Shown piece after piece: positions 1 to 64,000 of a stretch of DNA of 64,000 nt. This DNA comes from Escherichia coli (lineage in GTDB: Bacteria; Pseudomonadota; Gammaproteobacteria; Enterobacterales; Enterobacteriaceae): NCBI GenBank assembly GCA_025544715.1, contig GCA_025544715.1_4109.3. The stretch is one strand, 5' to 3'. The position numbers and the translations under genes are program-made. The notes beneath the pieces are model-generated. The model was not told where the DNA came from, ran no database searches, and worked only from the letters and a program-made list of their open reading frames with translations. Within the stretch, counting starts at the first letter, position 1. Every line of letters begins with the position of its first letter.

Positions 1-2196
1 ACTTGCAGCGTTTGTTACAACACCACGAGTTGTACCAGCAGGTGGATACCATACATAACTAACACTATCACTATATGCATATGTACGCATTGCAATAGTA
101 CTACCAGGAACTGCAACTTCTTCACCATCAACGTTAGTACTTAGACACCAACCCATATACTGAGCAGCATAATCATAAGCAGTTGTACGACCAACTGAAC
201 CGTTACTTGGTGCATTGTTAGCATTAGTAGCCCATTGTTGTACAGCACTACCGTTTCCGGTTGGATTCAAACGTGCTGGAACGTCAGTAACAATAAATGC
301 AGTTTCTTTACGATCAGTGTTTAAAGTTACACATTCATCAAGTGTTTCAACGTAACCAGGTACACAAATTAGGTTAAAATCAATAAATTCAGAACGAATG
401 TCATCATTACCAATAATAACAGCAGCTAGTGCTTCAACTACTAGTTGACGTTGTGCAGCACGACCAAATAGACCAGCACCATCAAGACTTACACCACTAA
501 CAACTTCCCATTGACCATTAACCATTTTCTTAACAACACCTTCAGTGTTACCTAGGTCAACAGCAAGCATACCATTTTGATACAATGCCGCAGCAGGAAC
601 TTGGCTTGGGAAATTAAAGTCTTGGAAAATCATACCATTTAGTGTACTTTGGTCAGTACTGTCAAGTTTAACCCATTCACCATCAACGTTACGATAGAAA
701 TCATAACCATCAATGCCTTGAGATAAAGGACAAACCCAAATTAAACGGTCAGCCGCTGGTTCGTCAACTTGTACATATTTGTTTTCTTCTTGTACTAGAT
801 CCCATTCATCATTAGCAACATCAGCAACATACATAGTTACAGTTAGATTATCGGAGTTCCCGAAATCATACCAGAGAGTTCCTTCTTTTGCTACACTACG
901 TGGTACTGAATAACTAACACGGAAGTTATTAACGTTAATTAGAGAGTAGTTGTTACTATCTACAGTTAGTTTTTGTAGTTCAGATTCAGCAAAAATATCA
1001 TCACCACTTTGTGTGATTTTGAAACTGTAACCTTTTGTATTGGAAACAACTAAACCACCATTAGTTTCACGTTTAAATTTAAAACCATCGTTAATAATTT
1101 CAGCATTTGCATTTAGATTATTGATGATAGTTTGGGTATTAATAACACCGCCTTGTGGAACTGCTAGTACTTTAACTGATTTATTCAAATAAACAAAAGT
1201 CATATAACTATCAGCACCTGCTTGTTCAATAATAGTTTCACCAAGTGGCAAAGCAGGAGCACTAATTGTTGTTAGTTTTGCACTTTGAATATAGAAAGAG
1301 AAACTCTTACTATCTTCATCAAAACGAGATGCGATATAACTATTGTTTAGTACACCACTTTTCGCTTCAATTTCTTGGAATGAATTACCAGTATATGCTG
1401 GTACAATATTCCAAACTTGAGTTAGGGATGCATAACGTTTAATAACAAAACGAGTACCAAAATAGTTTGAACCATTTTGGGTGTAACCATCACGAATCCA
1501 AATGTTACCTTTTTCTACAGTTGAGCCAACTGGAACTTTGTTAATTGGTGATAGGTAAGTTTCCATTTGCACTAGCCCAGAAGCAGAACGTTTATACATT
1601 AGCATCTGACCATTGCTTGGTTTGTAACGTAGAACTAAATCATCAACATTTAAACCTACTAGACTTACATCTTCAACTTCTTCAGCACTTACAATAGTTA
1701 CTGGCTTAAGTTGCCAATCATAAAAACTGCTTGGACTATCTTTCTTCGCTACATACGCTTCTACTTGTGATTGTGCGGTATCAAACCACAAAGTACCATT
1801 GGATACTGGGCCAGTTGGTGCTTCAGCACTTGGTGCTAGTTGTGCTAGATCGATATCAGCACGAATTACATATGCACGGTTAGTAATGCCTAGATAAGAA
1901 TATACTGCATGTAGGCCATATTCGTTTAGTTCATCACCTTGAACAACAGAACCGTTATTCATTTGAAAAATTGGTGTACCATAGGTATCAAGTGAGCTTT
2001 TTTGTGATGTTAGAAGCTGTAGTTTTCCAGCGTTTGATTTAGTAGTTCCCGCAGCTATTGCACTGCTTCCAGGGACAAGTTTGTCTTCAGCAGTAGCGAT
2101 TACAAATAGTGGTACAGTGCCAGGAGCAGCAGCGGTACTCATACTTTCATCAGTTACTGAAATGGAAACGCCAGGTGAGAGTAGATCTCCTGCCAT
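1..2196 (-). CDS. Tail sheath protein, N-terminal ~730 aa; gene continues beyond window start
   Basis: Own translation from ATG at 2196 (GGAGG RBS 8 nt upstream) is open to position 1; N-terminus MAGDLLSPGVSISV resembles T4 gp18 MTLLSPGIELK from memory; not in ORF track because no stop in window. Confidence 0.6.
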   Translation of the reverse strand, partial: MAGDLLSPGVSISVTDESMSTAAAPGTVPLFVIATAEDKLVPGSSAIAAGTTKSNAGKLQLLTSQKSSLDTYGTPIFQMNNGSVVQGDELNEYGLHAVYSYLGITNRAYVIRADIDLAQLAPSAEAPTGPVSNGTLWFDTAQSQVEAYVAKKDSPSSFYDWQLKPVTIVSAEEVEDVSLVGLNVDDLVLRYKPSNGQMLMYKRSASGLVQMETYLSPINKVPVGSTVEKGNIWIRDGYTQNGSNYFGTRFVIKRYASLTQVWNIVPAYTGNSFQEIEAKSGVLNNSYIASRFDEDSKSFSFYIQSAKLTTISAPALPLGETIIEQAGADSYMTFVYLNKSVKVLAVPQGGVINTQTIINNLNANAEIINDGFKFKRETNGGLVVSNTKGYSFKITQSGDDIFAESELQKLTVDSNNYSLINVNNFRVSYSVPRSVAKEGTLWYDFGNSDNLTVTMYVADVANDEWDLVQEENKYVQVDEPAADRLIWVCPLSQGIDGYDFYRNVDGEWVKLDSTDQSTLNGMIFQDFNFPSQVPAAALYQNGMLAVDLGNTEGVVKKMVNGQWEVVSGVSLDGAGLFGRAAQRQLVVEALAAVIIGNDDIRSEFIDFNLICVPGYVETLDECVTLNTDRKETAFIVTDVPARLNPTGNGSAVQQWATNANNAPSNGSVGRTTAYDYAAQYMGWCLSTNVDGEEVAVPGSTIAMRTYAYSDSVSYVWYPPAGTTRGVVTNAAS

Positions 2197-2290
2197 ATTA
2201 AATCCTCCAAAAATAATTGGTTATTCGAAATATATTCGTATAGTCTTATTTATTGAAGGATTTAATTGTCCAGTCCTTATTGTTTATAAT

Positions 2291-2917
2291 TTATGTATTA
2301 GAATAAATAATGTCCATTGCTTTTTTATGTAAATCATCAATCGTACTGTTATTCTGTACAATTATATCAGGATTGTTTATTCCAATCCAAGCCCACTCAG
2401 ATTCGTGTACTGATTCTAGTTCAACTGGTTTAATATTAATATCCCCTTTATTATAAGAGGCAGCCAAACCATACCAATGTGGTAGAACACGTTGAACTTC
2501 AATAATAGTCCCATTATTTGATCTAATCATTTTTAATTCATTTGGAAAACGGCAATCAGTGATGATGATATTTCCATCTATGTCTTGCATTGATTTTTCT
2601 AAACTGAATACCCAAATATCATTATGAAAATACTTACGCAAAATATTAGTACCATAATTCTGCAATACCCATCGAGGGGATACATCATTACGACCTAACT
2701 TATCACACCAGTACTGATCCGGTTCTTCACGAATCTTACGACTTTCCTTAGTTGACCCCTCAAGCATTTCACGGTCCCATCCAAAGATAGCAGCAACTGA
2801 ATCTTTTAGATTGGTTGCGAATGACATTCGTGTGTAACCATTATTAATAAAAGATTCACCAAATGTATCTTTACCACTTCCAATAGTTCCGTTGATTGCA
2901 ATTATTTGTCTTCCCAT
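2291..2917 (-). CDS. Deoxynucleoside monophosphate kinase (T4 gp1-like)
   Basis: P-loop GTIGSGKDT; segments resembling T4 gp1 as recalled. Confidence 0.75.
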   Translation of the reverse strand: MGRQIIAINGTIGSGKDTFGESFINNGYTRMSFATNLKDSVAAIFGWDREMLEGSTKESRKIREEPDQYWCDKLGRNDVSPRWVLQNYGTNILRKYFHNDIWVFSLEKSMQDIDGNIIITDCRFPNELKMIRSNNGTIIEVQRVLPHWYGLAASYNKGDINIKPVELESVHESEWAWIGINNPDIIVQNNSTIDDLHKKAMDIIYSNT

Positions 2918-2935
2918 TATACTACTCCATGTATT

Positions 2936-3205
2936 TTATATAATTTCTATTAAATCCTTTCCTACTAAACTTTCAAGTAATCCAAGAATTGACTCATTAC
3001 CATAATATATAGAAACATAAGTAATAAAAAATGTTTCCCCATCATCATCACGATATATACTCGCCCATGCATTTATTCGATCTCTACCGATAACATCAAT
3101 GATTGAATCTTTGATAAATTTCCAGTACTTTTCAGTTGATTCATAATCAAGCGTTGGTCTACCACAACGATATCTGTTATACGTTACATTTATGTTATTA
3201 TTCAT
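2936..3205 (-). CDS. Hypothetical protein (89 aa)
   Basis: ORF in co-directional array; no motif recognised. Confidence 0.4.
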   Translation of the reverse strand: MNNNINVTYNRYRCGRPTLDYESTEKYWKFIKDSIIDVIGRDRINAWASIYRDDDGETFFITYVSIYYGNESILGLLESLVGKDLIEII

Positions 3206-3250
3206 GACAAGTTCCTTTAGATTAATATTATCATTATATCACATAATATG

Positions 3251-3275
3251 AAAAAAGACTCCATATAGGAGTCCT
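3251..3275 (-). terminator. Rho-independent terminator
   Basis: Hairpin GGACTCC-TATA-TGGAGTC then T6 on minus strand, after stop of 3282-4088. Confidence 0.6.
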
Positions 3276-3281
3276 TTTAAT

Positions 3282-4088
3282 TTAACCAATAATCATACCG
3301 AGTGGTTCAGCACCATCTTGATAACGTTTCAAACGCTCTTTAAGCTGTTCTTGAAGCTGTAAACCTTCATTGCGTAAGGTATCACCATCCATAGAAAACG
3401 TTCCCTGTGGTCCAGGAAGCGATGCAAATTTAGCACGGTTACGACCCAACATTATCATTGCTTCGGATAAAGCCCAATCACGCAACCAAGGATAACTTTG
3501 CTGCCTTTGGAACAACAATGGTTCAGGAATATTATGATACACGTGTAATAGTACTTCTTCAGTACCACGAATATCACGATCTATAATTAATTTTTTGGTC
3601 ATTGGGTTAAATTGAAATATAATATCACGACCAAACATACGACCTACCAGTTCTTGGAACTGAAAACTAAAATCATATGTAGTTAGATCATATCCACCAG
3701 CATTTCGTGCTGAAGTCAATAAGTAAGTGTTGGTGAATGCTAGAGAAAACGGGTCTACTGAGTTCCCACTACCAGAACTTAAGTAACCATTACCATAACG
3801 ATAAATCTTTTTAACAATTTCAACTTCAGTTGGTAGCATATATACAGATTGTGAATCATAAAATTTCATATTTAAAAATGCTTCTTCTTTAGAAGCAGAA
3901 CTCCACGCTCTGTAATTCGATACCGCATTATCAATTGCAATTTCTAATTGACCATCAGTAATTTCTACCTCAACGGCCCCAGCACCCAACATTTGAGTGA
4001 TAACATCTTTCAGTTTTTCACGATGGTCAAAGTTAGGAGCATCAGGGTTTCCACCCATATAATCGTAAGACATAAAAAAGCACCTCAT
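3282..4088 (-). CDS. Hypothetical protein (268 aa), possibly virion or tail-associated
   Basis: ORF followed by terminator hairpin at 3251-3275; position near sheath; no motif recognised. Confidence 0.45.
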   Translation of the reverse strand: MRCFFMSYDYMGGNPDAPNFDHREKLKDVITQMLGAGAVEVEITDGQLEIAIDNAVSNYRAWSSASKEEAFLNMKFYDSQSVYMLPTEVEIVKKIYRYGNGYLSSGSGNSVDPFSLAFTNTYLLTSARNAGGYDLTTYDFSFQFQELVGRMFGRDIIFQFNPMTKKLIIDRDIRGTEEVLLHVYHNIPEPLLFQRQQSYPWLRDWALSEAMIMLGRNRAKFASLPGPQGTFSMDGDTLRNEGLQLQEQLKERLKRYQDGAEPLGMIIG

Positions 4089-4123
4089 TAATGTTTATAT
4101 ACATTATTTAGAGGTGCTAATAG

Positions 4124-4342
4124 TTATTTTGAATTATACAAGCAGTACAGGTATACCAATGGAGTAAAATGTTCGGAATCTATTATATATATTAACTGAG
4201 TAACATATATTCCATATAGATCTCGTGATTTATCTCTGTACATTAACAATGATTTATTTAAGTAAGGATCAACCCAGTACTTAATATCATTGTACTTCAA
4301 CGTGTTGTTACGGTAACCTGATAGTTTTGAATTTTTATTCAA
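4124..4342 (-). CDS. Hypothetical protein (72 aa)
   Basis: ORF in array. Confidence 0.35.
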   Translation of the reverse strand: MNKNSKLSGYRNNTLKYNDIKYWVDPYLNKSLLMYRDKSRDLYGIYVTQLIYIIDSEHFTPLVYLYCLYNSK

Positions 4343-4712
4343 TTTTCTTACAATTACTCAGTAAGTGAATGATATCATCAGCAGTGAATGGTCCCAATAC
4401 CAGAACTTCTTCACCATTACCGAAAATGCTCAATGGTACTGATTGTTGACCAGCTAGATATTCAATTTGTTCCAGTTCGAAAATGTCATCAGCAGCATAA
4501 ACTACCTGCTCCATTTCATTATCTTTAATCCATGACTGCCAATGTTCTTTAAACTTCTTAGCTTCGTATTCTTGAACATAGTTAGGTGATTCAGGGTTAT
4601 ATTGATGTAACATAGTCATCCCAGCCATTACTAATTCTTTAGGGGATGGTGTAGAATCTTTCAGTACTACGATAGCTTGGATAGTTTTTACTTTAACGTC
4701 ATTAGCAGCCAT
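4335..4712 (-). CDS. Hypothetical protein; possible peptidyl-tRNA hydrolase PTH2-like fold
   Basis: C-terminal VLVLGPFTADDI resembles PTH2 VLGIGPxPADLI from memory; weak. Confidence 0.3.
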   Translation of the reverse strand: MAANDVKVKTIQAIVVLKDSTPSPKELVMAGMTMLHQYNPESPNYVQEYEAKKFKEHWQSWIKDNEMEQVVYAADDIFELEQIEYLAGQQSVPLSIFGNGEEVLVLGPFTADDIIHLLSNCKKIE

Positions 4713-4724
4713 TATATACCTCTA

Positions 4725-5042
4725 TTATAGAATGATTTTATTCTCAGGAACGAAAACTTTTGGAGTGTTTTCGATTGCTTTAATAGCATCAACATAAGCA
4801 TCAACTAATGCAGGGTTTGCATCACTAACACTAATAATGTTGGATTTATAAAAAATAACATTTTTCTCCATACTAACAAACTCTAGATAATCACGAAGAA
4901 TGATTTCACCATTTTCGTCAGTCCCTAGTTGTGCTGGGTAGTTAACTACAACAGCTTCAGCAGAATCGGTTTGAAGAACTGCTAGTACTGGGCCAATGTT
5001 ATTGATGTTTAGTAGTTTAACGGTCATAGTCATTTTTGTCAA
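4725..5042 (-). CDS. Hypothetical protein (105 aa)
   Basis: ORF in array. Confidence 0.4.
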   Translation of the reverse strand: MTKMTMTVKLLNINNIGPVLAVLQTDSAEAVVVNYPAQLGTDENGEIILRDYLEFVSMEKNVIFYKSNIISVSDANPALVDAYVDAIKAIENTPKVFVPENKIIL

Positions 5043-5052
5043 GTCCTTTTGT

Positions 5053-5529
5053 TTATTTTAGAATATATAAGTGTTTTTCTGCATTGACCAGACGGTGATC
5101 AATGATTTCTTTGATAACGTTCCAGTTACCGCCGCCCAAATCGGCTCCAATTTTCGGGAAATGTACATGAACATCTCGATCAACTTTACAAAAATAATTT
5201 AGATGTTTGAACACATCGTCGATTGCATCATAACTGACATATTTAGCACCGTCATTACCGTACATTTTTTGGGTAATACAGTTTGCAATAATCAAATTAT
5301 CGTTAATTGCTGAATATGCAATTTGTCCAATTCTAAGAAATCCCATTTCCTTTTCATATGCTTTATAATCATCATATGCCATTGGATAACGATTTCTTAG
5401 TTCTTTTGCAAAACCTGAACCCATTTTACCCTGTGCGTTACAACCATGAGCAATTATATGTATTGCTGTTTTATCATCTGTTACAGTACTGAATAATTCA
5501 AACAGATTACCTCGGTGTTCATGAATCAT
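5053..5529 (-). CDS. Macro-domain-like (ADP-ribose binding/processing) protein
   Basis: Gly-rich loops HGCNAQGKMGSGFA and FPKIGADLGGGNW resemble macro domain signature. Confidence 0.45.
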   Translation of the reverse strand: MIHEHRGNLFELFSTVTDDKTAIHIIAHGCNAQGKMGSGFAKELRNRYPMAYDDYKAYEKEMGFLRIGQIAYSAINDNLIIANCITQKMYGNDGAKYVSYDAIDDVFKHLNYFCKVDRDVHVHFPKIGADLGGGNWNVIKEIIDHRLVNAEKHLYILK

Positions 5530-5540
5530 TATATTCTCCG

Positions 5541-5568
5541 AAAAGAAAGGACTCTGTGGTCAGAGTCC
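5541..5568 (-). terminator. Rho-independent terminator
   Basis: Hairpin GGACTCTG-ACCA-CAGAGTCC then T-rich tract. Confidence 0.6.
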
Positions 5569-5578
5569 TTATTTTAAA

Positions 5579-5836
5579 TTATTCTTCTTCACCGAAACGG
5601 ATTTTCTTTAATTCTTTTCGATGCTTTCTAGCTATTGTACTTTTGTGAAGTCTATTACTGCGTTTTGTGTCTTTTGTAATGTACCATGAATCTTCTGGTG
5701 CATCATAATCACAAAATCCATCTTCCGTAATTGTTCCTAAAAATGCAGATTTTTTAGGAATATTAGTTTGAGCTTTAGCCTGAAATTGACCTTTTGCTAA
5801 TTGTTCACGAAAACTGAGCATAATAGTATCTCCCAA
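5579..5836 (-). CDS. Hypothetical protein (85 aa)
   Basis: ORF in array; terminator just downstream. Confidence 0.4.
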   Translation of the reverse strand: MGDTIMLSFREQLAKGQFQAKAQTNIPKKSAFLGTITEDGFCDYDAPEDSWYITKDTKRSNRLHKSTIARKHRKELKKIRFGEEE

Positions 5837-5867
5837 ATTGTTAAGAAGAACTTTTTGTTCTTCACAT

Positions 5868-6119
5868 TTATTTAGGGTTGCCAGAAACCTTCACATATTT
5901 GATAAATGCCAAAATATCATCTTTACTAAAAGATTTTACAATAAATTCGACAGCGGAATCATACTGTTCTTGTTTAGATAGATATTCTTTCATCTTGTTA
6001 ATTTTAATCTGGGCTTTTTCTTTAGCTATTGAAATATCAGGAATTTTGAACTCTACTCCCAACGTATCAGCTAGTTGTTTTGCACGAGATGATACTTTTT
6101 CAATATCCATTAGTTCCAA
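5868..6119 (-). CDS. Hypothetical protein (83 aa)
   Basis: ORF in array. Confidence 0.4.
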   Translation of the reverse strand: MELMDIEKVSSRAKQLADTLGVEFKIPDISIAKEKAQIKINKMKEYLSKQEQYDSAVEFIVKSFSKDDILAFIKYVKVSGNPK

Positions 6120-6358
6120 CGACCTTCTTTAAGACCTTCAATAAACCCAGTACAACCACCTGGTACATAAATGTCATTTACGAAAATTTGAGGAACTTGA
6201 CGAACTGGTTCACCACAAATTTCAGACAGTTTTGAACCATCGATACCTTCAGCAACAATATCTACAAACTCCATTTCAAATTTATTTTGTTCACATACAG
6301 CTTTTGCAGTGTCGCAAAATTTACAACCAGTCTTGCGACCATAAATTTTAACTTTCAT
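6110..6358 (-). CDS. nrdC: Glutaredoxin/thioredoxin (NrdC-like)
   Basis: CKFC active-site CxxC in ~80 aa thioredoxin-fold sized protein. Confidence 0.7.
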   Translation of the reverse strand: MKVKIYGRKTGCKFCDTAKAVCEQNKFEMEFVDIVAEGIDGSKLSEICGEPVRQVPQIFVNDIYVPGGCTGFIEGLKEGRWN

Positions 6359-6359
6359 G

Positions 6360-6761
6360 TTATTTCCTTCTATTTCTTTGAAAAGCTTTAACAGCTTTAA
6401 TAATACTGTTACACATTCGTTCAGTCAAATACTTTTGACATTCTCGTACATCAATGTACATGAACTTATCCAATTCTGGATGACTCTTACCATATCTATT
6501 AGTGTAAGTACTTTTACAAACTAATTCATCTGGTATTGGTTTGTCTTTGGCAGTATAAAAGAAAAGTACTAACCTTTTTCCCTTTCTATAGGATACATCA
6601 CCAAGAAACAGAAGATCATCTTCATCGATTTCGTATCCTGTCTCTTCGAAACATTCACGTACAGCAGCTTCTTTGAAAGTTTCATTACCCTCAGCTTTCC
6701 CTTTAGGTAAATCCCAATGATTCTGTCCGTGTTGTATGTCCGATAAGTATCTGACCATCAC
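6360..6761 (-). CDS. Nudix hydrolase
   Basis: Canonical Nudix box GKAEGNETFKEAAVRECFEETGY. Confidence 0.75.
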   Translation of the reverse strand: MMVRYLSDIQHGQNHWDLPKGKAEGNETFKEAAVRECFEETGYEIDEDDLLFLGDVSYRKGKRLVLFFYTAKDKPIPDELVCKSTYTNRYGKSHPELDKFMYIDVRECQKYLTERMCNSIIKAVKAFQRNRRK

Positions 6762-6868
6762 GATAAAATATTATACCACAACTATAACGCATATCTTATC
6801 TCTTTGTCATCAATCGATGTTCAGATACTAATAATTATATCAGTTATTGGTTTTTTGTCCCACTATTT

Positions 6869-7981
6869 TTAGAACATTTGTTTGATTGCTTCGTAACGAA
6901 GTTCACAAACAAAATCACGAATTTCTGACGTTTCAAGTTCACCATCTTTAACCATTTGCTGAATATCAGGTAATTCAACATCAGTATAACGATCATAAAC
7001 TTTAATAATTAGATCTTCAAGTTCTAAATCAATTTCTTTTCGCAAAATGAAGTATTCCAAAACTTTATAAAGGAATTCTTCACCTCCGTTATTTTTAATA
7101 TTCATATCCAATAAAATATTACCCATTTCAATTGGGGTCTTTTTACGGAATGTTTTGATATCATCACGGAAACGTTTGATATAATTACTAAATTTAACAT
7201 ACTTAACTGGAACTTTAATAGCACCGTTAAGTACTGAATCATTATTTACTTCTTCATTTTCTAGAAGAATAGACCACAGAAAATATGGTTTATATACATC
7301 AGTACAGTTATCTGAAATATAATCAATAAGGTCTAAATTCTTTTTGGTCAAAGATGTATTAAACACCTTTTCGTAATAACCAAATTTACTTAGCGTCTTA
7401 AGGAACTTTGAAGGCTTTTCTTCAGAAAATGCTTTTTCGAATTCCACAAAAACACGGTCAGGAACAAGATGATTTAGCTCACCACTATTGACCATTCCAA
7501 TAGCGAGTTCCTCAGTGCTTTCATGAATAGTAAAGTCTGAATAACGAGTAGCAAATCGAGCAAGACGTAACACGCGTAATGGATCTTCTTTAAAATGGTC
7601 AGAAACATGACGTAGTACCTTGTTCTTGATATCAGCTTTACCACCGTATGGATCGATGTGAATTTGTAGTACTGGATCATACGCAATTGCATTAATTGTA
7701 AGGTCACGGCGATACAAATCTTGTTCTAGTGTTACGCCTTTTGTATCCACTTCAAAGCCACCATATCCAGTACCAGTTTTACGCTCAGTACGGGCTAATG
7801 CGTGTTCATTACCTTCTGGACTTAGATATACTGGGAAATCCTTACCTACTTGCTTATAGCCAATACTTTGCAAGTACTTAAGATCAGATTCGGATGCACC
7901 AACAATGACATAATCTTTGTCTTTTGCACGAAGACCCATTAAACGGTCACGGACGTAACCGCCAACCAAATACTTTTTCAT
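6869..7981 (-). CDS. cca: tRNA nucleotidyltransferase (CCA-adding enzyme / poly(A) polymerase family)
   Basis: Head-domain motifs GGYVRDRLMG...DKDYV and RRDLTINA. Confidence 0.75.
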   Translation of the reverse strand: MKKYLVGGYVRDRLMGLRAKDKDYVIVGASESDLKYLQSIGYKQVGKDFPVYLSPEGNEHALARTERKTGTGYGGFEVDTKGVTLEQDLYRRDLTINAIAYDPVLQIHIDPYGGKADIKNKVLRHVSDHFKEDPLRVLRLARFATRYSDFTIHESTEELAIGMVNSGELNHLVPDRVFVEFEKAFSEEKPSKFLKTLSKFGYYEKVFNTSLTKKNLDLIDYISDNCTDVYKPYFLWSILLENEEVNNDSVLNGAIKVPVKYVKFSNYIKRFRDDIKTFRKKTPIEMGNILLDMNIKNNGGEEFLYKVLEYFILRKEIDLELEDLIIKVYDRYTDVELPDIQQMVKDGELETSEIRDFVCELRYEAIKQMF

Positions 7982-8116
7982 GTTATTCCCCCATCAACCA
8001 ATCACGTAGACGTTCCCAGAAGCCTTTTGGTTGGTATTCTGGGTATTCATATTCATCAGTGCCTTGCTCGGAAACACCCCAATCTTCTTCTAGCATAGCA
8101 ATCATAATGCCTCCAA

Positions 8117-8539
8117 TTAAATTAATCTGTCACGTAGACGGTCGTAATATTTTTTGTGTATAGCTAGTATACACTGATATGCAGAATAGTCAATACCAAA
8201 TGTATCATCAATGAACATGTACTGATCAAGTGTTTCGGGTCCATTATCATCAACTGGTAATGTCCCTTCTTTTTTTGATAGTGTGTGCCACATCAACTCA
8301 CTTTCAATATGGTGAGTTGCGTATGTCAATTCTATCTTACTTTTTCGTAGTAAAATTAACAATTCATCATTGTCGTCGAGTGCATTACGAAATTTAATAC
8401 GAACTGTACCCTGGAAATTATTAGTGTACATAACACGATGATGATTGTATGAAATCAAACCACGCCTTTCAGTACTGATTTCGTGTTCAGCAAAGTACTT
8501 TAACGTTTCATTAAATTTTGGAATTTTAGTAACGTCCAA
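8117..8539 (-). CDS. Hypothetical protein, tandem paralog A
   Basis: Shares YMFIDDTFGIDYSAYQ-like block with adjacent ORF 8526-8942. Confidence 0.5.
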   Translation of the reverse strand: MDVTKIPKFNETLKYFAEHEISTERRGLISYNHHRVMYTNNFQGTVRIKFRNALDDNDELLILLRKSKIELTYATHHIESELMWHTLSKKEGTLPVDDNGPETLDQYMFIDDTFGIDYSAYQCILAIHKKYYDRLRDRLI

Positions 8540-8942
8540 TCACATAATCCTCATAAAGTTCGTATACCCTCATTATACTCTGATATGTATCAAAGTCAAT
8601 ACCAAAGGTATCCTCAATGAACTGATATTGCAAAAACTCTTCCTCTGTGGCAGCAATAGGAAGAGTCCCGTTTCGTTGTTCTGGGGATTGAACATCCTCA
8701 ATATACATCAACACTATACCTTCATCCAGATTTATATCTATCATAAAAACATCTTCACTATAAAATATGTTATATGTACGGATGAAGAGATTTCCTGTTC
8801 TATCATAACTTGACACGTGTGTTTCATAATACATTTTATCTAAACTAAAGAACAAACCTGTACTATCTGGCTTTTTAGTATTTTTTAATTTAATTTCGAT
8901 AGCATCAATAATAGGTTTAATATCAAACTTTTTCATAGACAA
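8526..8942 (-). CDS. Hypothetical protein, tandem paralog B
   Basis: Shares YQFIEDTFGIDFDTYQ block with 8117-8539. Confidence 0.5.
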   Translation of the reverse strand: MSMKKFDIKPIIDAIEIKLKNTKKPDSTGLFFSLDKMYYETHVSSYDRTGNLFIRTYNIFYSEDVFMIDINLDEGIVLMYIEDVQSPEQRNGTLPIAATEEEFLQYQFIEDTFGIDFDTYQSIMRVYELYEDYVIGRY

Positions 8943-9118
8943 ATCACATACTTATTACTATGTGGGTCGTAACAATATGAATCATTTACCTTAATACCAG
9001 GCTTAAGTTCAATAGTTGTTCCTGTTTCAGTACTGGATTCCGCATCACAGTAAATCATCACACCAACTCCTGCGAGTAATGCTACGATACATACAATTAC
9101 ACCAATGGTATATTCCAT
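8933..9118 (-). CDS. Small membrane protein (61 aa)
   Basis: Hydrophobic N-terminal segment. Confidence 0.4.
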   Translation of the reverse strand: MEYTIGVIVCIVALLAGVGVMIYCDAESSTETGTTIELKPGIKVNDSYCYDPHSNKYVICL

Positions 9119-9131
9119 TTCAATTCCTCGG

Positions 9132-9527
9132 TTATAAAAAGTAATTATACATTTTATTGTACAATATAAAAAGATCTTTCACATTATCATAAGTAATATC
9201 AGATACATCATGAATTAATGATAACTGAAAAAATGAAGCTTCGTCTATTTCTGCTGGAATTATAACATCACCATCGTCTTCGTCCATTTTATTAGTGTAG
9301 TATTTTATGTGATCTACATTCAACTCAATAGAGAACGCAATGTTGGTTTTTGTATAATCTTCAATTAATCCAATATATTGAGATTTTTCATTAATAAAAA
9401 ATCCAATCCCAATACAACGGTTATCTGTATATGGATAGTACCATCTATTAATAACTAGGTGTTCAGGTAAGTCCATATCATGTGTTGATATTAGAGATTT
9501 TACAATTTCCATCCAGGAATAATTCAT
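9132..9527 (-). CDS. Hypothetical protein (131 aa)
   Basis: ORF in array. Confidence 0.45.
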   Translation of the reverse strand: MNYSWMEIVKSLISTHDMDLPEHLVINRWYYPYTDNRCIGIGFFINEKSQYIGLIEDYTKTNIAFSIELNVDHIKYYTNKMDEDDGDVIIPAEIDEASFFQLSLIHDVSDITYDNVKDLFILYNKMYNYFL

Positions 9528-9542
9528 AATTAAAACTCCATA

Positions 9543-9569
9543 AGAAAAGGGACAGAATTAATCTGTCCC
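9543..9569 (-). terminator. Rho-independent terminator after hpf
   Basis: Hairpin GGGACAGA-loop-TCTGTCCC then T-rich tract. Confidence 0.6.
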
Positions 9570-9580
9570 TTTAGTCTATA

Positions 9581-9913
9581 TTACTCTTCGTTTTCTGTCA
9601 AATCATCAAGAACTGGGTGTTCTGGATGGTTTCGGCGGTGTAATTTAATGCTTTTGTCTTTACTGAATACAGTTTCCATCTTATCAAAAGATTCAACAAT
9701 TGCTTTATACAAATCAGCATCATCAGCAGTGACTGATTTACTACCAGCAGTTAAAGTTACAGCATATTGAGTTTTATGCTCTTTCTTAACATGAACACCA
9801 ATGTCTAGTACTGAAGAAGTACGGTACTTATCCAGACTTTTTGCTTCATTGTAAATAGCATCTTGGATTGCTGGAGTGATATCAACGTTGCCTTGAATAT
9901 TTAGATTTAGCAT
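9581..9913 (-). CDS. hpf: Ribosome hibernation promoting factor (HPF/RaiA family)
   Basis: N-terminus MLNLNIQGNVDITPAIQDAI...KSLDKY parallels E. coli HPF MQLNITGNNVEITEALREFV...KLEQY from memory. Confidence 0.7.
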   Translation of the reverse strand: MLNLNIQGNVDITPAIQDAIYNEAKSLDKYRTSSVLDIGVHVKKEHKTQYAVTLTAGSKSVTADDADLYKAIVESFDKMETVFSKDKSIKLHRRNHPEHPVLDDLTENEE

Positions 9914-9929
9914 ATTTCACCTTCCTTTT

Positions 9930-10889
9930 TTAGAGTGAACTTAACAACAAATCTGCTCGGTTTGTAACTTGACGATACCATAAGGAATTCATGATTTCTT
10001 TTTTAAATTTCTTAGGGTTATCATTTTTTACGCTTTTCCAAAGCTTATTAAACGTAGCCAATTTATCGACACCCATTGTATAGGACATTTCAAAAAGAAT
10101 ACGTTGTTGTTCTTTGGTCAGATTTACTGCTTCTTTTTTCTGCATCAACAATAAAAAGTCATTATATGTTCTTTTCATATCTTGCATTAAAAGTTTATTG
10201 GCTTGAGCTTTGGTAATACCGTTTCTGTACTTAATCGCATCAGATTCTTTTCTACCCAAATAATGCCCATAACCTATTGTATAATTACCTTTCATGTCCT
10301 TGTAGGGATGAAATTTAGAATTGTGGAAAGGAACTCCGACTTTCCCACCAAGTAAACGGCGTTTGTTCTTGGACTGAAATTCAATTGAACCTTCAGCTTC
10401 TTTGATGTGATTGACAATTTCTGGATCATTATAATCAAACAGTACAGTCACATCTGGTAACAATACGTTCTTCAAATCCTCTTTTGTTGGGATAAAGATA
10501 CCCTGAGAAGTATGAAGAGTAGCATTTAAATTGATATTTTTCAACAAAATAACATACTCTTCAAGTTGTACATTTTTAGGTTTAAACTTTTTAGCAATAG
10601 AATAATAACTATCACCAGGTTGAACCGTATAATGCTTCTCGCCGCGTGGAACATCCTTTGATATTTCTACCTTTGGTAATTCCTGCTTTTGAATTTGCGT
10701 AACTTGTGGTTTTAAATTGTGTACCTGACTTTCGTCCGATGATGATACACGATCATTTTGAGAAAAACCATAAAATCCAATCGCAGCGACAAGTACTGTG
10801 CAAACTAGAACACCATAAGTAGTCTTAGTTTTCAGTGCTTTTTTCGCTTGTTTCAAAACGCCTCCTTTGTTGATTGTTAAGATGGGCAA
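9930..10889 (-). CDS. Membrane-anchored LysM plus T4-lysozyme-like (GH24-like) protein
   Basis: N-terminal TM segment, LysM-like HYTVQPGDSYYSIAKKF, C-terminal domain aligning to T4 lysozyme (YKDMKGNYTIGYGH); catalytic Glu position appears to be His. Confidence 0.65.
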   Translation of the reverse strand: MPILTINKGGVLKQAKKALKTKTTYGVLVCTVLVAAIGFYGFSQNDRVSSSDESQVHNLKPQVTQIQKQELPKVEISKDVPRGEKHYTVQPGDSYYSIAKKFKPKNVQLEEYVILLKNINLNATLHTSQGIFIPTKEDLKNVLLPDVTVLFDYNDPEIVNHIKEAEGSIEFQSKNKRRLLGGKVGVPFHNSKFHPYKDMKGNYTIGYGHYLGRKESDAIKYRNGITKAQANKLLMQDMKRTYNDFLLLMQKKEAVNLTKEQQRILFEMSYTMGVDKLATFNKLWKSVKNDNPKKFKKEIMNSLWYRQVTNRADLLLSSL

Positions 10890-11024
10890 TCACAAAGATG
10901 GCAAAGAGGCCATTTGCAAAAGCCTCATCGGACTTTCTACAGTACAAAAACGTTCTTTTCAAATGTTTAAGTAGTATAGCATATTTTTATTTTATTACAA
11001 GACATATTTACTGTAAAAACCACA

Positions 11025-11435
11025 TTAATCGTAGTAGGTTCTACCTACAGTTATGTGATATTTAAAGTACTTGGTTGGTAGTCCTAGTTCGTTTCTAATG
11101 TGTGTGATGAAATCATCTTCAAATTCAATGATAAAGAATGAACCTGGATTCTTTTTATCTTTTACTATCTCAATAGAAGGATTGAACTTTATCTTTACTT
11201 TCATTCCATCGTATTTTTTCCAGAACTCTTCATGTGGTGGTACTTCACCACGCACTATACTAACATGTGCTCCCCATTGAGGATCTTTAACATCAATATG
11301 TAAATCAGTTCTGATGAAGTACTGGTAGTATCTAACCAACTGTAATGGAAGTTGTAGTACTAACCAGAAGTCCTTCTTCTTTTTCATAGTGCCACGATCT
11401 GGATCATACACCAGAGTTCCTTCCATTTCAATCAT
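11025..11435 (-). CDS. 2H phosphoesterase superfamily protein (LigT/Acb1-like)
   Basis: Two H-x-[ST]-x motifs (HVSIV and HITVG) with spacing typical of 2H fold. Confidence 0.5.
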   Translation of the reverse strand: MIEMEGTLVYDPDRGTMKKKKDFWLVLQLPLQLVRYYQYFIRTDLHIDVKDPQWGAHVSIVRGEVPPHEEFWKKYDGMKVKIKFNPSIEIVKDKKNPGSFFIIEFEDDFITHIRNELGLPTKYFKYHITVGRTYYD

Positions 11436-11442
11436 ATGTTAC

Positions 11443-11646
11443 CTATAAAATTACATATATGTTTTTATTTTCAATACGAACATATGTTTCCAAAACATCT
11501 TTCGGAATTTTATTACTTGTTTTGAACCATGTAGTATTCTCTACTAAAACAAAAGTTTCACCTTCAGTTTCACCAAATGTACTTAGTGCATAAATGAAGT
11601 AATTGGGTGATGCACTACAATATATATCAGCATTAATTTCAATCAT
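11443..11646 (-). CDS. Hypothetical protein (67 aa)
   Basis: ORF in array. Confidence 0.35.
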   Translation of the reverse strand: MIEINADIYCSASPNYFIYALSTFGETEGETFVLVENTTWFKTSNKIPKDVLETYVRIENKNIYVIL

Positions 11647-11649
11647 ATG

Positions 11650-11781
11650 TTACACCACAATAAAGCTTAATACAACGAGTGTAATAAACACACCCACGAT
11701 GGCAGTCATTTCTGGGTTTGCATCATATGTATAGCGTATACATTTTAGAAAATCTTTACCAAATTTCTTTAGTCCATTCAT
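11650..11781 (-). CDS. Small tail-anchored membrane peptide (43 aa), not in ORF track
   Basis: Own translation MNGLKKFGKDFLKCIRYTYDANPEMTAIVGVFITLVVLSFIVV; AAGGA RBS upstream; abuts next gene start. Confidence 0.3.
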   Translation of the reverse strand: MNGLKKFGKDFLKCIRYTYDANPEMTAIVGVFITLVVLSFIVV

Positions 11782-11792
11782 ATATTTTCCTT

Positions 11793-12149
11793 TTATTTCT
11801 TGTGTAAAGGTTCATCACTTTCATAATAAATTGTATCATTATTTCGCTCTATAGTAAAGCTCTTTTGACACAACTCTTCAGCTAAACCCTTTGCATAGTT
11901 TAATACATCTCGGTTGAGATATACTTCTTCTTTTGGAAAGCGTGGGTACTGAATAATACGAGCACACATCCCACTTTCAAGACCACCCGTGTAGATGTAT
12001 TCACACGGAATCAATTGTACACAAAAACCAAGATTGAATGCAAACTTTCTTGTGTACTCTCTTGCTGTTTGAATATCACCAGCAATATGGATATTCCAGT
12101 ACTGTGTCTCCACTGTACCTTTATCGATGTATTTCATACTCATCTCCAA
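11793..12149 (-). CDS. Hypothetical protein (118 aa)
   Basis: ORF in array. Confidence 0.45.
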   Translation of the reverse strand: MEMSMKYIDKGTVETQYWNIHIAGDIQTAREYTRKFAFNLGFCVQLIPCEYIYTGGLESGMCARIIQYPRFPKEEVYLNRDVLNYAKGLAEELCQKSFTIERNNDTIYYESDEPLHKK

Positions 12150-12166
12150 TTATAGCACTAAAAATC

Positions 12167-12556
12167 TCACTTTCCCAACTCTTCTATGATTCTTTTTATT
12201 GAATCATGATTTTCCAGACATAAAGTACTGTAATTTCTGCCAGTTTTTTCATTGAGGTCGTCGATTTCAATCATAAGATATCCATATGTAATATCTTGAA
12301 CCCTACTTCGTTTTACCCTTGAGTACAGCTTGATTGGTACTGATACACGAGTATTCAAAAACAATTCAGATAAATCATAACGATACACCAGGTATTCATT
12401 CTTGTAACGCTTACGACTGTAAGATTCTAAACACTGCGGATAACGTCTATCAAAAATACTGGTCCTTAGCTGAAGATTCATCGGATCTAACTTATGTGAG
12501 TAATATTTTTTAATTATTTTCTCAAAACGCTTAATGTGACGTTTCTTCCATCTCAT
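12167..12556 (-). CDS. Hypothetical basic protein (129 aa)
   Basis: ORF in array. Confidence 0.45.
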   Translation of the reverse strand: MRWKKRHIKRFEKIIKKYYSHKLDPMNLQLRTSIFDRRYPQCLESYSRKRYKNEYLVYRYDLSELFLNTRVSVPIKLYSRVKRSRVQDITYGYLMIEIDDLNEKTGRNYSTLCLENHDSIKRIIEELGK

Positions 12557-13050
12557 GTTCTAACTCCTTTCAATAATACAATAGGAAAATACTGTGTATC
12601 TGTATCAGAAATACTATTACAGTACTCAATAATTTCTTGATGGAGTGTGTTTATATAAATGCTAGGATATGGAATTGGTGTTTGTATTAGTCCAGAACTA
12701 TAAACACAATCAGTTCTTTGACAATCAATATAGTGTGTTGTCGGTATACCTTTACCACGTTCCTCAACTACAATTGAGTACGTGTCAGCAATAAAAATGA
12801 ACGCATTGTTAATTGATACATATTGGAGGGAATACACATCATCATGAACTTCAATCAAAGGACCATCAAAATTCATCAATACCGAACGGCGATATCCTAA
12901 CACATCACTCATTGCATCGAACTGTTCCTGTGATGAAAGATAACAAAAACACGTATCACGACATACGTCAATAAAACGCTTAAATGTTTCTGTTTCTATA
13001 AGCATATAATTTTCCTTAAAAAAGACCCCACATAGTGAGGTCAAATACAT
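12553..13050 (-). CDS. Hypothetical protein (165 aa)
   Basis: ORF in array; ATGA-type overlap. Confidence 0.45.
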   Translation of the reverse strand: MYLTSLCGVFFKENYMLIETETFKRFIDVCRDTCFCYLSSQEQFDAMSDVLGYRRSVLMNFDGPLIEVHDDVYSLQYVSINNAFIFIADTYSIVVEERGKGIPTTHYIDCQRTDCVYSSGLIQTPIPYPSIYINTLHQEIIEYCNSISDTDTQYFPIVLLKGVRT

Positions 13051-13275
13051 TTAATCGTTATCATCATCCAATGCGTCACGGTAAACATAATAAACATGTG
13101 CACCTAGCAGAGCAATAAGTACAATAAAGACTAACCAGAATGGTACAAAATGCAGTACTAGAGAAAACGCCAGTACTGTAATAACCATTACAACTGAACT
13201 GAAAATAAGACTGACTGCTTTTTCAAATCCAGATAGTAAATTTTTAAAGATTTTTTTCATAAATGAATCAACCAT
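13051..13275 (-). CDS. Small membrane protein (74 aa)
   Basis: Two hydrophobic helices. Confidence 0.45.
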   Translation of the reverse strand: MVDSFMKKIFKNLLSGFEKAVSLIFSSVVMVITVLAFSLVLHFVPFWLVFIVLIALLGAHVYYVYRDALDDDND

Positions 13276-13618
13276 TTTTAATCCTCAAGAAAGTATGCTT
13301 ACATTTTAGTTTATTACCATAGAATGAAATAGGAACATTAAACATTTCAATCTTATCTTCTTTCAACAAACGTAGAATATCAGGATCGTTTTTTGTTTGA
13401 ATACAATGAAGACCATTAACCTGAATTTCTAAACCTTTCTTTAGATATTCATAAATTTTTTGACGACGCATCCCGCCATAACTATCATTATGCACCACAT
13501 CACGTAGTTCTTTATATTCTTGCTTCAATGCTCGGTCTACAAGTGTTCCATCTTTCTTCCTGATCTCTGCAATACATTTATATTGATTTGAACCTCTAAG
13601 AGCCATGCTGTACCTCAT
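13268..13618 (-). CDS. Hypothetical protein (116 aa)
   Basis: ORF in array. Confidence 0.45.
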   Translation of the reverse strand: MRYSMALRGSNQYKCIAEIRKKDGTLVDRALKQEYKELRDVVHNDSYGGMRRQKIYEYLKKGLEIQVNGLHCIQTKNDPDILRLLKEDKIEMFNVPISFYGNKLKCKHTFLRIKNG

Positions 13619-14075
13619 TAGGGTATTTTTTCATCAATTCGTGTAAACGCTGAATCTCTTGTTCTTTTTTTCTATCACTCTCGTATTTTCGAGAAAGTTT
13701 CTTTTTTGTATTTGCTTCTTCTAATCTAATATCAGTACAGAATTTGTCATTTTTTAAAAAATTCTTACGCAATGCATTGTAAACAGCATTGAAATCGTTT
13801 CCTAATTCTTTAGAAGTGTCAGTGTAATTATGAAAATATATGTTATTTGTCATATTTACATGTTCAATTACTGCACCATTATGAGTTACGATAAACATTA
13901 TATCGCCATACTGTTCATGTGGTTCTGTACGATACAGATATATATGTTTACGTAGATAATCTTTTAATTCATGTTCAATGCCACTTTGTTCATAACTTTG
14001 ATATACTAAAACCTCACCATCAGTTGAACTGTTGTCAGATTCATATGGTTCGCGGATAATTATAAGATTATACAT
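13596..14075 (-). CDS. Hypothetical protein (159 aa)
   Basis: ORF in array. Confidence 0.45.
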   Translation of the reverse strand: MYNLIIIREPYESDNSSTDGEVLVYQSYEQSGIEHELKDYLRKHIYLYRTEPHEQYGDIMFIVTHNGAVIEHVNMTNNIYFHNYTDTSKELGNDFNAVYNALRKNFLKNDKFCTDIRLEEANTKKKLSRKYESDRKKEQEIQRLHELMKKYPNEVQHGS

Positions 14076-14083
14076 ATTACTCC

Positions 14084-14365
14084 TTATACCGGAGATACGG
14101 TACTCAACATTAGTAAAGCTGTATTTTCATCAATTTCATGATATTTGTCACACACAAGAGTTTCCAACAAATCAGGATGATAATAATAATGTTCATAATC
14201 AGTATCATTAGGAATATGATGATATACAAATACAATATCAAACACATCATCATCATTTTCACTTTTGAAACGCTTTAATTCATCTACACTTTCAACAAAG
14301 CCATATTCTTCAAAAGCAGTTGTACCATCTGGTAGTTTCATCCATGCACTTGCAACAATTTTCAT
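14084..14365 (-). CDS. Hypothetical protein (93 aa)
   Basis: ORF in array. Confidence 0.4.
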   Translation of the reverse strand: MKIVASAWMKLPDGTTAFEEYGFVESVDELKRFKSENDDDVFDIVFVYHHIPNDTDYEHYYYHPDLLETLVCDKYHEIDENTALLMLSTVSPV

Positions 14366-14382
14366 AAATTTGTGAATCCTTA

Positions 14383-14967
14383 TTATTTTGTAATGTTTAG
14401 TTTAGAAACGAAGTATTCTTTGGCTTCTTCATATGTCATTGAAGTATACATAGGATTCCATTTATCGTCAATATCCATAAGTACTTTAACTTCCATTACA
14501 TCTTCTGGTGTATAGAATTGCCATGTATTGTGATCTGGCTCATAGTTAGGGTCCAGTACAAAAACCGTACCATCCTGACCATAAACTTCTCCATCCTCTA
14601 ATAGCTCACGGAAGAAATCTTCTCCAGTAGTTGGGTCTTCGTATGCATTATAAAAACGAAAAACAACATTCTCAACATCAGTTTGGGTAGTACCATCGTC
14701 TTCATCATATTCCACCAAACGGTCCTGATGAAATACTAGGTCAATAGCACCAATGCGAGGTTTATTATGTGGAGTTTTGATTTCTTGCTGGGAATTCAAA
14801 TCAATACGTTCAGTGCTGATGAATACTCCACTAGGGGTAATTTCAATACCAGACACATTTTCTGGTGAATAGTAAGCGTCACACATGTCATCAATGTGCA
14901 TGTGCTCATGATACACTTCCATTTCAGGATTCTGCATCAACAGTGCTGCTAAGTCTTTTGCTTTCAA
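14383..14967 (-). CDS. Hypothetical protein, paralog of 15337-15999
   Basis: Shared N-terminus (MKxxELAxLL..P) and TPSGVF / DPNTW blocks. Confidence 0.5.
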   Translation of the reverse strand: MKAKDLAALLMQNPEMEVYHEHMHIDDMCDAYYSPENVSGIEITPSGVFISTERIDLNSQQEIKTPHNKPRIGAIDLVFHQDRLVEYDEDDGTTQTDVENVVFRFYNAYEDPTTGEDFFRELLEDGEVYGQDGTVFVLDPNYEPDHNTWQFYTPEDVMEVKVLMDIDDKWNPMYTSMTYEEAKEYFVSKLNITK

Positions 14968-15356
14968 TCTTCAATCTCCATAGAATTATCATCATCATAA
15001 TCATCACTGGTGTACTTAGTTTTTACCTCAATACCATTCTCATGTAGGTATGTGATAAAACCATTACCATAAACGAATTGATTATAATATGTATTTTCTT
15101 CTACATGTGCATCATAATCATCTTCATAATATGTGGGTATTGTAACATCATGACCGACACTTTGCAAGTACTGGAACAATTCTTTCAGTACTACTTCGAT
15201 ATCACCTTCTTCTGTGCCATAACAGTAAGCAGGTTCACCATGAGTGAATTTGAAACCTTTACAGGAAACTGTATAAATATCACTCATTTGTATACCACAA
15301 TCATCACATTCATGTATAGAACAATGCTGGTGGAATTTAATCTTTTTGATTTGCAT
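14964..15356 (-). CDS. Hypothetical Cys/acidic-rich protein (130 aa)
   Basis: ORF in array. Confidence 0.45.
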   Translation of the reverse strand: MQIKKIKFHQHCSIHECDDCGIQMSDIYTVSCKGFKFTHGEPAYCYGTEEGDIEVVLKELFQYLQSVGHDVTIPTYYEDDYDAHVEENTYYNQFVYGNGFITYLHENGIEVKTKYTSDDYDDDNSMEIED

Positions 15357-15999
15357 TTAGAAATTCACCAATTTTGGTAGTTGATGCTTTAACATTGAAT
15401 TCAGAATCAGGAAAATCTTTAGAAAATGATTCATTTTGTTCTTGTGAAAGTTCTTTTTTCGGTGGAAATAACATTTTGGCTAAATTTTTACCACATTCAA
15501 TTGCTTCATCATATGACATATTTTCCCATGTTTCATGCCAAGTATTAGGATCATATTCTGTCAGTACTGAAATGAAATCAATATCATCAGATGTATAACA
15601 AACAGCATGTTGATTAGAGAATTGTGTTGATTGATTTTTACCTAATAAAACAATTGGCTTTTCATAAGGAATGTTAAATACCAACCCATATTCTAAGCTA
15701 AGAACAGTTTGAATATGTGAACCCTCCAATTTTGGAGTAATAGTACCATCCTTAAAAAAAATTTGGACGTGACCCAAGAGTGGTGTATGGTATGGAGTAA
15801 GTACATTTTCATAATCTAATGTGGTTTTTACTGTGGTGAAAATACCAGATGGTGTAACCATTAATCTATTATCAAAATTCTGATAATGCAAGTCACTCTC
15901 TGCATCATAATGAAAAATGTCTAGATTCGGTTGAGACAGTAGTAATTTTGCTAATTCATGCGATTTCATATTATTTCTCCAAAAGAAAAGGAGAGTCAT
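15337..15999 (-). CDS. Hypothetical protein, paralog of 14383-14967
   Basis: See 14383-14967. Confidence 0.5.
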   Translation of the reverse strand: MTLLFFWRNNMKSHELAKLLLSQPNLDIFHYDAESDLHYQNFDNRLMVTPSGIFTTVKTTLDYENVLTPYHTPLLGHVQIFFKDGTITPKLEGSHIQTVLSLEYGLVFNIPYEKPIVLLGKNQSTQFSNQHAVCYTSDDIDFISVLTEYDPNTWHETWENMSYDEAIECGKNLAKMLFPPKKELSQEQNESFSKDFPDSEFNVKASTTKIGEFLNANQKD

Positions 16000-16010
16000 A
16001 GCGACTCTCC
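15981..16010 (-). terminator. Rho-independent terminator
   Basis: Hairpin GGAGAGTC-loop-GACTCTCC then TTTTCTTTT. Confidence 0.6.
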
Positions 16011-16017
16011 ATATAGT

Positions 16018-16458
16018 TTATTGTAAAACTTTAAGTTTGTAAAGTGTTCCTTCAACAAAACTCATAATATCTTCTAATGTGTTTACACTGCCGTAATCAC
16101 CCGATTCTTCAAGCATATCATGAATTGCTCTGCATTGCTCAACATATTCTTCAAGAATTGGTACACAATCTTCAATTGGTGTAAAACGATAACTATTACC
16201 AGTCCCAACTTGTAAAGCACCACGATTATTCATGATACCTTCAACAAATGCGTCTACATATTCTGGTAATTCTTTATATAGTTCATCTAATTGTAAATGC
16301 TTTGTATAAAAATGACATTGTAAGTGCCAGTTATGTGCAGCAGAACTTAAAAACAAACTATTTTCAATAAAAGTTAATAGTACTTCATCATATGAATTAT
16401 CTTCTTCAGTACTTCCGATAAAGTCCATTACGTGTCGTAAATCATTAATATCTTCCAT
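16018..16458 (-). CDS. Hypothetical protein (146 aa); possibly ferritin/Dps-like helical
   Basis: ORF in array; His/Glu-rich helical pattern, weak. Confidence 0.4.
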   Translation of the reverse strand: MEDINDLRHVMDFIGSTEEDNSYDEVLLTFIENSLFLSSAAHNWHLQCHFYTKHLQLDELYKELPEYVDAFVEGIMNNRGALQVGTGNSYRFTPIEDCVPILEEYVEQCRAIHDMLEESGDYGSVNTLEDIMSFVEGTLYKLKVLQ

Positions 16459-16490
16459 AATATCTCTCCTTAGAGTTATTCTCTTATTAT

Positions 16491-16919
16491 TTAGTTAATA
16501 ATAAAGGTAATTTCAGGATTCATTTCCGAAACTGCATTTCGTTTACTTCTATCCCATAGTATTCTGTTATTATACAAAGAAGAATCACATACTACAAGTA
16601 AGCAATGTCTTAATCTACTTACAGTACTTTGATTATTTAAATCAGTTTCTGAAATAAAAAATACATTTTCAGGAACTATTAAAGGAATAGATTTATCAAA
16701 AAACAAAACTACAATAGGTCTTGTTGTATGAACTGATTTAACGAAATCCAAAATACTATTATAAAAATTACTTTCTTTATTAATTACTGACGGATCTTTA
16801 ATTCTTTTCAAATATTGCTGTGGTAATTGATGTTCGTCTTTTATCTGGAACTCAAAATATTCTTTGAATAACATTTGTGTTAATTCAGATTTATCGGATA
16901 TTTTCGTTGTGTTACTCAT
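16491..16919 (-). CDS. Hypothetical protein (142 aa)
   Basis: ORF directly downstream of the non-coding structured region. Confidence 0.45.
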   Translation of the reverse strand: MSNTTKISDKSELTQMLFKEYFEFQIKDEHQLPQQYLKRIKDPSVINKESNFYNSILDFVKSVHTTRPIVVLFFDKSIPLIVPENVFFISETDLNNQSTVSRLRHCLLVVCDSSLYNNRILWDRSKRNAVSEMNPEITFIIN

Positions 16920-17058
16920 TCACTTCGTTCTCTCGTAACTCAAGAAGTCACTGCGTTTACTTCGTAAACTAGTTCCTTCTGAAAATGATAATGTACTTTA
17001 AAAACTTGACGGGATTTGTTGAGGACTATTACATCCCCCCGCAGGGGAATGAAGGTAA

Positions 17059-17082
17059 TAAAAAAGAGACAATTAAGTCTCT
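17059..17082 (-). terminator. Rho-independent terminator at 3' end of ORF-free region
   Basis: Hairpin AGAGAC-TTAATT-GTCTCT then T6. Confidence 0.55.
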
Positions 17083-17122
17083 CTTGACGATGATGGCATC
17101 GGATATTATCGAATTGCGAATT

Positions 17123-17151
17123 TCTCAAATTTTGGACGGATCTTTCTTGTA
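17123..17151. repeat. Direct repeat unit A (TCTCAAATTTTGGACG-N4-TTTCTTGTA) with stem AAATTTTGG/CCAAAATTT
   Basis: 25/29 nt identical to unit B at 17275-17303. Confidence 0.6.
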
Positions 17152-17274
17152 CCAAAATTTAGAGAGCGAAAGCGGGTTGCTCGGTTTCTCTCTATCGCAG
17201 TCATATGCAACGGTCGCTGGTCTTTTCATCAACAGCACTCAGTACTAACTCTATTCGATCAAAGTAGTACCTGT

Positions 17275-17303
17275 TCTCAAATTTTGGACGCAACTTTCTT
17301 GTA
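17275..17303. repeat. Direct repeat unit B with stem GGACGCAA/TTGCGTCC
   Basis: See unit A; similar loop sequence CTTTCTTGTA. Confidence 0.6.
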
Positions 17304-17608
17304 AAATTGCGTCCGCTATTCTTAAACTCCCTTAGCAAATCTGGTAAGGTGCGAACCTTATACATCTATCTAGGAACTCTCTGTATGCTTATCGGAGTTC
17401 TTTATACAGCCGTGTCGCCGTGATTCGTGGTCTTACATCGTGTTTGTTTAAATGCCAGTACTCTAACAGGTTTCTTCTGCTGTTCGCTACAACGGTAAAG
17501 CTCATCTATCCTTTACATTTTCAAGAGAAGTAGGTTCTCAGTGTCCATTTTTCAATGTCCGTTGTCATTTTCTATATACATTATATCATTGGAACATATA
17601 ATGTCCCA

Positions 17609-18082
17609 TTACATGTATACTTTTTTTAAATCCTTAGAACAACGATCAAAAATTGTGTTTATGAATTCAACATCTTCGATAATATTCGAATCGTTAGCAA
17701 CATTTTCATTTCTTGTCGTATTCCTATATGTGTGTTCAGGATGATTGTATACCACCTTGACTACATTATTTAGGTCTATAAAATTTGACGTTTTTTGCGT
17801 ATAGGAAGCCTGAAGCTTGATGAGTTTACCATCATTCTCAAGATTGGTTTTATGAATTAGTTCTTCAATGCCAGTTAAATGGCTATAGCTATCTTTTTCT
17901 TTTACAAAAGTAATAGTAACAAGAACTGCTTTCTCATCTCCCATATCGGAAATGTTTTTTACAGCACTGATAATTTCTAAGTTTGAAAAATCTAATTCTT
18001 TAAGCATTTTACAAATATTTCCACAAAGTTCGATAAGTGATAATTTCTTCTCTGGTAACAGAAACTTCATTGCACTTAACAC
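17609..18082 (-). CDS. Hypothetical protein (157 aa; likely true start at 18007, 132 aa)
   Basis: Internal ATG at 18007 lies 1 nt past the upstream gene stop. Confidence 0.45.
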   Translation of the reverse strand: MLSAMKFLLPEKKLSLIELCGNICKMLKELDFSNLEIISAVKNISDMGDEKAVLVTITFVKEKDSYSHLTGIEELIHKTNLENDGKLIKLQASYTQKTSNFIDLNNVVKVVYNHPEHTYRNTTRNENVANDSNIIEDVEFINTIFDRCSKDLKKVYM

Positions 18083-18365
18083 CGTCAGTTTCAGTACTGA
18101 ATGGTTGTACTAGTCTATCTTCTGTTAAACCTCGTTCATAAGTACAATGATAAAACTTATTTGTGCTCATGTCAAGAAATACGAGATCAAATTCTTCAGT
18201 CCACCTTCTGTGTCCTTTGCTTTCATTGCAGATGATTTTATATTTTACATCTGGTTTAAAAGTTTCAGTACTGTCATCCCATGCACCATAGTCAGTATAT
18301 TCATCATCTTCATCTAACTCTGCTAGATGCCACATTAATTGTGGTAAAAAGATTTTAGATTTCAT
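18009..18365 (-). CDS. Hypothetical protein (118 aa)
   Basis: ORF in array. Confidence 0.45.
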   Translation of the reverse strand: MKSKIFLPQLMWHLAELDEDDEYTDYGAWDDSTETFKPDVKYKIICNESKGHRRWTEEFDLVFLDMSTNKFYHCTYERGLTEDRLVQPFSTETDGVKCNEVSVTREEIITYRTLWKYL

Positions 18366-18376
18366 TTATTTTCTCC

Positions 18377-18404
18377 AAAAAAAAGGACTTGAATACTCAA
18401 GTCC
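18377..18404 (-). terminator. Rho-independent terminator
   Basis: Hairpin GGACTTGA-loop-TCAAGTCC then T8. Confidence 0.65.
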
Positions 18405-18417
18405 CTATAATATCATA

Positions 18418-19074
18418 TCAATCATGTTTATTCAATTTCTTCTGTTCTTTTTTCAAAGCTTTCATATGACGACCAAACTCTCGAACATGCCATAGATGAT
18501 CGGTTTCCCATAATTCTTGACGTAACCTACGTTCTTCTAGTAGTTTCGACTTGTCAATGTTATTTTTCTTTTTTTGTACATTAAAGAAATTATTCATATG
18601 TTCTTGAAGAAGATTACGACCTTTAACTTTCTCAAGAAACTCATCAACTGTTTCAGTTTTATTAGAACGTAGTTGATTGCATTTGGAGCACATAGTATTA
18701 AAGTTTGTTTCTAAATCAGGACCACCCTTAGATGCCAGATGGTTGTGATCAACTGTCATCAACACTTCATAAAGACCACATACAGCATATACATTTAAAT
18801 GTGGTTTACCATATACTGGATCAGAACTAAATGAACGTTCAATGCGTACTTCAGTGGCTTCAATCCCACATGCCACGCATTTTGGATTCTTAACAAAAGT
18901 AAGAACTTTTTGTGGGAAATATCGAAAAGTAATACCATTTAAAGTATAACGTTTCATCTTAGTACTTCGTTGATTTAATTCGTCAAGAAGTGATAATTTT
19001 GTCGTATAGTAAACATGATATTTGTTCATTTTATTCCTTGATATTGATTTTAATATCTTTACCTTGTAAATCAC
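18418..19074 (-). CDS. HNH homing endonuclease (likely start at 19029)
   Basis: HNH motif DHNHLASKGG...N...CSKCN with flanking Cys pairs. Confidence 0.6.
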   Translation of the reverse strand: MIYKVKILKSISRNKMNKYHVYYTTKLSLLDELNQRSTKMKRYTLNGITFRYFPQKVLTFVKNPKCVACGIEATEVRIERSFSSDPVYGKPHLNVYAVCGLYEVLMTVDHNHLASKGGPDLETNFNTMCSKCNQLRSNKTETVDEFLEKVKGRNLLQEHMNNFFNVQKKKNNIDKSKLLEERRLRQELWETDHLWHVREFGRHMKALKKEQKKLNKHD

Positions 19075-19339
19075 GAATAGTTTTAATTAATGCATCATGT
19101 TTTAAAGCACATTCGTTGTATACTGCATCCCAACGAGTAAGTACTTTAAGAATTTCTGCACCATCATAACCTTTAAAACCATTTTTGTCAATCATAATTT
19201 TTTGTGGTAGAGGTGTATCATCATCACATCTTTCTAACAGAATTTCTTGTTTAATTGGTGCAGGGGATTGTAGTTTTACTTGTTCTGCACATCCACTTAT
19301 AATTAAAAAAGAAATAAACGGAACTAATAATTTTTTCAT
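19031..19339 (-). CDS. Outer-membrane lipoprotein, putative o-spanin
   Basis: Signal peptide with lipobox LIISGC; directly downstream of TM plus coiled-coil gene. Confidence 0.45.
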   Translation of the reverse strand: MKKLLVPFISFLIISGCAEQVKLQSPAPIKQEILLERCDDDTPLPQKIMIDKNGFKGYDGAEILKVLTRWDAVYNECALKHDALIKTIRDLQGKDIKINIKE

Positions 19340-19710
19340 TTGAATTTATTCCTCGCAGCTTGAGAATTTTGTTTTAGTTCATTCAGTACTTTTACACCAT
19401 CTTCATCTAAACATACATTCTTATAAACTTCACGTTCTACAATAAAAGGAACTTTTGTTTCAATAACTTTAGCATTATCTTCCATGATTTTTTTAGTTTC
19501 AAGGTAATTTTTTGCATTTTCTTGTTGCATTTTATCCAAGGCGGTATCAACTTTTTTAGCTATTTGTTGCTCTATGCTTTGTTGATAGCCACTGTAATAA
19601 GTATTAGCTTCCCAACCAGCATAAGCTGAACCGCCAATCAATAATACAAAAGAAATTGGTTTCCAAAATGGAATAAGAATTTTCGAAACAATTATTTCTA
19701 ACATACTCAT
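19336..19710 (-). CDS. Putative i-spanin (N-terminal TM, coiled-coil periplasmic domain)
   Basis: N-terminal TM helix, charged helical remainder; overlaps lipoprotein gene. Confidence 0.45.
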   Translation of the reverse strand: MSMLEIIVSKILIPFWKPISFVLLIGGSAYAGWEANTYYSGYQQSIEQQIAKKVDTALDKMQQENAKNYLETKKIMEDNAKVIETKVPFIVEREVYKNVCLDEDGVKVLNELKQNSQAARNKFK

Positions 19711-19763
19711 AATAATATCTCCTATAGTTGATGATATTATTTAGAGTATATAATTGTATAGAT

Positions 19764-20183
19764 TTACAACATTTTTTGAATATGTTCTGCTAGTTCATAC
19801 AGCTTAGTTTCATTATTCTCGAACTTTTCATCAACTTGAACATTGAATTTTTCTTCTAGTTCCATGACCATTTCAATCCAATCAAGCCAATCAAAATTGA
19901 ATTTTTCTTCAACTTCCAATTTAGTAAGATTGAAGTTCGCTAATACATCATTCTCTGATGTATCAGAGTAACGAGTAGTGATGAATTTGACAATTTCTTT
20001 TTCAACATCGTTTAATTCACTAGTTTGATATTCTGGCTGAAGATACCACCATTCTCCCTTATTAATAGATTCCAATTCTTGTTTGATTTCATGCATTACT
20101 TTATAACGGTCAGTACTTTTATGAATAGAATTAACTTCTTGATTCAATACATGTAGTGCATTTTTAATACGTTCATTTAACAT
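19764..20183 (-). CDS. Acyl-carrier-protein-like protein with N-terminal extension; Ser to Trp at pantetheine site
   Basis: FDWLDWIEMVMELEEKFNVQVDEKF aligns with ACP helix II DSLDTVELVMALEEEF; codon TGG at Ser position. Confidence 0.5.
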   Translation of the reverse strand: MLNERIKNALHVLNQEVNSIHKSTDRYKVMHEIKQELESINKGEWWYLQPEYQTSELNDVEKEIVKFITTRYSDTSENDVLANFNLTKLEVEEKFNFDWLDWIEMVMELEEKFNVQVDEKFENNETKLYELAEHIQKML

Positions 20184-20195
20184 TTTATCACCTTA

Positions 20196-20226
20196 TAAAA
20201 AAAGAGAACTCCATATGAAGTTCTCT
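20196..20226 (-). terminator. Rho-independent terminator after 929-aa gene
   Basis: Hairpin AGAGAACT-loop-AGTTCTCT then T-rich tract. Confidence 0.6.
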
Positions 20227-20257
20227 AATTATACATAATTACTTTTTCTATGTCAAG

Positions 20258-23047
20258 TTATAAATCACGGAAACGATTTGGTGTGTTTAAACGGTACATT
20301 GAGTATAACCCCAATCCACGCATAATCTCACCTGCCCAGAAACCAAAAAACATACCATTATCAGTACCTTCTCTAACTGCTGGACTCCATGATCCATTCA
20401 TTGGGGAACTTGGATTTACAATAACATAATTCTTTTGAAGTTCTAAAACTAAGTTATCAGCGAGTGTCGTTAGACCTTCTATTTTACATCCAGCTAATCC
20501 AGCAGCACAAGCCCCAGCTAACCACAACCCACACATATGACCTGTAAAGTCCCAATCTGGTCCTTCAACTGTGCCATCTTTATTGAAGATTGTTGGTGAA
20601 CGACCATCATTATCTTTTTGAAATTGAATTAAAAAGTGAATCCAATTCTCACAAAAATCAACAAGATCTGCTGGTGGTTCGATTCCTCTTTCTGCAAGTT
20701 CTTGCCATGCTCTTGCAGCCCCAAAGAATGCACGAGGTTCATACCCGCTCCATGCTTGATCTCCCCAGTGTAGCATTGTGAACGTGTCTGGTTCACCATA
20801 TTTTAAGTTATCCCAGCGGTTCCAAACATATGCTTGTGCACATGGACCAACAGTACCGAATTGTTGAGTAAACCATGTTTGAGAATCTTTCATAAAGCTT
20901 AACATGTTGCCTAAACGTGTGTTATCTACTGGTTGGTCTTTAAAACAATATATCACTGGATACTGATAACCAGGATAAGGCAATCCACGCCAACCAGAAT
21001 ACTGATTCGCATACGGGTCAGTGATGTTAGAAAATGGTATTGTTCCAGGAGTGTAATGCAATGAGTTTAACAAATAATCTTTGATTACACAATCCCCTAA
21101 CTGTGCAGTATAAGGTGATTCACCTGCAATTGTTATTGAGAATGTCATGGTATAGTCATCACCGTCAGCATCCGTATATAATTCTGGAATGTCATTAATA
21201 CAATACCAATCAATTATTGCAGCAACACCATCTACTGGGGTTGTATCAGGTAAAATAGTAATATCTTCTAGCTCACTATAAACTGGTGCATCTGGTCTTG
21301 GATCAGAACTTGGATGATTTGGCTGATACCCAGATAAACGTAATGTATCAGAACTTAGTGTGATAGTAGTCCATTCCCCGTGTGTTGCAGGAATCATCCA
21401 CCACCATCTCCAACCATTATCATCTACAATTCGTATATTATAATCATCTTCATATGAACGATATGTGAAAGATTTAACTTCAGACTTATTTGTTGCTAAT
21501 AACCAAAATCCAATAACAGCACCATCATCTTCACCACAAACCAACTGATTAATTGTATCGCGTCTTGTGATTAATATATCAGTACTATATAACATTTCTG
21601 ATGTAGCTGCACCATAAGGAACAACAATTCTACTATCAGCAATTATATAAGGGGAACCATCTGCTTTCTTTTCTCTAACAAATGCACTTAAAGGTGTTAA
21701 TGAATGTGTGATATTTTGGTCTTTACTTTCTGGTAAGCCGCAACGATAACGAACAACATCATGGTCATTTTTTGTTTTTGACAATTCCAGTACTGGTTTA
21801 AATGATAACGGTTTACCATCATCGCACACGCCACCATAGTCAACTAGCAATTTTGAATCAGCATTTACCCTGAACCAAATAGCTTGTTGCTCCATCGTAC
21901 TCTGTGCACTTTGGTCTTGTCTGATAGTAATGTATCCTAACGAATTTCTACCAAACTTAGCAATAGCATCACTTGGATAAAAATATTCATAGGAAATACC
22001 ATCAGTGAATGGTGTGGTTACAATTGTACTTTGTCTGAAAAATTTATCTCTGGAGTCGATATCACCATAAGCATAGCATGTGAGTAGTGAACATTTCCAA
22101 CCCAAATAATGTTTTCTTTCTTTAGTTATTTTATATAACAAATACGAAGCATCACTGAACCATAATTCTGCATCTGATGCGTTATCAGCAAATTCTAAAT
22201 TAATTGGAACATGAAGTGGGCGGTTGTGTTGCATTTCATTTCGTTGAATTATTACACCACCATATTCTACTGGTTGACGATTAGCAAAATTTAATTTATA
22301 TACACCATTAATTGTTGTATTCTTTAATTGAACAGTTCCTTTTTCAGATTCGTCAAAACCTTCTGCTAAAATATTACCATCCCAGTCGATTTTTCTACCC
22401 ATGAAATCAATAACCCAGTCAACATCATATTGTTCACCTGGTGTATCCCAATCAACACTACCATCTGGTAATAAAGCTTTTACTGACGCATTTATTTGGT
22501 TCCATGCTAAAGCACCTTTGAATGCAAATGTCACTTTATCCAAGAACTGACCATAATATGGTGCACCATGTGGTATTTTGCATTGACCATTAGTAAATGT
22601 AAATTCTACTCCCTTGAAACCACCATGTGTGGGCCAGCCATCATCAGCTAAAGGCCAGTTAGCCAATATAGGTTCTTTTGCATTAACTATCCAGTTACAT
22701 TGTAGCGGTGTAGGTGGATCTGGTAATTCACGTCCAGCATAAAAGTACTGATGATATGCGTCCCAATACCACTTTGCCTTATCTAAAAACATTGGATCAT
22801 TTGTAGCCAGATATGCATAAATGTATCCTAAAATTAATAGACTTTGACCTTCTGTTGTCCCGTCACCGTTTGGTTGACCTTCCATTGCAGAATAGTTAAT
22901 AAAATGGCGGTTGTTCGCCAAAACACCCTGATTGTTCACCACATAATGCTGTACTGTTGGGTCTATTGTATCACCAGTATTTCTTTCAATAAATTTGTGA
23001 TGCCCATAAAGAAGTTGTACAATATTATCAATATTATTGTTTAACAT
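20258..23047 (-). CDS. Large protein (929 aa), unknown function; possible glycosidase-like or virion-associated
   Basis: Long ORF; Trp/Gly-rich C-terminal region; followed by terminator. Confidence 0.55.
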   Translation of the reverse strand: MLNNNIDNIVQLLYGHHKFIERNTGDTIDPTVQHYVVNNQGVLANNRHFINYSAMEGQPNGDGTTEGQSLLILGYIYAYLATNDPMFLDKAKWYWDAYHQYFYAGRELPDPPTPLQCNWIVNAKEPILANWPLADDGWPTHGGFKGVEFTFTNGQCKIPHGAPYYGQFLDKVTFAFKGALAWNQINASVKALLPDGSVDWDTPGEQYDVDWVIDFMGRKIDWDGNILAEGFDESEKGTVQLKNTTINGVYKLNFANRQPVEYGGVIIQRNEMQHNRPLHVPINLEFADNASDAELWFSDASYLLYKITKERKHYLGWKCSLLTCYAYGDIDSRDKFFRQSTIVTTPFTDGISYEYFYPSDAIAKFGRNSLGYITIRQDQSAQSTMEQQAIWFRVNADSKLLVDYGGVCDDGKPLSFKPVLELSKTKNDHDVVRYRCGLPESKDQNITHSLTPLSAFVREKKADGSPYIIADSRIVVPYGAATSEMLYSTDILITRRDTINQLVCGEDDGAVIGFWLLATNKSEVKSFTYRSYEDDYNIRIVDDNGWRWWWMIPATHGEWTTITLSSDTLRLSGYQPNHPSSDPRPDAPVYSELEDITILPDTTPVDGVAAIIDWYCINDIPELYTDADGDDYTMTFSITIAGESPYTAQLGDCVIKDYLLNSLHYTPGTIPFSNITDPYANQYSGWRGLPYPGYQYPVIYCFKDQPVDNTRLGNMLSFMKDSQTWFTQQFGTVGPCAQAYVWNRWDNLKYGEPDTFTMLHWGDQAWSGYEPRAFFGAARAWQELAERGIEPPADLVDFCENWIHFLIQFQKDNDGRSPTIFNKDGTVEGPDWDFTGHMCGLWLAGACAAGLAGCKIEGLTTLADNLVLELQKNYVIVNPSSPMNGSWSPAVREGTDNGMFFGFWAGEIMRGLGLYSMYRLNTPNRFRDL

Positions 23048-23048
23048 A

Positions 23049-23585
23049 TCATACTCCTGCTCTAATTAATGCACCGTACCATGTAACTCCTTTATCATAT
23101 GTTTCTAATGAAATAATATCTTTTTCACCAATTTCATAAGAAAGAACAACTGGTCTATTATATGACCATTTAACATTTGAACCCCAATTAACGAGGTTAG
23201 ACCCTGTTTGCTGAGTTAATAGGATAGTAATTGAATAAACTTCAGTAGGAGCAGCACCAATAGCAATAGTGGTATTTCTGTCAGATAAATTAATATTAAA
23301 AACTGTATTACCTGATAGGGGATTAATTAAAATATTATTAGAACTCAATACATTATATAACTTGTTACTAGCACTATCATACAATGTTACCCATTCTGTT
23401 TCATGATTCTCATTAGTAGCTTTAGCTTTTATTTTTACATTATTTTCGGAAGAAGTCATTCCAGTCCAGCCAGAAATAATAAAAGAACTGTTTTTATTTG
23501 TTCCAAATGATGCAATTACCGAATCACTAAGAGAACTATCTTCACCGTCAATAGATCCGAGTACTGACAATGTTAAAACCATCAT
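23049..23585 (-). CDS. Hypothetical beta-rich protein (178 aa), possibly fibre-like
   Basis: Ser/Thr/Asn-rich composition. Confidence 0.45.
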   Translation of the reverse strand: MMVLTLSVLGSIDGEDSSLSDSVIASFGTNKNSSFIISGWTGMTSSENNVKIKAKATNENHETEWVTLYDSASNKLYNVLSSNNILINPLSGNTVFNINLSDRNTTIAIGAAPTEVYSITILLTQQTGSNLVNWGSNVKWSYNRPVVLSYEIGEKDIISLETYDKGVTWYGALIRAGV

Positions 23586-23748
23586 TTTTAATGTCTACAC
23601 CAGTTGCACCTGAAAAATTATTTTGAAATTTAATAACTCCGGTAGTGTGGATATCTGTGAAAATTTGTTGTGCCATACTTAATCCTTGCGTTAATTTATA
23701 TTGAGTATTTATCGAGTATAATGGCATTTTTAGTACCATTATACTCAT
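23548..23748 (-). CDS. Hypothetical protein (66 aa); may be joined to 23049-23585 by frameshift
   Basis: 38-nt out-of-frame overlap with downstream ORF. Confidence 0.3.
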   Translation of the reverse strand: MSIMVLKMPLYSINTQYKLTQGLSMAQQIFTDIHTTGVIKFQNNFSGATGVDIKNDGFNIVSTRIY

Positions 23749-23753
23749 GTATA

Positions 23754-24986
23754 TTACTTATACCATTGCATTTCTCTGATATCAATGATAATTTTTGATG
23801 CTAATTTAATGTTTGGTTTTTTGGGAAGTACTGATTTCTTATATAGAACATCACGAATGTATTGTACTTTATCATCGAAATATTCTAATACTTCTTCATA
23901 CTTCCACTTACCATTACGAATATCCATCAACATTTGTGCATCAGGTCGTTTAACTTGAATAATTCCACTCTGTAATGCTTCTTCTGCACTATTCAAAAGT
24001 CTAATTGTGTGCATAGCATGTTTACAATCGTATCCGTGTTGTGATTCTAAAATAGCACGTTTGGCATTACGATTTTCTTTCCATTTATGATAACTTTTCC
24101 TATTCTCACTATTCTCCTGATATTCTTTTTCGTTAAATTTTACAATTAGTTCTGGTTTGGTTTTCAACTCTTCAGTACTACGTTCTTTAGAAAAATAACG
24201 CAATGAACCATCATGGTTAATAGTGCTTTCATTAGGATTCTTAACAATCGCAAAAATGTTTTCTCCGTAATGAATTAGTTCATAACCATTATTAAAATTC
24301 AATAAATTGAAATCACGATCAAGAATTTTTTCAGTAGTGTAGTTATGTACTAATCTTACGAAATGATATTGCTTTAATGGATTTTTCGAAACTAACTGCA
24401 ATGATGTATCACGCATATATTTTTCAAAATCAATCTTTTTAGCATTAAATGGATGTAAGTTGGATGTATCTAAACGTTCAACAAGATACTGTGGGAATGA
24501 ATCATACATCCACGCAAGAACCTCATCGACAGGGTGTTCTTCTAAAATCTCATTTAATCGTTTTTCAGCAATACGCTCTTTATCCATCCAACCGTGATGA
24601 TTTGTCATACGCTTAATCTGATTATATGCATATCCAGTGTATGAAAATGCAATCTTGGAACTAAGAAGTTTTTGGTTAAATGAACGAAGATAGTCATAAA
24701 TTTCAGTACTTTCAACAATGTGTTCAGGTTCAACCCAAAGTGATTCAAGAATATTAGGGTTAGCTTCAGTGTATAATTTTAAATACTGATTCAACTCATA
24801 GAATTTAGTATCTTCTTCGCTTTTATCAGCTACCTCTTTGACCTTATAGAAGGGTGTAAGAATAAATTCTTTATTAGCAAGAAAAATACCACGATAATCA
24901 GTATCACTTTCAGGTGTACTGGTTCCGTAGGCTTGTGACCCAGCCAAGTGTTTCACTATTGTTTGTTCAATATATTGGTTATTCAT
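23754..24986 (-). CDS. Pol-beta-superfamily nucleotidyltransferase
   Basis: N-terminal motif GSQAYGTSTPESDTDYRGIF (GS...DxD). Confidence 0.5.
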   Translation of the reverse strand: MNNQYIEQTIVKHLAGSQAYGTSTPESDTDYRGIFLANKEFILTPFYKVKEVADKSEEDTKFYELNQYLKLYTEANPNILESLWVEPEHIVESTEIYDYLRSFNQKLLSSKIAFSYTGYAYNQIKRMTNHHGWMDKERIAEKRLNEILEEHPVDEVLAWMYDSFPQYLVERLDTSNLHPFNAKKIDFEKYMRDTSLQLVSKNPLKQYHFVRLVHNYTTEKILDRDFNLLNFNNGYELIHYGENIFAIVKNPNESTINHDGSLRYFSKERSTEELKTKPELIVKFNEKEYQENSENRKSYHKWKENRNAKRAILESQHGYDCKHAMHTIRLLNSAEEALQSGIIQVKRPDAQMLMDIRNGKWKYEEVLEYFDDKVQYIRDVLYKKSVLPKKPNIKLASKIIIDIREMQWYK

Positions 24987-25384
24987 AGATAAATTGTTAA
25001 CTCCTTTAAGAAACCATTATAATAACGATTAAAGTCATGTTCTAATGTTTTATAATCATCAAAACTAAAACCTAAATTGATAATTGTATCTTCTTGAAAG
25101 AAAGTTTCTTCATTCATACATTCAATAGGTTCGTAATTAATTCCACCTTTGAAAACTTTTGTAAAAAACATTCCATCATTATTAATTTCAACATACATAA
25201 AATTATTTTCTGGGTCACGAGGACAGACGATATTCAGTGAACTATTTCCACTCGTATTGTACTCATAAGAAATTATATCAAAAGAATCAATACCATAACA
25301 CTTAGATTTTTCTTTATCGCCAAATACTTTTCTATCTGTACTCATATTGCGTATAGTGCTATAGATATCATCAACTGTAGTCAT
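24983..25384 (-). CDS. Hypothetical protein (133 aa)
   Basis: ORF in array. Confidence 0.45.
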   Translation of the reverse strand: MTTVDDIYSTIRNMSTDRKVFGDKEKSKCYGIDSFDIISYEYNTSGNSSLNIVCPRDPENNFMYVEINNDGMFFTKVFKGGINYEPIECMNEETFFQEDTIINLGFSFDDYKTLEHDFNRYYNGFLKELTIYL

Positions 25385-25386
25385 AG

Positions 25387-25896
25387 TTAACCACCATACT
25401 TTGACTTGTATGTTTCAAGTGATAAAGATATACGATTTTGCTTTTTAATTCTTTCATCAATATCCTTTGAATTCTTCACACTTCGGTATACGTCAGCTAA
25501 TAAATTATAATCTTCTTTATTTGAGCTATGCTGTGTCCAACCTATGTCTGTTTTAATACGAACACTTGCTTTATTTGACCAGTAAAAGAAACTGAAACCA
25601 TTTGACCCATCAAAAATATCAAAAGTATCTACCCAATCACCATAAGGAAAACTCGTCGGGACTGACTCGTGGTCGATTGTGATATCCGATAAATTGTTTG
25701 AACAGTACTTCGCAAAGTGATAAACAATTGGATCACATTTAGATAATTCATATTTGTATTCAATGATAGTTTTTCTATTAGCATCATTGATAGCATATTC
25801 TTTCATCAATGGGCTTTTTTTGATGATAAGAGTCCACAGAAACGATTCTAATCCGGTTTCATCAACTTTTTGTTTCTTTTTGAAAAATGAAATCAT
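25387..25896 (-). CDS. Hypothetical protein, member 1 of tandem triplicated family
   Basis: Shared block DxxRKxIIEYKYxLSK with the next two ORFs. Confidence 0.5.
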   Translation of the reverse strand: MISFFKKKQKVDETGLESFLWTLIIKKSPLMKEYAINDANRKTIIEYKYELSKCDPIVYHFAKYCSNNLSDITIDHESVPTSFPYGDWVDTFDIFDGSNGFSFFYWSNKASVRIKTDIGWTQHSSNKEDYNLLADVYRSVKNSKDIDERIKKQNRISLSLETYKSKYGG

Positions 25897-26414
25897 TTAT
25901 ATAAACCCTTAATTTTCTGTCTATTATGTATATCATTTTGCTGGATTTTCAATTTAGTAAGGTTGTTTCTTACACCTTCAACTCCACGCATTATTTGTAA
26001 CATAATTAGTGATTCGTCATATGTTAGTACATTGCTATTATTATCGATATATACTTTCACTCCACTTTCAAGATAATCATTTTCTTTGGAGTTAAAGTTT
26101 CTAATAGCAAACTTAACTTTATTTGTTGTATCACTGAATACATATCGTTCCGCACCGTAGAATGTTTTTCCACGAAATAAACCGCCGTCTTCCCACTTCC
26201 AACGGCTAGATTCATAATCATTAACGTAATCAAGGATTAAAGAAAGTAAAGGATGTTTACTTAATTTATATTTTGCTTCTAACAGGATACGTCTATCATT
26301 ATCTGTGGTGATAATATCCTTTAGTGAGTAGCTTTTAGATATAATTTTAAAGATAATTTCATGCCAAATTAATGTACTGTTTTGTTTTCCAACTGATCCA
26401 AAAAACATATCCAT
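25893..26414 (-). CDS. Hypothetical protein, member 2 of tandem triplicated family
   Basis: DNDRRILLEAKYKLSK and SSRW blocks. Confidence 0.5.
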   Translation of the reverse strand: MDMFFGSVGKQNSTLIWHEIIFKIISKSYSLKDIITTDNDRRILLEAKYKLSKHPLLSLILDYVNDYESSRWKWEDGGLFRGKTFYGAERYVFSDTTNKVKFAIRNFNSKENDYLESGVKVYIDNNSNVLTYDESLIMLQIMRGVEGVRNNLTKLKIQQNDIHNRQKIKGLYK

Positions 26415-26420
26415 TCCTCA

Positions 26421-26987
26421 TTAGTATAAATCAGTAATGTCTTTGTATGCATTAATCTGTTTTTGTTGTAATGAAAGTTCATTGAGTTTAGTTACCATCT
26501 TATCTACACCAACACGTGTATAGAAAATAATTAATGAATCTAAATTGCCTAGAGTAATTCTTGAACTGTAAGTTGAAAGTTTTCTTGCATAAACATAAAT
26601 TTCTTCTTCACTTGGTAAACGTTTCTCAATCAGCAAGTTTTCCACACCATTCGGCTCATAATCAATCTCGAACTCTACGCCTATCACTGTGTCTTGAATG
26701 CGATCCGTATATGAACCACCGTAAAAATACTCTCTTGGTTTGGATCTCCAACGAGAACTAAATGGGTCTGTTGCGTATTCTTTTACAAATTTGTAAAAGG
26801 ACATTTTACTGAGCATATACTTCATCTCAATTAGTGCTTTGCGGTCATCATCAGTTTTAAACTCTGCTTTGAGCGATGGACTTTTACACAGTAACTTAAC
26901 TAAATTGTTGTACATCTTTAATGTACGTTGTTCTTTCATTTCTTTGATTTTGTGACGTTTTGGTGGTGGTAATAAAGATTTGACCAT
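26421..26987 (-). CDS. Hypothetical protein, member 3 of tandem triplicated family
   Basis: DDDRKALIEMKYMLSK and SSRW blocks. Confidence 0.5.
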   Translation of the reverse strand: MVKSLLPPPKRHKIKEMKEQRTLKMYNNLVKLLCKSPSLKAEFKTDDDRKALIEMKYMLSKMSFYKFVKEYATDPFSSRWRSKPREYFYGGSYTDRIQDTVIGVEFEIDYEPNGVENLLIEKRLPSEEEIYVYARKLSTYSSRITLGNLDSLIIFYTRVGVDKMVTKLNELSLQQKQINAYKDITDLY

Positions 26988-27020
26988 AATTTCCTCCTAT
27001 TTTTATTCAATTATACACAT

Positions 27021-27048
27021 AAAAGAAAAGCCCGTCAATAGACGAGCT
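27021..27048 (-). terminator. Probable terminator after fibre-like gene
   Basis: Imperfect hairpin AGCTCGTC-TATT-GACGGGCT then TTTTCTTTT. Confidence 0.45.
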
Positions 27049-27054
27049 TTAAAT

Positions 27055-29784
27055 TTATTTCCAACGTGTACCTGGACCTGATGGTACACCAGTACTGGCA
27101 GGTATCGCTGAACCACGTTTCGTTGTACTTGGGCGATATGTCAAAAAACGAGTCACTTTTTCAGTATCAATCGAAGTAATTCCTGAAGTTCCAGTAACTA
27201 TCTTACCAATGTAAGTGCTAGTTAAAGATTCATCAATAGTTTCAGTACTAATAACATATGACGCTTTCTTAGTATTCCTGTTCATTTGTATATACAAATA
27301 GAACGTAGTATTAGCTGGATTACTTTTTACCGTACTTAAATCTACACTTTGTATAGGTAGTCTGTCGAAAATTCCACCTAAAAACACCGGAACTTCACGT
27401 GTAAAGTACACTGAGAATCCTTGTGCAACGTCTTGTGATACTACCACAATCTTTTCTTTAACGCTACCATTTCCGCTAATTAAACCATCCATTTCAGCAG
27501 ATGTTGTACCAAAAACGCTGAATACAGATTTGGTTTGATAGTCAGAATCTTGAAAATTGTAATATCCAAAACCAACACCAGGAATAACACCATGTTGATA
27601 TGCTGCACCGAGTTGGATGTAACTAGATGACAAAAAACGATTTGATGTTATGACACCATCTACCGTTTTAGCTATCATCATCTTAAATTGTGCATTACCT
27701 GGTTGTGAAAATTGATGAACTGCATCAACACCAATGTAACCGAATCCTGAATATTTAGCAACTGTTAGACCAGTACAACGTTTCATATATGCTTCAGTAA
27801 TAATTCCTGTAACAGAACTAAGTGTCTCATATCTAGTACTTACCAATGAAGCTGAAGTTATGTTAGTTCCAGATAATACAACATCAACTTCGGCATAAAT
27901 TGCATAACCTTGGTTATTGTTAAGATTATATGCTGAAACTACTGCAATGGATTTAGAAAAAGTATTATCAGGTACATAATATAATACAATTTGTCCAGAT
28001 AGTGTACCAACAATGCCAGAGTTTCCTAGATTAGCAAAAATATCTTGTTTTAATGATTCTAATACCGTTGGTTCTATTGTATATGTTTCATCAAATTCTA
28101 AAGTATCTGGGTTTAATAATCCACCACTTGTTTTATATACACCTTCAATGAATGATGTTCCATAGCATCTAACACTACCATCGGTATCAACAAGAGAAAT
28201 CATAGCAGTGTATGTAAAATCATCACCTATTTGTTTACGATTAGATTGTGGTGCAAAACCATTTAATGTAGTATTATTTTGAACTGAGTTATATTGATAT
28301 GTTGGTTGTGAGCCTATTTCAGAAAAAACAGTATTATTATAATTATATGTTACATCATCATACGTACCAGAACATGCTAATAATATTTTTCTATTATCGA
28401 TGAAACGTACACCTAATAGGTTTGCACCAACAGCACTACCAAAAACTGGTAAAACGTTTGCATTTATAACGTTACTTGCGGATCTAGTACTAGCAACCCA
28501 TGAATCAAACGGTGTGCCACTAACCTTATATCGTTGTAGACCATAAAATTCAGTTGAACTCCATCTAAATTTAGATGCAAATACTAAACCATCTTTGGTT
28601 TGACATAAACCACCTGCGTTTCCTAATACACCAGCAGCAGTTGTCCCAGTGAAGTTGACCATATCGATTTCAAATGGGTTAGAAACTTGAAATCCATTAT
28701 TATATGAAACTGTAGCAGGAGCACGAGCAGAACCATCTAGTGACATAGATTTTGAGTTTATATTATAAACAAAACTGATACCAGTACCATACACTGTTGA
28801 AATATATAAAGGTGTAACCATTCTATGTGTTGGGTATAAAGTTACACGTATTTTGGATAAATCAGTACTAACGTTTGCTTGTATATTAAAGTCTGTATAA
28901 TCCGAAAATTCTACACGTGAGACTGGTGATGTAACTTCGAATAATGAATCCGAGCTAGTACCAACACTATATAATCTATCAAACACTCTTATGTTATTAG
29001 ATGCAGAATAACTTGTATTTCTAACAGTTTGCCCTGATAATCCAGTAACTTTTGTTAATGATGCCATTGAGCTTGCTTTCACATCACTTAGCTCTACTGT
29101 ATAAATTGAAAGTGCTAATCCTAAATTAGAAACACTTTTATCTTTACACCAAATATATACTTTTGTTCCAACAATATGAGTATATATAGGCATATCATTA
29201 CCAAAAGAAGTACTTGGTACTTTAGCATGAATATGTGATACTTCGTTGAATGTACCATTAGTTATAGTAAAAATATAATTATCTTCTGTACTTAAACATC
29301 CAAGCATTTCATAACCATTAGAGCCAATAAAATACTTAATATTCTCTGTACTACTCATAATTGAAGGTTTATACATTGAATTGGTTGAAATAACACTTTC
29401 TTGTGAAATCATGGTTATATTTCTGATTTCTCGTATAAATGAATAATAAAAACCTTTAGTACTGCCATTCGTCCCACTACGTAGAACAACAGCAGTACCA
29501 TCATCTTCAATAATAGTCGGTTGAACAACTTGATCACTTGACATAGGTGTAGCACCTTCATACGACCCACTTACGTTTAATGGTAAGTAATCCATTTCTC
29601 CTACACGTGATATAGGCAACATATCTAAAATACTTTGAACTTCAGAACGCTTGTATATTGGATATTGAACAATTCCAGTATTTGCATTCGGTGAGGTTCC
29701 ATTGAAAGTACGCATAGCGTACCTTCCTCCAATTGCTAAGTTCCCAAGGATCTCGGCACTTCCTATAATTCGTTTTGATGACAT
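27055..29784 (-). CDS. Tail-fibre-like large protein (909 aa from ATG 29784), paralog of 30400-33096
   Basis: Start MSSKRIIG parallels paralog MSKKIYGG; track start 29874 would overlap upstream gene; shared C-terminal module incl. KSNPANTTFY. Confidence 0.5.
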   Translation of the reverse strand: MSSKRIIGSAEILGNLAIGGRYAMRTFNGTSPNANTGIVQYPIYKRSEVQSILDMLPISRVGEMDYLPLNVSGSYEGATPMSSDQVVQPTIIEDDGTAVVLRSGTNGSTKGFYYSFIREIRNITMISQESVISTNSMYKPSIMSSTENIKYFIGSNGYEMLGCLSTEDNYIFTITNGTFNEVSHIHAKVPSTSFGNDMPIYTHIVGTKVYIWCKDKSVSNLGLALSIYTVELSDVKASSMASLTKVTGLSGQTVRNTSYSASNNIRVFDRLYSVGTSSDSLFEVTSPVSRVEFSDYTDFNIQANVSTDLSKIRVTLYPTHRMVTPLYISTVYGTGISFVYNINSKSMSLDGSARAPATVSYNNGFQVSNPFEIDMVNFTGTTAAGVLGNAGGLCQTKDGLVFASKFRWSSTEFYGLQRYKVSGTPFDSWVASTRSASNVINANVLPVFGSAVGANLLGVRFIDNRKILLACSGTYDDVTYNYNNTVFSEIGSQPTYQYNSVQNNTTLNGFAPQSNRKQIGDDFTYTAMISLVDTDGSVRCYGTSFIEGVYKTSGGLLNPDTLEFDETYTIEPTVLESLKQDIFANLGNSGIVGTLSGQIVLYYVPDNTFSKSIAVVSAYNLNNNQGYAIYAEVDVVLSGTNITSASLVSTRYETLSSVTGIITEAYMKRCTGLTVAKYSGFGYIGVDAVHQFSQPGNAQFKMMIAKTVDGVITSNRFLSSSYIQLGAAYQHGVIPGVGFGYYNFQDSDYQTKSVFSVFGTTSAEMDGLISGNGSVKEKIVVVSQDVAQGFSVYFTREVPVFLGGIFDRLPIQSVDLSTVKSNPANTTFYLYIQMNRNTKKASYVISTETIDESLTSTYIGKIVTGTSGITSIDTEKVTRFLTYRPSTTKRGSAIPASTGVPSGPGTRWK

Positions 29785-29800
29785 CTTTCTTTTCCTTAAT

Positions 29801-30388
29801 TTACCAACCAATTGTACCAGTTTCTGATGGTTTCCCAGTACTGACTGGGAATGAAGAACCTTTTTGTGTAACACTAGGTCTATATGTACTAAATCTGGAT
29901 ACTTTATTAATGTTTATATTTGTAATGCCACTTGTACCAACGGTAAGAGTTCCAATAAACATTATAATTTCAGATTCTTGTATTTGTGTTGGTGATACTT
30001 TATATATTGGTTCACCGAGAACTAACGTTGCATATACATATTGTGTTTGTGTCCCAGATGAAACTGTTGAAGCAAAAATAGAAACTGCTGGAAATTTATA
30101 AAGATAACCACCAATAAATGATGGTATTTCTCTATTAAATGTAAGACTATAACCAGACGAAGTAATATTTAGACTTGCATCATCATACAATTCACCGTAT
30201 TGTGTGAGTGGTAATCCATTTACAATAAAATTAACTTCATCTTTAGTAATAGAGGGGAATGTACATTCCCCATTTGAATTTGTTGGGTAATAAGTCATAT
30301 TATTACCTAATACACCAAGTCCAGTACTTTTACCCTGTACTGTAACTTGTTGCATTGCCTTAAGGTCTGCTCTTATTTTATATGCCAT
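29801..30388 (-). CDS. Short fibre-like protein (195 aa) carrying the shared C-terminal module
   Basis: C-terminus SSFPVSTGKPSETGTIGW parallels large paralogs. Confidence 0.5.
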   Translation of the reverse strand: MAYKIRADLKAMQQVTVQGKSTGLGVLGNNMTYYPTNSNGECTFPSITKDEVNFIVNGLPLTQYGELYDDASLNITSSGYSLTFNREIPSFIGGYLYKFPAVSIFASTVSSGTQTQYVYATLVLGEPIYKVSPTQIQESEIIMFIGTLTVGTSGITNININKVSRFSTYRPSVTQKGSSFPVSTGKPSETGTIGW

Positions 30389-30399
30389 TATGTAATCCT

Positions 30400-33096
30400 T
30401 TACCAGTTTATGGTTCCTGTTTGTGATGGTAGACCGTAGCTAACTGGGAACGATGAACCTGCTGATTCAAGTGAAGCACCAAATATATCTAAACGTGAAC
30501 GTTTTTGTATATTAATTGTTTCGATTTGAATTGCATTAGTTTGAATTGTACCTATCCAAAAAATATTATATGCAGTTGTTCCTGTTTCAGAAATAACATC
30601 AGTAGTTATGTAATAGTTTGCCAATCCTTGGTCCAATTTAACATATACATAAAATGTTGTATTTGCTGGATTAGACTTAATAGTTCTCAAATCAATATTT
30701 GAAACTGGTAGTGAAAATGACTTACCTGAAAGAATAACTGGTGTTTCTTCTGTAAAATATACAATAAACCCTTGAGCAACGTCCTGTGATACTACGTTAA
30801 TTGGGCTACCTTGTGCAGTCCAGTTATTATAGTCTGTAATCGTTGTCCCATATTTTTTGAATGTCATTTTATTTGAGTAATCCATTGGTTCAAAAATTCC
30901 AAAACCAATACCAGGTAACGCTGCTGGTTGACTTCCCTGTTCATAACTGGCATGAGAACCAGTAATTATAAAACTTGTAAATTGTGCAGTTGATTTAGTT
31001 ACATATGCTCTAAATTGATGAGTTGCAGTATTACCTATTGTTGGATGTGATAATGGGTCAGAACCACCAATGAAGTAGAATGAACCTCCATCATATATTG
31101 TCAAACCAACAGAAGAAGATGCAATCGAACCATTTCCAGTTGGTGTAAAGTTATCACCATACGTATTCTCAAGTACTAAACGCTTGAATGTAATAGATGT
31201 AATATTACCAACTCTAGTATTGACGTTAACTTCAGCAATTCTAATATAGTTTCTATAATCATTAGTAATTGTACTCAACATAACAAAAGCTGGAATGTCT
31301 GTTTGTTGTGGAACAAATAGTGTCATATCACGGTATGCTTGTGGTGATAAATTCCAATCACTTAGAACTTTAGCATATTCAGTATTTCTAAAATTGTCCA
31401 GTACTGATTGTGTAACACTTATAATGCCTGTACCATTTAAGTTTTTATCATAGGATAATGATTGTGAATAACGTTGCCCAACCATAAAAATACCACCATT
31501 GGTTGTAACAGTTGACCCAGAAATACTACTAATGAAAATTCTATTATTTGCATTATCATCAACGTTAGCACGTTCAACTGTAGGTTCATAACCTTGTATT
31601 GTTCCTAAAGATAATGATTTAAATGTAAAATTAGGAGTACTTTTATGAACTGCATATGATGGTCTAAATCCACCACTACCTGATGCACGTGAATATTGTT
31701 TAGTACTGTTATCTGGTAGTAATTCTACACCATTAATAAATGAACCAACCGCTGAACCAAAAGACGGGCGAACTATACCACCTTTGAAGTCAGTAGAAAG
31801 TACAGCACGCACATTCAGCATACTATAAACTATTTGAATAGGAAACTTAGCTTTTTGCATAAGCAATGGTTCTGCTAAGTTTGGACATGCAGTACAAAAT
31901 GCTTCACCTGAATTTAAATAAAAATATGAACTGTAAATATTCCTTGCATTTGCATGGTTATACAATGGATCGTTATTTAAAACGTTTCCAGTAGGAACTA
32001 ATGCTGAACCGGTATCAGTAATAACTAATGGTGCTTGGTATGAACCAATATCATTACCTGCATCTAATGTACATTGTTTAGTACTCATGTTGAATACAAA
32101 ACTGTAACTATGTTGTGGTCGTGTATTATAAGTTGCCATTGTGAACCAAGCATCACCATTCATTCTAAAGCGGAAGTTCTGTGTACCTGGCTGCTGTGCA
32201 ACACATAAATCGATTGATGTCATGTAAATCCCAATACCACGTAGATTTTTTGGAACATACACATAAGGTTTATCAGCGATATTTGTTGATGTTACCTGAT
32301 TAGTTATAACCATATTATTTTGTGCAGAATAAGTTGTGTTATAAAATGTTTTAGTAGTCCATCCAGTAACACGAGTTGCGGTATAAGTACCATTACTGAT
32401 ATTATAAACCACTTTAACTACAACTAATTGTAATTGGTTATTTGCATTAAGTACGTTAAAAACATATATAGAACCATCTTCTGCCATCATAGCATATTCA
32501 ATACCACCTTCAGGTGATATATCTGCTTGGTTAACGAAAAAACCAGTATGCAATTTATCATCTAATGTACCATTAGTAATTGATATGAACAAACCATTAG
32601 TACTGTTAGAAGTGTCTACATATCTACCGAGTAAAATATTTGGATCAGTATTGTATAAGCCAATTGCGACTCGATTAGAACCGAAAAAACCAGGCTTGTA
32701 TTGACGACTGGTGTTAATTGTACGGCTCATGTCATCAACTGATAATGCGTTAGCCAAATATGAATAAAATAATCCCTCAACACTACCGTTTGTTCCACTA
32801 CGTAAAAGTACTAGTGTACCATCGTTTTCTAATAAAATTTTATTTCTACGTTGGGTCTGGTTTTCGGATGCACCATTGAAATCTCCAGAAACACCAGCAG
32901 GTAGATAGTTTTGTGAACCATAATGGGAGATTGGCATCATGCTTACTATATCTAGTACTTCATCTCTGGAATACGTGTCTAATTCCATGTTACCATTTGA
33001 ATCAAACACTTGTTCATTTATTCCTTGAATTGTTCTTTTACCATTAACTGTCACATTATGTGTGACATCTAAGCCACCATATATTTTCTTTGACAT
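30400..33096 (-). CDS. Tail-fibre-like large protein (898 aa)
   Basis: Paralog of 27055-29784; TATAAATA-like box upstream; Ser/Thr/Asn/Gly-rich. Confidence 0.5.
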   Translation of the reverse strand: MSKKIYGGLDVTHNVTVNGKRTIQGINEQVFDSNGNMELDTYSRDEVLDIVSMMPISHYGSQNYLPAGVSGDFNGASENQTQRRNKILLENDGTLVLLRSGTNGSVEGLFYSYLANALSVDDMSRTINTSRQYKPGFFGSNRVAIGLYNTDPNILLGRYVDTSNSTNGLFISITNGTLDDKLHTGFFVNQADISPEGGIEYAMMAEDGSIYVFNVLNANNQLQLVVVKVVYNISNGTYTATRVTGWTTKTFYNTTYSAQNNMVITNQVTSTNIADKPYVYVPKNLRGIGIYMTSIDLCVAQQPGTQNFRFRMNGDAWFTMATYNTRPQHSYSFVFNMSTKQCTLDAGNDIGSYQAPLVITDTGSALVPTGNVLNNDPLYNHANARNIYSSYFYLNSGEAFCTACPNLAEPLLMQKAKFPIQIVYSMLNVRAVLSTDFKGGIVRPSFGSAVGSFINGVELLPDNSTKQYSRASGSGGFRPSYAVHKSTPNFTFKSLSLGTIQGYEPTVERANVDDNANNRIFISSISGSTVTTNGGIFMVGQRYSQSLSYDKNLNGTGIISVTQSVLDNFRNTEYAKVLSDWNLSPQAYRDMTLFVPQQTDIPAFVMLSTITNDYRNYIRIAEVNVNTRVGNITSITFKRLVLENTYGDNFTPTGNGSIASSSVGLTIYDGGSFYFIGGSDPLSHPTIGNTATHQFRAYVTKSTAQFTSFIITGSHASYEQGSQPAALPGIGFGIFEPMDYSNKMTFKKYGTTITDYNNWTAQGSPINVVSQDVAQGFIVYFTEETPVILSGKSFSLPVSNIDLRTIKSNPANTTFYVYVKLDQGLANYYITTDVISETGTTAYNIFWIGTIQTNAIQIETINIQKRSRLDIFGASLESAGSSFPVSYGLPSQTGTINW

Positions 33097-33130
33097 TGTA
33101 TATCCCTTATAAATTAGATATTAGTTAATG

Positions 33131-33138
33131 TATTTATA
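33131..33138 (-). promoter_or_regulatory. T4-late-promoter-like box TATAAATA (minus strand)
   Basis: Exact octamer ~35 nt upstream of start codon 33096. Confidence 0.3.
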
Positions 33139-33145
33139 TACATAA

Positions 33146-33168
33146 CAAAAAAGCACCCAACGGGTGCT
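33146..33168 (-). terminator. Rho-independent terminator after nrdG
   Basis: Hairpin GCACCC-loop-GGGTGC then T6. Confidence 0.6.
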
Positions 33169-33172
33169 TATG

Positions 33173-33643
33173 TTAAAAATCTTTATTTTTATATAGTATT
33201 CTTTGATTATTTGAACCACGGAAAGGTAATTTTAAATTCTTTTCGGACTCGATAAACTTACCATCAACTAATACATCTAAGTACTGAAGTATATCTTTAG
33301 AATGATTTTTCATAATCTCATCTAAAGTATACCCACTCCAGCACCAAATAGTTTTACTAGGATAAGTTTCTTTAACTACTTTGCATAGATTTAAAACTTC
33401 ATCTATATTCTTTTTCATTAATGGATCGCCGCCTAGAAGTGATAAACCACTAACATATGGTTTTTTTAGTTCCTGTAGTATAATCTCAACTGTTTCAGTA
33501 CTGAACTCTTGACCACTTCTGTAGTCCCATGCTTCTTCATTGAAGCAACCATCACATCCGTGCGAACACCCACTAACAAATAAAGAGCAGCGAACACCCT
33601 CTCCATTTACTAAATCATCCTTGATTATCGTCTGGTAATTCAT
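33173..33643 (-). CDS. nrdG: Anaerobic ribonucleotide reductase activating protein (radical SAM)
   Basis: CxxxCxxC cluster GCSHGCDGC near N-terminus; adjacent to nrdD. Confidence 0.85.
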   Translation of the reverse strand: MNYQTIIKDDLVNGEGVRCSLFVSGCSHGCDGCFNEEAWDYRSGQEFSTETVEIILQELKKPYVSGLSLLGGDPLMKKNIDEVLNLCKVVKETYPSKTIWCWSGYTLDEIMKNHSKDILQYLDVLVDGKFIESEKNLKLPFRGSNNQRILYKNKDF

Positions 33644-33947
33644 CTAATATTGCACTCACTATTTCGACAAGAACATCGCCGTGACATGATTTGGGTTTAC
33701 AGAAACAACCAAGGCGTTTCCCTGCGAGTTCAAGTAATTCATCAATCTTAACTTCTCCACAAGAAATACGTTCAATAATGTATTCTCTGAATTTTTCAAT
33801 TGATTCTTCTCTTGTACTAACAATGAATTCGGCTTTGGTTTGTTTATCTTTAATATGGGTAAATGGGTTTCCCCATTTAGACCCACGCCCAATATACACA
33901 TCATACGGTTCTTTGTATTTGTTAACCACAATTGGCTTTAAATCCAT
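33615..33947 (-). CDS. Conserved hypothetical protein between nrdD and nrdG (possibly DUF4326-like)
   Basis: YIGRGSKWGNPF motif; family name from memory. Confidence 0.4.
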   Translation of the reverse strand: MDLKPIVVNKYKEPYDVYIGRGSKWGNPFTHIKDKQTKAEFIVSTREESIEKFREYIIERISCGEVKIDELLELAGKRLGCFCKPKSCHGDVLVEIVSAILDELPDDNQG

Positions 33948-33955
33948 AATTTACC

Positions 33956-35824
33956 TTATTTGTGCTGAATACGCTCACAACACTCTTGTTGTTTGCCTTT
34001 ATTGAATCCACGCGAAGAAGGATTACCCAAGTAACCAGAAACACGACGAATCACTGAGATTGTCTTCTCATTACGATTATCACATACCGGACAGTGGAAA
34101 CCATGTTTATCTACACTGAACTCACCCTGGAAGCCACATTCATAACAATGGTCAACGGGTTGGTTAATACCAAAATATGGTATCTTCGTGTAAGCATAGT
34201 TAACTAATGTTTCAAGTGCTTGAATGTTGTTTGCTAAGTTTGGAGATTCAACATAACTGATGTTTCCACCGTTACTTAGGTAAGCAAAGCCTTCTTCATA
34301 ACTCCATTTATCAAATGGAGAACTTTCTACCCATACTGGTTGATGAAAGGAATTTGTGATGTAATCACGTTTTAGTACTGACGGATATTTTGCTTCAATA
34401 CAACGTGCAAATTTATAACAAAGTGACTCTGCTGGAGTTCCATATAGACTAAAAGCTATATTACTCTCTTTTTTGAACTCATCACATTTTACTTTCATAT
34501 AATTCAGTACTGACATACAAAACTCCTTACTGATAGAACCAGTGAGGATTTCTGAACATTCAACAAGTCCAACATAACCAATACTAATACTAGCATAACC
34601 ATTGTAAAATAGCTTGTCAATGGTTTCTTCTGCACCTAAACGTGCTAATGCACCTTCCATGAACAAAATTGGATTTTGCTTTGCTTTAGTGCCTTTTAAA
34701 CGCTCTACGCGGTTCATCTGAGCACGATATGCAATATTCATATGCTCGTCTATCTTATCAAAAAACTCTCCGTCAGAAGCACTCTCAAGAGCAATTAGAG
34801 GTAAATTGATAGAAACCACACCTAAATTGAAACGACCGTTGTATTGTTCATTTCCATTAGAATCTTCCCATTTTCCTAAGAATGAACGACAGCCCATCGG
34901 TGTTACCGCAGTACTACTACTTCCAGTCACTTTGTGATTTAATGGTACGGAAACAAAGTCAGGGTAGATTCGTTTTGATGCACAACGCATAGCTAACTGT
35001 TTAAGGTCATAATTACTATCATTGGTATTCATGTTTATACCATCTTGTAAAAAGAAAATTACTTTAGGAAACACTGGAGTAATCTTATCTTTACCTAAAC
35101 CATTCTCATGAACTTTTAAGTACTGTTCAGTGATTAATTTACCAAATTTAGAAGTGTTAAGACCTAAACTAAGAGAAATAAATGCAGCTTGACCATTAGT
35201 ACTAATCATTGAATTAGTTTGGTAAAGTAATGTTTGGCAGCCATCGTATACTTCTTTTCGTAGTTCTTCTTCAATGAATTCATCACTTAGATTATATTTC
35301 TTTTGTTTTTCTAACAGCTTATCCCATGACTTTTGAACGTAAGGTTCTAATCCGACATCAATGTGAGCCAAAGATTGACCACCATACTGGGAACTGGCAA
35401 CAGCTTGGACAATTTGTGTCAGTACTGTACATGCTACACTAAAACTCTTTGGTTCTTCAATTTTAGCACAACCAATGGTGAATCCATTTTTTAGCATATC
35501 TGGGTAGTTAACTAAGCAACAGTTGGTTAATGGGCTGATATAGTAGTCTAAATCATGGATATGACCATAACCATCATTATGCCACTGCATTAGCTCATTT
35601 GGAATAACATCTTGTGAATAATGCTTAGATAGGATACCTGCAAGTAAATCCCTGTGTGTATTGACGCATTTCGCATCTTTGTTCGCATTTTCGTTTGTAA
35701 GATCAGTATTGCTCTGATTGAGGAAATTCGTTACGTCAGTATATAATTTATCTAATTGCATTGTACATTCCTTGTATTTTGAAATCATCTGGGGGTGAAG
35801 ATATTTAATATCACCAGACAACAT
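33956..35824 (-). CDS. nrdD: Anaerobic ribonucleoside-triphosphate reductase
   Basis: C-terminal zinc ribbon CYECG...CPVC and glycyl-radical motif RRVSGYLG; uninterrupted 622 aa. Confidence 0.9.
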   Translation of the reverse strand: MLSGDIKYLHPQMISKYKECTMQLDKLYTDVTNFLNQSNTDLTNENANKDAKCVNTHRDLLAGILSKHYSQDVIPNELMQWHNDGYGHIHDLDYYISPLTNCCLVNYPDMLKNGFTIGCAKIEEPKSFSVACTVLTQIVQAVASSQYGGQSLAHIDVGLEPYVQKSWDKLLEKQKKYNLSDEFIEEELRKEVYDGCQTLLYQTNSMISTNGQAAFISLSLGLNTSKFGKLITEQYLKVHENGLGKDKITPVFPKVIFFLQDGINMNTNDSNYDLKQLAMRCASKRIYPDFVSVPLNHKVTGSSSTAVTPMGCRSFLGKWEDSNGNEQYNGRFNLGVVSINLPLIALESASDGEFFDKIDEHMNIAYRAQMNRVERLKGTKAKQNPILFMEGALARLGAEETIDKLFYNGYASISIGYVGLVECSEILTGSISKEFCMSVLNYMKVKCDEFKKESNIAFSLYGTPAESLCYKFARCIEAKYPSVLKRDYITNSFHQPVWVESSPFDKWSYEEGFAYLSNGGNISYVESPNLANNIQALETLVNYAYTKIPYFGINQPVDHCYECGFQGEFSVDKHGFHCPVCDNRNEKTISVIRRVSGYLGNPSSRGFNKGKQQECCERIQHK

Positions 35825-35898
35825 TATAGCGTCAGAACAGGTTATTTCTCTTGACCTATATCAAGGAAAAGTCACATTGGTTTTTATTTGCACAAATA

Positions 35899-35920
35899 GA
35901 AAAAGCACCACTAGGGTGCT
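35899..35920 (-). terminator. Rho-independent terminator upstream of nrdD
   Basis: Hairpin GCACC-loop-GGTGC then T5. Confidence 0.55.
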
Positions 35921-36037
35921 TTAAAGTACTGCTAATATAACAACTGCCCAAATTAACAGTAATACATTGGTTGGGGCTGAAAAAATCATATATGCAGCAA
36001 TTGCACTACAACCTATGACAAGTTTAGCTAGTCTCAT
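35921..36037 (-). CDS. Small hydrophobic peptide (38 aa), not in ORF track
   Basis: Own translation MRLAKLVIGCSAIAAYMIFSAPTNVLLLIWAVVILAVL; GGAG RBS; terminator immediately after. Confidence 0.3.
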   Translation of the reverse strand: MRLAKLVIGCSAIAAYMIFSAPTNVLLLIWAVVILAVL

Positions 36038-36209
36038 CTGGACTCCATGTAATAGTCACTGTGAACGTCCCTTCCTGAAAACCAAACTCATCTTGTGGGA
36101 TTTGTTCAGCTAATGGGTTAAATCTTGAATCGAAGGCTTCATGTACGTCTCTTTGAATATCATAGAGACTTTCACCATCATATTCTTTTTTAAATATTAC
36201 ACTTCCCAT
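36024..36209 (-). CDS. Hypothetical protein (61 aa)
   Basis: ORF in array. Confidence 0.35.
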   Translation of the reverse strand: MGSVIFKKEYDGESLYDIQRDVHEAFDSRFNPLAEQIPQDEFGFQEGTFTVTITWSPDETS

Positions 36210-36222
36210 AATATAACTCCTA

Positions 36223-36438
36223 CTACAAAACGTTACAGTAGAACTGAATGATGTAAGGAAATAAAGGATTATTTACGTATGTTGCAAAATTAGCTATTGT
36301 AACTTTTTTATAGTACGAGTTGTGAATTGTTATAATAGTGTGAGGATCTATTGATTCTCTATTAGAGAGTTCAACAAAACGCCCACACTTCATATAAGCC
36401 TTACCATAATAATCGTAAATTATATCGTATTTTTCCAT
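36223..36438 (-). CDS. Hypothetical protein (71 aa)
   Basis: ORF in array. Confidence 0.35.
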   Translation of the reverse strand: MEKYDIIYDYYGKAYMKCGRFVELSNRESIDPHTIITIHNSYYKKVTIANFATYVNNPLFPYIIQFYCNVL

Positions 36439-36798
36439 TTATTCAGGATCTTTGTTTTTATCAACTGTGTTGTTTTTATTCAAATCAATTTGTAAAGCCA
36501 TTGCAGCTTCAGCATTTTCTTCATGTGTGCCATTGAATTTATACCCATTCTTAATGAGATTCACTGTGTAGTACTTATTATAAAGAAATGCCCAAACGAT
36601 CATCGCAATAGTACCTACAATCCAAAAAGACACTGCGTTTAGGATGAAGTAAATTACAAATGCACCAATGAACGTAATAAAGTCACCACGGAACAATGCA
36701 GGGAAAGGTCCAAAAAATAATGTAGTCCAAGAAAAACCAAAGAAACCATCTTTGCGTTGTCCTACATTTTCATTTTTTAAAGAAATTGTTTTAGCCAT
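36439..36798 (-). CDS. Membrane protein (start likely MAKTISL at 36798)
   Basis: Two TM helices; motif GFSWTTLFFGPFPALFRG. Confidence 0.45.
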   Translation of the reverse strand: MAKTISLKNENVGQRKDGFFGFSWTTLFFGPFPALFRGDFITFIGAFVIYFILNAVSFWIVGTIAMIVWAFLYNKYYTVNLIKNGYKFNGTHEENAEAAMALQIDLNKNNTVDKNKDPE

Positions 36799-36808
36799 TT
36801 TTAATCTC

Positions 36809-37030
36809 CTACTTTTTATTTGGGTTTGGTATGCAGTACACAAATACTAAATGATTAAAATGTTCTGTATTCGCATACTTTGCTAAGTCGGTTATGATGA
36901 AGTTTGTATCTTTAAATCTGCCATCATTGAATGTTGTGATTTGAAAACGTAGTTCAGGTGCAAAAATATAATAATAGAATATATCATTTACACACCCAAC
37001 AGTATGTTTAGCATATCTTTCAATTTTCAT
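36809..37030 (-). CDS. Hypothetical protein (73 aa)
   Basis: ORF in array. Confidence 0.35.
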   Translation of the reverse strand: MKIERYAKHTVGCVNDIFYYYIFAPELRFQITTFNDGRFKDTNFIITDLAKYANTEHFNHLVFVYCIPNPNKK

Positions 37031-37395
37031 GTGTGGATGATCTCTTTTACCCCGTATTCATAGATTGCCAATGAGCAAATCTCACAAGGTTTTGCTGGAA
37101 CTGGAATTCCATCTTTACTTACACGAGCAATCAGAAGAGTATGAACTTCAGCACGTGCAGCAAGTAAACATGAAATTTCAGCATGAAGAAACTCACCTTG
37201 TGGTCGCCCAGCACGAATTGCGAAACCCTTCTGTACTGGGTGAGTCTGTGTATAAGAATTTGTGCGAGTTGCTAGTACTCTACCTTTTTTATCAAGTGCA
37301 CGAGCAATAACACGATACCGTTTGTAATTTCCTACTTGTTCAATAGGCGGCATCTGGCGTAATTCTTCGATTAGTTTCTCCAATTTACTATTCAT
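37027..37395 (-). CDS. Compact cytidine/dCMP-deaminase-fold zinc-binding protein
   Basis: HAE...PCEIC zinc-binding motifs with ~24 aa spacing. Confidence 0.55.
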   Translation of the reverse strand: MNSKLEKLIEELRQMPPIEQVGNYKRYRVIARALDKKGRVLATRTNSYTQTHPVQKGFAIRAGRPQGEFLHAEISCLLAARAEVHTLLIARVSKDGIPVPAKPCEICSLAIYEYGVKEIIHT

Positions 37396-38018
37396 AAGTC
37401 TAAGTCTATACCTTTTTCAATAGATTTCTCTAGAACCCAAAGTTTACATTCTTCACTCTCCAAATGTATCTTTGCCTCTTTCTGTTGTTCTATTGTACAA
37501 GACTTTATGAATTCACGCAAGGCTTCTATCGTATTTTTTAAATTTTTTATATCATCGATAATTTTTTCTTTGGTTTCTTCATCGATTACACATGAACTCC
37601 AACTGTGTCGTTCCTCCCAAACAGTTTTAGTAGGATTATAAATTGATGGAGTAGATTTGAATGCATGGATCTTATTAAAGGTATCGTCCGCTTCTTGTTG
37701 GGTGTAATCACCATATGTTCTTAGCACATTTTTGTATAATTCATCAATGGCCTCTTCATACGTATCACCACCACAATCCAATTGATAATCATGTGCTTGT
37801 ACCCATTCGTCGTCTTGCTCAATATACATTGGTGAAAGAAATTCTACCCAAAATTGATTCTTTGTATTCAATGCTTTGAAATCTTCAATTCGATTTGTCA
37901 TTGGACACACATCATGAGGTTCAATATCAATCCTAGCTGGAACCATATCTTTGTTTATGAATTTAGGATGACCCAAAATCCACCAGTACTTTTCCGATGT
38001 AGTCATAATAATCTCCAA
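37392..38018 (-). CDS. Hypothetical protein (208 aa)
   Basis: ORF in array. Confidence 0.45.
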   Translation of the reverse strand: MEIIMTTSEKYWWILGHPKFINKDMVPARIDIEPHDVCPMTNRIEDFKALNTKNQFWVEFLSPMYIEQDDEWVQAHDYQLDCGGDTYEEAIDELYKNVLRTYGDYTQQEADDTFNKIHAFKSTPSIYNPTKTVWEERHSWSSCVIDEETKEKIIDDIKNLKNTIEALREFIKSCTIEQQKEAKIHLESEECKLWVLEKSIEKGIDLDL

Positions 38019-38052
38019 TTAAAAAGTACTGCCCGTGATGGCAGTACTGATG

Positions 38053-38412
38053 TTAAACGTAACGTTTCTTTTTATAATCATACCCTACTGCTTTGTAAAA
38101 GTCAAACAAAGAAGCATGTTCAAATGTAGGTAATAGATCATATGGGTGCTGATAGTTCGCAATACCAACAATAGCCATCATTGATTCAGCAGTTCTTACG
38201 TTCTCACTATCCCATTCATCTAAACGCCAAAGTGAGCAAAGTACCTCTCGTTCATGTTGCTTACCCAGAAAGAATCCAGCTTCACGGTCACGAAATGCAC
38301 CTACACTGACAGTACTTTTGTACCAGTCTTTTTCACCATATAATGGCATACGGATAATATGTTTTTCTTTAGCTTCTCCAAAGCGATGAAGAAATGCTAC
38401 ATAATCACTCAT
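38053..38412 (-). CDS. Hypothetical protein (119 aa)
   Basis: ORF in array. Confidence 0.45.
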   Translation of the reverse strand: MSDYVAFLHRFGEAKEKHIIRMPLYGEKDWYKSTVSVGAFRDREAGFFLGKQHEREVLCSLWRLDEWDSENVRTAESMMAIVGIANYQHPYDLLPTFEHASLFDFYKAVGYDYKKKRYV

Positions 38413-38579
38413 AATTTATAACCCATTACAGGTTTGTTATGATCCGGTTCGTAAGACTTTTCAGTACTGAACCCTCTGAAATTACCACGTCCTGGATTTG
38501 GACAAGCCATCCCTTGTATTGAATGCTTACCCTTATCTTTGCCACAATTTTTACATTTGTAGCCAATTACTTCTTTCAT
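38409..38579 (-). CDS. Small zinc-ribbon protein (56 aa), not in ORF track
   Basis: Own translation MKEVIGYKCKNCGKDKGKHSIQGMACPNPGRG...; ATGA overlaps on both sides. Confidence 0.35.
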   Translation of the reverse strand: MKEVIGYKCKNCGKDKGKHSIQGMACPNPGRGNFRGFSTEKSYEPDHNKPVMGYKL

Positions 38580-38806
38580 TGTGCATCCTTCGGAACAGTA
38601 TTAAGACGTTTGCGATTCACAATCTTCCTGCACATGAGATTAAGATCTTGCCCATGACGCATAGTATGACATGCATATAGTGTTCCTTGATGATTTAGTT
38701 TTGTTAAACCTTGACGGATGATTTCAGCATCCATCTCATCAACTTTAGGAGCACAGCCACTGAGAAATACAATAGAAGAAATAATAAAAATATATAATAA
38801 TTTCAT
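38576..38806 (-). CDS. Small lipoprotein (76 aa)
   Basis: Signal peptide with lipobox FLSGC. Confidence 0.4.
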   Translation of the reverse strand: MKLLYIFIISSIVFLSGCAPKVDEMDAEIIRQGLTKLNHQGTLYACHTMRHGQDLNLMCRKIVNRKRLNTVPKDAQ

Positions 38807-38809
38807 AAT

Positions 38810-38989
38810 TTAATCACCTATACATAAGTACTCGATTGATGGTTTACCATTAACTAACACAATTCCAGTGTGAGTTAATACACAGTTGTCGGGAGCTTCT
38901 TCAAACACTGATACGTAAATGTATGAACCATTACTAACTGAACAAGATAATACCATAATAACTGCGATTAGTACAAGTAAAATTTTCAT
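38810..38989 (-). CDS. Small lipoprotein (59 aa), not in ORF track
   Basis: Own translation MKILLVLIAVIMVLSCSVSNG...; lipobox VLSC; ATGA overlap with upstream gene. Confidence 0.3.
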   Translation of the reverse strand: MKILLVLIAVIMVLSCSVSNGSYIYVSVFEEAPDNCVLTHTGIVLVNGKPSIEYLCIGD

Positions 38990-39645
38990 ATAAACCTACT
39001 TTTTGATTTATGTAATGCAATTTGTACTCGTGTAATGAACTCACGCTGTACTTCTTCAGCACTGTATCCTTCATATTGTGTCTTGAAAAGTTCCATTGCT
39101 TTTAGTGCCATCTGTACAGAAATGTCTGTAATACTTTCTGTACTGGTGCTTTCAAATACGTTTTTGAGAGTTAGTTCACCATCACAAACATCATCAACTA
39201 CAACTGGGGTATTGTTTTGTTCATCAATGTAACGTAAAGCTTTGTACTCTGCTTTTGTTAGATTTTCATACCAACGTGGGTGGTGGAACAAATCATGCAT
39301 TGTAACTTTTGCTGCTTCCATGAGAAGTAATAGCTCTTCATTTCTGCGAATATGTTTTTCTTCACCTTTATGATTTTTGTAAGTATATGCACAACGCATA
39401 ATGGCTAATCGAACTTCACCTGCTTTGGTGATAGTGTATGAATGTATTGCATTATCATAATCACTTTCCCATTTCTGACCAGCATATTCGTACCAAAGTT
39501 CATTAGTTTCCCATTTAATGAAATCAAATTCTAACAAACTGTCAATCAACTTAGCCAAATTACCACTGTACTCACGGCTAATGATATTGAAACCACCATT
39601 GTACTTTGCAAGGTACAGAATCTTTTCTTGAGTTACATTTTTCAT
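38986..39645 (-). CDS. Hypothetical protein (219 aa)
   Basis: ORF in array. Confidence 0.45.
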   Translation of the reverse strand: MKNVTQEKILYLAKYNGGFNIISREYSGNLAKLIDSLLEFDFIKWETNELWYEYAGQKWESDYDNAIHSYTITKAGEVRLAIMRCAYTYKNHKGEEKHIRRNEELLLLMEAAKVTMHDLFHHPRWYENLTKAEYKALRYIDEQNNTPVVVDDVCDGELTLKNVFESTSTESITDISVQMALKAMELFKTQYEGYSAEEVQREFITRVQIALHKSKSRFI

Positions 39646-39983
39646 TACATGTAATCCTTGATGTATTTTAGCAGTTTAGATTTCTCTTCGGTACTTAATG
39701 ATTTCTTGTTCATTAAATGTTTCATTTCTTGACGTTCAATTTCTTCACATCTTTTAGATTCAGCTTCAATTCGTGTATTATATTCTTCGTCAGTTTCTTC
39801 TCTGGTCCAAATTACATTGTATCCATGAAAACCGCCATAACCACTGTCTGGTGAAAGACTAATGTGACCGTTATATTCAGCACGATACTTATTAAGAGTG
39901 TCAATAAAGGTATCAATGCCACACGGTTCAATTTCAATATAACCAATCACTACAGTAACGTCAATTTTGTTCATAAAGTTCAC
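39645..39983 (-). CDS. Hypothetical protein (112 aa)
   Basis: ORF in array. Confidence 0.45.
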   Translation of the reverse strand: MNFMNKIDVTVVIGYIEIEPCGIDTFIDTLNKYRAEYNGHISLSPDSGYGGFHGYNVIWTREETDEEYNTRIEAESKRCEEIERQEMKHLMNKKSLSTEEKSKLLKYIKDYM

Positions 39984-40001
39984 CTATAAAATTAGGGAGC
40001 A

Positions 40002-40559
40002 TTAGCTCCCTTTGTATTGATGTTTACGTTTAGTACTGTATTTCCAGCCAGTACTGTGTCTTGTTCTGATATCGTCCCAATACGATGGTAATGAACGCAT
40101 CTTACGTCTTCCACGTATATCAGGTTCCCCCTCATCCTTCAGTACTGCACAAGCCATACGACGCTCTTGTTGAGTCTTAGGACGCTTGTATCGGGAGTGG
40201 TTATGTTTGTACATATACGAACGCTTATGTCGCCATTCCGTATCACGAGCTTTGCGTTTATGTTCCCAGTACTCATTATAGAGTATCATGTATTCACCCA
40301 TAAGTAAATCAGGAGATACAAGTAATCCTTTTTCAGTACAAAGATAATAACCCACAAACTCTTCTGGGAACATTTCGTAATAGAAACGGTTCTTCCAAAA
40401 AGTTTCACGATTCTTTTTGTTGAATTCTGCTAAATCAAATTTCATCTTACTGTGGAAACGATCTATCCCTTGATGGTCAGCAATGTATTGAAGTAGATCG
40501 TCTACAATCTCAACTTTACCAGAATCGTGATACAACGTAAATGTTTGGTCAAAAAACAT
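40002..40559 (-). CDS. Hypothetical protein with basic C-terminus (185 aa)
   Basis: ORF in array. Confidence 0.45.
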   Translation of the reverse strand: MFFDQTFTLYHDSGKVEIVDDLLQYIADHQGIDRFHSKMKFDLAEFNKKNRETFWKNRFYYEMFPEEFVGYYLCTEKGLLVSPDLLMGEYMILYNEYWEHKRKARDTEWRHKRSYMYKHNHSRYKRPKTQQERRMACAVLKDEGEPDIRGRRKMRSLPSYWDDIRTRHSTGWKYSTKRKHQYKGS

Positions 40560-40654
40560 ATGAAATCTCCTTTAAGTTAAAATAACCTAATGGAAAGTCA
40601 TTCTTCCTTTAATACATGTTCTCATGATTTGTTCCTTTTGTCAAGATATAGATA

Positions 40655-40681
40655 TAAAAAATCCCTGCCAAAAGACAGGGA
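40655..40681 (-). terminator. Rho-independent terminator
   Basis: Hairpin TCCCTG-loop-CAGGGA then T6. Confidence 0.55.
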
Positions 40682-40785
40682 CGAAAAACTGAAATAACAC
40701 ATGGAGTTCTTTTTAATTTAATAAAAAGTATTATTATTCTTATAAAAGTATTTATTAAGAACTCCACAATATGGCTTCAAATGAA

Positions 40786-40974
40786 TCAAAAACCTTTCTG
40801 AGCTACTAGTTCACGGTACTGTGCACGAGTTAGTACACCTTGTTTGCGTAGAGCTTGTAGACCGGATAGGGTTTCACTCTTACGTTGTTCGTACATACGT
40901 TGTTCTTTGGATTGAATAACTTTCTCTTTCTTAACTTTTGCTACTGGTTCTTGTTTCTTAGGTTGTTTAGCCAT
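40786..40974 (-). CDS. Small basic protein (62 aa)
   Basis: Lys-rich N-terminus; ORF. Confidence 0.4.
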   Translation of the reverse strand: MAKQPKKQEPVAKVKKEKVIQSKEQRMYEQRKSETLSGLQALRKQGVLTRAQYRELVAQKGF

Positions 40975-41042
40975 TTTATATCTCCTTCTGTATTATGATA
41001 ACAACATTATATCATGTATGGGACATAATGTCCCATACAATA

Positions 41043-42482
41043 TTACATATTTTCTTCAGCAAATTCAGCCAGTGGTGAACGAACAACACCTTCTAGTTCG
41101 ATGACACGACAACCTGCCCAGTCTTTAAACTTCTCAGTTACATAAGTCAAACCACTGTTAACTGGACTAATAAACTTACTGTCAATCTGACTCAAGTTAC
41201 CCATAATTACTACTTTACAGTTTAACCCTGCTCGTGTCAAGATGGTTTTTGCTTGTGCAGGTGTAATGTTTTGGAATTCATCAACTACTAGAATAGTGTT
41301 GGTGAATGAACGTCCACGTACAAAGTTTAGTGCTTTAAATTGAATAACATTACGTTTCATAATCTCTTCAATACTACCTTGTGGGTTAGCATCATCTTTA
41401 TGAAGAAACTCTAACGCATCAATCGCGGCTCCACAGAATGGAATCACTTTTTCTGCTTCTGAACCTGGCAAGAAACCAATATCTTCAAACTGTGAGTCTT
41501 GAGTTTTAGAGAAGATGATTCGGTCGTATTTACGTTTTTCCAGTACTAATTCCAATGCAGTAGCAATCGTAATTAGTGTTTTACCAGTACCAGCAGAACC
41601 TAGCAGTACTGTTAGATGTACATCAGGATCGAGAATACTGTTGATAGCGAGTGCTTGTTGGATATTCTTTGCTTTAATATCCCATACTTTAGCACGTAAA
41701 GCCACTGATTGTCCAATGTCTTGGAATACCAAAATATCTTCTGGTGTTAGTGTTCCATCATCTTCCTCAATTGCTGATTGTCCTTCGTACACAAATAATA
41801 CGTCAGCATCATCATATAGGTAATCACCGATGCATAGATTTTGTGGAAGCAGATGTTCAATCAAGCTTTTAGAAATGTAATGATACAAACGACGACCAAC
41901 TTGTTCGGATTGAATATTAGTATTGGTTAAGTTGCTGTATACTTCCCAAAAATTGATTTCCAGATGGTGTTGACCAATGTGAATCAAATCACTATCACCA
42001 ATAACAATATCATGGCGATAATCTTGTACCTCGACACCATAACTTAGTGCTTTGATACGCATGTTGATATCACGAGTTACCAGTACTGATTCTGTTGCTA
42101 AAGCTACCAGAATGATTTTATCATCAGGTACAGTACTTTTGAGAAGGGTTTGAACTTTCTCTTCTGTACCTTTAGTACGAATTAGTGCCTCAGCTTCTTC
42201 GTTTGTAATAACAAACAATTTGCTATCAGGATTCATATTGGTATGAACATCAGCAATATTAACACCAGTACTACTAATCTCGTCATGTGATGCATCTGCA
42301 ATAATTGCTTCAATGTTACGAATAGCAACACGTGCATCGCGTGAAACATCTACATTACGACTCTTAATCGAATCTAATTCTTCCAGTACTGTAAATGGTA
42401 GAATGATTGCAGCACCATCAAAAGCAATAGATGCATTAGGGTCAGATAGTAGTACGTTTGTGTCAATTGTATATTTTTTCAT
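41043..42482 (-). CDS. phoH: PhoH-family ATPase with N-terminal PIN domain (PhoH2-type)
   Basis: Walker A GSAGTGKT; N-terminal PIN-like YTIDTNVLLSDP. Confidence 0.7.
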   Translation of the reverse strand: MKKYTIDTNVLLSDPNASIAFDGAAIILPFTVLEELDSIKSRNVDVSRDARVAIRNIEAIIADASHDEISSTGVNIADVHTNMNPDSKLFVITNEEAEALIRTKGTEEKVQTLLKSTVPDDKIILVALATESVLVTRDINMRIKALSYGVEVQDYRHDIVIGDSDLIHIGQHHLEINFWEVYSNLTNTNIQSEQVGRRLYHYISKSLIEHLLPQNLCIGDYLYDDADVLFVYEGQSAIEEDDGTLTPEDILVFQDIGQSVALRAKVWDIKAKNIQQALAINSILDPDVHLTVLLGSAGTGKTLITIATALELVLEKRKYDRIIFSKTQDSQFEDIGFLPGSEAEKVIPFCGAAIDALEFLHKDDANPQGSIEEIMKRNVIQFKALNFVRGRSFTNTILVVDEFQNITPAQAKTILTRAGLNCKVVIMGNLSQIDSKFISPVNSGLTYVTEKFKDWAGCRVIELEGVVRSPLAEFAEENM

Positions 42483-42542
42483 AAAACATCCTTGAGTTAT
42501 GAGTACATCCTTGTACTCGACTAATGTTATTGACTCGGATTA

Positions 42543-42845
42543 TTACATATTTGGTTCGTATTCAACATAGCAACGTGAACCTCGAACCTTTTCTTCCCAG
42601 CACTCCTGGTAAACAAGTTGACCAATTGAAACTGGTTCTCTTGATAGTCCATTACGTACTTCACCACTTTGGGTTTTATACATGAATGAACATTTGGACT
42701 CGCTACATTGTCCTAAACTAACAACTTCTGCGGTATTGTAGTGAATGTTGGTACGCTTAGTGTTCTCGTGATACTGTCCGAACCAAAGAACTCCTGCACC
42801 TAACAGAACAGTACAAATAAGACTTTTAATGTGTGTTTGAATCAT
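42543..42845 (-). CDS. Membrane-anchored small protein (100 aa)
   Basis: N-terminal TM helix; Cys-rich. Confidence 0.4.
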   Translation of the reverse strand: MIQTHIKSLICTVLLGAGVLWFGQYHENTKRTNIHYNTAEVVSLGQCSESKCSFMYKTQSGEVRNGLSREPVSIGQLVYQECWEEKVRGSRCYVEYEPNM

Positions 42846-43162
42846 AATGCGTTAAATCCATTGTTTAAGTATGTTTCAATATTAATTTTACCAACAGGAT
42901 TACTACTGTGAACAAAGTACTCAAACGGTTCTTTAATATTATTATCAAACATATAATCAATAAGAAACTTAGCAAAAGAATATCCAGTCTTTTCGTCTTC
43001 GCTCACATCACCCAAGTCATGGTCGAATGATACAAATGCTGGAATTCCATTTTCAATAACATATTCACATGCACTTTTAAAGTCACGACATACCACCATA
43101 TCTTGGTTTGGATAATATAGATTTGCATCACGAATATCATCCAAAAACATTGAGTAAGACAT
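42842..43162 (-). CDS. Cyclic-phosphate processing receiver (CPR) domain protein
   Basis: Pattern FLDDIR...VSFDHDLG...TGYSFAKFL matches CPR signature as recalled. Confidence 0.55.
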   Translation of the reverse strand: MSYSMFLDDIRDANLYYPNQDMVVCRDFKSACEYVIENGIPAFVSFDHDLGDVSEDEKTGYSFAKFLIDYMFDNNIKEPFEYFVHSSNPVGKINIETYLNNGFNAL

Positions 43163-43171
43163 GTTAAACTC

Positions 43172-43723
43172 CTATAGATAACTAATTAGTAAGTTTTCTT
43201 TTTGAACCAGATACTCCAATTCTTGTTTTGCTGTACCGATGAAGTTCTGTGTCATAAGATTATTATATCCCGCTTCTCGATTTTGTCCCTTAGAATAACG
43301 AGAAATATGACATAAATTTACACCAGCAACTTCAGCACTCGCATGTTTAGCATTAGTGTATCCATCTCTAATGTGTTTCAACTCGTCATAGCTTACTTCA
43401 TAGCTAAAACTATGACTGTTTGCACCTGGGTAAATTTCAAAAGTTTTGAGTGGTCGGAGATGGGAAACAAAAATATTGTAATCCATTTCTTCTTGAACTT
43501 CACGACGCAATGCATCTTCTAATGAGATATCAGTACTTTCTACGGTTCCACCACATCCACCAAGAAGACCATCCCATCGTAATTGTAGTAAAACTAAATT
43601 TACTTCTGGTATATCATTCAACTCATAGTTTTTGTAAGGGTTGCATTTTCTTGCAAAGAAATAACAAAATACAAAATTTGCACGTGAGCCATATTCACCA
43701 AAGGGAACTTCTTTAACACTCAT
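43172..43723 (-). CDS. Nudix-like hydrolase (second copy)
   Basis: Degenerate Nudix box ...RREVQEEMDY; operon with Sir2 and CPR. Confidence 0.5.
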   Translation of the reverse strand: MSVKEVPFGEYGSRANFVFCYFFARKCNPYKNYELNDIPEVNLVLLQLRWDGLLGGCGGTVESTDISLEDALRREVQEEMDYNIFVSHLRPLKTFEIYPGANSHSFSYEVSYDELKHIRDGYTNAKHASAEVAGVNLCHISRYSKGQNREAGYNNLMTQNFIGTAKQELEYLVQKENLLISYL

Positions 43724-44478
43724 TTCATACGTTCCTTAATTATAGTCTCTAGATGTGGTATTGCTTTGGTTGCTGGCTTGATAACTTTTTCATTAAACAA
43801 AAAATCATTATCATTTTTACGAATGTTAACATTAACACTATAACATGGCAATGCTGCTGCTAATCTCGACCATACCAGTACTGTATCGCTACTACCAATT
43901 ACAATAACTGTATCATTTTCATTAAGAGATTTCAACACATTATTTCGTTCTTCGTAAATTGGTAAGCGAATACCATCAACATAACGATGATATTCTCCAA
44001 TCATTACTACATTTGGTTTAGCAAAAACATCATGCTTTGGTATGTATGGTTCGTATCCGCAGTTAATAACATTATAATCATCGGAATTAATACTATAATT
44101 TTCAATAACTTCGCACAAGTTTCCATGAAGTTTAAGCTCATGACCACCAATACGAGTATAAAGATCATCCATGTTAGAAGTCATATGAAGGAAGCAATCA
44201 CCATATTGATCTTCTAACGATTTTATAAAATAATGCATTGCATTGGGTTCGCATTGTCCCAATTTTACACGTAATGTATTATAGAAGGAATGAACAACGT
44301 GATATTTTGTAGTTAAACTAGCAATGTTACATACATCATTAATTTTAAATGTATCCCACAAACCATCATCAAATCGAAAAGGTTCCATACCACTTTCAAC
44401 GGAAAGTCCTGCACCTGATATAATCAGTAATCGTTTTTTACCTTCATTGCTTATAAATTTTTCTGATATCATATTCAA
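43720..44478 (-). CDS. Sir2-family (sirtuin/CobB-like) NAD-dependent enzyme
   Basis: GAGLSVESGMEPFR, PNAMH, TSNMDDLYTRIG, HGNL align with CobB GAGISAESGIRTFR, PNAAH, TQNIDNLHERAG, HGEL. Confidence 0.75.
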   Translation of the reverse strand: MNMISEKFISNEGKKRLLIISGAGLSVESGMEPFRFDDGLWDTFKINDVCNIASLTTKYHVVHSFYNTLRVKLGQCEPNAMHYFIKSLEDQYGDCFLHMTSNMDDLYTRIGGHELKLHGNLCEVIENYSINSDDYNVINCGYEPYIPKHDVFAKPNVVMIGEYHRYVDGIRLPIYEERNNVLKSLNENDTVIVIGSSDTVLVWSRLAAALPCYSVNVNIRKNDNDFLFNEKVIKPATKAIPHLETIIKERMK

Positions 44479-44481
44479 TCC

Positions 44482-44676
44482 TTATAAAAAACCAATTAAA
44501 TATATTGATAATAACAGAATGATTCCAATATGATAGGCATACATAAAATTATTATCTTTGTGATAACCTTTGGATGTCAAGTCCCTATATAAGCATTTAG
44601 CATTGTTATAAATTACAACAATAGAAAAAACTATAAAAAAACTCAAAACCCATTCATAAATTGTGTATGCCATCAT
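44482..44676 (-). CDS. Small membrane protein (64 aa)
   Basis: Two hydrophobic helices. Confidence 0.35.
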   Translation of the reverse strand: MMAYTIYEWVLSFFIVFSIVVIYNNAKCLYRDLTSKGYHKDNNFMYAYHIGIILLLSIYLIGFL

Positions 44677-44694
44677 CTATTCTCTCTTATAATT

Positions 44695-45291
44695 TTAATA
44701 CTTTAAAACATCAAACTCTGCACTTACACTAGTTACATTATCACTGACAATTTTAAAAATTGATTTGATGCGTTCATGTAGTGGTACTTTTGATTCATTC
44801 TCAACTTCAATATATGCTTGCATTGCTGCAATAGCATGATATGTCCCGCTACCTACGGCTGTGATTCGTGTTTTCGGTTGAAGAACTGAAAAATCTTCTT
44901 GAACTTCATAAATTGTATGATTGTGGAGAATGATGAACTGACCACCACCTACTTCTTGTGAAGGATCACGAGAACCCCATTCCTCTTTGAACATTTGACG
45001 AATAATAGGAATAACTTTCAGTACTAAGTACTGTGGGAACGTCTCATTGGCATCTTGCTGTGGTAGATTCAAACTGTAAGTAAGAAGTTGACCCATACGG
45101 AATGATGTGGTGTAACCAATCGCCATAATTTCTTTTGTACGGGTCAAACCAGCATCATCATTGATTTTAATGAATTCTTTCTCAAATACTTTAGGCTCAG
45201 TTTGAACTGATTTTGTGAAACCATTACTTCCTAGTTTGTCCCCTGCAATAAAAGAAGTTACACCATCAGTGTGTGCAATGATACATGTCAT
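44695..45291 (-). CDS. HslV/proteasome-beta-like Ntn-hydrolase (start MTCIIA at 45291)
   Basis: N-terminal Met-Thr, IAGD and GSGTYHAIAA blocks parallel HslV; ATGA overlap with upstream gene. Confidence 0.5.
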   Translation of the reverse strand: MTCIIAHTDGVTSFIAGDKLGSNGFTKSVQTEPKVFEKEFIKINDDAGLTRTKEIMAIGYTTSFRMGQLLTYSLNLPQQDANETFPQYLVLKVIPIIRQMFKEEWGSRDPSQEVGGGQFIILHNHTIYEVQEDFSVLQPKTRITAVGSGTYHAIAAMQAYIEVENESKVPLHERIKSIFKIVSDNVTSVSAEFDVLKY

Positions 45292-45548
45292 AAAATAGCT
45301 CCAATTGCAAATAAAGTTGTATATAAAATATAAATCAATGTACCTAATAACATTAGACACACCAAATATGATGTTGCCAGAACATAATAAATTATTGCTT
45401 CAAACTTTGAATTGAACTTCATTGTTGTGTTATCAATAAAGCCATTTTTGTAATCTTTGTAAATGAAAACTGTTAGGAAAAGTACAGTAATATACATCAC
45501 TACTGTAGCATAAAAAATAATAGATGTCAAATTTTGGATGTTTGTCAT
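45288..45548 (-). CDS. Membrane protein (86 aa)
   Basis: Hydrophobic helices. Confidence 0.4.
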   Translation of the reverse strand: MTNIQNLTSIIFYATVVMYITVLFLTVFIYKDYKNGFIDNTTMKFNSKFEAIIYYVLATSYLVCLMLLGTLIYILYTTLFAIGAIL

Positions 45549-45618
45549 AGTTATATAATCTCAATATAATTAATAACAAAGGAAGTACAACATAATCATC
45601 CTGTTATTTTAATTATTT

Positions 45619-46227
45619 TTATTGGTTTACTGATCCATATCGGATTAGTTCAGTTTTTGTCAAGATAACAACATCTTCACCACGAGAACGGCTAACTTTA
45701 TATAGAACGTCTGGTGGAATTCCATTTGCAGAATATAGTGTAAATAGAAAACCTACTTTAGTTGCCATTTCTTCAGTAAAAGTTGATAGCTGCCTAACTG
45801 ATACAAAAGAATTATCACCGTCTTTAACATTACTTTTAATAGAAATGTTATGAAGTCCCAGTACTGAGCGATTTATCATGTATCGCTTTTCAAAAGCTAC
45901 ACTAAAGAATACCACAGTACATGCTGAGTTGCAATACCTAGAAACAATTAAATTTATACCATTGTCTCTAACGAAGTTTGCCATTTTAATTCCAGCATCA
46001 AAATCACCACCTGGTGATGTGATTGTAATGGTATCATAGTGTTCTTTATCATACAACTCCATCATACGCTTGAGTGATCCATCTGTAATATCTGAGATGA
46101 AATATACATTACGTGTTTCTGGATTGTACTTTATCACATTTTTACGTTCAACACCAGCACTGGCTGGAAAATTTATCAACATCAGAAGCATTACTGCTTG
46201 TACTACCTCAAGCCATAGTCTTTTCAT
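45619..46227 (-). CDS. Secreted ClpP/S49-fold serine peptidase-like protein
   Basis: Signal-peptide-like N-terminus; ITSPGGDFDAG motif. Confidence 0.5.
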   Translation of the reverse strand: MKRLWLEVVQAVMLLMLINFPASAGVERKNVIKYNPETRNVYFISDITDGSLKRMMELYDKEHYDTITITSPGGDFDAGIKMANFVRDNGINLIVSRYCNSACTVVFFSVAFEKRYMINRSVLGLHNISIKSNVKDGDNSFVSVRQLSTFTEEMATKVGFLFTLYSANGIPPDVLYKVSRSRGEDVVILTKTELIRYGSVNQ

Positions 46228-46255
46228 AACAAATCCTTAATTTTGGTTAGGAAGA

Positions 46256-46263
46256 TATAAATA
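46256..46263 (+). promoter_or_regulatory. T4-late-promoter-like box TATAAATA (plus strand)
   Basis: Exact octamer ~150 nt upstream of plus-strand gene start. Confidence 0.25.
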
Positions 46264-46409
46264 ATATAGTACTTAAACACTTAAGTCAAACTTTTTCTGT
46301 ACTTAACTCAAATTTCCCTCATCAGATAATCCCCTTAGTACAATCACTGTGAAGATTCTATCACAAACCCATACCAAATGTAAAGCTTTTTTTATAAGGA
46401 GTGCCCTTC

Positions 46410-48335
46410 ATGGGAAAACCAATTGCAGGACAAGACCAATTTCCATTCACTATAGGTGGATATTTAGTTGATGGTGCAAACATAAAAGGTACAACATATG
46501 TAAAATCGTTGTACATCTACAAACAGCGTTCCTCTGATTTGTATGATTTAATGGATTCAAATGGAACAATATATCGTTTTATTCGTATTGTTGGATATGG
46601 TCAAGATGGTAACAGATTAAATTATTTTACACCAGCAGAAGAAATTGTACCAAATCTGGCGACCAATACATTTTTTATAAAAGTTCAAGATGCTGAAAGA
46701 AATATATTTTCATTTGTTAGATTGTACCAATTAAATAAAATAATAACATTCGATGGTGATTATATTTTTAGAAAAATAGATAAAGATCGTTATCTAAGTG
46801 GTGTGTTAATTCAACCATCATTAACTACATTACAAGTTGGTAAAACCAGTTCACTGCATTGTGTATTCTACCCTAATGATTACTATGATACTGATGGAAC
46901 TTGGTACATAAACGACCATTCTGATATAAATCCAGAAATACCTAGTAAGTATGCTAAAATCATAGAATATAATAAAAATGAAGTATCTATTGAAGGAACA
47001 TCGGTGGGTATGTCAATACTTTCATTTGTTCCTAAAAATAATAAATCCATAATTTCACATTCTCTTATTAACATTGTTAATGAAAATGTAGATATAGAAT
47101 ACATGGTTGCCGAAAGAAGTTCTCCATTTTTTAATCATTATATTGGCAATGAATGGACTATTCAAATAGTCACATATCCGTATGACGCGACTATACAATA
47201 CCCTCTTGAAATCGTAATCGATGCGGAAGTAGATCCTTATATGAAAATTGCCACTACCGAGTTAGTTGGAGTCTCTGAAAATAATAAAATATATACATTT
47301 AAATCAACACTTGAGCCAGATTTAGAATATTATATAGATTATTATCCACAAATCACCTTCACTATGAATGAACCTTACAAATTTAGTGCATTGTTTGAAA
47401 ATAAAATTTGTTTGTCTGGTTGGGAAAGATATTGTGAAAAAATTACCAGTCCTGGAAAGTTATTTTCTATTGATGAATATGTACGTCCAAACACGACTAA
47501 AACATTAAAATATTGGTTAATGAATGATTATGACCAACATATGTATCCAATACGTTCAACTGATGATGAAATTGCCACAATTGATGTAACAACTGGTATA
47601 TTGAGAACTTACGATAAAAGAGGAACAGTATCTTTCTATACAAATTATACTGATATAACTACTGGGGCCATTAGTCAAGATGAATATTTAGTTGGGAAAC
47701 TAACCGTTACAGACGATGTGTACGATTTAATCGAGGTAGAACCATCAAATATACAATATATGTTCCCAAATCAATCACAACAATTCACGTTAACTGGTTA
47801 TAGAGAAGGTTATCCAAATACATCTTTTAATGTTAATGTAAGTATGTTGAACAATTATGCAACTTCTTCAAACAATATCGTCACTATTAACGAAAATACA
47901 TCTAATAACTCTAGATTTAAGATAGTATCAGATTTCAATGGTAATTATAAAAACTTTAGTAGTATATATTCTAATCAAACACCATCTATTATAGTAAAAA
48001 CAAATCCAAATGATTTAACTCCAATACAAAGTATTGATGTTTCTGAAAATGAAATTTTATCTATAAGAATGGCTGAAGAAAATGAAATAGATGATTATAA
48101 AGTTAGTTTTTATCCAAAACCAAATTATTGTGTTAATTATGAACTTGAAATTGTATCATATGATAATACTATAATTGAAATATATGATAAAGAAAATGCA
48201 TTAAAAAACGGGCTAAATTATTATGGTAATATTATGTTATACATAACACCAAAAAGTCCTGGAAGTACCGAGATTGTTGTTAGATCTGTTCATTACCCAG
48301 ATGTACAACAATCTGTAAAAGTAGTTGTTTATTAA
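46410..48335 (+). CDS. Plus-strand large protein (641 aa from ATG 46410), possible virion decoration/adhesin
   Basis: AGGAG RBS 9 nt upstream; N-terminal ~110 aa paralogous to next gene; Asn/Ser/Thr/Tyr-rich. Confidence 0.55.
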   Translation: MGKPIAGQDQFPFTIGGYLVDGANIKGTTYVKSLYIYKQRSSDLYDLMDSNGTIYRFIRIVGYGQDGNRLNYFTPAEEIVPNLATNTFFIKVQDAERNIFSFVRLYQLNKIITFDGDYIFRKIDKDRYLSGVLIQPSLTTLQVGKTSSLHCVFYPNDYYDTDGTWYINDHSDINPEIPSKYAKIIEYNKNEVSIEGTSVGMSILSFVPKNNKSIISHSLINIVNENVDIEYMVAERSSPFFNHYIGNEWTIQIVTYPYDATIQYPLEIVIDAEVDPYMKIATTELVGVSENNKIYTFKSTLEPDLEYYIDYYPQITFTMNEPYKFSALFENKICLSGWERYCEKITSPGKLFSIDEYVRPNTTKTLKYWLMNDYDQHMYPIRSTDDEIATIDVTTGILRTYDKRGTVSFYTNYTDITTGAISQDEYLVGKLTVTDDVYDLIEVEPSNIQYMFPNQSQQFTLTGYREGYPNTSFNVNVSMLNNYATSSNNIVTINENTSNNSRFKIVSDFNGNYKNFSSIYSNQTPSIIVKTNPNDLTPIQSIDVSENEILSIRMAEENEIDDYKVSFYPKPNYCVNYELEIVSYDNTIIEIYDKENALKNGLNYYGNIMLYITPKSPGSTEIVVRSVHYPDVQQSVKVVVY

Positions 48336-48351
48336 TAAGAGGAAATAAAAT

Positions 48352-48729
48352 ATGAAAGCTATAGCAGCACAAGGTAAATTACCATTCAATATCGGCGGCT
48401 TTTGTGTAACCGCAGCTAATATAAACGGTGAATTGAAATATAACTTGAACATCTTTAATCAACGTTCTAGTTGTGTTTACGATCTTATCGACACTGATTT
48501 TAATGTTTATCGTTTTGTAACTATAACAAGTTTTGATAAAGATAAAATCAGATTAGACGCATCTAAAACTGCACTAGAGATTGCACCAACTTTAGCAAAA
48601 AATACTTTTTGTATTAAGATTGATGATAGTGCATTTGCCGAATCATTCCAGTTTCATAAAATTAAATTGAGTACTGGAGAAATGAAATATCACCCTTGGG
48701 ATTTGTATTATTGTAACATCCCTGGTTAA
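48352..48729 (+). CDS. Plus-strand protein (125 aa), paralog of N-terminal domain of 46410-48335
   Basis: AAGAGGA RBS; shared blocks PFxIGG..., RSSxxYDL, YRFxxI. Confidence 0.55.
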   Translation: MKAIAAQGKLPFNIGGFCVTAANINGELKYNLNIFNQRSSCVYDLIDTDFNVYRFVTITSFDKDKIRLDASKTALEIAPTLAKNTFCIKIDDSAFAESFQFHKIKLSTGEMKYHPWDLYYCNIPG

Positions 48730-48730
48730 C

Positions 48731-48760
48731 AAAAAAGGAGCCACAAGGCTCCTTTTTTTT
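48731..48760. terminator. Bidirectional terminator between convergent plus and minus genes
   Basis: Hairpin GGAGCC-ACAA-GGCTCC flanked by A6 and T8. Confidence 0.7.
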
Positions 48761-49016
48761 ATTCTACAGTATTAAGCTTCTGACAAATCATGTCAGCTTC
48801 TACTCGGTCTTTATAATAAATGGTAAATCCAAATCTACTTGTTACCCTTTTCTCACTACGGTGTATACAGTTTACAATATAGTACTTATTATTTTGTGCA
48901 GAAAAACGAACTTCATAATTTCGAAAATAAGTATTAGGTTCATCTATAGCAACTATATATAACATAAAAATGAAAAGCACTATTATTAGAAAAGCAATAA
49001 TAATTATTACTGTCAT
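48759..49016 (-). CDS. Small membrane protein (85 aa)
   Basis: N-terminal hydrophobic helix. Confidence 0.4.
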   Translation of the reverse strand: MTVIIIIAFLIIVLFIFMLYIVAIDEPNTYFRNYEVRFSAQNNKYYIVNCIHRSEKRVTSRFGFTIYYKDRVEADMICQKLNTVE

Positions 49017-49504
49017 TTATCAAGACCCTTATCATAAATGCAATTAACAATAATTCCAGCATCTTCCAGTACTTTAATAGCTTCTGGTGGTGTACGAGGA
49101 TAATTTTTGAGATAAATTACACGTGAAATACCACTACCCGCAATCAACTTAGAACAAGTATAACATGGTTGTAGTGTTGTGTAAAGAGTAGCACCTTGAC
49201 GTTCAGTAGGAGAACTATAGAGTAAAGCGTTCATTTCGGCATGGATTTCATGAATATTACTCCACTCATGATGTTGATGCTTTGCTTCATCACTAACCCA
49301 GTCTTGAAAAGACCCATCATTTACTAAGTGTTGATTCACGTCACAGCAATTTGGTTGTTTTGATGGAGTACCATTGTATCCAGTACTCAATACTCGATTA
49401 TTTTTAACAATAACACAACCAACTTTTTGTGAAATACATTTACTTTCCTCAGCAACTACTTCTGCTATCTTCAACCAAGTCGTATGTTTCATTATAAGCT
49501 CCAA
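49013..49504 (-). CDS. cd: dCMP deaminase
   Basis: HAEMNAL...PCYTCSKLIAGSGISRVIY and N-terminal VGCVIVKNNRVLSTGYNG. Confidence 0.8.
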   Translation of the reverse strand: MELIMKHTTWLKIAEVVAEESKCISQKVGCVIVKNNRVLSTGYNGTPSKQPNCCDVNQHLVNDGSFQDWVSDEAKHQHHEWSNIHEIHAEMNALLYSSPTERQGATLYTTLQPCYTCSKLIAGSGISRVIYLKNYPRTPPEAIKVLEDAGIIVNCIYDKGLDK

Positions 49505-49973
49505 TACTTAACAATGCGTTTTTACACAAATCATGAATTTTCATAACTCGAATATAGTTTAACACATCTGTTTCATTAATTTCAAATGGTTTATCTGCAT
49601 ATGTAGACCACGTTTGATTTAATTCAATAACAAATGTAATTTTATCTGTATCCATAATATTATCACAAAATCTACGAAAATCTTGCTCTTCATCGGAAAG
49701 TCTGAAATTTAAATCATTTTTTAAACCATTAACTGTGAAGCAAATACCAGTACTGTAACCTATGCAAATATCTTCAATATCATATAATCCATAAATTAAT
49801 TTAGAGATAAACGTGCTATATTTGTTTCTATGATAATAGTTTAATATTTCTTTTTTAATATTATTTTCAATATCAGTAGTTTTTTGTAATGTAAGTTTAA
49901 TTAATTCTAATGTCTTGATTATGTTATCTAACCAGATATTAGTATCATCTATACTTAGGTGTGTGTATTTCAT
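49449..49973 (-). CDS. Hypothetical protein (174 aa)
   Basis: ORF in array. Confidence 0.4.
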   Translation of the reverse strand: MKYTHLSIDDTNIWLDNIIKTLELIKLTLQKTTDIENNIKKEILNYYHRNKYSTFISKLIYGLYDIEDICIGYSTGICFTVNGLKNDLNFRLSDEEQDFRRFCDNIMDTDKITFVIELNQTWSTYADKPFEINETDVLNYIRVMKIHDLCKNALLSIGAYNETYDLVEDSRSSC

Positions 49974-50499
49974 TATGTCCCTCTAGATTCCAATCATCAA
50001 CGAGTTTAGAACAAACTTCCATATGATTATAGTACTTTTCATTCAATACATAAGGTTTATTATGATATTGTCGTACATCAGTGAATATATCATAATTTCT
50101 ATATATGAATGACATATTTTTGTGCATGAATTCTATAGTTTTCCAAATCTTTTCTATATCATATAAAATTGTTTTTAATGATAAACCTGTAAGCTTTGAA
50201 ATTCTTTCAACTTTAAAACCGGATAACATCATAGTATTATTGTGTTTAGTCAAATAACTATATCCAATTGAACTATGTATCATTTCTACACTATCAACTT
50301 GTGTTATTGTTTTTAAAAATGACTTTAAATTTCTATTAAACCAATACCACTTTTTGTTTTTATTATAACATGAATACCATTTCTTCAATATATCAATTGC
50401 TTCAGAATTAATTTTCAAAGCAAACTCATCAATTAAAAACATATGATGATAAAAAATATCACTTTGTTCTTCAGTTAAATTATATTGCTGCATATTCAC
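49945..50499 (-). CDS. Hypothetical protein (184 aa)
   Basis: ORF in array. Confidence 0.4.
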   Translation of the reverse strand: MNMQQYNLTEEQSDIFYHHMFLIDEFALKINSEAIDILKKWYSCYNKNKKWYWFNRNLKSFLKTITQVDSVEMIHSSIGYSYLTKHNNTMMLSGFKVERISKLTGLSLKTILYDIEKIWKTIEFMHKNMSFIYRNYDIFTDVRQYHNKPYVLNEKYYNHMEVCSKLVDDWNLEGHNEIHTPKYR

Positions 50500-50576
50500 C
50501 TACCCTAGTAACAATGATTCCTTGGGTATTTAGCTTATATAGATCATTTTTTGATCGATGAAAATTGATATACAGC

Positions 50577-50606
50577 AATAAAAAGAGGAATCCAGTACTG
50601 GATTCC
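50577..50606 (-). terminator. Terminator formed by 20-nt perfect palindrome GGAATCCAGTACTGGATTCC
   Basis: Perfect palindrome centred on CAGTACTG; T-rich tract follows on minus strand. Confidence 0.55.
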
Positions 50607-50617
50607 TATTTGTAATA

Positions 50618-51064
50618 TTATTTTTGATATGGGGTGTACTGATATTTTTCACAATCAGAAACAGTTAGGACACCTTCATCATAACCATATTGAAGTACAA
50701 GGTCAAATGCTTTATCAACCATAGCAACAACATCTTTATAACGAACAATCTTATGAGATTGATTCTCAACTGCTTTCATAATCCCCATTAGCAACCAGCG
50801 ACCTTCATCGGTGTGTAATTTAGCAAAACGTGGACGCTTTGTTGCTGCCATAATATCAGTCCATTCAGCTTTAAAAATGTGTGGACGTTTTGGAATATCA
50901 TATAGTGTAGTAGGGAAAGTTACATTATTTTTCTTCATTGCTTCTGCTTGTGCTGCACGATAGCCCTGACGATATAATGGATGCTGCATTTTTAGCTGTT
51001 CAGCACTTAGAACTACTTTTGCTTTGTATGCGTCATAACCATCTTTATATTGTGCATTGGACAT
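50618..51064 (-). CDS. Hypothetical protein (148 aa)
   Basis: ORF followed by palindromic terminator. Confidence 0.45.
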   Translation of the reverse strand: MSNAQYKDGYDAYKAKVVLSAEQLKMQHPLYRQGYRAAQAEAMKKNNVTFPTTLYDIPKRPHIFKAEWTDIMAATKRPRFAKLHTDEGRWLLMGIMKAVENQSHKIVRYKDVVAMVDKAFDLVLQYGYDEGVLTVSDCEKYQYTPYQK

Positions 51065-51065
51065 A

Positions 51066-51383
51066 TTATTCTTTTACCTCATCAGTTTGAATGTATTTTT
51101 TGTCAGAGAATGTACCGTGTTCTTTACGCACAGCTTCTGCATGTTGAACCGCATCAACTGGATTAATGTTCTTTTTAATTAGTACTTCTTTCATTAATTC
51201 AAGTACAATTGCAAAACCATTTAGTACACGCTCAGATTCATCCACATTTTTTAACTCAAGTGCTACTGCACTAATTTGATCGAACGCAACATTAATAAAA
51301 TCGGAATCTTCTAATACATTTGCTACTTCCGTATTATTACGTACTAGTACTTTCATATAATCTCCACAAAGATGATGCCCCAA
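51066..51383 (-). CDS. Hypothetical protein (105 aa)
   Basis: ORF in array. Confidence 0.45.
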   Translation of the reverse strand: MGHHLCGDYMKVLVRNNTEVANVLEDSDFINVAFDQISAVALELKNVDESERVLNGFAIVLELMKEVLIKKNINPVDAVQHAEAVRKEHGTFSDKKYIQTDEVKE

Positions 51384-51404
51384 ATTGAGGCATCAAAATC
51401 TATC

Positions 51405-52100
51405 TTACACCCACTCTTCCACACCACCGCGACGCTTAACTAAGTACTTGCCTTCTTCGTTACGTGGTCCAAGAATAATACCATCAATGAAACCATGTTC
51501 ACCATATTCAAGTGCTTCTTCTGCATTTAACCACAAATCTCGGTCAGCATCTTTTAGTAATTGTTCATGTGATACACCTACTGCTTCTGCAATTTCTTTG
51601 GTCAACAATGTATTCAGTGCATCAGAATGTTGTAGTGAAATCTTCTGGTCTGTAATTAGACCTTGTGTACCAGAACTTACTTGGTGACACATGAAGTATG
51701 AGCGTTTACCACCTAAACGGAAACCTTTAGTTCCAATAACAGATTGTGTATAGCAACCCATTGATGCTGCATAACCCATAACTACAGTGCGAATTGGGGA
51801 AATACAAGACTTAGCAACGTCTGCAATACCCAAACCTGCGTGTACTGAACCACCTGGTGAACTAATGTAGAATGTAATAGGGGAATCACCTTGTGAGTCT
51901 AACCACACCAATTGTTGTTTGATGATATGTGCCATTTGATCATTGAAATCAGTATCAAGGAAAATGATACGGTCTTGCATCATACGAGATGCTAGATCAT
52001 ATGTACGTTCTGAACCATTAACTTTCTCAACTACGTAAGGAATAGAAATGTTACGTACTTCGCCATTAGCATAACCACCAAACATGAATTGTTCAACCAT
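51405..52100 (-). CDS. clpP: ATP-dependent Clp protease proteolytic subunit
   Basis: ISSPGGSVHAG, GYAASMG (Ser) and MCHQ (His) in ClpP order. Confidence 0.8.
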   Translation of the reverse strand: MVEQFMFGGYANGEVRNISIPYVVEKVNGSERTYDLASRMMQDRIIFLDTDFNDQMAHIIKQQLVWLDSQGDSPITFYISSPGGSVHAGLGIADVAKSCISPIRTVVMGYAASMGCYTQSVIGTKGFRLGGKRSYFMCHQVSSGTQGLITDQKISLQHSDALNTLLTKEIAEAVGVSHEQLLKDADRDLWLNAEEALEYGEHGFIDGIILGPRNEEGKYLVKRRGGVEEWV

Positions 52101-52164
52101 TGTTAATTTCCTCTATTATTTCGTTGTTGTGAGTATTATATCACTAAGATTTAAAATGTCCAAA

Positions 52165-52587
52165 CTATTTTACTGGAATATTTGAAAAGAAATCAGTCAT
52201 CCAATACGCCGTTTCTTTGTTGAATAATACTGGATCAAACTTAAGTAACTCAACATGACTTGTATCATACACGCTTGTATCGGTAATGTCAAACAAAGTT
52301 TTAGTACTGAATAGTGGGTTACTCACTAGAAAGTAGTAATCAGCAGTACTGCTAATGTCATCATAAAACACACCGTCATACCATCCATCATCATATACAA
52401 AAACAGAATCGTCTTGAAGATAGTAAACTTCTATATGTAAACTCAAGATCTTCATGGTTTCAATCATTTTTGCCGTATGAGGATTTAACTTATTGACATT
52501 TTCAAACACATAAGAGTGTTTTTCATTCATATCAACAAATGAAAATATTCGTACTGCACGTATATTCATATTACTCCAAATAAACAA
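52165..52587 (-). CDS. Hypothetical protein (140 aa)
   Basis: ORF in array. Confidence 0.45.
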   Translation of the reverse strand: MFIWSNMNIRAVRIFSFVDMNEKHSYVFENVNKLNPHTAKMIETMKILSLHIEVYYLQDDSVFVYDDGWYDGVFYDDISSTADYYFLVSNPLFSTKTLFDITDTSVYDTSHVELLKFDPVLFNKETAYWMTDFFSNIPVK

Positions 52588-52954
52588 GTGAATTAATGAA
52601 ATCGTATTTCAATTTATCATCCACATCATTTAAATCAACTTTAATCATCGGAGAATGGGAACGTATAGACAGTGTTTCCATAAAGTACTGATTAAGTTTG
52701 TATGTATGGAAAAGATGAGTATCACCTTTCATCACCACCAACACTTCCCCGAACAGATCACTGAGTTCAACTTCAGTACCACTTGAGTTAAACCCATAAC
52801 GATTCTTTAATGTACGTGGTTCTTTATTTCGATAATAATGCACAGCTTTATTACTATTCACTAACAAGTGATGATATGCATTACTATAAACTGAGCAAAT
52901 AACTCGGCTTGGATAATTGGTATATTCTGGTAGTTCAAAATAAATCAATGACAC
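52571..52954 (-). CDS. Hypothetical protein (127 aa)
   Basis: ORF in array. Confidence 0.45.
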   Translation of the reverse strand: MSLIYFELPEYTNYPSRVICSVYSNAYHHLLVNSNKAVHYYRNKEPRTLKNRYGFNSSGTEVELSDLFGEVLVVMKGDTHLFHTYKLNQYFMETLSIRSHSPMIKVDLNDVDDKLKYDFINSLVYLE

Positions 52955-52966
52955 TGTATCCTCACA

Positions 52967-53770
52967 TTAAATTTCAAATACAAATTTAGGATTGTAATCA
53001 AAATTCTCACAAGCTCCACTATACGATTCATAGCCTCGTGGATTACAAATGATACGTGTCTTACCAATGTGGTAGTCAAAGCTACTATGAACATGACCAT
53101 GAATCCAAACATCAGCACCCAAATCTTCAATGTACTGATCCATATCGGAACAGTAACAACCATTCAGTGAATCATTTTTATATTTTGGTGAAACACTTTG
53201 ATAACTTGGTGCGTGATGAGTAACCACGATGACCTTGAAATCATTATCATGCATAAAGCGAACTGTGTCAATAGAATTTTTGATAAATTGTTTATCTTTG
53301 TGATGCATAAACTCAGTATCATCAGGTGTCAGTTTCTTACGCCAAGGCTCGGTTGTTGTTCCATGACGGATATGTTTGTAATCGTTCATCTTCTGACGAG
53401 CATCAAACTTCGTCAAAGAATTACCTTTATCGAAGTCTGTCCACAGAGTACTACCAACAAGCAGTACTCCATCCAGCCATACAAATTTGTTTTGCAAAAA
53501 GATGAAATTTGGAATCTCATCTTGCATATCGGACAGTACTTTATGCGTTTTGATGATATTGGAACCATAATATTCATGATTGCCAGGAACCAGTACTACA
53601 TTTTTGAACTGCTTACACAGTGATTCGATACCAGTACGGTAACGACTGCGTTTAACTTCATCGAAGTCCCCAGCAATGATCAGTACTGTATCACTGTAAT
53701 CACCACTATGGAGGTAATCAGTGCCACCGTGTACATCAGATGTTACAACAAATTTCATAATTACCTCCAA
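52967..53770 (-). CDS. Calcineurin-like metallophosphoesterase
   Basis: Motifs DVHG, GDFD, GNHE, GHVH. Confidence 0.7.
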   Translation of the reverse strand: MEVIMKFVVTSDVHGGTDYLHSGDYSDTVLIIAGDFDEVKRSRYRTGIESLCKQFKNVVLVPGNHEYYGSNIIKTHKVLSDMQDEIPNFIFLQNKFVWLDGVLLVGSTLWTDFDKGNSLTKFDARQKMNDYKHIRHGTTTEPWRKKLTPDDTEFMHHKDKQFIKNSIDTVRFMHDNDFKVIVVTHHAPSYQSVSPKYKNDSLNGCYCSDMDQYIEDLGADVWIHGHVHSSFDYHIGKTRIICNPRGYESYSGACENFDYNPKFVFEI

Positions 53771-53777
53771 TAAATGG

Positions 53778-55196
53778 TTAACCTAATGATTCAATAATAC
53801 TGTTTGAGAACACTTCAACCGCACTCTCACGAATTTCTAAGATACGAGTATAATCGTCACAAGTGTTTTTGTCAAATCTAAATTCAATAAACACAGGTAA
53901 GAACAGTGATGGTTCACCAGTACGCTTGTCGAATACAATGTCATTACACTCAACAGTAACCACTTTACCAATAAGTTCTTGCATTCTTTCCCAAATGGTT
54001 TTAAATGTCCATTCAGCATCTTTTTCGCGGATGCCTGTTCCTACGCTTACTTTTAGTGTACCACAAGCACTTTCCAGTTGTAAAGAACCAAGCATACCTT
54101 TACGTTTACCTTCACCTTTATTGAAACCAACAATACGCAAGTCCAGTTGCATTTTCAATTTCATTTTCAACTGCTTAGGAGAAGTATGAGATTTCCAGAT
54201 ACCATCTTCACATTTCAGTACTGAACCTTCTTCACCTTCAGCCATGAGTTCGCTATTGTACTCAAATGCTTCTTTGATATTTTGGACTTTACGATAACCT
54301 ACCATACGAACAAATTCACTACCCAATGCATTGATTGCACCTTCAAGAATCTCTCGGCGTTCTTTACGTTTTACATTCCATACACCTTCACAGAAAGCAT
54401 CATATGGCACGACATCCCATAGAACGAATACTGTACGCATTGCTTCGCTTTGGTTAATGGTATCCTTACCTGCTTTCTGAATGATCCCGTTGCCAGTTGT
54501 ACGTGGTAGAATAGTTTCCCCATCAGTATCAAGTACCAACCCTTCCCCCATAAAGACTACACCACTACTGAAACGTTCATCTTTACTTTGGATGATGTGA
54601 GCAAGACCTGCCATCTCACCATCACGACAACCCAGGAAGTCGTACAGTTTGCCATTACGGGATGTAGAAGTTAATGAACCATTAATGACAACGTGGTTCA
54701 AGTACTGACCATCCATTTTCACTTCTGATATAGCGTAACCATAATCTTTGAAGTTGATGTTCTTTGCAGTCTTTTTGTCAATCAAAGAACAACGCATATA
54801 TGGTTCGTCTTTGATGAATCCTTTACCAAACACATCATTGCAGTTCTTCTCCTGAATACCACAATCAAGGTTCTTAGTGAGCATTTTACGGAGAACTTCC
54901 TGATCATCTTCAGATACAGAACCCAGTACTGAAGCAATGAAATCACGCCCCGCATTTCCTGTCACATCACGCTTGTAAATGCATTCCAGCTTATCAATTG
55001 CTTCATCTAACGTCATATGTTGATATACGTCATCAGCGACTGGTAGCTTCTTATAGCCACTTACGATAGAAGGGTCGAGAGTATATTTCAGAACTTTTTG
55101 TAAAGTTACATTATCTTTATTTTGTTCAAGAATAGCCTTTTTGCCCAGAGTACTGCTAGTATTTTTAATGCTTTCAAGAATTGCTAAAATGCTCAT
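53778..55196 (-). CDS. ATP-dependent DNA ligase
   Basis: Adenylation motif EVKMDG; size and organisation like T4 gp30. Confidence 0.8.
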   Translation of the reverse strand: MSILAILESIKNTSSTLGKKAILEQNKDNVTLQKVLKYTLDPSIVSGYKKLPVADDVYQHMTLDEAIDKLECIYKRDVTGNAGRDFIASVLGSVSEDDQEVLRKMLTKNLDCGIQEKNCNDVFGKGFIKDEPYMRCSLIDKKTAKNINFKDYGYAISEVKMDGQYLNHVVINGSLTSTSRNGKLYDFLGCRDGEMAGLAHIIQSKDERFSSGVVFMGEGLVLDTDGETILPRTTGNGIIQKAGKDTINQSEAMRTVFVLWDVVPYDAFCEGVWNVKRKERREILEGAINALGSEFVRMVGYRKVQNIKEAFEYNSELMAEGEEGSVLKCEDGIWKSHTSPKQLKMKLKMQLDLRIVGFNKGEGKRKGMLGSLQLESACGTLKVSVGTGIREKDAEWTFKTIWERMQELIGKVVTVECNDIVFDKRTGEPSLFLPVFIEFRFDKNTCDDYTRILEIRESAVEVFSNSIIESLG

Positions 55197-55207
55197 TGTA
55201 TATTCCT

Positions 55208-56410
55208 TTATAGATAATACTTTCCAATATAAAGTGGATTACTAATTGATAGTTGAACGTGACACGGCTTATCTTGGTAGTAACGAGAACTTGATGTTTT
55301 GCGTTCATTTGGTGGGAAGAATGGTGAACGATAACCGTTCCATGTACTAAATGATGTGTGCTCATTAATATCAACATCCATTGACATAATTCCATTATCA
55401 TCAATTTGAACTGGGTATGCACTAAAGCGTTCAAATTTATCATTATAATGAATATTATAATCCCCGCTACGTCCATAATAACTACGTGTTGTATTATTAC
55501 TTACACCAAAAAATACGCGATAAGATTGTTCATTATCTTTAGTCATAAATGGTACGTTCTCGTTGAAACGTCCATTATTCATAAGATCATCAACATTTAT
55601 TTCTTCATATTTAATTTTTAGGTCTTTTGCTTTAAATGATTTATTGTGTACCAGTACTGGAATGTTAGATTCACCTAATGGGTTATGTCTGTTTGTTCTA
55701 TAGCTTTGCCAAAATTCATTAGCAAGTTTAATTTCTTCATCTGCCGTAGTCTTCTTATTCAAGAGTGCACGAGGTTCCAGATTGTAATTATCCAAACGTT
55801 GATTCAATGCATAAGTTCCACGAGTACTGTTATAAAGTAAATGATAAACAGAACTTTTGTCGGGGTATGCAAATTCTTTAGTTTTCTTTATACAAATTGC
55901 ATGTACTTTACCGCAGTAATAGTAATCTTCTTTGAGATACGTGAAGCCATCACCAACTTTAAGACCTGCTACAGTTTCTTTTTGTTGTTCTTTTTTATTT
56001 TCTTTTTCAACTAACTTAGCAAATGTTTTTGTTTTACCATTAATTAATTCTAAGTTATTGTTGAAAAACATTGGGTCTACAAAAACACCTTTGATTATAT
56101 CGTTATTGATAATTAAATCATTCATGTTTTTGGCACTAATCATAAATTCAAATCCTTCTGGGTGACGGATTGTGAAATATGTTTCTCGTGCATGAATTGT
56201 TAATTTATCAACTACACAAAATCCAGTAGTTGGAACGTTGTCAATATATAACGATGGAAGATTGTTCTTCTTTGCCCAGTACTCTGCTCTCTCTTTCTTT
56301 GTTTCAAACGCTTTTGTATGTGATTTTGTTGCATCGATAATAAAACCATCAACTTGGTTGTGGTTTACATAGGAACGTGCAACAAATAACTTCTCTGGAA
56401 AATCCATCAA
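55208..56410 (-). CDS. Hypothetical protein (400 aa)
   Basis: ORF in array. Confidence 0.5.
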   Translation of the reverse strand: MMDFPEKLFVARSYVNHNQVDGFIIDATKSHTKAFETKKERAEYWAKKNNLPSLYIDNVPTTGFCVVDKLTIHARETYFTIRHPEGFEFMISAKNMNDLIINNDIIKGVFVDPMFFNNNLELINGKTKTFAKLVEKENKKEQQKETVAGLKVGDGFTYLKEDYYYCGKVHAICIKKTKEFAYPDKSSVYHLLYNSTRGTYALNQRLDNYNLEPRALLNKKTTADEEIKLANEFWQSYRTNRHNPLGESNIPVLVHNKSFKAKDLKIKYEEINVDDLMNNGRFNENVPFMTKDNEQSYRVFFGVSNNTTRSYYGRSGDYNIHYNDKFERFSAYPVQIDDNGIMSMDVDINEHTSFSTWNGYRSPFFPPNERKTSSSRYYQDKPCHVQLSISNPLYIGKYYL

Positions 56411-56826
56411 ATAGTCCTCATTGTACTGATTGCTTTTAGTGTGTCAAACAATGCACCATATTTTACTTGCATTAGTTGATCACCCGCAGGAAGATTCATA
56501 CGCATAACAGCCATGTCTTCAATCATTTCAGACGTACACAGTACTGCTACACAGGTAATAGCATCATTTAATCCAGCTTCATTGAATTTGGCAAAAGGAA
56601 CTTTTCCCTGTTTGCTAAGGTTGTTATAATAAGAATTTAATTTATCATGTCCACCAGCATTTAGTACTACAATAGTTTCGTGTTCATAGTACCATTCATC
56701 AATAATAGTACTGAAAGCAGTACCTTCATATTCTTTAATTAGTTTAACACCAGCATGGAATGCTTGAATACCAGCTTGGACACCTTGACAGTACATATTA
56801 GTTAAGCAATACAATTTCATTTCCAT
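56407..56826 (-). CDS. Hypothetical protein (139 aa)
   Basis: ORF in array. Confidence 0.45.
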   Translation of the reverse strand: MEMKLYCLTNMYCQGVQAGIQAFHAGVKLIKEYEGTAFSTIIDEWYYEHETIVVLNAGGHDKLNSYYNNLSKQGKVPFAKFNEAGLNDAITCVAVLCTSEMIEDMAVMRMNLPAGDQLMQVKYGALFDTLKAISTMRTI

Positions 56827-57044
56827 ACCTCTTGTTTTTCTACATAGCCTTTCCCATCACAGTGTGGACAAGCAAAAAAGCTGCGGTAATCTTCTGACGG
56901 TACTTGTTGTGTTCCATTACATGTAGGACACACTTTACGTGCACCCGAAATAATACGTTCATGGTGTTCAGCTTGTTTAGCTGAATCAAAAATACGACCA
57001 TCTTCAGTTTGGTATTTTTCTACCATAACTTGAATTACTTTCAT
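56817..57044 (-). CDS. Zinc-ribbon protein (75 aa)
   Basis: CPTC...CPHC. Confidence 0.45.
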   Translation of the reverse strand: MKVIQVMVEKYQTEDGRIFDSAKQAEHHERIISGARKVCPTCNGTQQVPSEDYRSFFACPHCDGKGYVEKQEVWK

Positions 57045-57054
57045 TTCTATTTCC

Positions 57055-57324
57055 TTATAAAAATGTTAAATCTTCAGTACTTAATTGTGATAATTTACCA
57101 TCATATTCAATTTCAACATATACATTTTGGTCATAAACAGCAACTACACGTTTAATAACTCCAATCTTCACTACATTCTTTTTGTAGTAGAACTCAACTG
57201 AACAACCAATAAGTTTATTTGATAGAATCTCACGTATTTGATTAGCATGATCTTTTAGGATAGAATTAATAGATTTTTTCATAATATATCTATCATTCAA
57301 ATATTTTTTAACTACATCATGCAT
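57055..57324 (-). CDS. Hypothetical protein (89 aa)
   Basis: ORF in array. Confidence 0.4.
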   Translation of the reverse strand: MHDVVKKYLNDRYIMKKSINSILKDHANQIREILSNKLIGCSVEFYYKKNVVKIGVIKRVVAVYDQNVYVEIEYDGKLSQLSTEDLTFL

Positions 57325-57329
57325 AATTA

Positions 57330-58088
57330 TTACCTTTTGAAACGATTGAATGAGTACTCATCTTTTTCTTTACGTAAGTATCTCATCCCACCACTTTGTG
57401 GAGTAGCAAGAGTTAAGTCACCCGTCAAGAACTGACTATCAATCCAAATGCGATTACCATAAATGAGTGGTTCAGTAACGGCTGTATGTCCACTAAAGAC
57501 ACAATGCACTCCATCTAACTTAGGTGCATAATAGGTATTATTCATTCTACAATAATCGAATGTTTTCCTATCCCACAAGCACTTATCAATTATATCAGCA
57601 CTAAGTGATTTTGTCCCATTAACAAATCGTTCCCATGTTGTATATTCCAACGGAACTCCAGCATGAACTAACCCAATCTTCAATCCTCGGTGATTGATTT
57701 GGATAATCATGGGTAAATCTTTTAAGTACTGACGAAAGAATTGAATGCCTGTTCCTCCAACTTCATCAAGGAATTTATCACCACCATTACTTATCCAACA
57801 ATGATACCAATCTCGAAGTGTTTCCGAATCAACGCACATCATCTCATGATTACCCGCAATCATGTAACGATTTTCTCCGAACAAAAATTCAAAAAGGAGC
57901 TTTGAATTTTGTTCTCCACGGTCGATAATATCACCTACACTGAAAACATAATCATTGTGTGTAATACCAAATTCTTTCACTGTAGCATCCCATAGTTTAC
58001 CATTACCATGCAAATCACCTACAATGTATAAATCTTTATCATCAGGTACGGTTACTTCTAAGAAATGTTTCATTATTACTCCAACCAT
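57330..58088 (-). CDS. Ser/Thr protein phosphatase (PPP-family metallophosphatase)
   Basis: GDLHG, GDIIDRG, GNHE motifs. Confidence 0.7.
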   Translation of the reverse strand: MVGVIMKHFLEVTVPDDKDLYIVGDLHGNGKLWDATVKEFGITHNDYVFSVGDIIDRGEQNSKLLFEFLFGENRYMIAGNHEMMCVDSETLRDWYHCWISNGGDKFLDEVGGTGIQFFRQYLKDLPMIIQINHRGLKIGLVHAGVPLEYTTWERFVNGTKSLSADIIDKCLWDRKTFDYCRMNNTYYAPKLDGVHCVFSGHTAVTEPLIYGNRIWIDSQFLTGDLTLATPQSGGMRYLRKEKDEYSFNRFKR

Positions 58089-58327
58089 ATAATATTAGTG
58101 TGTTTAGTAACTTGTGTTCCAGCAAAAGAACCATCTTTAAGATAAGTATTAATTTTAAAACGCCATTCACCACCACTAATATACATATCAGTAATAATAT
58201 ACTTTCCATACCCTCTAGAGTTTATTAATCGTACTTCTTGACCAATATATTTTGGCTTCAGATCATTTATAAAATCATCAGCCAAAGACATAAGATATCG
58301 CAAATGTGATAAGTCGTGGTTGAACAT
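58076..58327 (-). CDS. Hypothetical protein (83 aa)
   Basis: ORF in array. Confidence 0.4.
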   Translation of the reverse strand: MFNHDLSHLRYLMSLADDFINDLKPKYIGQEVRLINSRGYGKYIITDMYISGGEWRFKINTYLKDGSFAGTQVTKHTNIIWLE

Positions 58328-58542
58328 TATTTCTTTCTCTTATATTTGTTAATAATATCTTGGGTAAGTGAAATAAAAATATATACTAACGTTACAGGCC
58401 AAATAATAGCCATCAGTGCTGCTGTTTGGAGATTCATGATAATCATGAATTCATCTTTAAAACAACCCCAATTAAGTACTAGAAAGTTGGTTATAAATGT
58501 AACAAATGCTACAAATCCATATATTGCAAAAAATGTTATCAT
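58327..58542 (-). CDS. Small membrane protein (71 aa)
   Basis: Two hydrophobic helices. Confidence 0.4.
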   Translation of the reverse strand: MITFFAIYGFVAFVTFITNFLVLNWGCFKDEFMIIMNLQTAALMAIIWPVTLVYIFISLTQDIINKYKRKK

Positions 58543-58544
58543 AA

Positions 58545-58874
58545 TTATTCCTCATCATCCACTAAAACAAGATAATCCAAACTCAACTCTGTATCTATGT
58601 AACAATCACAATTCAAGTACTCAATTTCAGCACCTATAGTTCTCCCATTCTTAAATATCTCAATGATTTTCATTCTAGTATTGGGATTAATGTGTTCAAT
58701 GTCGTATTCGTATTCAGGGTCAATATACTGACTTGTAATACGTTTGATGTATTGTTCCGAATATCGTACAGTTTTACCTATAAGATCATTACTCAACGTC
58801 TGATAAAAATCATCTTGAATTTTGAATAATGACCTATAAAAAATATTATGTTGAATTAGTGGTTTCATAGACAT
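58545..58874 (-). CDS. Hypothetical protein (109 aa)
   Basis: ORF in array. Confidence 0.45.
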   Translation of the reverse strand: MSMKPLIQHNIFYRSLFKIQDDFYQTLSNDLIGKTVRYSEQYIKRITSQYIDPEYEYDIEHINPNTRMKIIEIFKNGRTIGAEIEYLNCDCYIDTELSLDYLVLVDDEE

Positions 58875-59503
58875 TAATCACAACTTCCAGAAGATGAACT
58901 TGAATCAGAACTAGAGCTATCATAGGAACAAGAATCAGAGGAAGAACTGCTGTGACGGCTATAATCACTGTAATCATCATTGTTGTAGATTGGTGATGTT
59001 ACGATTGCTGCTGCGGTCGCTGCCGTTGCAATTTGTGCAGTATGGTCATGAACACCTAGTTGTGGTTCATCCTTAGATTTACCTTTGTTCTTACCTTTAG
59101 TGTAACGAGCTTTCTTTGCAGTTTTAGTATTTTTCTGTGCTTTAGGAGCTTTTGGTTTCACATCTTCAACGACTGGAACTACATTCACTACAACTTTAGG
59201 GTCAGTTTCTTCAAGTGTATTATACACTTTAACTTGCATTTGCACTTCAACTTCTTTAACTTCTTCTTTAACTTCTGGAATAACTGTTTCTGGTGCTGGG
59301 GTGATTTTATCAAGTTCTTCAGTAATAAAGAAGCTTGTATTTTTCTCACCTAGCATAACAAGAAGACCAATAGCAATCACTGGACTTAGTACTGTACCAA
59401 GTACTACATAACCTAGAACACTTCTGTTATAGTTATATGCAAGCATACCAGAAATAATAATACCGATTACATATGCACTGCTAAGAATAATTGGGGTTAA
59501 CAT
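58874..59503 (-). CDS. Membrane protein with Lys-rich linker and Ser-rich C-terminal tail
   Basis: Two N-terminal TM helices; C-terminal low-complexity Ser/Asp/Cys tail. Confidence 0.45.
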   Translation of the reverse strand: MLTPIILSSAYVIGIIISGMLAYNYNRSVLGYVVLGTVLSPVIAIGLLVMLGEKNTSFFITEELDKITPAPETVIPEVKEEVKEVEVQMQVKVYNTLEETDPKVVVNVVPVVEDVKPKAPKAQKNTKTAKKARYTKGKNKGKSKDEPQLGVHDHTAQIATAATAAAIVTSPIYNNDDYSDYSRHSSSSSDSCSYDSSSSDSSSSSGSCD

Positions 59504-59807
59504 ATTCTACTCCTTTGTATATAAATTTACTAACTTCTTCGATGTATAAAGACGTCCCTAAACGTTCATTTAGAACTAACCAAGCACCAAAACCACATCG
59601 AATCTCGGATATATGAAACTCTTCTACACTGTAATTTGAATACGCCTTAAATGGACATATTTCATCAGATATACTTACCACATAGTTATTACTAATTGAA
59701 TCTAACACTTGGGTATTGTATAAATTATTAGTACTGAAAATGTGCATTAACGAACTAGAAAGCATCTCGAATGTCTTTTCTAAAATTGTTAAAAACGAAC
59801 CATTCAC
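59481..59807 (-). CDS. Hypothetical protein (108 aa)
   Basis: ORF in array. Confidence 0.4.
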   Translation of the reverse strand: MNGSFLTILEKTFEMLSSSLMHIFSTNNLYNTQVLDSISNNYVVSISDEICPFKAYSNYSVEEFHISEIRCGFGAWLVLNERLGTSLYIEEVSKFIYKGVEYVNPNYS

Positions 59808-59864
59808 TTCAACTTCTCCACATTGGTGATGTAATCAAATTATATCACCGAATTCTGATACGTC

Positions 59865-60170
59865 TCATGATATTCGCATTTCATCTATATATAATGAACA
59901 TGATTCAGAATTATCGTCTAAACTTAAACCTAAATCAACCATTAAACCACAATGAGTTCCCCAGAATTTCTTTATGTATAGTTTTTTCCTACTATTACCT
60001 AAATCATAAACATATTCATTTTTAAACATACTTTTTAATTCTTCACATATACATTTTACTATCTTCATTAATTGATTATGATATTCGTATGGTATCCCAT
60101 CAAGTTCGTTAATTATTAATGCAAAACCATTATCATAGTACTTTAGCTTATTGAATGTTTGTATATCCAT
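59865..60170 (-). CDS. Hypothetical protein (101 aa)
   Basis: ORF in array. Confidence 0.4.
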   Translation of the reverse strand: MDIQTFNKLKYYDNGFALIINELDGIPYEYHNQLMKIVKCICEELKSMFKNEYVYDLGNSRKKLYIKKFWGTHCGLMVDLGLSLDDNSESCSLYIDEMRIS

Positions 60171-60467
60171 TTAATATATAATCTCACTAGCTTCTATTGT
60201 GTAGACACCATCATCAGTCATTAATCTTACTGCAACTTTAATATTACTAGACAATCGTGTAACTATCAATCCAATAATTATACCATCCTTTAAAGTACCA
60301 TTATGGTATCTTACTTGTACTTTAGTTTTGTTATCAATTAGGTATCTTCGAATATAATGAATTTCAGTTCTAAACAGTTCTAAGTAAACTTCACTATATT
60401 CCTTATCTGAACCGTCTGAACACCAGTACAATAAATTTACTTGTTCAAATAATTTTTTTATATTCAT
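60171..60467 (-). CDS. Hypothetical protein (98 aa)
   Basis: ORF in array. Confidence 0.4.
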   Translation of the reverse strand: MNIKKLFEQVNLLYWCSDGSDKEYSEVYLELFRTEIHYIRRYLIDNKTKVQVRYHNGTLKDGIIIGLIVTRLSSNIKVAVRLMTDDGVYTIEASEIIY

Positions 60468-60766
60468 AAAAATCTCACAGATTTAATATTACTAGTTACA
60501 TGATTAACCCAAGTGTTATCGAACTTGTAAACAATTGTATTAAGTGATTTATGAAAATTAACCTCAGACACCACAGCCTTGGAACCATTGATTACACAGA
60601 CGGTTGACGGTAAATTATTTGCTAATATCTCTTTTTCATCTAAAGATAGTGAACTAATACAATCATAATAGAGAGGTTCAAGAACTTGTTCAGTACTGAG
60701 AAATTCAAAAGAAAGATCATCTATTAGTTTTATGTAATCGAATAAATTATGATAATATTCATTCAT
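60464..60766 (-). CDS. Hypothetical protein (start likely MNEYYHN at 60766)
   Basis: Internal ATG avoids 65-nt overlap with upstream gene. Confidence 0.4.
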   Translation of the reverse strand: MNEYYHNLFDYIKLIDDLSFEFLSTEQVLEPLYYDCISSLSLDEKEILANNLPSTVCVINGSKAVVSEVNFHKSLNTIVYKFDNTWVNHVTSNIKSVRFL

Positions 60767-61013
60767 TGCAGATCCTTTTAAATTTAGCATTATTAGAATA
60801 TGTATATGAATGACCAAAATCATTTACGCCATGTACATTTAGTACACCGTCACTGAAATAAATTCGTTCAATAGTGAGTTCACGTTTATAATCCCAATCA
60901 TCATACCAGCACAGAACACGAATACCTTTGTACTTTGTAGTTAAATCATTTTCTAATATAGTCAAGTAATCAATATGACTTTTGAATATCTCTAAGTCCT
61001 GCTCAAACATCAT
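60759..61013 (-). CDS. Hypothetical protein (84 aa)
   Basis: ORF in array. Confidence 0.4.
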   Translation of the reverse strand: MMFEQDLEIFKSHIDYLTILENDLTTKYKGIRVLCWYDDWDYKRELTIERIYFSDGVLNVHGVNDFGHSYTYSNNAKFKRICNE

Positions 61014-61270
61014 TGTTCCTCGTATAATTCTATATCATCAACTCCAACTTGGCGAATTGCAGTACTTCTGTTGAATGTATTTTTTTCAAACAAACATACT
61101 GTTAAACGTATTTCACACTTCAATGCACTGTAATAAATCATATCAATAACACCATATGTTTCATACATTTCTACGTATACATTTCGACCTAAATACTTTT
61201 CTTCTAAATCAGTAATTAGACTATTGATAAGATTACCTATCTGTGTTATATCTGTGTGAAATTTATCCAT
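61010..61270 (-). CDS. Hypothetical protein (86 aa)
   Basis: ORF in array. Confidence 0.4.
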   Translation of the reverse strand: MDKFHTDITQIGNLINSLITDLEEKYLGRNVYVEMYETYGVIDMIYYSALKCEIRLTVCLFEKNTFNRSTAIRQVGVDDIELYEEQ

Positions 61271-61515
61271 TATAATAAACCTCTCACATAAAACATTGAT
61301 GAAAATAGATAATCATTAGTACTTGTGTTTAGTTGTTTAGAAAAGTTATATTTTTTATCTTTATTTTCGTATAAAGACAATCTATAGAACATTTCTATAT
61401 TTTCTAAGTATTCTTTTTGTAACAACATCTGTGTTTTTACATTCATTACAATATACCTTAAAAGAAAAAGGGACCAACATATGATCCCTTTTGTATTAGA
61501 AATTTCCTTCTGCAA
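61270..61515 (-). CDS. Hypothetical protein (81 aa)
   Basis: ORF in array. Confidence 0.35.
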   Translation of the reverse strand: MQKEISNTKGIICWSLFLLRYIVMNVKTQMLLQKEYLENIEMFYRLSLYENKDKKYNFSKQLNTSTNDYLFSSMFYVRGLL

Positions 61516-62428
61516 CTTGAAAAACTTTCAAGCCAAGTAGTTTACGCCACATGAATACAACTTGATCGCGGTCATCATAAACCTTTTTAACATCGTAATG
61601 ATCAACCACATTTTTCATGTACAGGTCGAATTTTACAACATCATCGGGACGTTTATCATCGATGTCTCGCATAAACAATGCATCGTAAGGAACACCCCAA
61701 TTCTTAAGCCACTGTTCGGTATCAGCACGACACCCTTCAGTACGCCCACTCATGACGATAATCTTGCGTTTATGAAAAACTGCTTCAGCGATAATAGACA
61801 AAATAACTTCTTCATCTGGTGTATCCTGAAGAACAGTACTTTCATCGTAAGGATTACGACCCCATTTATGAGCAAGAGTACCGTCAATATCAACGATAAC
61901 AGCAGCTTCTCGTGAATTACCATAGTAACCAATGTGCATGGCCTTACTATAATAGTACGTATCTGCCATAGTGTCAATGATATTATCTTGTACAGAACGC
62001 TCACGCATGAGGTTACGTTTCTTACAAAGTTTTACGAACTCTTTAATCTTAAAGAAAACATGAACATCTGCACCACGATCTTCATTCGGTACAAAATCTT
62101 CGTAGAAGTTCTTTTCTTTGTAGTCGTATTCATTATCTTTAGCCCAACGTTTCCATTCATCACGGAAATGTTGTTTAAGGTTCGTATCGGACACAATGAT
62201 GTTCCAACCATTCTCTGCTGCTGAATTTGCTGCACTGAACTGCATTTTAGTTACGTACTGCTCATTAGCGTCGTTGAATTTGTATGCATCATGTGACCCA
62301 GCCATAGATTCACGAATATCATCACGGTTGATGTTGATAGTCTTTGATTTGGCATTTTTAATTTCTTGAACTGCCCATGTAGTTTTACCACAACCAGGCA
62401 ACCCAACTGTTAGTGTAATAGTTGGCAT
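61496..62428 (-). CDS. pseT: Polynucleotide 5'-kinase/3'-phosphatase (T4 PseT-like)
   Basis: P-loop GLPGCGKTT; HAD motif VIVDIDGTL; C-terminus DDRDQVVFMWRKLLGLKVFQVAEGNF parallels T4 Pnk from memory. Confidence 0.85.
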   Translation of the reverse strand: MPTITLTVGLPGCGKTTWAVQEIKNAKSKTININRDDIRESMAGSHDAYKFNDANEQYVTKMQFSAANSAAENGWNIIVSDTNLKQHFRDEWKRWAKDNEYDYKEKNFYEDFVPNEDRGADVHVFFKIKEFVKLCKKRNLMRERSVQDNIIDTMADTYYYSKAMHIGYYGNSREAAVIVDIDGTLAHKWGRNPYDESTVLQDTPDEEVILSIIAEAVFHKRKIIVMSGRTEGCRADTEQWLKNWGVPYDALFMRDIDDKRPDDVVKFDLYMKNVVDHYDVKKVYDDRDQVVFMWRKLLGLKVFQVAEGNF

Positions 62429-62440
62429 TATTACTCCTTG

Positions 62441-62755
62441 TTACTCAATGAATTCAACATCTTCGAGTTTGTGCCATCCTCTTGAAAGGTTTCTTGTTCC
62501 GTTATTGTATTCAGTGTATACAAAGCATTCACCATTTACTAAATTACCAATAGCAGTACGCGATACTTTAACATCAAGAATTATAGTACTGAACCATTCT
62601 CTGATTGTATGATCCCAGCATTTAACTTTACATCCAATCAATGTTTTCTTAAAATCGAAAACGTAATCTTCGACCATTGATTCGACAGATTCTATTAGTT
62701 CCTTTTCAATGTACTTTAACTTTTCGATCCTCTCAAATGCAAGTTCTTTATTCAT
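62441..62755 (-). CDS. Hypothetical protein (104 aa)
   Basis: ORF in array. Confidence 0.4.
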   Translation of the reverse strand: MNKELAFERIEKLKYIEKELIESVESMVEDYVFDFKKTLIGCKVKCWDHTIREWFSTIILDVKVSRTAIGNLVNGECFVYTEYNNGTRNLSRGWHKLEDVEFIE

Positions 62756-62761
62756 ATGTCC

Positions 62762-63016
62762 TCAATTATCTAGAACATCCACTATCAAACAAGCTTCAAT
62801 AACGAAACAATCATCTAATTCAAAGAGTAATTGATAGTCATCAGAAAACTTCACTTTAGTAATGTAAGCACTTTCAATTCCACCACTATGATAAGAACTA
62901 TATAAAATACATTTACCTGTATATTCCTTACGGATACGACTAAATTCTTCATATAAATGAGTAATAAACGTATCCGCAGTTTTGTTGTAGTATTTTAGGT
63001 CACTTACTGTGCTCAT
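62762..63016 (-). CDS. Hypothetical protein (84 aa)
   Basis: ORF in array. Confidence 0.4.
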   Translation of the reverse strand: MSTVSDLKYYNKTADTFITHLYEEFSRIRKEYTGKCILYSSYHSGGIESAYITKVKFSDDYQLLFELDDCFVIEACLIVDVLDN

Positions 63017-63230
63017 TAACTTTTCCTACTCCAAATCGTTTGGAGATTTTCACAAGTACAGATTCATCACAACGAATACTAGCTGTATCATTGGATGAAC
63101 TGTACTTTAATGGGGTCCACTGTAATTGAGATTCTTCTAGGAACTTGATACATCTGAAGTAATCTTTCAGAGAAAGAAATTTAACTACTGACATATCCTG
63201 AACAATACTATGCTGAACTTCAACTTTCAT
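63000..63230 (-). CDS. Hypothetical protein (76 aa)
   Basis: ORF in array. Confidence 0.4.
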   Translation of the reverse strand: MKVEVQHSIVQDMSVVKFLSLKDYFRCIKFLEESQLQWTPLKYSSSNDTASIRCDESVLVKISKRFGVGKVNEHSK

Positions 63231-63239
63231 ATGAACTCC

Positions 63240-63497
63240 TTATAGTGGATCAAATTTATTTTCACGTTTCGATGTATAGCGAGTTACATCATGTATTCTC
63301 GGCTTAACACCTTTTGGTTTCCTTTTCTTCTTGTATTCAGTACTACTACATCCGAAGGTATTCTCGATTCGTTTCTTACTTATCTTCACACCTTTCATTG
63401 AGCGTTTGTGCTGTAATTCATCGATTTCTTCTTGTATTTTCCTGAACTCAGTCGGAGAAAGGGAACCGTCATTTTTATACTTAGGTTTAGCCATCAC
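63240..63497 (-). CDS. Small basic protein (85 aa; GTG start)
   Basis: Lys/Arg-rich. Confidence 0.4.
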   Translation of the reverse strand: MMAKPKYKNDGSLSPTEFRKIQEEIDELQHKRSMKGVKISKKRIENTFGCSSTEYKKKRKPKGVKPRIHDVTRYTSKRENKFDPL

Positions 63498-63524
63498 TTC
63501 TCCTTGTGCTTAGGCTAGATAGTA

Positions 63525-63974
63525 CTAAAAATCCTTTAGTACAATTTTCATGTATTTTATAAGAGTCTCTTTGTAATCAACTTTCTTATTGTTATACATT
63601 GCAAAGGCCAAGCCCTGACGATTCAGTTCATTAGTTAAACACTCCTGAACCTTCATTGCGAATTCCTTTCGCTCCAAGTGCTTGTGTTCCTTGACGAAGC
63701 TTTCTACTTCATCTTGTAATGCATTATAGCACGAAAATACCAATTGTTCCATTCTTAATATCTTTTGCATAGCATATTCATCAGTACTGAACAATTGTTT
63801 TAAATCATCACTTGAACCATTTAATACGGCTTCATATAAATGAGAATCAATAATAATACTATCTTTTGTAAGATGTAATGAACTGTACCAGTCAGTCTTT
63901 ATTTTACACATTGTTCCATTATTTAGGATGCACACAAAACCCTCAATATCAAGCATTTTATGAACTTCCTCCAC
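63525..63974 (-). CDS. Hypothetical protein (149 aa)
   Basis: ORF near window end. Confidence 0.4.
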   Translation of the reverse strand: MEEVHKMLDIEGFVCILNNGTMCKIKTDWYSSLHLTKDSIIIDSHLYEAVLNGSSDDLKQLFSTDEYAMQKILRMEQLVFSCYNALQDEVESFVKEHKHLERKEFAMKVQECLTNELNRQGLAFAMYNNKKVDYKETLIKYMKIVLKDF

Positions 63975-64000
63975 GCTTTCACGGAAGGTATTTCGTACCG

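Follow-up and report, generated by a model that had tools for sequence, protein, structure and literature searches.

A 121Q-like jumbo coliphage gene for a predicted six-hairpin barrel protein, probably an adaptor-mounted virion enzyme that acts on glycans

The window (a stretch of 64,000 nucleotides) encodes a 929-amino-acid protein that is probably an accessory glycan-processing enzyme, carried by the virion and mounted there by an adaptor. By sequence, its gene is an orthologue of catalogued "tail proteins", and its source is the 121Q-like group of jumbo coliphages. The family (gp509 of phage 121Q, gp141 of phage phi92) is without a Pfam or CAZy-type description or a solved structure, despite its wide reach.

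The gene, its family and its presence in virions

The gene and the signals that follow it are:

20258..23047, minus strand: gene for the 929-aa barrel protein, an uninterrupted open reading frame of 929 codons
20203..20226, minus strand: intrinsic terminator hairpin with a 10-bp stem and a 4-nt loop, then T7
20228..20256, minus strand: perfect σ70 consensus promoter, TTGACA-17-TATAAT (12/12 match)

The original prediction gave this reading frame with exact ends and without a strand. The frame is real: all 929 codons are open on the minus strand, while the plus strand over the same interval contains many stops. The start codon is the ATG at 23047, with an AGGAG ribosome-binding site 5' of it. 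The protein had been described as rich in Trp, Tyr and Gly; the enrichment is clear for W (3.3%) and Y (5.6%) but slight for G (8.1%). It had also been called the largest complete reading frame of the window. This is mechanically wrong, as another one (27055..29874, minus strand) encodes 939 aa from a GTG. However, the PHROG match of the longer frame begins at residue 54 and the 121Q annotation gives it 886 aa, so the 929-aa gene is probably the largest real gene of the window.

The strong terminator that was expected after the gene is present, 31-55 nt past the stop codon (free energy -13 kcal/mol, z = -4.5; 0 of 200 shuffles fold as well). The σ70 promoter overlaps it and would drive the downstream ACP-like gene. 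No tRNA genes were found in the window.

The protein is a member of phrog_2871, "tail protein" (hmmscan, E = 0, 1507 bits, residues 2-926). A nucleotide search found orthologues in 121Q (gp509), phAPEC6 (Gp314) and PBECO4 at 95-96% identity. At the protein level, the Asteriusvirus orthologues are 99% identical and phi92 gp141 is 57% identical, in both cases over the full length. (The database names of the orthologues are inconsistent, including "tail fiber", "tail formation protein GpI" and "hypothetical", and none gives the fold.) The family has 382 representatives in the 1.84e9 proteins searched, and it occurs in 531 phage records, representing every tailed morphotype, and in many prophages. 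About 50% identity spans E. coli phages to elements of Pseudomonas, Shewanella and Gluconobacter. Such conservation across hosts is atypical of capsule or O-antigen depolymerases.

Virion association, which had been proposed from the sequence, agrees with published proteomics: the 96%-identical phAPEC6 orthologue, Gp314 (105.34 kDa), was identified by LC-MS/MS in purified virions from 8 peptides (13% coverage; PMC7247149). Phi92 Gp141 is tabulated as "Glycosidase" in a review that cites Schwarzer 2012 (PMC5380687), and the orthologue in S144 (ORF17) has an HHpred match to a hydrolase and was described as not fibre-like (PMC7432712). Our literature search found no report of enzymatic activity or substrate for any family member.

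Predicted fold and invariant residues

Comparing the intact protein to Pfam, NCBIfam and PDB sequences gave no match, and the profile of the whole family matched only GH76 in PDB (E = 0.063). The full-length AlphaFold (AF2) model (pLDDT 89.8, pTM 0.84) predicts a single (α/α)6 "six-hairpin" barrel. Residues 1-118, 274-350 and 661-928 make up this barrel, and two β-rich inserts split it:

22694..23047, minus strand: barrel segment 1 (aa 1-118), with helices 4-21, 64-81 and 84-101 and the TTEGQS motif, which contains invariant E65
22229..22693, minus strand: β-insert A (aa 119-273), delimited by secondary structure and conserved like the barrel (majority fraction 0.68)
21998..22228, minus strand: barrel segment 2 (aa 274-350), with helices 290-307 and 310-327 and the NASDAE motif, which contains invariant D291 and E293
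21068..21997, minus strand: β-inserts B1/B2 (aa 351-660), jelly-roll/CBM-like, with the motif DDNGWRWWW and invariant D541 and W547
20261..21067, minus strand: barrel segment 3 (aa 661-928), with six long helices and invariant Y690, Q694, Q722, W741, R743 and R771

An α/α-barrel had been suspected in the C-terminal region. A barrel is indeed predicted, but it is not C-terminal, as it combines N-terminal, middle and C-terminal segments.

Because the architecture is multi-domain and split, Foldseek was misled by the full-length model: the top E-values went to GH101 EngBF fusions, Vip3 and vicilins, which we rejected (TM ~0.1). We also modelled the barrel with the inserts removed, using the spliced window sequence aligned to intact homologues. 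This model has 11-12 long helices (pTM 0.89), and its 50 best PDB matches are all (α/α)6 carbohydrate-active enzymes, with a probability of 1.00 and target-normalised TM of 0.4-0.75. They include GH126, GH76, GH8 (BcsZ among them), GH48 and epimerases. The glycosidase-like fold that had been guessed at is thereby upheld by structure prediction and fold search, and the models place the protein in the six-hairpin (α/α)6-barrel glycosidase-like superfamily. In sequence comparisons with PDB, the barrel-only profile matched GH76 (4v1r, E = 8.3e-5; 4c1s, 4.5e-3), a match of marginal significance that arises from the hairpin repeat, and the barrel-only HMM also matched cellobiose 2-epimerases and a "six-hairpin glycosidase". 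The weak Pfam matches among family members are all to α/α-barrel enzymes (GH76, GH47, GH127 and C5-epimerase). For GH76, the best of these (20.1 bits, in one member) is below the gathering score of 25.9, and the family invariants include no adjacent Asp-Asp pair like the GH76 dyad.

The alternative name in the original prediction, tail spike, does not fit: the model has no β-helix and no coiled fibre, and β-helix proteins are absent from the matches of both the full-length and the barrel-only searches. The barrel starts with the first helix, at residue 4, so the protein is without an anchor domain of its own. As for the β-sandwich modules that are inserted in the barrel loops, B1/B2 resemble tandem CBM22, discoidin and cupin-type β-sandwiches (Foldseek) and are the most variable part of the protein (conservation 0.51-0.54). 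These modules are probably carbohydrate-binding.

In a comparison of 61 homologues, with identities as low as 33%, just four acidic residues are invariant: E65, D291, E293 and D541. E65 and D291/E293 lie at the N-termini of inner helices in the predicted models, and the invariant residues would cluster in one cleft. A local hhalign comparison to the BcsZ family, itself weak (P = 0.038, probability 1.4%), places E65 on BcsZ E55 and D291/E293 on BcsZ D116/D118, collinearly. It pairs TTEGQS with TSEGQS, which holds the catalytic Glu of BcsZ, and NASDAE with SASDGD, and it includes a further collinear motif, G-x-x-x-x-x-PG-x-x-x-F…WR…P-x-Y-x-P. Glu55 is a proven catalytic residue in BcsZ (PMC11379886). 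E65 and its TTEGQS motif, which has the (S/T)-E-G-Q form that holds the proton-donor Glu of GH8, are found in 61 of 61 sequences, and we propose E65 as the putative catalytic acid.

The position equivalent to the BcsZ base, D243, is not kept: at D753, 48 of the 61 sequences have D and 12 have N. Because this position is variable, a complete catalytic pair was not identified. Furthermore, with a cut-off as loose as E ≤ 10, PF01270 (GH8) matched none of the sequences compared, 53 of them intact and 7 insert-free, and neither BLASTP nor whole-profile hhalign gave a significant match to GH8 or BcsZ. The local profile-profile alignment, the sole one to GH8, is collinear but weak, so we do not claim membership in GH8.

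The variability of D753 is one reason to consider that the protein might bind glycans and not cleave them. It would then be a lectin-like receptor-binding protein, with a barrel derived from a glycosidase and CBM-like inserts, that forms the distal part of a two-protein fibre. The high variability of residues 351-660 is what would be expected of a specificity determinant. But three acidic residues at positions equivalent to the centre of glycoside hydrolases are invariant down to 33% identity, as are Arg, Tyr, Gln and Trp residues, and pure binders usually lose their catalytic acids. Binding and cleavage are also compatible, as most enzymatic tailspikes do both. We regard a protein that only binds as unlikely.

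The fold matches also raise the possibility of an enzyme that modifies a polysaccharide without hydrolysis, that is, an epimerase, isomerase or lyase on an α/α barrel, with AGE/cellobiose-2-epimerase, glucuronyl C5-epimerase and the α/α-toroid lyases as model enzymes. Non-hydrolytic epimerases and isomerases rank equal with hydrolases among the barrel-only matches; the best of these matches, rank 1 included, comprise 2-epimerases of cellobiose and glucose as well as related isomerases. Glucuronyl C5-epimerase matched the full model, and PF06662 weakly matched one family member. Invariant R337, R743, R771 and Y690, with near-invariant H47, could serve the chemistry of an epimerase or lyase. However, AGE-type enzymes act on mono- and disaccharides in metabolism and have conserved His pairs, while rV5-type members have lost H273 and H836; there are no polysaccharide lyases in the top 50 fold matches; and the two best-conserved motifs resemble those of GH8 hydrolases. 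To our knowledge, no virion-borne epimerase has been described. We give non-hydrolytic chemistry only a small chance.

The adaptor gene and the portable cassette

A small fibre-like gene was expected to precede the barrel gene, and its PHROG match (phrog_32568, "tail fiber", E = 1e-118) agrees. We term it the adaptor:

23049..23585, minus strand: adaptor, +1-frame part, a 178-aa reading frame (gp508 of 121Q; phrog_32568)
23548..23676, minus strand: adaptor, frame-0 N-terminal part, a 42-aa reading frame (gp507 of 121Q, gp315c of phAPEC6), assigned by collinearity with single-ORF adaptors
23554..23562, minus strand: putative programmed +1 frameshift site, ACU-CGG-AUC, read on as ACU-C-GGA

The ATG of the 929-aa gene is 1 nt past the stop of the adaptor reading frame, so the two genes are translationally coupled. 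The 42-aa reading frame is collinear with the N-terminus of the single-ORF adaptors of relatives, and the product of its phAPEC6 counterpart, gp315c, was found in virions (69% coverage; PMC7247149). At the proposed frameshift site, amino-acid conservation changes frame; there is a 1-nt insertion relative to L095, a single-ORF relative; and 121Q-like phages share the 9-mer with JNE01 letter for letter. Among 11,765 codons, CGG occurs 0 times in frame, versus 91 times out of frame. From these comparisons, it seems that translation of the adaptor gene requires a +1 frameshift, at a codon with no other use in this phage. The predicted fusion product has 208 aa (~22 kDa, versus 4.7 kDa for the short product), with the junction FNIVST-GSIDGEDSS. 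If confirmed, this would be a phage tail gene with +1 recoding, which is rare, and the annotation of some 20 jumbo-phage genomes would have to be corrected.

Whatever the virion type, the adaptor upstream of the barrel gene has a conserved C-terminal domain (~100 aa). This domain is common to the jumbo myovirus, phi92, an N4-like podovirus and a sipho-type prophage, and BLASTP with the adaptor found phi92 gp140 (1e-19), Philippe (6e-12) and a 560-aa prophage protein (2e-15). There is no relative among PDB sequences, only insignificant Ig-like matches. We examined 80 viral loci. In 66 of them, an adaptor ends 0-90 nt upstream of the barrel gene, and in 9, the barrel protein is fused directly to the baseplate protein gpI. 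As the other 5 are not assessable, an adaptor or a gpI fusion is present in 75 of 75 assessable loci. The adaptor's N-terminal domain varies with the virion type (the T7 fibre N-domain, PF03906; Tail_spike_N, PF18668; or a tail-tube-like domain, PF16461), and the gpI fusions carry the gpI domain, PF09684. Judging from these loci, the barrel gene and the adaptor gene are a portable two-gene cassette, found across all kinds of tailed phages that infect Gram-negative bacteria. The C-terminal domain of the adaptor would dock the barrel protein.

P2-like elements with the cassette retain, downstream of it, a gpH-type fibre with its chaperone, and their gene content speaks for an accessory role of the cassette there, as an addition to a complete baseplate and fibre set. 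In the T7-like phage ISAO8, the adaptor/barrel pair occupies the gp17 slot. This is the only tail-fibre slot, so the cassette must mediate host recognition in ISAO8, which would suit a receptor-binding protein without catalysis. In the jumbo phages, the cassette sits among non-structural genes, apart from the main tail module.

A purely structural protein, such as a hub at the tail or baseplate periphery or a scaffold for other fibres, could have an enzyme-like fold as a relic. For a protein that contacts the host, this one is very highly conserved, and the gene adjoins structural genes: in phi92 it lies between sheath-initiator and fibre genes, and in S144 and the prophage it follows connector genes. 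A 2026 cryo-EM paper on phi92 does not mention gp141 or place it in the model, and it leaves fibre II and the arm of fibre I unassigned (PMC13450770), where such a protein might fit. But for a scaffold, we would expect neither transfer as a cassette among podo-, sipho- and myoviruses via interchangeable adaptor N-domains nor addition onto a complete P2 baseplate and fibre set. The invariant residues, moreover, have polar or charged side chains, and they are concentrated in the barrel and not in segments that look like interfaces. A purely structural role seems very improbable.

The deacetylase fibre of the BASEL paper (Vequintavirinae, N4) was rejected as a counterpart because the fold predicted here is not a β/α deacetylase fold. 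The φ80-18 fibre, Gp50, seems to be another protein, a variable one, and the φ80-18 paper is silent on the cassette.

Proposed role and comparison with known systems

For an adaptor-mounted glycan-processing enzyme, we infer docking by the adaptor, catalysis, the roles of individual residues and the substrate as follows. The product of the gene directly upstream would mount the barrel protein on the tail, with the ~100-aa domain of this adaptor holding it; the adaptor's N-domain would be exchanged to suit the virion type, or a gpI fusion would replace the adaptor. When the virion meets a cell, the β-modules would attach to a polysaccharide of the surface or matrix, which the barrel cleft would cleave by acid/base catalysis. 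E65 would be the proton donor, and D291/E293 would position the -1 sugar, in the manner of the inverting enzymes of clan GH-M (GH8 and GH48). Cleavage would help the phage to reach its receptor through the glycan layer. The tail of 121Q-like jumbo phages has several appendages, of which the barrel protein would be one.

A bolder proposal, which we find possible but doubtful, is that the protein is the founding member of an undescribed, distantly GH8/GH48-like glycoside hydrolase family. This family would have CBM-type inserts in its barrel, would act on a glycan common to many Proteobacteria, and would travel between myo-, sipho- and podophages in the form of a universal two-gene plug-in, whose adaptor N-domain changes with the virion type, with the Asteriusvirus adaptor made via the +1 frameshift. 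For the glycan, (phosphoethanolamine-)cellulose or another conserved β-linked polymer of the envelope or matrix would fit the BcsZ-like motifs and the spread of hosts (Enterobacterales, Pseudomonas, Vibrio and Gluconobacter).

If it is active on a conserved bacterial glycan, the protein could be a broadly useful anti-biofilm or anti-envelope reagent, and its activity would help to explain how broad-host-range phages, phi92, rV5 and the 121Q-like jumbo phages among them, handle glycan barriers. The adaptor logic, with a constant docking domain and an exchangeable attachment domain, could guide the design of engineered phages that are to be re-targeted or armed.

The closest systems are the orthologues in 121Q (gp509), phAPEC6 (Gp314) and PBECO4, which have the same neighbours as the window gene; nothing substantive differs. 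Phi92 also has a small gene upstream (gp140), which overlaps the start of gp141 and whose C-terminal domain is homologous to that of the adaptor (1e-19). However, the phi92 pair lies inside the baseplate/fibre module, whereas the jumbo-phage pair is among non-structural genes, and the phi92 adaptor, unlike that of the window, is a single ORF without a frameshift. The rV5 and PVP-SE1 homologues group with phi92 gp141.

Of the cellular enzymes, BcsZ (GH8) has the same (α/α)6 barrel (TM 0.55-0.61), and the fold matches to GH126 (TM 0.72-0.75) and GH48 (probability 1.00) are similar in kind. The PROSITE-type signature of GH8 is partly kept (ASDAE) and then diverges. Unlike in GH8 and clan GH-M, ~460 residues of β-inserts interrupt the barrel, and the family is virion-borne whereas GH8 enzymes are periplasmic or secreted. 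The GH76 α-1,6-mannanases (fold TM 0.71) give the best sequence-level match of the barrel-only profile, but that match covers a generic helix-hairpin repeat, "YaYlaTkD..YLd.A", and the catalytic dyad of GH76 (given in PDB titles as D136/D137 and D125) has no invariant counterpart in this family.

Classical tailspikes (of the P22, CBA120 or G7C type) are likewise virion-attached, glycan-directed appendages, and the Tail_spike_N attachment domain (PF18668) is common to some cassette adaptors and to branched spike systems. In contrast, the classical tailspike is a trimeric β-helix, while the 929-aa protein is predicted to be an α/α barrel with β-sandwiches; the authors of the S144 study likewise concluded that their orthologue is not a classical tailspike or fibre (PMC7432712). 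Sequence conservation across hosts is also far above what is usual for tailspikes. Finally, unlike in classical tailspikes, the putative enzyme and its anchor are separate polypeptides, which would be joined by a dedicated docking domain.

Identity and spread of the 929-aa gene

The window comes from a 121Q/PBECO4-like jumbo coliphage (Asteriusvirus). On its minus strand lie 39 of its 41 ORFs of ≥150 aa; the GC skew stays negative along its whole length, and a search of the window for tRNA genes gave none. The 929-codon ORF was correctly called: it is open throughout on the minus strand, and stop codons are abundant across 20258..23047 on the plus strand. It begins with an ATG at 23047, preceded by AGGAG, and the stop codon of the upstream ORF lies 1 nt before this ATG, so the two are translationally coupled.

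20258..23047, minus: 929-aa gene (the target)
20226..20203, minus: terminator hairpin of the target with T7 (-13 kcal/mol, z = -4.5)
20203..20256, minus: perfect σ70 consensus promoter (TTGACA-17-TATAAT) with the terminator, directly upstream of and abutting the hairpin
19764..20183, minus: 139-aa gene downstream of the target, with weak similarity to acyl carrier proteins (ACP; PF14573, 6.8e-4; PHROG ACP families)

The strong terminator that had been predicted consists of a 10-bp hairpin and a run of seven T's behind it, 31-55 nt past the stop codon, and 0 of 200 shuffled sequences fold as well. A transcript from the σ70 promoter would start inside the 5' arm of this hairpin and would thus avoid termination and continue into the ACP-like gene (annotated as ACP in phAPEC6 and as hypothetical in 121Q). 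The protein was also described as rich in Trp, Tyr, and Gly: Trp (3.3%) and Tyr (5.6%) are enriched, but Gly (8.1%) barely so.

That this is the largest ORF in the window is mechanically untrue, as 27055..29874 encodes 939 aa from a GTG. But the family match of that ORF begins at residue 54, and it is annotated with 886 aa in 121Q, so the target is probably the largest real gene. The 939/886-aa ORF and 30400..33096 (898 aa), both on the minus strand, are large paralogues from phrog_3573 (function not assigned), and a Pfam search gave no match for either; one of the two probably has its orthologue in phAPEC6 gp323c, a 98.6-kDa protein detected in virions.

The target gene has matches in nineteen phage records (95-96% nucleotide and 99% amino acid identity), with inconsistent annotations ("tail protein", "tail fiber", "tail formation protein", or "hypothetical"). 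The target is the orthologue of 121Q gp509 and of phAPEC6 Gp314. It had no match in searches of Pfam, NCBIfam, or PDB sequences; in PHROGs, it belongs to phrog_2871 "tail protein" (1507 bits). Gp314 was recovered from purified virions (105.34 kDa, 8 peptides, 13% coverage) and is one of three in-silico tail-fibre candidates of the phAPEC6 authors (PMC7247149), so the predicted virion association holds for a near-identical orthologue.

Assemblies of Enterobacter, E. coli, Pseudomonas, Shewanella, Spongiibacter, and Gluconobacter contain full-length relatives at around 50% identity, as do many metagenomic contigs. Using tblastn, we found the protein in 531 phage records. Among them are phi92 gp141 (57% identity) and the proteins of rV5-like phages (31%). 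T7-like podophages also carry it (in Yersinia ISAO8, for example, under the annotation "glycosyl hydrolase"), as do SE13/UPF_BP2-type myophages of ~53 kb, phiEa104-type Erwinia phages of ~84 kb, the Seoulvirus jumbo phages (~240 kb) and the Serratia jumbo phage PCH45 (213 kb), Philippe, which is an N4-like phage of Stenotrophomonas, and numerous Vibrio phages. (Phage S144, a Loughboroughvirus, is reported to be very closely related to SE4/SE13; PMC7432712.) An exhaustive HMM search of 1.84 billion representatives identified only 382 members (178 at E ≤ 1e-30). At HMMER sensitivity, the family is compact, distinct, and separate from the large cellular glycosidase families.

Our literature search found no biochemical or structural characterisation of any family member, nor any account of the adaptor cassette. 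In a review (PMC5380687), phi92 Gp141 is entered as "Glycosidase" with a reference to Schwarzer 2012; for the S144 orthologue, ORF17, the authors report an HHpred hydrolase signal and a non-fibre-like model (PMC7432712); and a 2026 cryo-EM study of phi92 makes no mention of gp141 and assigns no protein to fibre II (PMC13450770).

The adaptor gene and its apparent frameshift

A fibre-like small gene had been noted before the target, and indeed, the small upstream ORF matches the PHROG "tail fiber protein". This adaptor gene appears in two frames:

23676..23548, minus: 42-aa ORF (= 121Q gp507), upstream of and overlapping the 178-aa ORF
23554..23562, minus: putative shift site ACU-CGG-AUC
23049..23585, minus: 178-aa ORF, in the +1 frame
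23754..24986, minus: RlaP-type nucleotidyltransferase, 410 aa (PF10127, RNA-repair pathway DNA polymerase β family)

The equivalent of the 42-aa ORF in phAPEC6, gp315c, was detected in virions (69% coverage; PMC7247149); the 178-aa ORF is unannotated in that phage. In a relative with a 75%-identical barrel protein, the adaptor is one 207-aa ORF, collinear with the 42-aa ORF and then the 178-aa ORF. At the junction, this relative has ACT GGC ACC ATT, while the window, 121Q, phAPEC6, and JNE01 (80% identical) have ACT C GGA TC(T/A) ATT, a one-base insertion. The 9-mer ACTCGGATC is conserved while its flanks have diverged, and amino-acid conservation switches from frame 0 to +1 exactly at the insertion. 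Furthermore, CGG is used for 0 of 11,765 codons in the window's 39 long ORFs and occurs 91 times as an out-of-frame trinucleotide. From these sequence comparisons, we propose that a programmed +1 ribosomal shift at a "hungry" CGG codon probably produces an adaptor of ~208 aa. Alternatively, the two ORFs may yield separate polypeptides, or the 178-aa ORF may be initiated independently.

The C-terminal ~100 residues of the adaptor are kept in phi92 gp140 (E = 1e-19), in a 189-aa protein upstream of the Philippe homologue (6e-12), and, in the Enterobacter prophage, at the C-terminal end of the 560-aa protein encoded upstream of the homologue (2e-15). We examined 80 viral contigs with a barrel gene, 5 of which had too little upstream sequence to judge. 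In 66 of the 80, this domain is encoded on the same strand, ending 0-90 nt upstream; the remaining 9 encode 1097-aa proteins with ~180 residues of the baseplate protein gpI (PF09684) fused N-terminally. PCH45 has a similar 1332-aa "tail protein I".

The N-terminal part of the adaptor corresponds to the virion type. It resembles the T7 tail-fibre N-domain (PF03906, 1e-8) in ISAO8, Tail_spike_N (PF18668) in rV5-like phages, and the λ-type tail tube (PF16461; 2e-5, just below the cut-off) in a sipho-type prophage. In the Enterobacter prophage (L002, siphovirus-type), the 560-aa adaptor at 8319..10001 has the tail-tube-like N-terminal domain, which suggests that the enzyme may sit along or at the tail tube and not on a baseplate.

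Because its first helix begins at residue 4, the barrel protein has no anchor of its own, and the suggested label of tail spike needs correcting. The simplest reading of the cassette is that the constant C-terminal domain of the adaptor would dock the barrel protein and that the exchangeable N-terminal domain would plug the pair into a given tail. P2-like elements still have a gpH-type fibre and chaperone downstream, so the cassette is accessory there. In ISAO8, the pair takes the place of the sole fibre, with the internal core protein on one side and the holin on the other, so it must share in host recognition.

The cassette of the jumbo phage has a terminator of its own and lies among non-structural genes (the nucleotidyltransferase upstream; on the downstream side, genes for the ACP-like protein, a spanin, and an HNH endonuclease), distant from the main tail genes by phAPEC6 gene numbering. 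The nucleotidyltransferase is directly upstream and is also kept in a more distant relative with a single-ORF adaptor (L095). Between it and the large paralogues, three small paralogues of 169, 173, and 188 aa (25387..25896, 25893..26414, and 26421..26987, minus strand) match phrog_7868 and phrog_18641, with cross-matching, and look like a local tandem duplication array.

A predicted split barrel

AlphaFold2, with a 53-sequence alignment, gave a confident full-length model (pLDDT 89.8, pTM 0.84) with long helices at 4-101, 290-327, and 708-918 and β-rich stretches at 119-273 and 351-655. A whole-chain Foldseek search was noisy: only the (α/α)6 enzymes GH48 and GH88 had a probability of 1.00, followed by GH78 rhamnosidase (0.99), glucuronyl C5-epimerase (0.89-0.95), and CBM22-type β-sandwiches. 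We then deleted the two β-inserts in silico and aligned the spliced window sequence to intact homologues. This 463-residue construct was modelled as one compact domain (pTM 0.89), so the helical segments from the N-terminus, the middle, and the C-terminus together make up one barrel. The best 50 PDB matches to this model were all (α/α)6 barrels (probability 1.00). Thus, the α/α-barrel glycosidase fold that had been suspected holds in the model, but not its C-terminal placement.

Target-normalised TM scores were 0.72-0.75 for GH126 CPF_2247, 0.71 for GH76 mannanases, 0.53-0.66 for cellobiose/glucose 2-epimerases, and 0.55-0.61 for GH8 endoglucanases (including E. coli BcsZ); GH8 xylanase, GH48, and GH88/GH105 were also among the matches. 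At the sequence level, the barrel-only profile matches GH76 structures (E = 8.3e-5 and 4.5e-3) as well as cellobiose 2-epimerases and one protein that bears the name "six-hairpin glycosidase", and weak Pfam matches in family members are to α/α-barrel enzyme families without exception. With epimerases among the matches, an epimerase or lyase should be considered, but we think this improbable. By itself, the modelled structure leaves the enzyme family undecided. The core of the original prediction is substantially right: an orthologue is virion-associated, and the model has a glycosidase-type α/α barrel.

Candidate catalytic residues and proposed function

The invariant motifs TTEGQS (E65) and NASDAE (D291, E293) are similar to two GH8 motifs in BcsZ, TSEGQS and SASDGD. 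A third motif, GIS|LHYTPGTIPFSN…WRGLPYPGYQYP, resembles GLGSMLLPGKVGF…WRFNPSYLPP of BcsZ and is placed exactly where the large β-insert interrupts the barrel. A link to GH8 was not significant by BLASTP or whole-profile hhalign, and Pfam GH8 had no match, even to insert-free sequences. A local profile-profile alignment to the BcsZ family is collinear over the whole domain (28-446 with 29-360) but weak (P = 0.038, probability 1.4%); it pairs E65 with E55 and D291/E293 with D116/D118 of BcsZ, whose experimentally defined catalytic residues are Glu55 and Asp243 (PMC11379886).

Across 61 sequences (including eight divergent additions: rV5, Vibrio D531, PCH45, ISAO8, SPFM4, phi92, Philippe, and a P2-like fusion), acidic residues are invariant at only four positions: E65, D291, E293, and D541. 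R337, R743, R771, Y690, Q694, Q722, W547, and W741 are also invariant. D753, which aligns with the base of BcsZ, is not conserved (D in 48 and N in 12 of the 61). We assigned neither GH8 nor GH76 as the home family. We read the protein as representing a distinct family within the six-hairpin superfamily, with a GH8/clan GH-M-like arrangement of acid and Asp. Candidates for the catalytic base are E293, D541, D745, and E906.

We consider it fairly probable that the barrel protein is an accessory virion-borne glycan-processing enzyme: the adaptor would hold it on the tail, the variable β-sandwich inserts would bind a polysaccharide, and the barrel cleft would cleave it, with E65 as the general acid. 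Residues 351-660 are the least conserved region. A lectin-like binder is unlikely, and a pure scaffold is the least plausible of the roles considered. That phages of Enterobacterales, Pseudomonas, Vibrio, and Gluconobacter share ~50% identity in this protein points to a glycan common to many bacteria, not serotype-specific capsules or O-antigens. As the substrate, bacterial cellulose is attractive by analogy to the BcsZ-like motifs but is only a guess. The target is a further member of a known, uncharacterised phage tail protein family, to which our analysis adds the split-barrel architecture, candidate catalytic residues, a universal adaptor cassette, and a probable +1 frameshift.

Follow-up and report, generated by a model that had tools for sequence, protein, structure and literature searches.

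What is the function of three small, adjacent and strongly diverged genes that stand at the head of what appears to be a short operon with a distal RNA-repair nucleotidyltransferase (NTase) gene? The stretch of DNA analysed, 64 kb long and referred to here as the window, is from a 121Q/PBECO4-type jumbo coliphage (Asteriusvirus). The initial annotation had read the trio as a tandem, rapidly diverging family of the type that in phages often encodes host-takeover or anti-defence specificity factors. Three related ORFs, here termed A, B and C, do lie side by side where it placed them (Table 1). Orthologs of A are 121Q gp502, phAPEC6 gp321c and G17_00421; the 121Q equivalents of B and C are gp503 and gp504, respectively, and orthologs of C are present in RaK2/K64-1 and A4.

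Table 1. Coordinates of the array, its neighbours and their putative control signals in the window
Feature	Position	Strand	Description
Intrinsic terminator hairpin of upstream fibre operon	27027..27050	minus	-35 hexamer of the next promoter lies in the loop and descending arm
Sigma70-type promoter, TTGACG-17-TATAAT	27010..27038	minus	11/12 consensus positions; predicted to head the operon
GGAGG ribosome-binding site	26993..26997	minus	5 nt upstream of the paralog A ATG; read from sequence
Paralog A	26421..26987	minus	188 aa ORF; SRW-type subfamily, phrog_18641
Paralog B	25893..26414	minus	173 aa ORF; SRW-type subfamily, phrog_18641
Paralog C	25387..25896	minus	169 aa ORF; C-type subfamily, phrog_7868
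g133	24983..25384	minus	133 aa; 121Q gp505; phrog_22376; between array and NTase; not a family member
RlaP-family (PF10127) Pol-beta nucleotidyltransferase	23754..24986	minus	410 aa; 121Q gp506; phrog_388; conserved distal operon gene

The relationship of the three is a matter of descent and not of composition. A and B align over their full length (31% identity, BLASTP E=9e-16). Pairwise alignment of C to either is limited to the N-terminal ~40 residues (E=9e-5), which gives some comfort to the notion that the likeness is due to chance, or even that the ORFs are non-functional, but C becomes alignable end-to-end once further family members are added. With 2000 shuffles per pair, z is 22 for A-B, 6.4 for A-C (observed score reached in 2 of the 2000) and 5.0 for B-C (reached in 1), in comparison to ~0 for the unrelated neighbor g133, and so the similarity is not compositional. 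At the profile level, the match of A to phrog_18641 has E=2.8e-79 (A and B range from ~1e-79 to 1e-84) and that of C to phrog_7868 has E=2.6e-56, all full length; the two profiles cross-match in both directions, and a family HMM recovers each of the three at E<1e-48 (4e-51 for A). Taken with the dN/dS values, conservation of all copies across genera and the confident structural model described below, these results refute chance similarity and non-functional ORFs, whose likelihood is now negligible. A, B and C are true paralogs, members of one protein family with a shared architecture, and the check by pairwise and profile alignment that had been suggested at the outset has come out in favor of similarity beyond composition. 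PHROGs lists phrog_18641 and phrog_7868 as two separate families, both of ‘unknown function’; in contrast, their cross-matches, common architecture and tandem position make them two subfamilies of one family here. The motif D.[DN]R..[IL][IL]E.KY.LSK is common to all three. Of the two blocks originally described as shared, only this one is so, since SSRW is confined to A and B, with LSDITIDH at the equivalent place in C.

Rapid divergence, also claimed from the letters alone, is confirmed by comparison with phage A4: A, B and C are 34-38% identical to their counterparts there, whereas the NTase reaches 87%, g133 60% and the fibres 41-52%, making the paralogs the fastest-diverging genes of the neighborhood. 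Replacements between close relatives are mostly in the central beta-domain, which is the least conserved part of the family and indel-rich; the best conserved part is the N-terminal block, which is basic (pI 9-10 in most members). Gene-wide dN/dS is 0.10-0.33 (0.03-0.07 for the RlaP NTase), and the paralogs are therefore under purifying selection; positive selection, considered as a candidate, is rejected on the gene-wide value being well below 1. With dN/dS in this range and orthologous copies kept across genera, A, B and C are real, functional genes. Separately, comparison of C with its G17 and phAPEC6 counterparts gives a non-synonymous excess of 4 to 0, from too few sites to interpret.

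The array is old. It has 2-4 copies at the same position throughout the RaK2/GAP32-like jumbo-phage clade, the two subfamilies keep their order within it across the clade, and each copy represents an old orthologous lineage retained across genera. This is an ancient array and not a recent expansion, and the initial picture of a dynamic, expanding one has to be given up, as copy number is stable. An exhaustive HMMER search of 1.84 billion proteins found the family in 31 clusters, all from phages and, within these, only from RaK2/GAP32-like jumbo phages. Several candidates for additional or remote relatives were rejected. Neither g133 (hhalign probability of 0.2% against the family) nor a 154-aa ORF of RaK2 is an extra diverged copy, and T4/RB3 mobD.1 and Ro1 ORFs 79 and 82, all of which are upstream of RlaP genes, gave hhalign probabilities of <1%. 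The RaK2 paper has nothing on ORF001 or ORF002. Though not part of the family, g133 is 59-60% identical across genera and present in Asteriusvirus, RaK2-like and Munch-like loci.

The array is always directly downstream of three large fibre-like genes and lies between two fibre groups, a location which raises the issue of whether its products are tail-fibre assembly chaperones or fibre accessories; chaperones would also be missing from virions. The signals at the boundary, as judged by their motifs, argue for separation: a terminator and a sigma70-type promoter of the array's own intervene, and a T4-type late motif, TATAAATA, precedes the ATG of the fibre operon by 35 nt. The G17 annotation has a terminator at the same place; the sequence of the hairpin varies by lineage while TTGACA is retained. 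Exact matches to TTGAC-N18-TATAAT number just two in the window, the putative operon promoter being one of them, and this promoter is kept at 11-12 of 12 positions in 10 of the 11 upstream regions, from several genera (for the eleventh the extract is too short for the -10 box). There is also no co-variation with the fibres: those of ph0011 are 44-52% identical to the window's while its A, B and C are 87-93% identical, and the downstream fibre pair is missing in Turkey3, UE-S1 and ph0011, where the array is intact. As the paralogs additionally lack Pfam or PHROG similarity to known fibre-assembly families, a role in fibre assembly is very improbable.

Downstream of the promoter the genes are tightly packed, with 4-nt overlaps of the B stop with the C start and of the g133 stop with the NTase start. 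On these motifs, A, B and C appear to be co-operonic with the RlaP gene and the array to be promoter-proximal. Transcription would most likely be by host sigma70 RNA polymerase, and expression of the array is probably early; the label ‘early’ is based on promoter motifs only, expression data on phages of this group having been looked for and not found, and the Sharanji paper contains no promoter or expression data on the array genes. In keeping with the products not being structural, ESI-MS/MS of phAPEC6 virions detected the flanking gp314c, gp315c and gp323c, while the paralogs were not detected, gp316c-gp321c being absent from the list of 62 proteins, though such absence is not proof (PMC7247149).

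The distal gene directs attention to RNA. Its Pfam RlaP score of 59.2 bits, for which the cut-off is 23 (E=6.3e-16), makes it a bona fide member of the RlaP NTase family. RlaP adds 1-2 nucleotides to the 3′ ends of damaged RNA and has been proposed to rescue tRNAs cleaved by ribotoxins such as RloC; how enzymes of this type choose substrate or nucleotide is raised as an open problem by the same authors (PMC12776372). In jumbo phages, RlaP together with RNA ligases has been predicted to serve counter-defence (PMC7824862). In every locus with sufficient flank, family members are upstream of RlaP on the same strand, the loci covered being those of both Asteriusvirus lineages, RaK2-like, Munch/fENko-Kae01 and Eneladusvirus phages, and three metagenomic contigs. 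In Eneladus-like lineages the gene for Thg1, which is involved in tRNA 5′-end repair, is nested within the array; in two loci (L015 and L016) a gene for an S1 RNA-binding protein follows RlaP, and the sister-lineage clusters also include DUF4326 genes. A look for tRNA genes near the array found none in the window. There are parallels to bacterial RtcB-RlaP-RtcA operons and to T4 NrdC.11 with Pnkp and Rnl1, both in the distal PF10127 RlaP gene and in the presence elsewhere in the window of genes for Pnkp, Rnl1, a CCA-adding-type enzyme and PTH2, with Thg1 and S1 in the clusters of sister lineages. However, the cluster itself is without an RNA ligase or RtcA, and described RlaP operons lack any equivalent of g133 or of the 2-4 small paralogs, as do the regions beside RlaP in T4-like and PVP-SE1-like phages.

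Operonic association with an RNA-repair enzyme suggests that the paralogs may help the phage to counter host attacks on its RNA. A different possibility is that they are generic early host-takeover or anti-defence proteins with targets unrelated to RNA repair, adjacency to RlaP being inherited synteny. Linkage across a single clade with genome-wide synteny may indeed reflect shared ancestry rather than function, and no family member is near the close RlaP relatives in PVP-SE1-like and T4-like phages, so that RlaP does not need the paralogs. A sigma70-type promoter, non-virion status, a phage-only distribution and the fastest local divergence, focused in one domain, are all as would be anticipated for generic takeover. 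What tells against it is that the family and RlaP stay linked while Thg1, a methyltransferase, DUF4326, g133, the 154-aa ORF and the downstream fibre pair vary, and that time and again the genes that join the cluster have to do with RNA (Thg1, S1, RlaP). Generic takeover is rated only a little less likely than the RNA-repair reading, which is the one developed here. (A paper on Avs5/JADA is restricted in scope to Chimalliviridae.)

Structure prediction, another of the avenues originally proposed, has been productive in one respect and not in another. The AF2 model of B built from a 32-sequence alignment is confident (pLDDT 86.4, pTM 0.79; an 11-sequence alignment gave a pLDDT of 50), with predicted N-terminal helices at 17-65, a beta-sheet at 72-128 and a long C-terminal helix at 132-171. 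It has no match among solved folds, the family profile found nothing among PDB sequences, and searches of Pfam, NCBIfam, PADLOC and the PDB returned nothing for the paralogs. More specifically, neither sequence nor structure revealed an RNA-binding, nuclease-inhibitor or other functional domain, Pfam, NCBIfam and structural comparisons did not place the paralogs in any NTase family or fold, and there is no sequence or structural match to described anti-defence or defence-system families. The paralogs are an orphan family, for which the model gives no matching solved fold. XRCC4, SAS-6 and PAXX-type proteins, with a ‘globular head plus long C-terminal helix’, are listed among the closest known systems.

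The same features have a bearing on whether the paralogs are DNA-binding transcription regulators. By eye, D.DR..II..KY.LSK.TLY.LLKDY is helix-turn-helix-like and similar to resolvase/transposase-type sequences, the N-terminal domain is basic, the C-terminal helix could be a dimerisation coiled coil, and the early-type promoter would be active at the stage at which regulators are required for the class of genes that follows. Yet the paralogs did not group with helix-turn-helix proteins: Pfam matches of 35 members, even with E up to 10, include no such family, the profile is without a match in PDB sequences as noted, and in the model the D..R..KY helix is 15 residues long, atypical of a classical helix 2. 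Regulators of this type are improbable.

Returning to RNA repair, the tentative proposal, held with less than even confidence, is that the three paralogs act early, as accessory proteins or specificity factors, in a phage RNA (tRNA) damage-repair counter-defence. The architecture of a conserved basic N-terminus and a variable beta-domain fits that of an anchor-plus-specificity-domain protein. The conserved basic N-terminal helical domain would be a common module for docking RNA or a shared partner, its basic character being weak evidence of nucleic-acid binding, and the fast-evolving, mostly acidic, indel-rich beta-domain would give each paralog a distinct target, which might be one particular damaged tRNA or else one particular ribotoxin of the host. 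Oligomerisation may depend on the long C-terminal helix. The paralogs are proposed to be non-enzymatic, and we infer both that they bind RNA or protein and that they act in repair or counter-defence. Of the anti-defence or host-takeover activity first suggested, fast divergence, non-virion status, the putative sigma70 promoter and the RlaP operon are supportive, but no such activity or homology was found; together these leave an ‘anti-defence specificity factor’ plausible and narrow it towards RNA repair.

Small proteins are known to intervene in conflicts of this nature. T4 Stp acts on the PrrC system, T4 Dmd counters RnlA/LsoA, and Archease, also small, activates the RNA ligase RtcB. The role proposed for the paralogs would be alike, that of small, non-enzymatic proteins made early in a conflict of RNA cleavage and repair, but the analogy would be functional only, as the paralogs have no detected sequence or structural similarity to any PDB entry. 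A bolder and unlikely extension is that they typify a new, fold-orphan class of RNA-conflict proteins peculiar to RaK2/GAP32-like jumbo phages, with the array as a multi-specificity tRNA-repair counter-defence module, its members each recognising a target of their own through the variable beta-domain and either presenting damaged tRNAs to RlaP, Thg1, Pnkp or Rnl1, or blocking host anticodon nucleases and ribotoxins.

Even if the link to RNA repair fails, two ‘unknown’ PHROGs are merged into one family, a confident structural model without a solved match is at hand, and the genes are seen not to be fibre accessories. The connection of RlaP and Thg1 to the repair of tRNA damaged by ribotoxins is recent, and what appears to be an early operon, present in a whole clade of ~350-kb phages, encodes besides RlaP 2-4 conserved small proteins without a matching solved fold. 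Some phages of the clade are candidates for therapy against E. coli, Klebsiella, Salmonella, Erwinia and Cronobacter. Being clade-wide orphans in an RlaP operon, these small proteins are concrete candidates for missing specificity or inhibitor components.

An earlier claim, that three adjacent and strongly diverged paralogs stand here in tandem, is borne out by several kinds of comparison. The DNA is that of a jumbo coliphage of the 121Q / PBECO4 / phAPEC6 / G17 group (genus Asteriusvirus), being 97-98% identical to those genomes over the 2.2-kb array region, and the three minus-strand ORFs, here A, B and C, lie exactly where the initial annotation had put them; their products are named hypothetical proteins in every database record. 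A and B align along their full length with 31% identity (BLASTP E=9e-16). The pairwise match of C to either is limited to the N-terminal ~40 residues (E=9e-5), but once orthologs are added the whole of C can be aligned and shows the same architecture. Smith-Waterman shuffling gives z=22 for A-B, 6.4 for A-C and 5.0 for B-C, with z ~0 for the unrelated neighbor g133 as control, and the profiles of phrog_18641 (A, B; SRW-type) and phrog_7868 (C; C-type), both of unknown function in PHROG, cross-hit in both directions. Of the two shared sequence blocks originally proposed, D.[DN]R..[IL][IL]E.KY.LSK is present in all three, whereas SSRW is confined to A and B. Given BLASTP, shuffling, PHROG cross-hits and motif together, the similarity is not merely compositional, and an artefact is scarcely credible. 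Truncated or fused copies occur in Salmonella phages SD-1_S14 and SD-2_S15 (P0006, P0011, P0012) and, as a B-C fusion, in phage CMSTMSU (P0010), the fragments being 114-163 aa; either frameshift errors in sequencing or genuine decay of single copies may account for them.

The family is real, ancient, restricted to one clade and without a matching solved fold. Pfam, NCBIfam and PADLOC give no meaningful match for A, B or C, Pfam none that is consistent among 35 family members, and a profile run against PDB sequences finds no match. When 1.84 billion representative proteins were searched exhaustively with HMMER, the profile matched no more than 31 clusters at 50% identity, each made up of single-domain proteins of about 150-200 aa; the sole 'E. 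coli' entry is on a 344-kb contig taken to be a phage genome. With tblastn, members are found in Asteriusvirus, RaK2/K64-1 (Alcyoneusvirus), Munch / 7t3 / fENko-Kae01, Eneladusvirus (Serratia BF, Erwinia pEa_SNUABM, Yersinia fHe-Yen9-03 and -04), Xanthomonas XbC2, Pectobacterium CBB, Cronobacter GAP32 and Erwinia Kaldavass, i.e. the whole clade of ~350-kb RaK2/GAP32-like phages. A confident AlphaFold2 model of B (pLDDT 86.4, pTM 0.79), built from a 32-sequence alignment, places four helices at the N-terminus (17-65), then a sheet of five strands (72-128) and a C-terminal helix of ~40 residues (132-171). Its best Foldseek match in the PDB has an E of only 0.69, and significant structural matches are limited to uncharacterised proteins in BFVD from this phage clade. 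That the paralogs are DNA-binding regulators is improbable, as neither Pfam in the 35 members, nor the PDB profile search, nor the structure searches support a helix-turn-helix.

Though the paralogs are tandem, 'triplication' in the sense of recent or dynamic expansion does not hold. When every ORF of the fetched loci is scored with the family HMM, there are three copies in both Asteriusvirus lineages (121Q-type and A4-type), three in Munch / fENko-Kae01 (the middle one very diverged), two in RaK2-like phages and two metagenomic contigs, and four in Erwinia phage pEa_SNUABM_44; no copy beyond A, B and C is present among the window ORFs. A neighbor-joining tree sets an SRW-type lineage (A, B and first copies elsewhere) apart from a C-type lineage (last copies), with a third group in Eneladus-like phages, and positional order is kept across loci. 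By copy counts, tree and order, therefore, the array stems from old duplications predating the genera.

Identity to phage A4 is 36% for A, 34% for B and 38% for C, with 87% for the nucleotidyltransferase (NTase), 81% for NrdG, 60% for g133 and 41-52% for the fibre-like proteins; A, B and C are therefore the fastest-evolving genes locally. They are under purifying selection with relaxed constraint and a variable central domain. In Nei-Gojobori comparisons with three relatives of ~90-93% DNA identity, dN/dS comes to 0.16-0.30 for A, 0.17-0.18 for B, 0.10-0.12 for C and 0.03-0.06 for NTase and g133, and pN/pS of the paralogs among the closest relatives is <=0.33. Conservation peaks in the N-terminal helices (residues ~21-60); the beta-domain is least conserved, has indels and is also where replacements between close relatives concentrate, C having 13 of its 18 variable positions within residues 71-128 and its C-terminal helix having none. 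Most members are basic (pI 9-10) over their first 70 residues; their middle domain is mostly acidic. Separately, a recombination breakpoint lies within the operon (23754..26987) between phage Turkey3 (L005) and the window, dS being 0.08 for A, 0.28 for B, 0.45 for C, saturated for g133 and 2.2 for NTase.

Features of the window (strand and remarks where available)
Feature	Coordinates	Strand	Remarks
Paralog A	26421..26987	-	188 aa; 121Q gp502
Paralog B	25893..26414	-	173 aa; 121Q gp503
Paralog C	25387..25896	-	169 aa; 121Q gp504
g133	24983..25384	-	133 aa
NTase (RlaP)	23754..24986	-	410 aa
Fibre-like genes	27055..33096	-	898, 195, 909 aa
Fibre-operon terminator hairpin	27050..27027	-	-35 hexamer of next promoter inside
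Promoter TTGACG-17-TATAAT	27038..27010	-	then GGAGG site and ATG of A
Composite element	27010..27050	-	-35 TTGACA in hairpin loop and descending arm; -10 box 17 nt on
TATAAATA, T4-type late promoter motif	33131..33138	-	35 nt 5' of ATG of 898-aa fibre gene, just past terminator
TATAAATT, late-like motif	about 23689..23696	-	5' of small virion gene, downstream of NTase
Variable insertion	20258..23748	-	small virion gene, 178-aa and 929-aa fibres
Second sigma70 match TTGACA-17-TATAAT	20203..20256	-	12/12; just past 929-aa fibre gene
Acyl-carrier-like gene	19764..20183		PP-binding_2, E=7e-4
CCA-adding/PolyA_pol-type enzyme	6869..7981	-	
PTH2	56407..56826	-	
Pnkp	61496..62428	-	
Rnl1-type (T4) RNA ligase, C-terminal domain	63525..63974	-	gene runs past window end
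DUF4326	33615..33947		adjoins NrdG
Sir2	43720..44478		
644-aa ORF	46401..48335	+	

The minus-strand order is three fibre-like genes (898, 195 and 909 aa) and a terminator; A, B, C, g133 and NTase; then a small virion gene, a 178-aa and a 929-aa fibre gene and a second terminator. A predicted, conserved sigma70-type promoter heads the operon. The composite terminator-promoter element, conserved across genera and matching 11-12 of 12 positions, is 5' of the first copy in 10 of 11 upstream regions examined (window, A4, Turkey3, RaK2-like, Munch, fENko-Kae01, Erwinia pEa44 and three metagenomic contigs); in the eleventh, L019, the extract is too short for the -10 box. Hairpin stems vary by lineage, with TTGACA kept. 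Embedding of the promoter in the terminator was noted at L002, L005, L008, L009, L010, L014, L015 and L018; at the RaK2-like L003 the two are separate. The 64-kb window has only two exact TTGAC-N18-TATAAT matches, each lying on the coding strand beside a predicted terminator; the second, upstream of the acyl-carrier-like (ACP-like) gene, has a terminator-like hairpin directly after it with no overlap. The octamer TATAAATA is depleted in the window (3 found, 13 expected). From these signals we infer an early unit, made up of the array and NTase, that depends on host RNA polymerase and is flanked by late structural units.

The paralogs are absent from the phAPEC6 virion proteome (PMC7247149), in which the fibre gp314c, the small protein gp315c and the 898-aa protein gp323c were detected but none of gp316c-gp321c (NTase, g133, C, B, A). 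The phAPEC6 record (L004, MK817115) has no CDS annotated at 9695..12500 and 5149..5648 for the 909-aa, 195-aa and 178-aa fibre proteins, which therefore could not figure in that list; the DNA there is 98-99% identical to the window. Phage ph0011 matches the window at 87-93% identity in A, B and C but at only 44-52% in the three fibre-like proteins encoded upstream. Turkey3, UE-S1 and ph0011 lack the downstream fibre pair entirely and have the ACP-like gene directly after NTase. Thus the array neither co-varies with nor depends on neighboring fibres, and fibre chaperones are a very improbable identity for its products. Concerning the fibres themselves, the genes between RlaP and its terminator are a variable insertion, carried by the window, 121Q, G17, phAPEC6 and A4 but not by Turkey3, UE-S1 or ph0011. 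The 898-, 195- and 909-aa proteins share a C-terminal region (RF.TYRPS...G.P.S.G...W) and are strongly mosaic among close relatives (44-52% in ph0011, flanking genes 81-98%). The longest ORF of the third, from a GTG, has 939 aa; G17 annotates an internal ATG (909 aa).

The 410-aa gene encodes a PF10127 RlaP nucleotidyltransferase (59 bits, cut-off 23). RlaP enzymes, of which T4 NrdC.11 is one, add 1 or 2 nucleotides to 3'-OH ends of damaged RNAs and are proposed to put back, before ligation, nucleotides taken off by 'smart' ribotoxins, e.g. RloC (PMC12776372); jumbo-phage RlaP is predicted to work with RNA ligases as counter-defence (PMC7824862). Family members are upstream of RlaP in all loci with enough flank, and linkage to RNA-end-repair genes persists while other cluster genes turn over. 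In Eneladus-like phages a Thg1-family gene (tRNA 5'-end repair) is nested between family members, and the cluster also holds DUF4326 and an N6/N4 methyltransferase; the most divergent member found (P0039) is directly 3' of a Thg1 gene; at L015 and L016 an S1 RNA-binding protein gene follows RlaP. g133 is 59-60% conserved across genera and its stop codon overlaps the RlaP start. Elsewhere the window carries a tRNA-repair toolkit (CCA-adding/PolyA_pol-type enzyme, PTH2, Pnkp, Rnl1-type ligase) and a Sir2 gene, and G17 annotation has Macro and WGR domain proteins nearby. The 644-aa ORF, on the strand opposite to almost all other genes and in the lowest-GC stretch (0.29-0.31), has no Pfam match and no comparably large plus-strand CDS there in G17 annotation; it may be an insertion.

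Tentatively, we favor early action of the paralogs as accessory or specificity factors in RNA-damage conflict. They would either present particular damaged RNAs to repair enzymes or block particular host ribotoxins, with the N-terminal domain as a common module and the beta-domain as a target-specific one. A caveat is that T4-like and PVP-SE1-like phages have RlaP but no family member near it, and linkage to the repair genes may be inheritance because all carriers are in one syntenic clade. An early role in host takeover or anti-defence that does not involve RNA is a somewhat unlikely but serious rival, and the remaining probability lies with something else. The genes were already catalogued, but are uncharacterised; apparently undescribed are the joining of two PHROGs in one family, a confident model matching no solved structure, the evidence for the array's ancient age, the link to RlaP and Thg1, and the early-promoter/terminator element. 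Small early accessory proteins in a phage RNA-repair/counter-defence cluster are a known kind, to which the array, a well-defined and testable lead rather than a surprise, and one whose function we infer, would add a variant.

Follow-up and report, generated by a model that had tools for sequence, protein, structure and literature searches.

Three adjacent genes of a jumbo Escherichia coli phage, here called ORFs A, B and C, probably encode baseplate-docked adhesins that carry beta-propellers (A and C) together with a conserved, shoulder-only paralog (B). They lie in a 64,000-nt stretch of DNA (the window) from an Asteriusvirus, a member of the 121Q/PBECO4/phAPEC6 group, with 96.7% nucleotide identity to Asteriusvirus genomes. 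Little has been established about the receptor-binding proteins of 121Q/PBECO4-group jumbo coliphages, most of whose genes lack an assigned function. The three genes treated here are labelled hypothetical in all related genome records inspected, and the analysis provides them with a likely role and a domain plan. The original prediction described the products as receptor-binding proteins. Host adhesion is indeed their probable role, based on the shoulder-like module they share, on a homologous tail protein of phage SPN3US (gp168) and on a tailspike cluster found in the same genomic slot in phage RaK2, but the shared module is taken to be the conserved docking part and not the variable receptor-binding end.

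All three genes are on the minus strand. ORF A (30400..33096; 898 aa) is the position-1 paralog and corresponds to 121Q gp499, phAPEC6 gp323c and G17_00424. ORF B (29801..30388; 195 aa) occupies position 2 and corresponds to 121Q gp500 and G17_00423, while ORF C (27055..29784; 909 aa), the position-3 paralog with an architecture like that of A, is equivalent to 121Q gp501 and G17_00422. The genes are separated by 11 and 16 nt and form one operon with a terminator at each boundary and a late-promoter motif at its head, in the order terminator, TATAAATA, three genes, terminator. The upstream boundary is an intrinsic terminator hairpin (33151..33169, minus strand), AAGCACCC-GTT-GGGTGCTT followed by a T run, which closes the nrdG transcription unit and was identified from a terminator scan and the sequence; CBB, Kae01, Kaldavass and Yen9-04 have the same hairpin ahead of their first paralog. 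A second intrinsic terminator, detected by the scan, is located right behind the stop codon of ORF C (27027..27050, minus strand). Both are annotated as terminators in phage G17. ORF C starts with the ATG at 29784, preceded by AAGGA, and its length of 909 aa is that of the G17 annotation; a 939-aa reading frame starting with GTG and overlapping B was discarded as a mechanical ORF-calling artefact.

The TATAAATA box noted in the original prediction is present at 33131..33138 on the minus strand and is a conserved motif of the T4 late-promoter type. It sits between the terminator and the ribosome-binding site of ORF A, with its ATAAATA core starting 41 nt upstream of the ATG. Each of the five lineages examined has ATAAATAC at -39 to -42, and the arrangement terminator/ATAAATAC/ATG is likewise kept. 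The motif is rarer than expected in the window (3 copies vs 13 expected) and this is the only copy on the window's coding strand. ATAAATA is a predicted late promoter before structural genes in CBB and GAP32, and the distance between the box and ORF A suits a T4-type late promoter upstream of a late (structural) gene. This predicted promoter may be used by a gp55-like sigma factor.

Pairwise BLASTP bears out the proposal that the three products are paralogs with a common C-terminal module. The two large proteins share their N-terminal regions, as proposed, but A and C are in fact homologous from end to end (27% identity over 946 columns, E 2e-62) and the N-terminal segment is also present in B. 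The small protein matches the large ones over their first ~65 and last ~120 residues: 34% identity with A over ~75 aa (E 5e-7) at the N-terminus, 36% over 125 aa (E 5e-17) at the C-terminus, and 43% with C over 120 aa (E 4e-24). Two sequence signatures had been attributed to the module as a whole. KSNPANTTFY occurs in A and C but is replaced by VSSGTQTQYVY in B, and the ending ...GSSFPVS.G.PS.TGTI.W applies to A and B but not to C, which ends ...GSAIPASTGVPSGPGTRWK. No further copy of A, B or C was found in the window by tblastn. When ORF C served as the query, each of the Asteriusvirus genomes listed was matched by tblastn at only two sites: the region of ORF A, and that of ORFs B and C joined together. 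A and C match phrog_3573 over their full length (E 1.1e-272 and 1.9e-266, respectively) and B matches phrog_26864 in the same way (1.5e-114); neither PHROG carries a function label. Pfam yielded no match for any of the three proteins at E up to 1, and a sequence search of the PDB returned nothing, either with the single proteins or with a family profile.

A fibre-like fold had been expected from the sequence. The AlphaFold2 model of A (pLDDT 86.7, pTM 0.80) is instead globular and all-beta, with a propeller body and no beta-helix or fibre shaft; it has none of the elongated beta-helices, triple-helical or coiled-coil shafts of tail fibres and tailspikes. On the basis of BLASTP and the model, A can be divided into an N-terminal segment (aa 1-75; 32872..33096), an all-beta body (aa 76-770; 30787..32871) without counterpart in B, and the C-terminal module common to all three proteins (aa 771-898 and stop; 30400..30786), all on the minus strand; the corresponding module of C lies at about 27055-27438 of the same strand. 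The body comprises about 13-14 four-stranded blades in the model and probably forms two tandem beta-propellers. Foldseek comparison of the full A model with the PDB returned only generic propellers with very low TM-scores, and these matches are therefore of little use for function.

The N-terminal segment, which is common to B and C, includes short strands, a helix (44-53) and the motif (L/M)P(I/L)S.YG. In the C-terminal module, a beta-sandwich (about 775-870) precedes a conserved tail, GSSFPVSYGLPSQTGTINW. The segment has low confidence in the monomer model and the tail is unstructured there, as might be expected of regions that become ordered only in an oligomer. In B, the N-terminal segment is joined straight to the C-terminal module, with no propellers. 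The shared module has the beta-sandwich of two antiparallel sheets and the long helix of the receptor-binding-protein (RBP) shoulder of siphophages and the TssK N-terminal domain, and its predicted fold matches the shoulder domain by which receptor-binding proteins dock onto the baseplate. From B and the other mini proteins, where the two halves are contiguous, we infer that they also form one domain in A and C, although the N-terminal segment and C-terminal tail are modelled at low confidence. The sandwich is the last domain of A and C, the propellers being placed between it and the N-terminal segment. This order is odd for a receptor-binding protein, with the docking sandwich C-terminal to the presumed binding body.

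These features suggest the following scheme. A, B and C would be encoded by a late-transcribed three-gene operon and be present as low-copy virion proteins at the tail or baseplate periphery. Their common module, composed of the N-terminal helix-containing segment and the C-terminal beta-sandwich with its short conserved tail, would trimerize and dock on the baseplate by clamping a loop of a partner protein, as p2-type receptor-binding proteins and TssK do. The propellers of A and C, about 700 aa inserted between the module halves, would provide the part that binds the host surface, probably a glycan. B, a module without propellers, may be an adaptor, a docking-site filler or a subunit of a mixed trimer.

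The earlier suggestion that these are virion proteins is supported through orthologs. The ORF A ortholog phAPEC6 gp323c was identified in virions by mass spectrometry with 4 peptides (5.6% coverage), which indicates virion association only. Mass spectrometry of GAP32 virions likewise detected GAP32_144 and GAP32_145, which are orthologous to the second and third genes; CBB_147, CBB_148 and CBB_149 were not detected in the CBB virion analysis. Two of the three triad genes lack annotation in the phAPEC6 record, a gap which shows why virion proteomics can miss such proteins.

CBB_147/148/149 and GAP32_143/144/145 are direct orthologs of the triad and occur in the same order after nrdG, with CBB_149 and GAP32_145 corresponding to ORF C. 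The CBB paper had already recorded that they are paralogs (supplement S2, Table S1). In the records and the paper checked, they are labelled only as hypothetical or structural proteins, and neither a fold nor a domain or function is assigned to them. CBB and GAP32 have a full-length middle gene (916 aa), whereas Asteriusvirus and Kae01 have the 195-aa mini form. In all, the three lineages are found in one operon and in the same order in Asteriusvirus, Mimasvirus (CBB), Eneladusvirus (Yen9-04), Kaldavass and Kae01. By position, A, B and C are orthologous to the position-1, position-2 and position-3 proteins, respectively, and the C-terminal tails are lineage-specific and strongly conserved. To judge from these three orthologous lineages across genera, the triplication is old. 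A neighbour-joining tree of the C-terminal module has four clades, each well supported, but bootstrap values do not exceed 38% for the link between the mini proteins and the large position-2 proteins. That B derives from position 2 is thus deduced not from the module tree but from gene order, from N-terminal signatures (a MAY start and a shared insertion of 3-5 residues) and from HMM and BLAST scores.

Among the best 150 profile matches there were 148 new representatives, and about 40% of these are shoulder-only proteins. One metagenomic relative, P0195, carries the module at its N-terminus, followed by Big_2 and Gp38 adhesin domains. This is the usual order of receptor-binding proteins, which was seen only in remote relatives such as this one. 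A tblastn search of isolated phages with P0195 and with the mini-type P0093 recovered only module matches that were already known.

Diversification by domain shuffling, with short shared DNA segments mediating recombination, had been proposed for the three genes and is not supported: the lineages are old, and their order is kept across several genera. The dN/dS ratios of A, B and C (0.03-0.05) indicate strong purifying selection; they give no sign of diversifying selection in the three genes and are low in the propellers too. The propellers have no hypervariable tip, and this combination is atypical for host-range determinants. The best repeats between the genes are only 70-80% identical over 40-70 nt, and near-exact stretches do not exceed about 18 nt. 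No sign of recent domain shuffling was found. ORF A has 90% nucleotide identity with the 121Q/G17 allele (dS 0.48) while its neighbouring genes are less diverged. This allelic mosaicism of ORF A hints at exchange of alleles between phages.

One alternative concerns how the subunits assemble. The three paralogs could be parts of a single mixed complex, such as a 1:1:1 heterotrimer in which their differing shoulder modules hold the subunits together. In Asteriusvirus, where the propellers of the position-2 subunit were lost, it would have two propeller arms and a stub. Such a complex would refine the idea of baseplate-docked adhesins and is not opposed to it. There are exactly three lineages in a fixed order in each operon, their tails are lineage-specific, payload-less B is still under purifying selection, and shoulder domains are trimeric in both p2 RBP and TssK. 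The phiKZ gp131/gp133/gp134/gp135 hetero-hexamer (PMC13250141) provides a jumbo-phage precedent. However, the known shoulder-domain proteins are homotrimers, related jumbo phages have one copy (SPN3US) or two (EL) rather than three, and only two of the three GAP32 proteins were found by mass spectrometry. We therefore view a mixed complex as possible but rather unlikely. Its strongest form, an obligate assembly on three non-identical shoulder modules in which the propellers of one subunit were precisely removed in Asteriusviruses and Kae01-like relatives to leave an asymmetric two-arm, one-stub adhesin, is more doubtful still. If true, such an adhesin would be a natural way to tune valency or geometry at a baseplate docking site, and shoulder-only proteins would be widespread, unrecognized adaptor or cap subunits in jumbo-phage tails.

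A different location was also considered, in which the triad forms the bases or decorations of hairy whiskers, or collar proteins, on the sheath, collar or capsid of phAPEC6 and CBB, and not baseplate adhesins. Both phages are hairy and both carry the paralogs, their hairs have no assigned genes, and RaK2 has no homolog. Yet the CBB hairs measure about 119 nm and the predicted propeller bodies are compact; in the CBB study it was anticipated that GAP32 would lack the hair genes, but GAP32 has the triad; and the shoulder fold and the homology with SPN3US gp168 favour the baseplate or tail periphery. That three paralogs could be set against three rings is merely a numerical match. We judge this location improbable. 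It is more improbable again that the main role of the proteins is enzymatic, with propellers serving as the catalytic domains of, for example, glycosidases or lyases which act on the host envelope and are only loosely associated with the virion; sialidases, GH43, GH130 and GH32 enzymes and polysaccharide lyases are among the propeller matches. Least tenable, and largely refuted, is the idea of fibre-like receptor-binding proteins which diversify by module shuffling, with short shared DNA driving recombination between paralogs, since their presence in virions, a module resembling part of a receptor-binding protein and the divergent ORF A allele are outweighed by the absence of a predicted fibre or beta-helix, the low identity between the paralogs, the weak DNA repeats and the stability of the lineages under purifying selection.

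If the products are baseplate-docked adhesins, as we favour, they offer candidate targets for engineering the host range of therapeutic jumbo phages, and B, a natural propeller-less paralog, could be used for testing docking. On the predicted structures, the shoulder docking fold of p2 and TssK would also be extended to giant myophages of Gram-negative bacteria, in a split, C-terminal arrangement.

The shoulder systems with which the triad was compared are the receptor-binding proteins of lactococcal phages p2 and 1358, SPP1 gp22 and TssK of the T6SS. In p2 RBP and TssK, the shoulder domain is trimeric, and a triangular loop of the baseplate partner is clamped in the crevice of the trimer (the Dit 'hand' or TssG, respectively). 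These proteins have no detectable sequence similarity with the triad. Their shoulder is N-terminal and is followed by a neck and a receptor-binding head, whereas the sandwich of A and C is C-terminal, with the module split by about 700 aa of propellers, and B has no head. Unlike these systems, the triad belongs to a jumbo myophage of Gram-negative bacteria, and trimerization and loop clamping are predicted only by analogy.

Homology ties the triad to a tail protein that has been placed experimentally. SPN3US gp168 is a 188-kDa tail protein according to mutant proteomics, termed a baseplate/fiber protein by its authors. Its alignment with the family profile extends over 772 columns (hhalign probability 98.6%, E 5e-16), and its residues 544-1410 correspond to the whole unit of linker, propellers and C-terminal module. 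The C-terminus of phage EL gp115 matches the module, including the conserved tail (hhalign 98.7%), and phrog_7449, the family of SPN3US gp168 and EL gp114-115, matches A (E 1.8e-36) and C (1.5e-35); tblastn gave matches to this family as well. By these profile comparisons, SPN3US gp168 and EL gp114/gp115 are true remote homologs of the triad. They differ in that gp168 is twice as long, the unit being flanked by about 540 additional residues on its N-terminal side and 320 on its C-terminal side, and in that neither phage has a three-gene array or a mini paralog beside the homolog.

The SPN3US literature prompted us to consider whether the triad belongs to the phiKZ gp131 family. This was rejected: hhalign of profile A1 gave probabilities below 1% for the three proteins compared, gp131 (0.1%) and the SPN3US-linked gp145 (0.8%) and gp146 (0.1%). 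There are nevertheless parallels. Like A, B and C, the baseplate fibre proteins gp131-gp135 are paralogous jumbo-phage tail proteins with a common attachment region; gp131, gp133, gp134 and gp135 assemble into a mixed, hetero-hexameric fibre base. A beta-propeller of gp131 is proposed to bind the host, and a small member, gp132 (110 aa), lies beside the large ones. Their attachment region is an N-terminal six-helix bundle and the propeller is C-terminal, unlike in the triad.

Finally, in RaK2 the slot directly after nrdD and nrdG is occupied by a tail fibre/tailspike cluster (ORF525w-534). The cluster, of a type shared with K64-1, has 9-10 genes compared to three in the triad and encodes virion tail proteins, whose annotations are tail fibre, tail or tailspike and which resemble the tailspike and lyase proteins of K1E, K1-5 and K5. 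Neither tblastn nor two profiles revealed homology between A, B or C and this cluster, and its presence at the same position is a non-homologous replacement at a conserved site, the slot after nrdG being an adhesin cassette site across Rak2-like phages.

ORFs A (30400-33096, 898 aa), B (29801-30388, 195 aa) and C (27055-29784, 909 aa), three neighbouring genes on the minus strand, are paralogs, with a similarity far beyond chance. For ORF C, a GTG start overlapping ORF B in the mechanical ORF list was set aside for the ATG at 29784, which has an AAGGA ribosome-binding site and agrees with the G17 annotation. The similarity between ORFs A and C spans both proteins in full (27% identity, E 2e-62). 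ORF B matches the last ~120 aa of both A (36%, E 5e-17) and C (43%, E 4e-24), and the first ~65-75 aa of A can also be aligned to it; it thus consists of an N-terminal segment fused to the C-terminal module. The common C-terminal module of the original prediction is therefore confirmed. The N-terminal regions said to be shared by the large proteins are also present, but A and C align throughout and the match of B includes the N-terminus of A. The motif KSNPANTTFY and the ending described for all three do not hold: B lacks the motif and C ends differently (…GSAIPASTGVPSGPGTRWK). No further copy of the paralogs was found within the window, and in each listed Asteriusvirus genome tblastn with ORF C detected only two places, the region of ORF A and that of ORFs B and C joined.

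The 6.2-kb region shares 94.6-96.7% nucleotide identity with about 22 Asteriusvirus jumbo phages of E. coli and Salmonella, including JP4, UB, PBECO4, phAPEC6, 121Q and G17. The counterparts (gp499, gp500 and gp501 in 121Q) are labelled hypothetical proteins throughout. The existence of the paralogs is already known, since the supplement of the CBB paper lists the paralogy of CBB_147, 148 and 149; no fold, domain plan or role is assigned to them in the records and papers checked. Their presence in virions is supported by orthologs. That of ORF A, phAPEC6 gp323c, is among the 62 proteins obtained by virion ESI-MS/MS (4 peptides, 5.6% coverage). In the phAPEC6 GenBank record (MK817115), positions 6056-9389, equivalent to 27055-30388 of the window, list only a 114-nt ORF; the orthologs of B and C are unannotated there, with both frames intact, and could therefore not have been detected by the published mass spectrometry. 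The CBB supplement calls CBB_148 and CBB_149 structural on the strength of GAP32_144 and GAP32_145, both identified in GAP32 virions by mass spectrometry; the two CBB proteins were undetected in CBB virions, and the supplement lists no RaK2 homolog for them.

The gaps separating A, B and C are only 11 and 16 nt. A terminator hairpin 3′ of nrdG (33169-33151, minus strand) and a second terminator after the stop of ORF C (27050-27027, minus strand) flank the three genes. The predicted TATAAATA box is present (33138-33131, minus strand), 41 nt before the ATG of ORF A, and the order AAGCACCC…GGGTGCTTTTTTT, ATAAATAC, TATAGGGATA-like ribosome-binding region, ATG is also found 5′ of the first paralog in CBB, Kae01, Kaldavass and Yen9-04. 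ATAAATA is the predicted late promoter before structural genes in CBB and GAP32, according to the CBB paper, which also reports a gp55-like sigma factor. TATAAATA is strongly depleted in the window (3 copies, where shuffles predict 13 ± 3.9), with a single copy on the minus strand, which holds 24 of the 25 ORFs of at least 200 aa; this scarcity fits selection against spurious late promoters. Another copy (46256-46263, plus strand) precedes by ~140 nt the single large ORF that the window has on this strand (46401-48335, 644 aa). At its N-terminus the encoded protein matches phrog_33171 and phrog_10468, both "virion structural protein" families, and its gene is probably a further late structural gene standing on its own.

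An AlphaFold2 model of ORF A, with an alignment of 42 sequences as input, is confident (pLDDT 86.7, pTM 0.80) except for residues 1-60 and 871-898. Residues ~86-770 form about 13-14 four-stranded blades, as counted from the strand list only, and two tandem propellers are the best reading of this predicted body; a nine-strand domain follows at residues 775-870. The model contains neither a beta-helix nor a fibre shaft, which argues against the fibre-like fold originally proposed. Fold matches of the shared C-terminal module (scores in brackets) included the p2 RBP (8.9), the cyanophage A-1(L) tail fibre (7.8), the 1358 RBP (7.2), SPP1 gp22 (6.9), three TssK entries (6.2, 5.4 and 4.9), the HFTV1 tail fibre gp42 (6.1), a phi812 baseplate protein (5.5), Mtd (4.5) and IglD (4.3). 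The p2 and 1358 RBPs, gp22 and TssK have in common a shoulder domain of two four-stranded sheets and a long helix; as a trimer, this domain grips a triangular loop in Dit or TssG (PMC7291167). The tripod proteins of phage 812 are likewise docked on triangular loops of the arm scaffold.

We consider it fairly probable that the three genes form an operon, expressed late, whose products are low-copy proteins at the periphery of the tail or baseplate: propeller adhesins with a shoulder-like module and a shoulder-only B. The shared module would be a docking and oligomerisation domain, which may trimerise and clamp a loop, and the tandem propellers of A and C would be the likely host-binding part, engaging a ligand. 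ORF B, a conserved paralog comparable to SPP1 gp22, may act as a shoulder alone. An attractive variant of this docked-adhesin arrangement, a mixed assembly of A, B and C, seems rather unlikely. Less likely still, the proteins would belong to the hairy whiskers, or to the collar decorations, seen on phAPEC6 and CBB, a reading that poorly fits both the predicted shape and the presence of the genes in GAP32. The literature search found no high-resolution structure of an Asteriusvirus tail.

CBB (Mimasvirus), Kaldavass and Yen9-04 (Eneladusvirus) carry three ~900-aa paralogs after nrdG; the window and Klebsiella phage Kae01 have the 195-aa form as their middle gene. Numbering the genes from nrdG, BLASTP identifies ORF A as an ortholog of position-1 proteins (45% to CBB_1, 60% to Kae01_1) and ORF C of position-3 proteins (36-45%). 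The nearest match of ORF B is Kae01_2 (56%); the large position-2 proteins come next (45-48%, 105-106 bits), ahead of position 3 (78-90 bits) and position 1 (55-79 bits). A neighbour-joining tree of the C-terminal module separates position 1, position 3, large position-2 and mini (propeller-less) proteins. Three clades have 93-100% bootstrap support and the large position-2 clade 98% without Yen9-04 or 62% with it; this tree does not settle where the mini clade attaches. The link between mini proteins and position 2 is drawn from gene order, shared N-terminal signatures (MAY as the first residues, an insertion of 3-5 residues, and a short linker after LPLSQYG) and mini-profile scores (208-219 bits for position-2-type large proteins, at most 133 for others). 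Since the alignment of the large position-2 proteins with A and C includes the propeller region, the simplest history would be an old triplication followed by clean propeller loss in the Asteriusvirus/Kae01 line.

Comparison with phAPEC6 and G17 gives a dN/dS of 0.026-0.047 for A, B and C; for the propeller region of A it is 0.037-0.050. Direct DNA repeats between the paralogs are weak. Given this purifying selection and the weak repeats, neither diversification by domain shuffling nor recombination through shared DNA segments, both suggested originally, is supported. ORF A is only 90.3% identical in nucleotides to the 121Q/G17 allele (dS 0.48) and its flanking genes are less diverged, which hints at allele exchange between phages with purifying selection still acting.

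In RaK2 (NC_019526), the slot of the three genes in Asteriusvirus, CBB, Kaldavass, Yen9-04 and Kae01 holds a tail fibre/tailspike cluster (322764-345682, ORF525w-534), directly after nrdD, nrdG and ORF524. The sequences of this cluster show no similarity to those of A, B or C, which suggests an adhesin cassette slot conserved across Rak2-like jumbo phages and occupied by unrelated genes. Directly downstream of the second terminator are three small tandem paralogs (25387-26987, minus strand; 169, 173 and 188 aa) with the motif K-S-x-S-L-K…D-x-D-R-(K/R)-x-L-x-E-x-K-Y-x-L-S-K. They match phrog_18641 and phrog_7868, families with no assigned function, and the gene at 26421-26987 has a dN/dS of ~0.3 against phAPEC6 and G17, far above other genes compared. 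Some 4 kb downstream of ORF C is encoded a 929-aa protein (20258-23047, minus strand) that matches phrog_2871 (tail protein) and is no paralog of these three ORFs; its phAPEC6 ortholog, gp314c, is a "tail fiber protein" that mass spectrometry detected.

The mini-protein profile retrieved 428 cluster representatives among 1.84 billion proteins. Within the best 150 of these matches, 148 representatives are new, of which 61 measure 100-299 aa and 62 measure 800-999 aa; a few are as long as 1100-2500 aa. After a helical N-terminal extension, mini proteins of other lineages have the same VLPVSQFG motif and then a short linker leading into the sandwich, so that the halves split by propellers in A and C adjoin in many natural proteins. 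P0195 (636 aa) carries the module at residues 74-230, then a Big_2 and a Gp38 adhesin domain, the usual order of receptor-binding proteins. Its conserved motif past the sandwich (GSAIP…W) runs into the distal domains, suggesting that in A, B and C the unstructured tail at the C-terminus may correspond to the start of a neck. The family profile also matches SPN3US gp168 (772 columns, probability 98.6%, E 5e-16), a 188-kDa protein assigned to the tail by mutant-particle proteomics and termed a baseplate/fiber protein by its authors, and the C-terminus of EL gp115 (98.7%).

These genes can thus be assigned to an already known functional kind, that of shoulder-domain adhesins docked on the baseplate; unusual here are the split, C-terminal arrangement of the module and the natural payload-less paralog. 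Membership of the phiKZ gp131 family was ruled out, gp131 having no similarity to the three proteins, nor do gp145 and gp146. The gp131 paralog system nevertheless resembles them in their possible way of working. In phiKZ (9483-12143), the fibre protein gp131 (771 aa) is directly followed by gp132 (110 aa), listed among the gp131 paralogs in the phiKZ atlas, a large-plus-mini pattern that parallels that of A, B and C without sequence homology.
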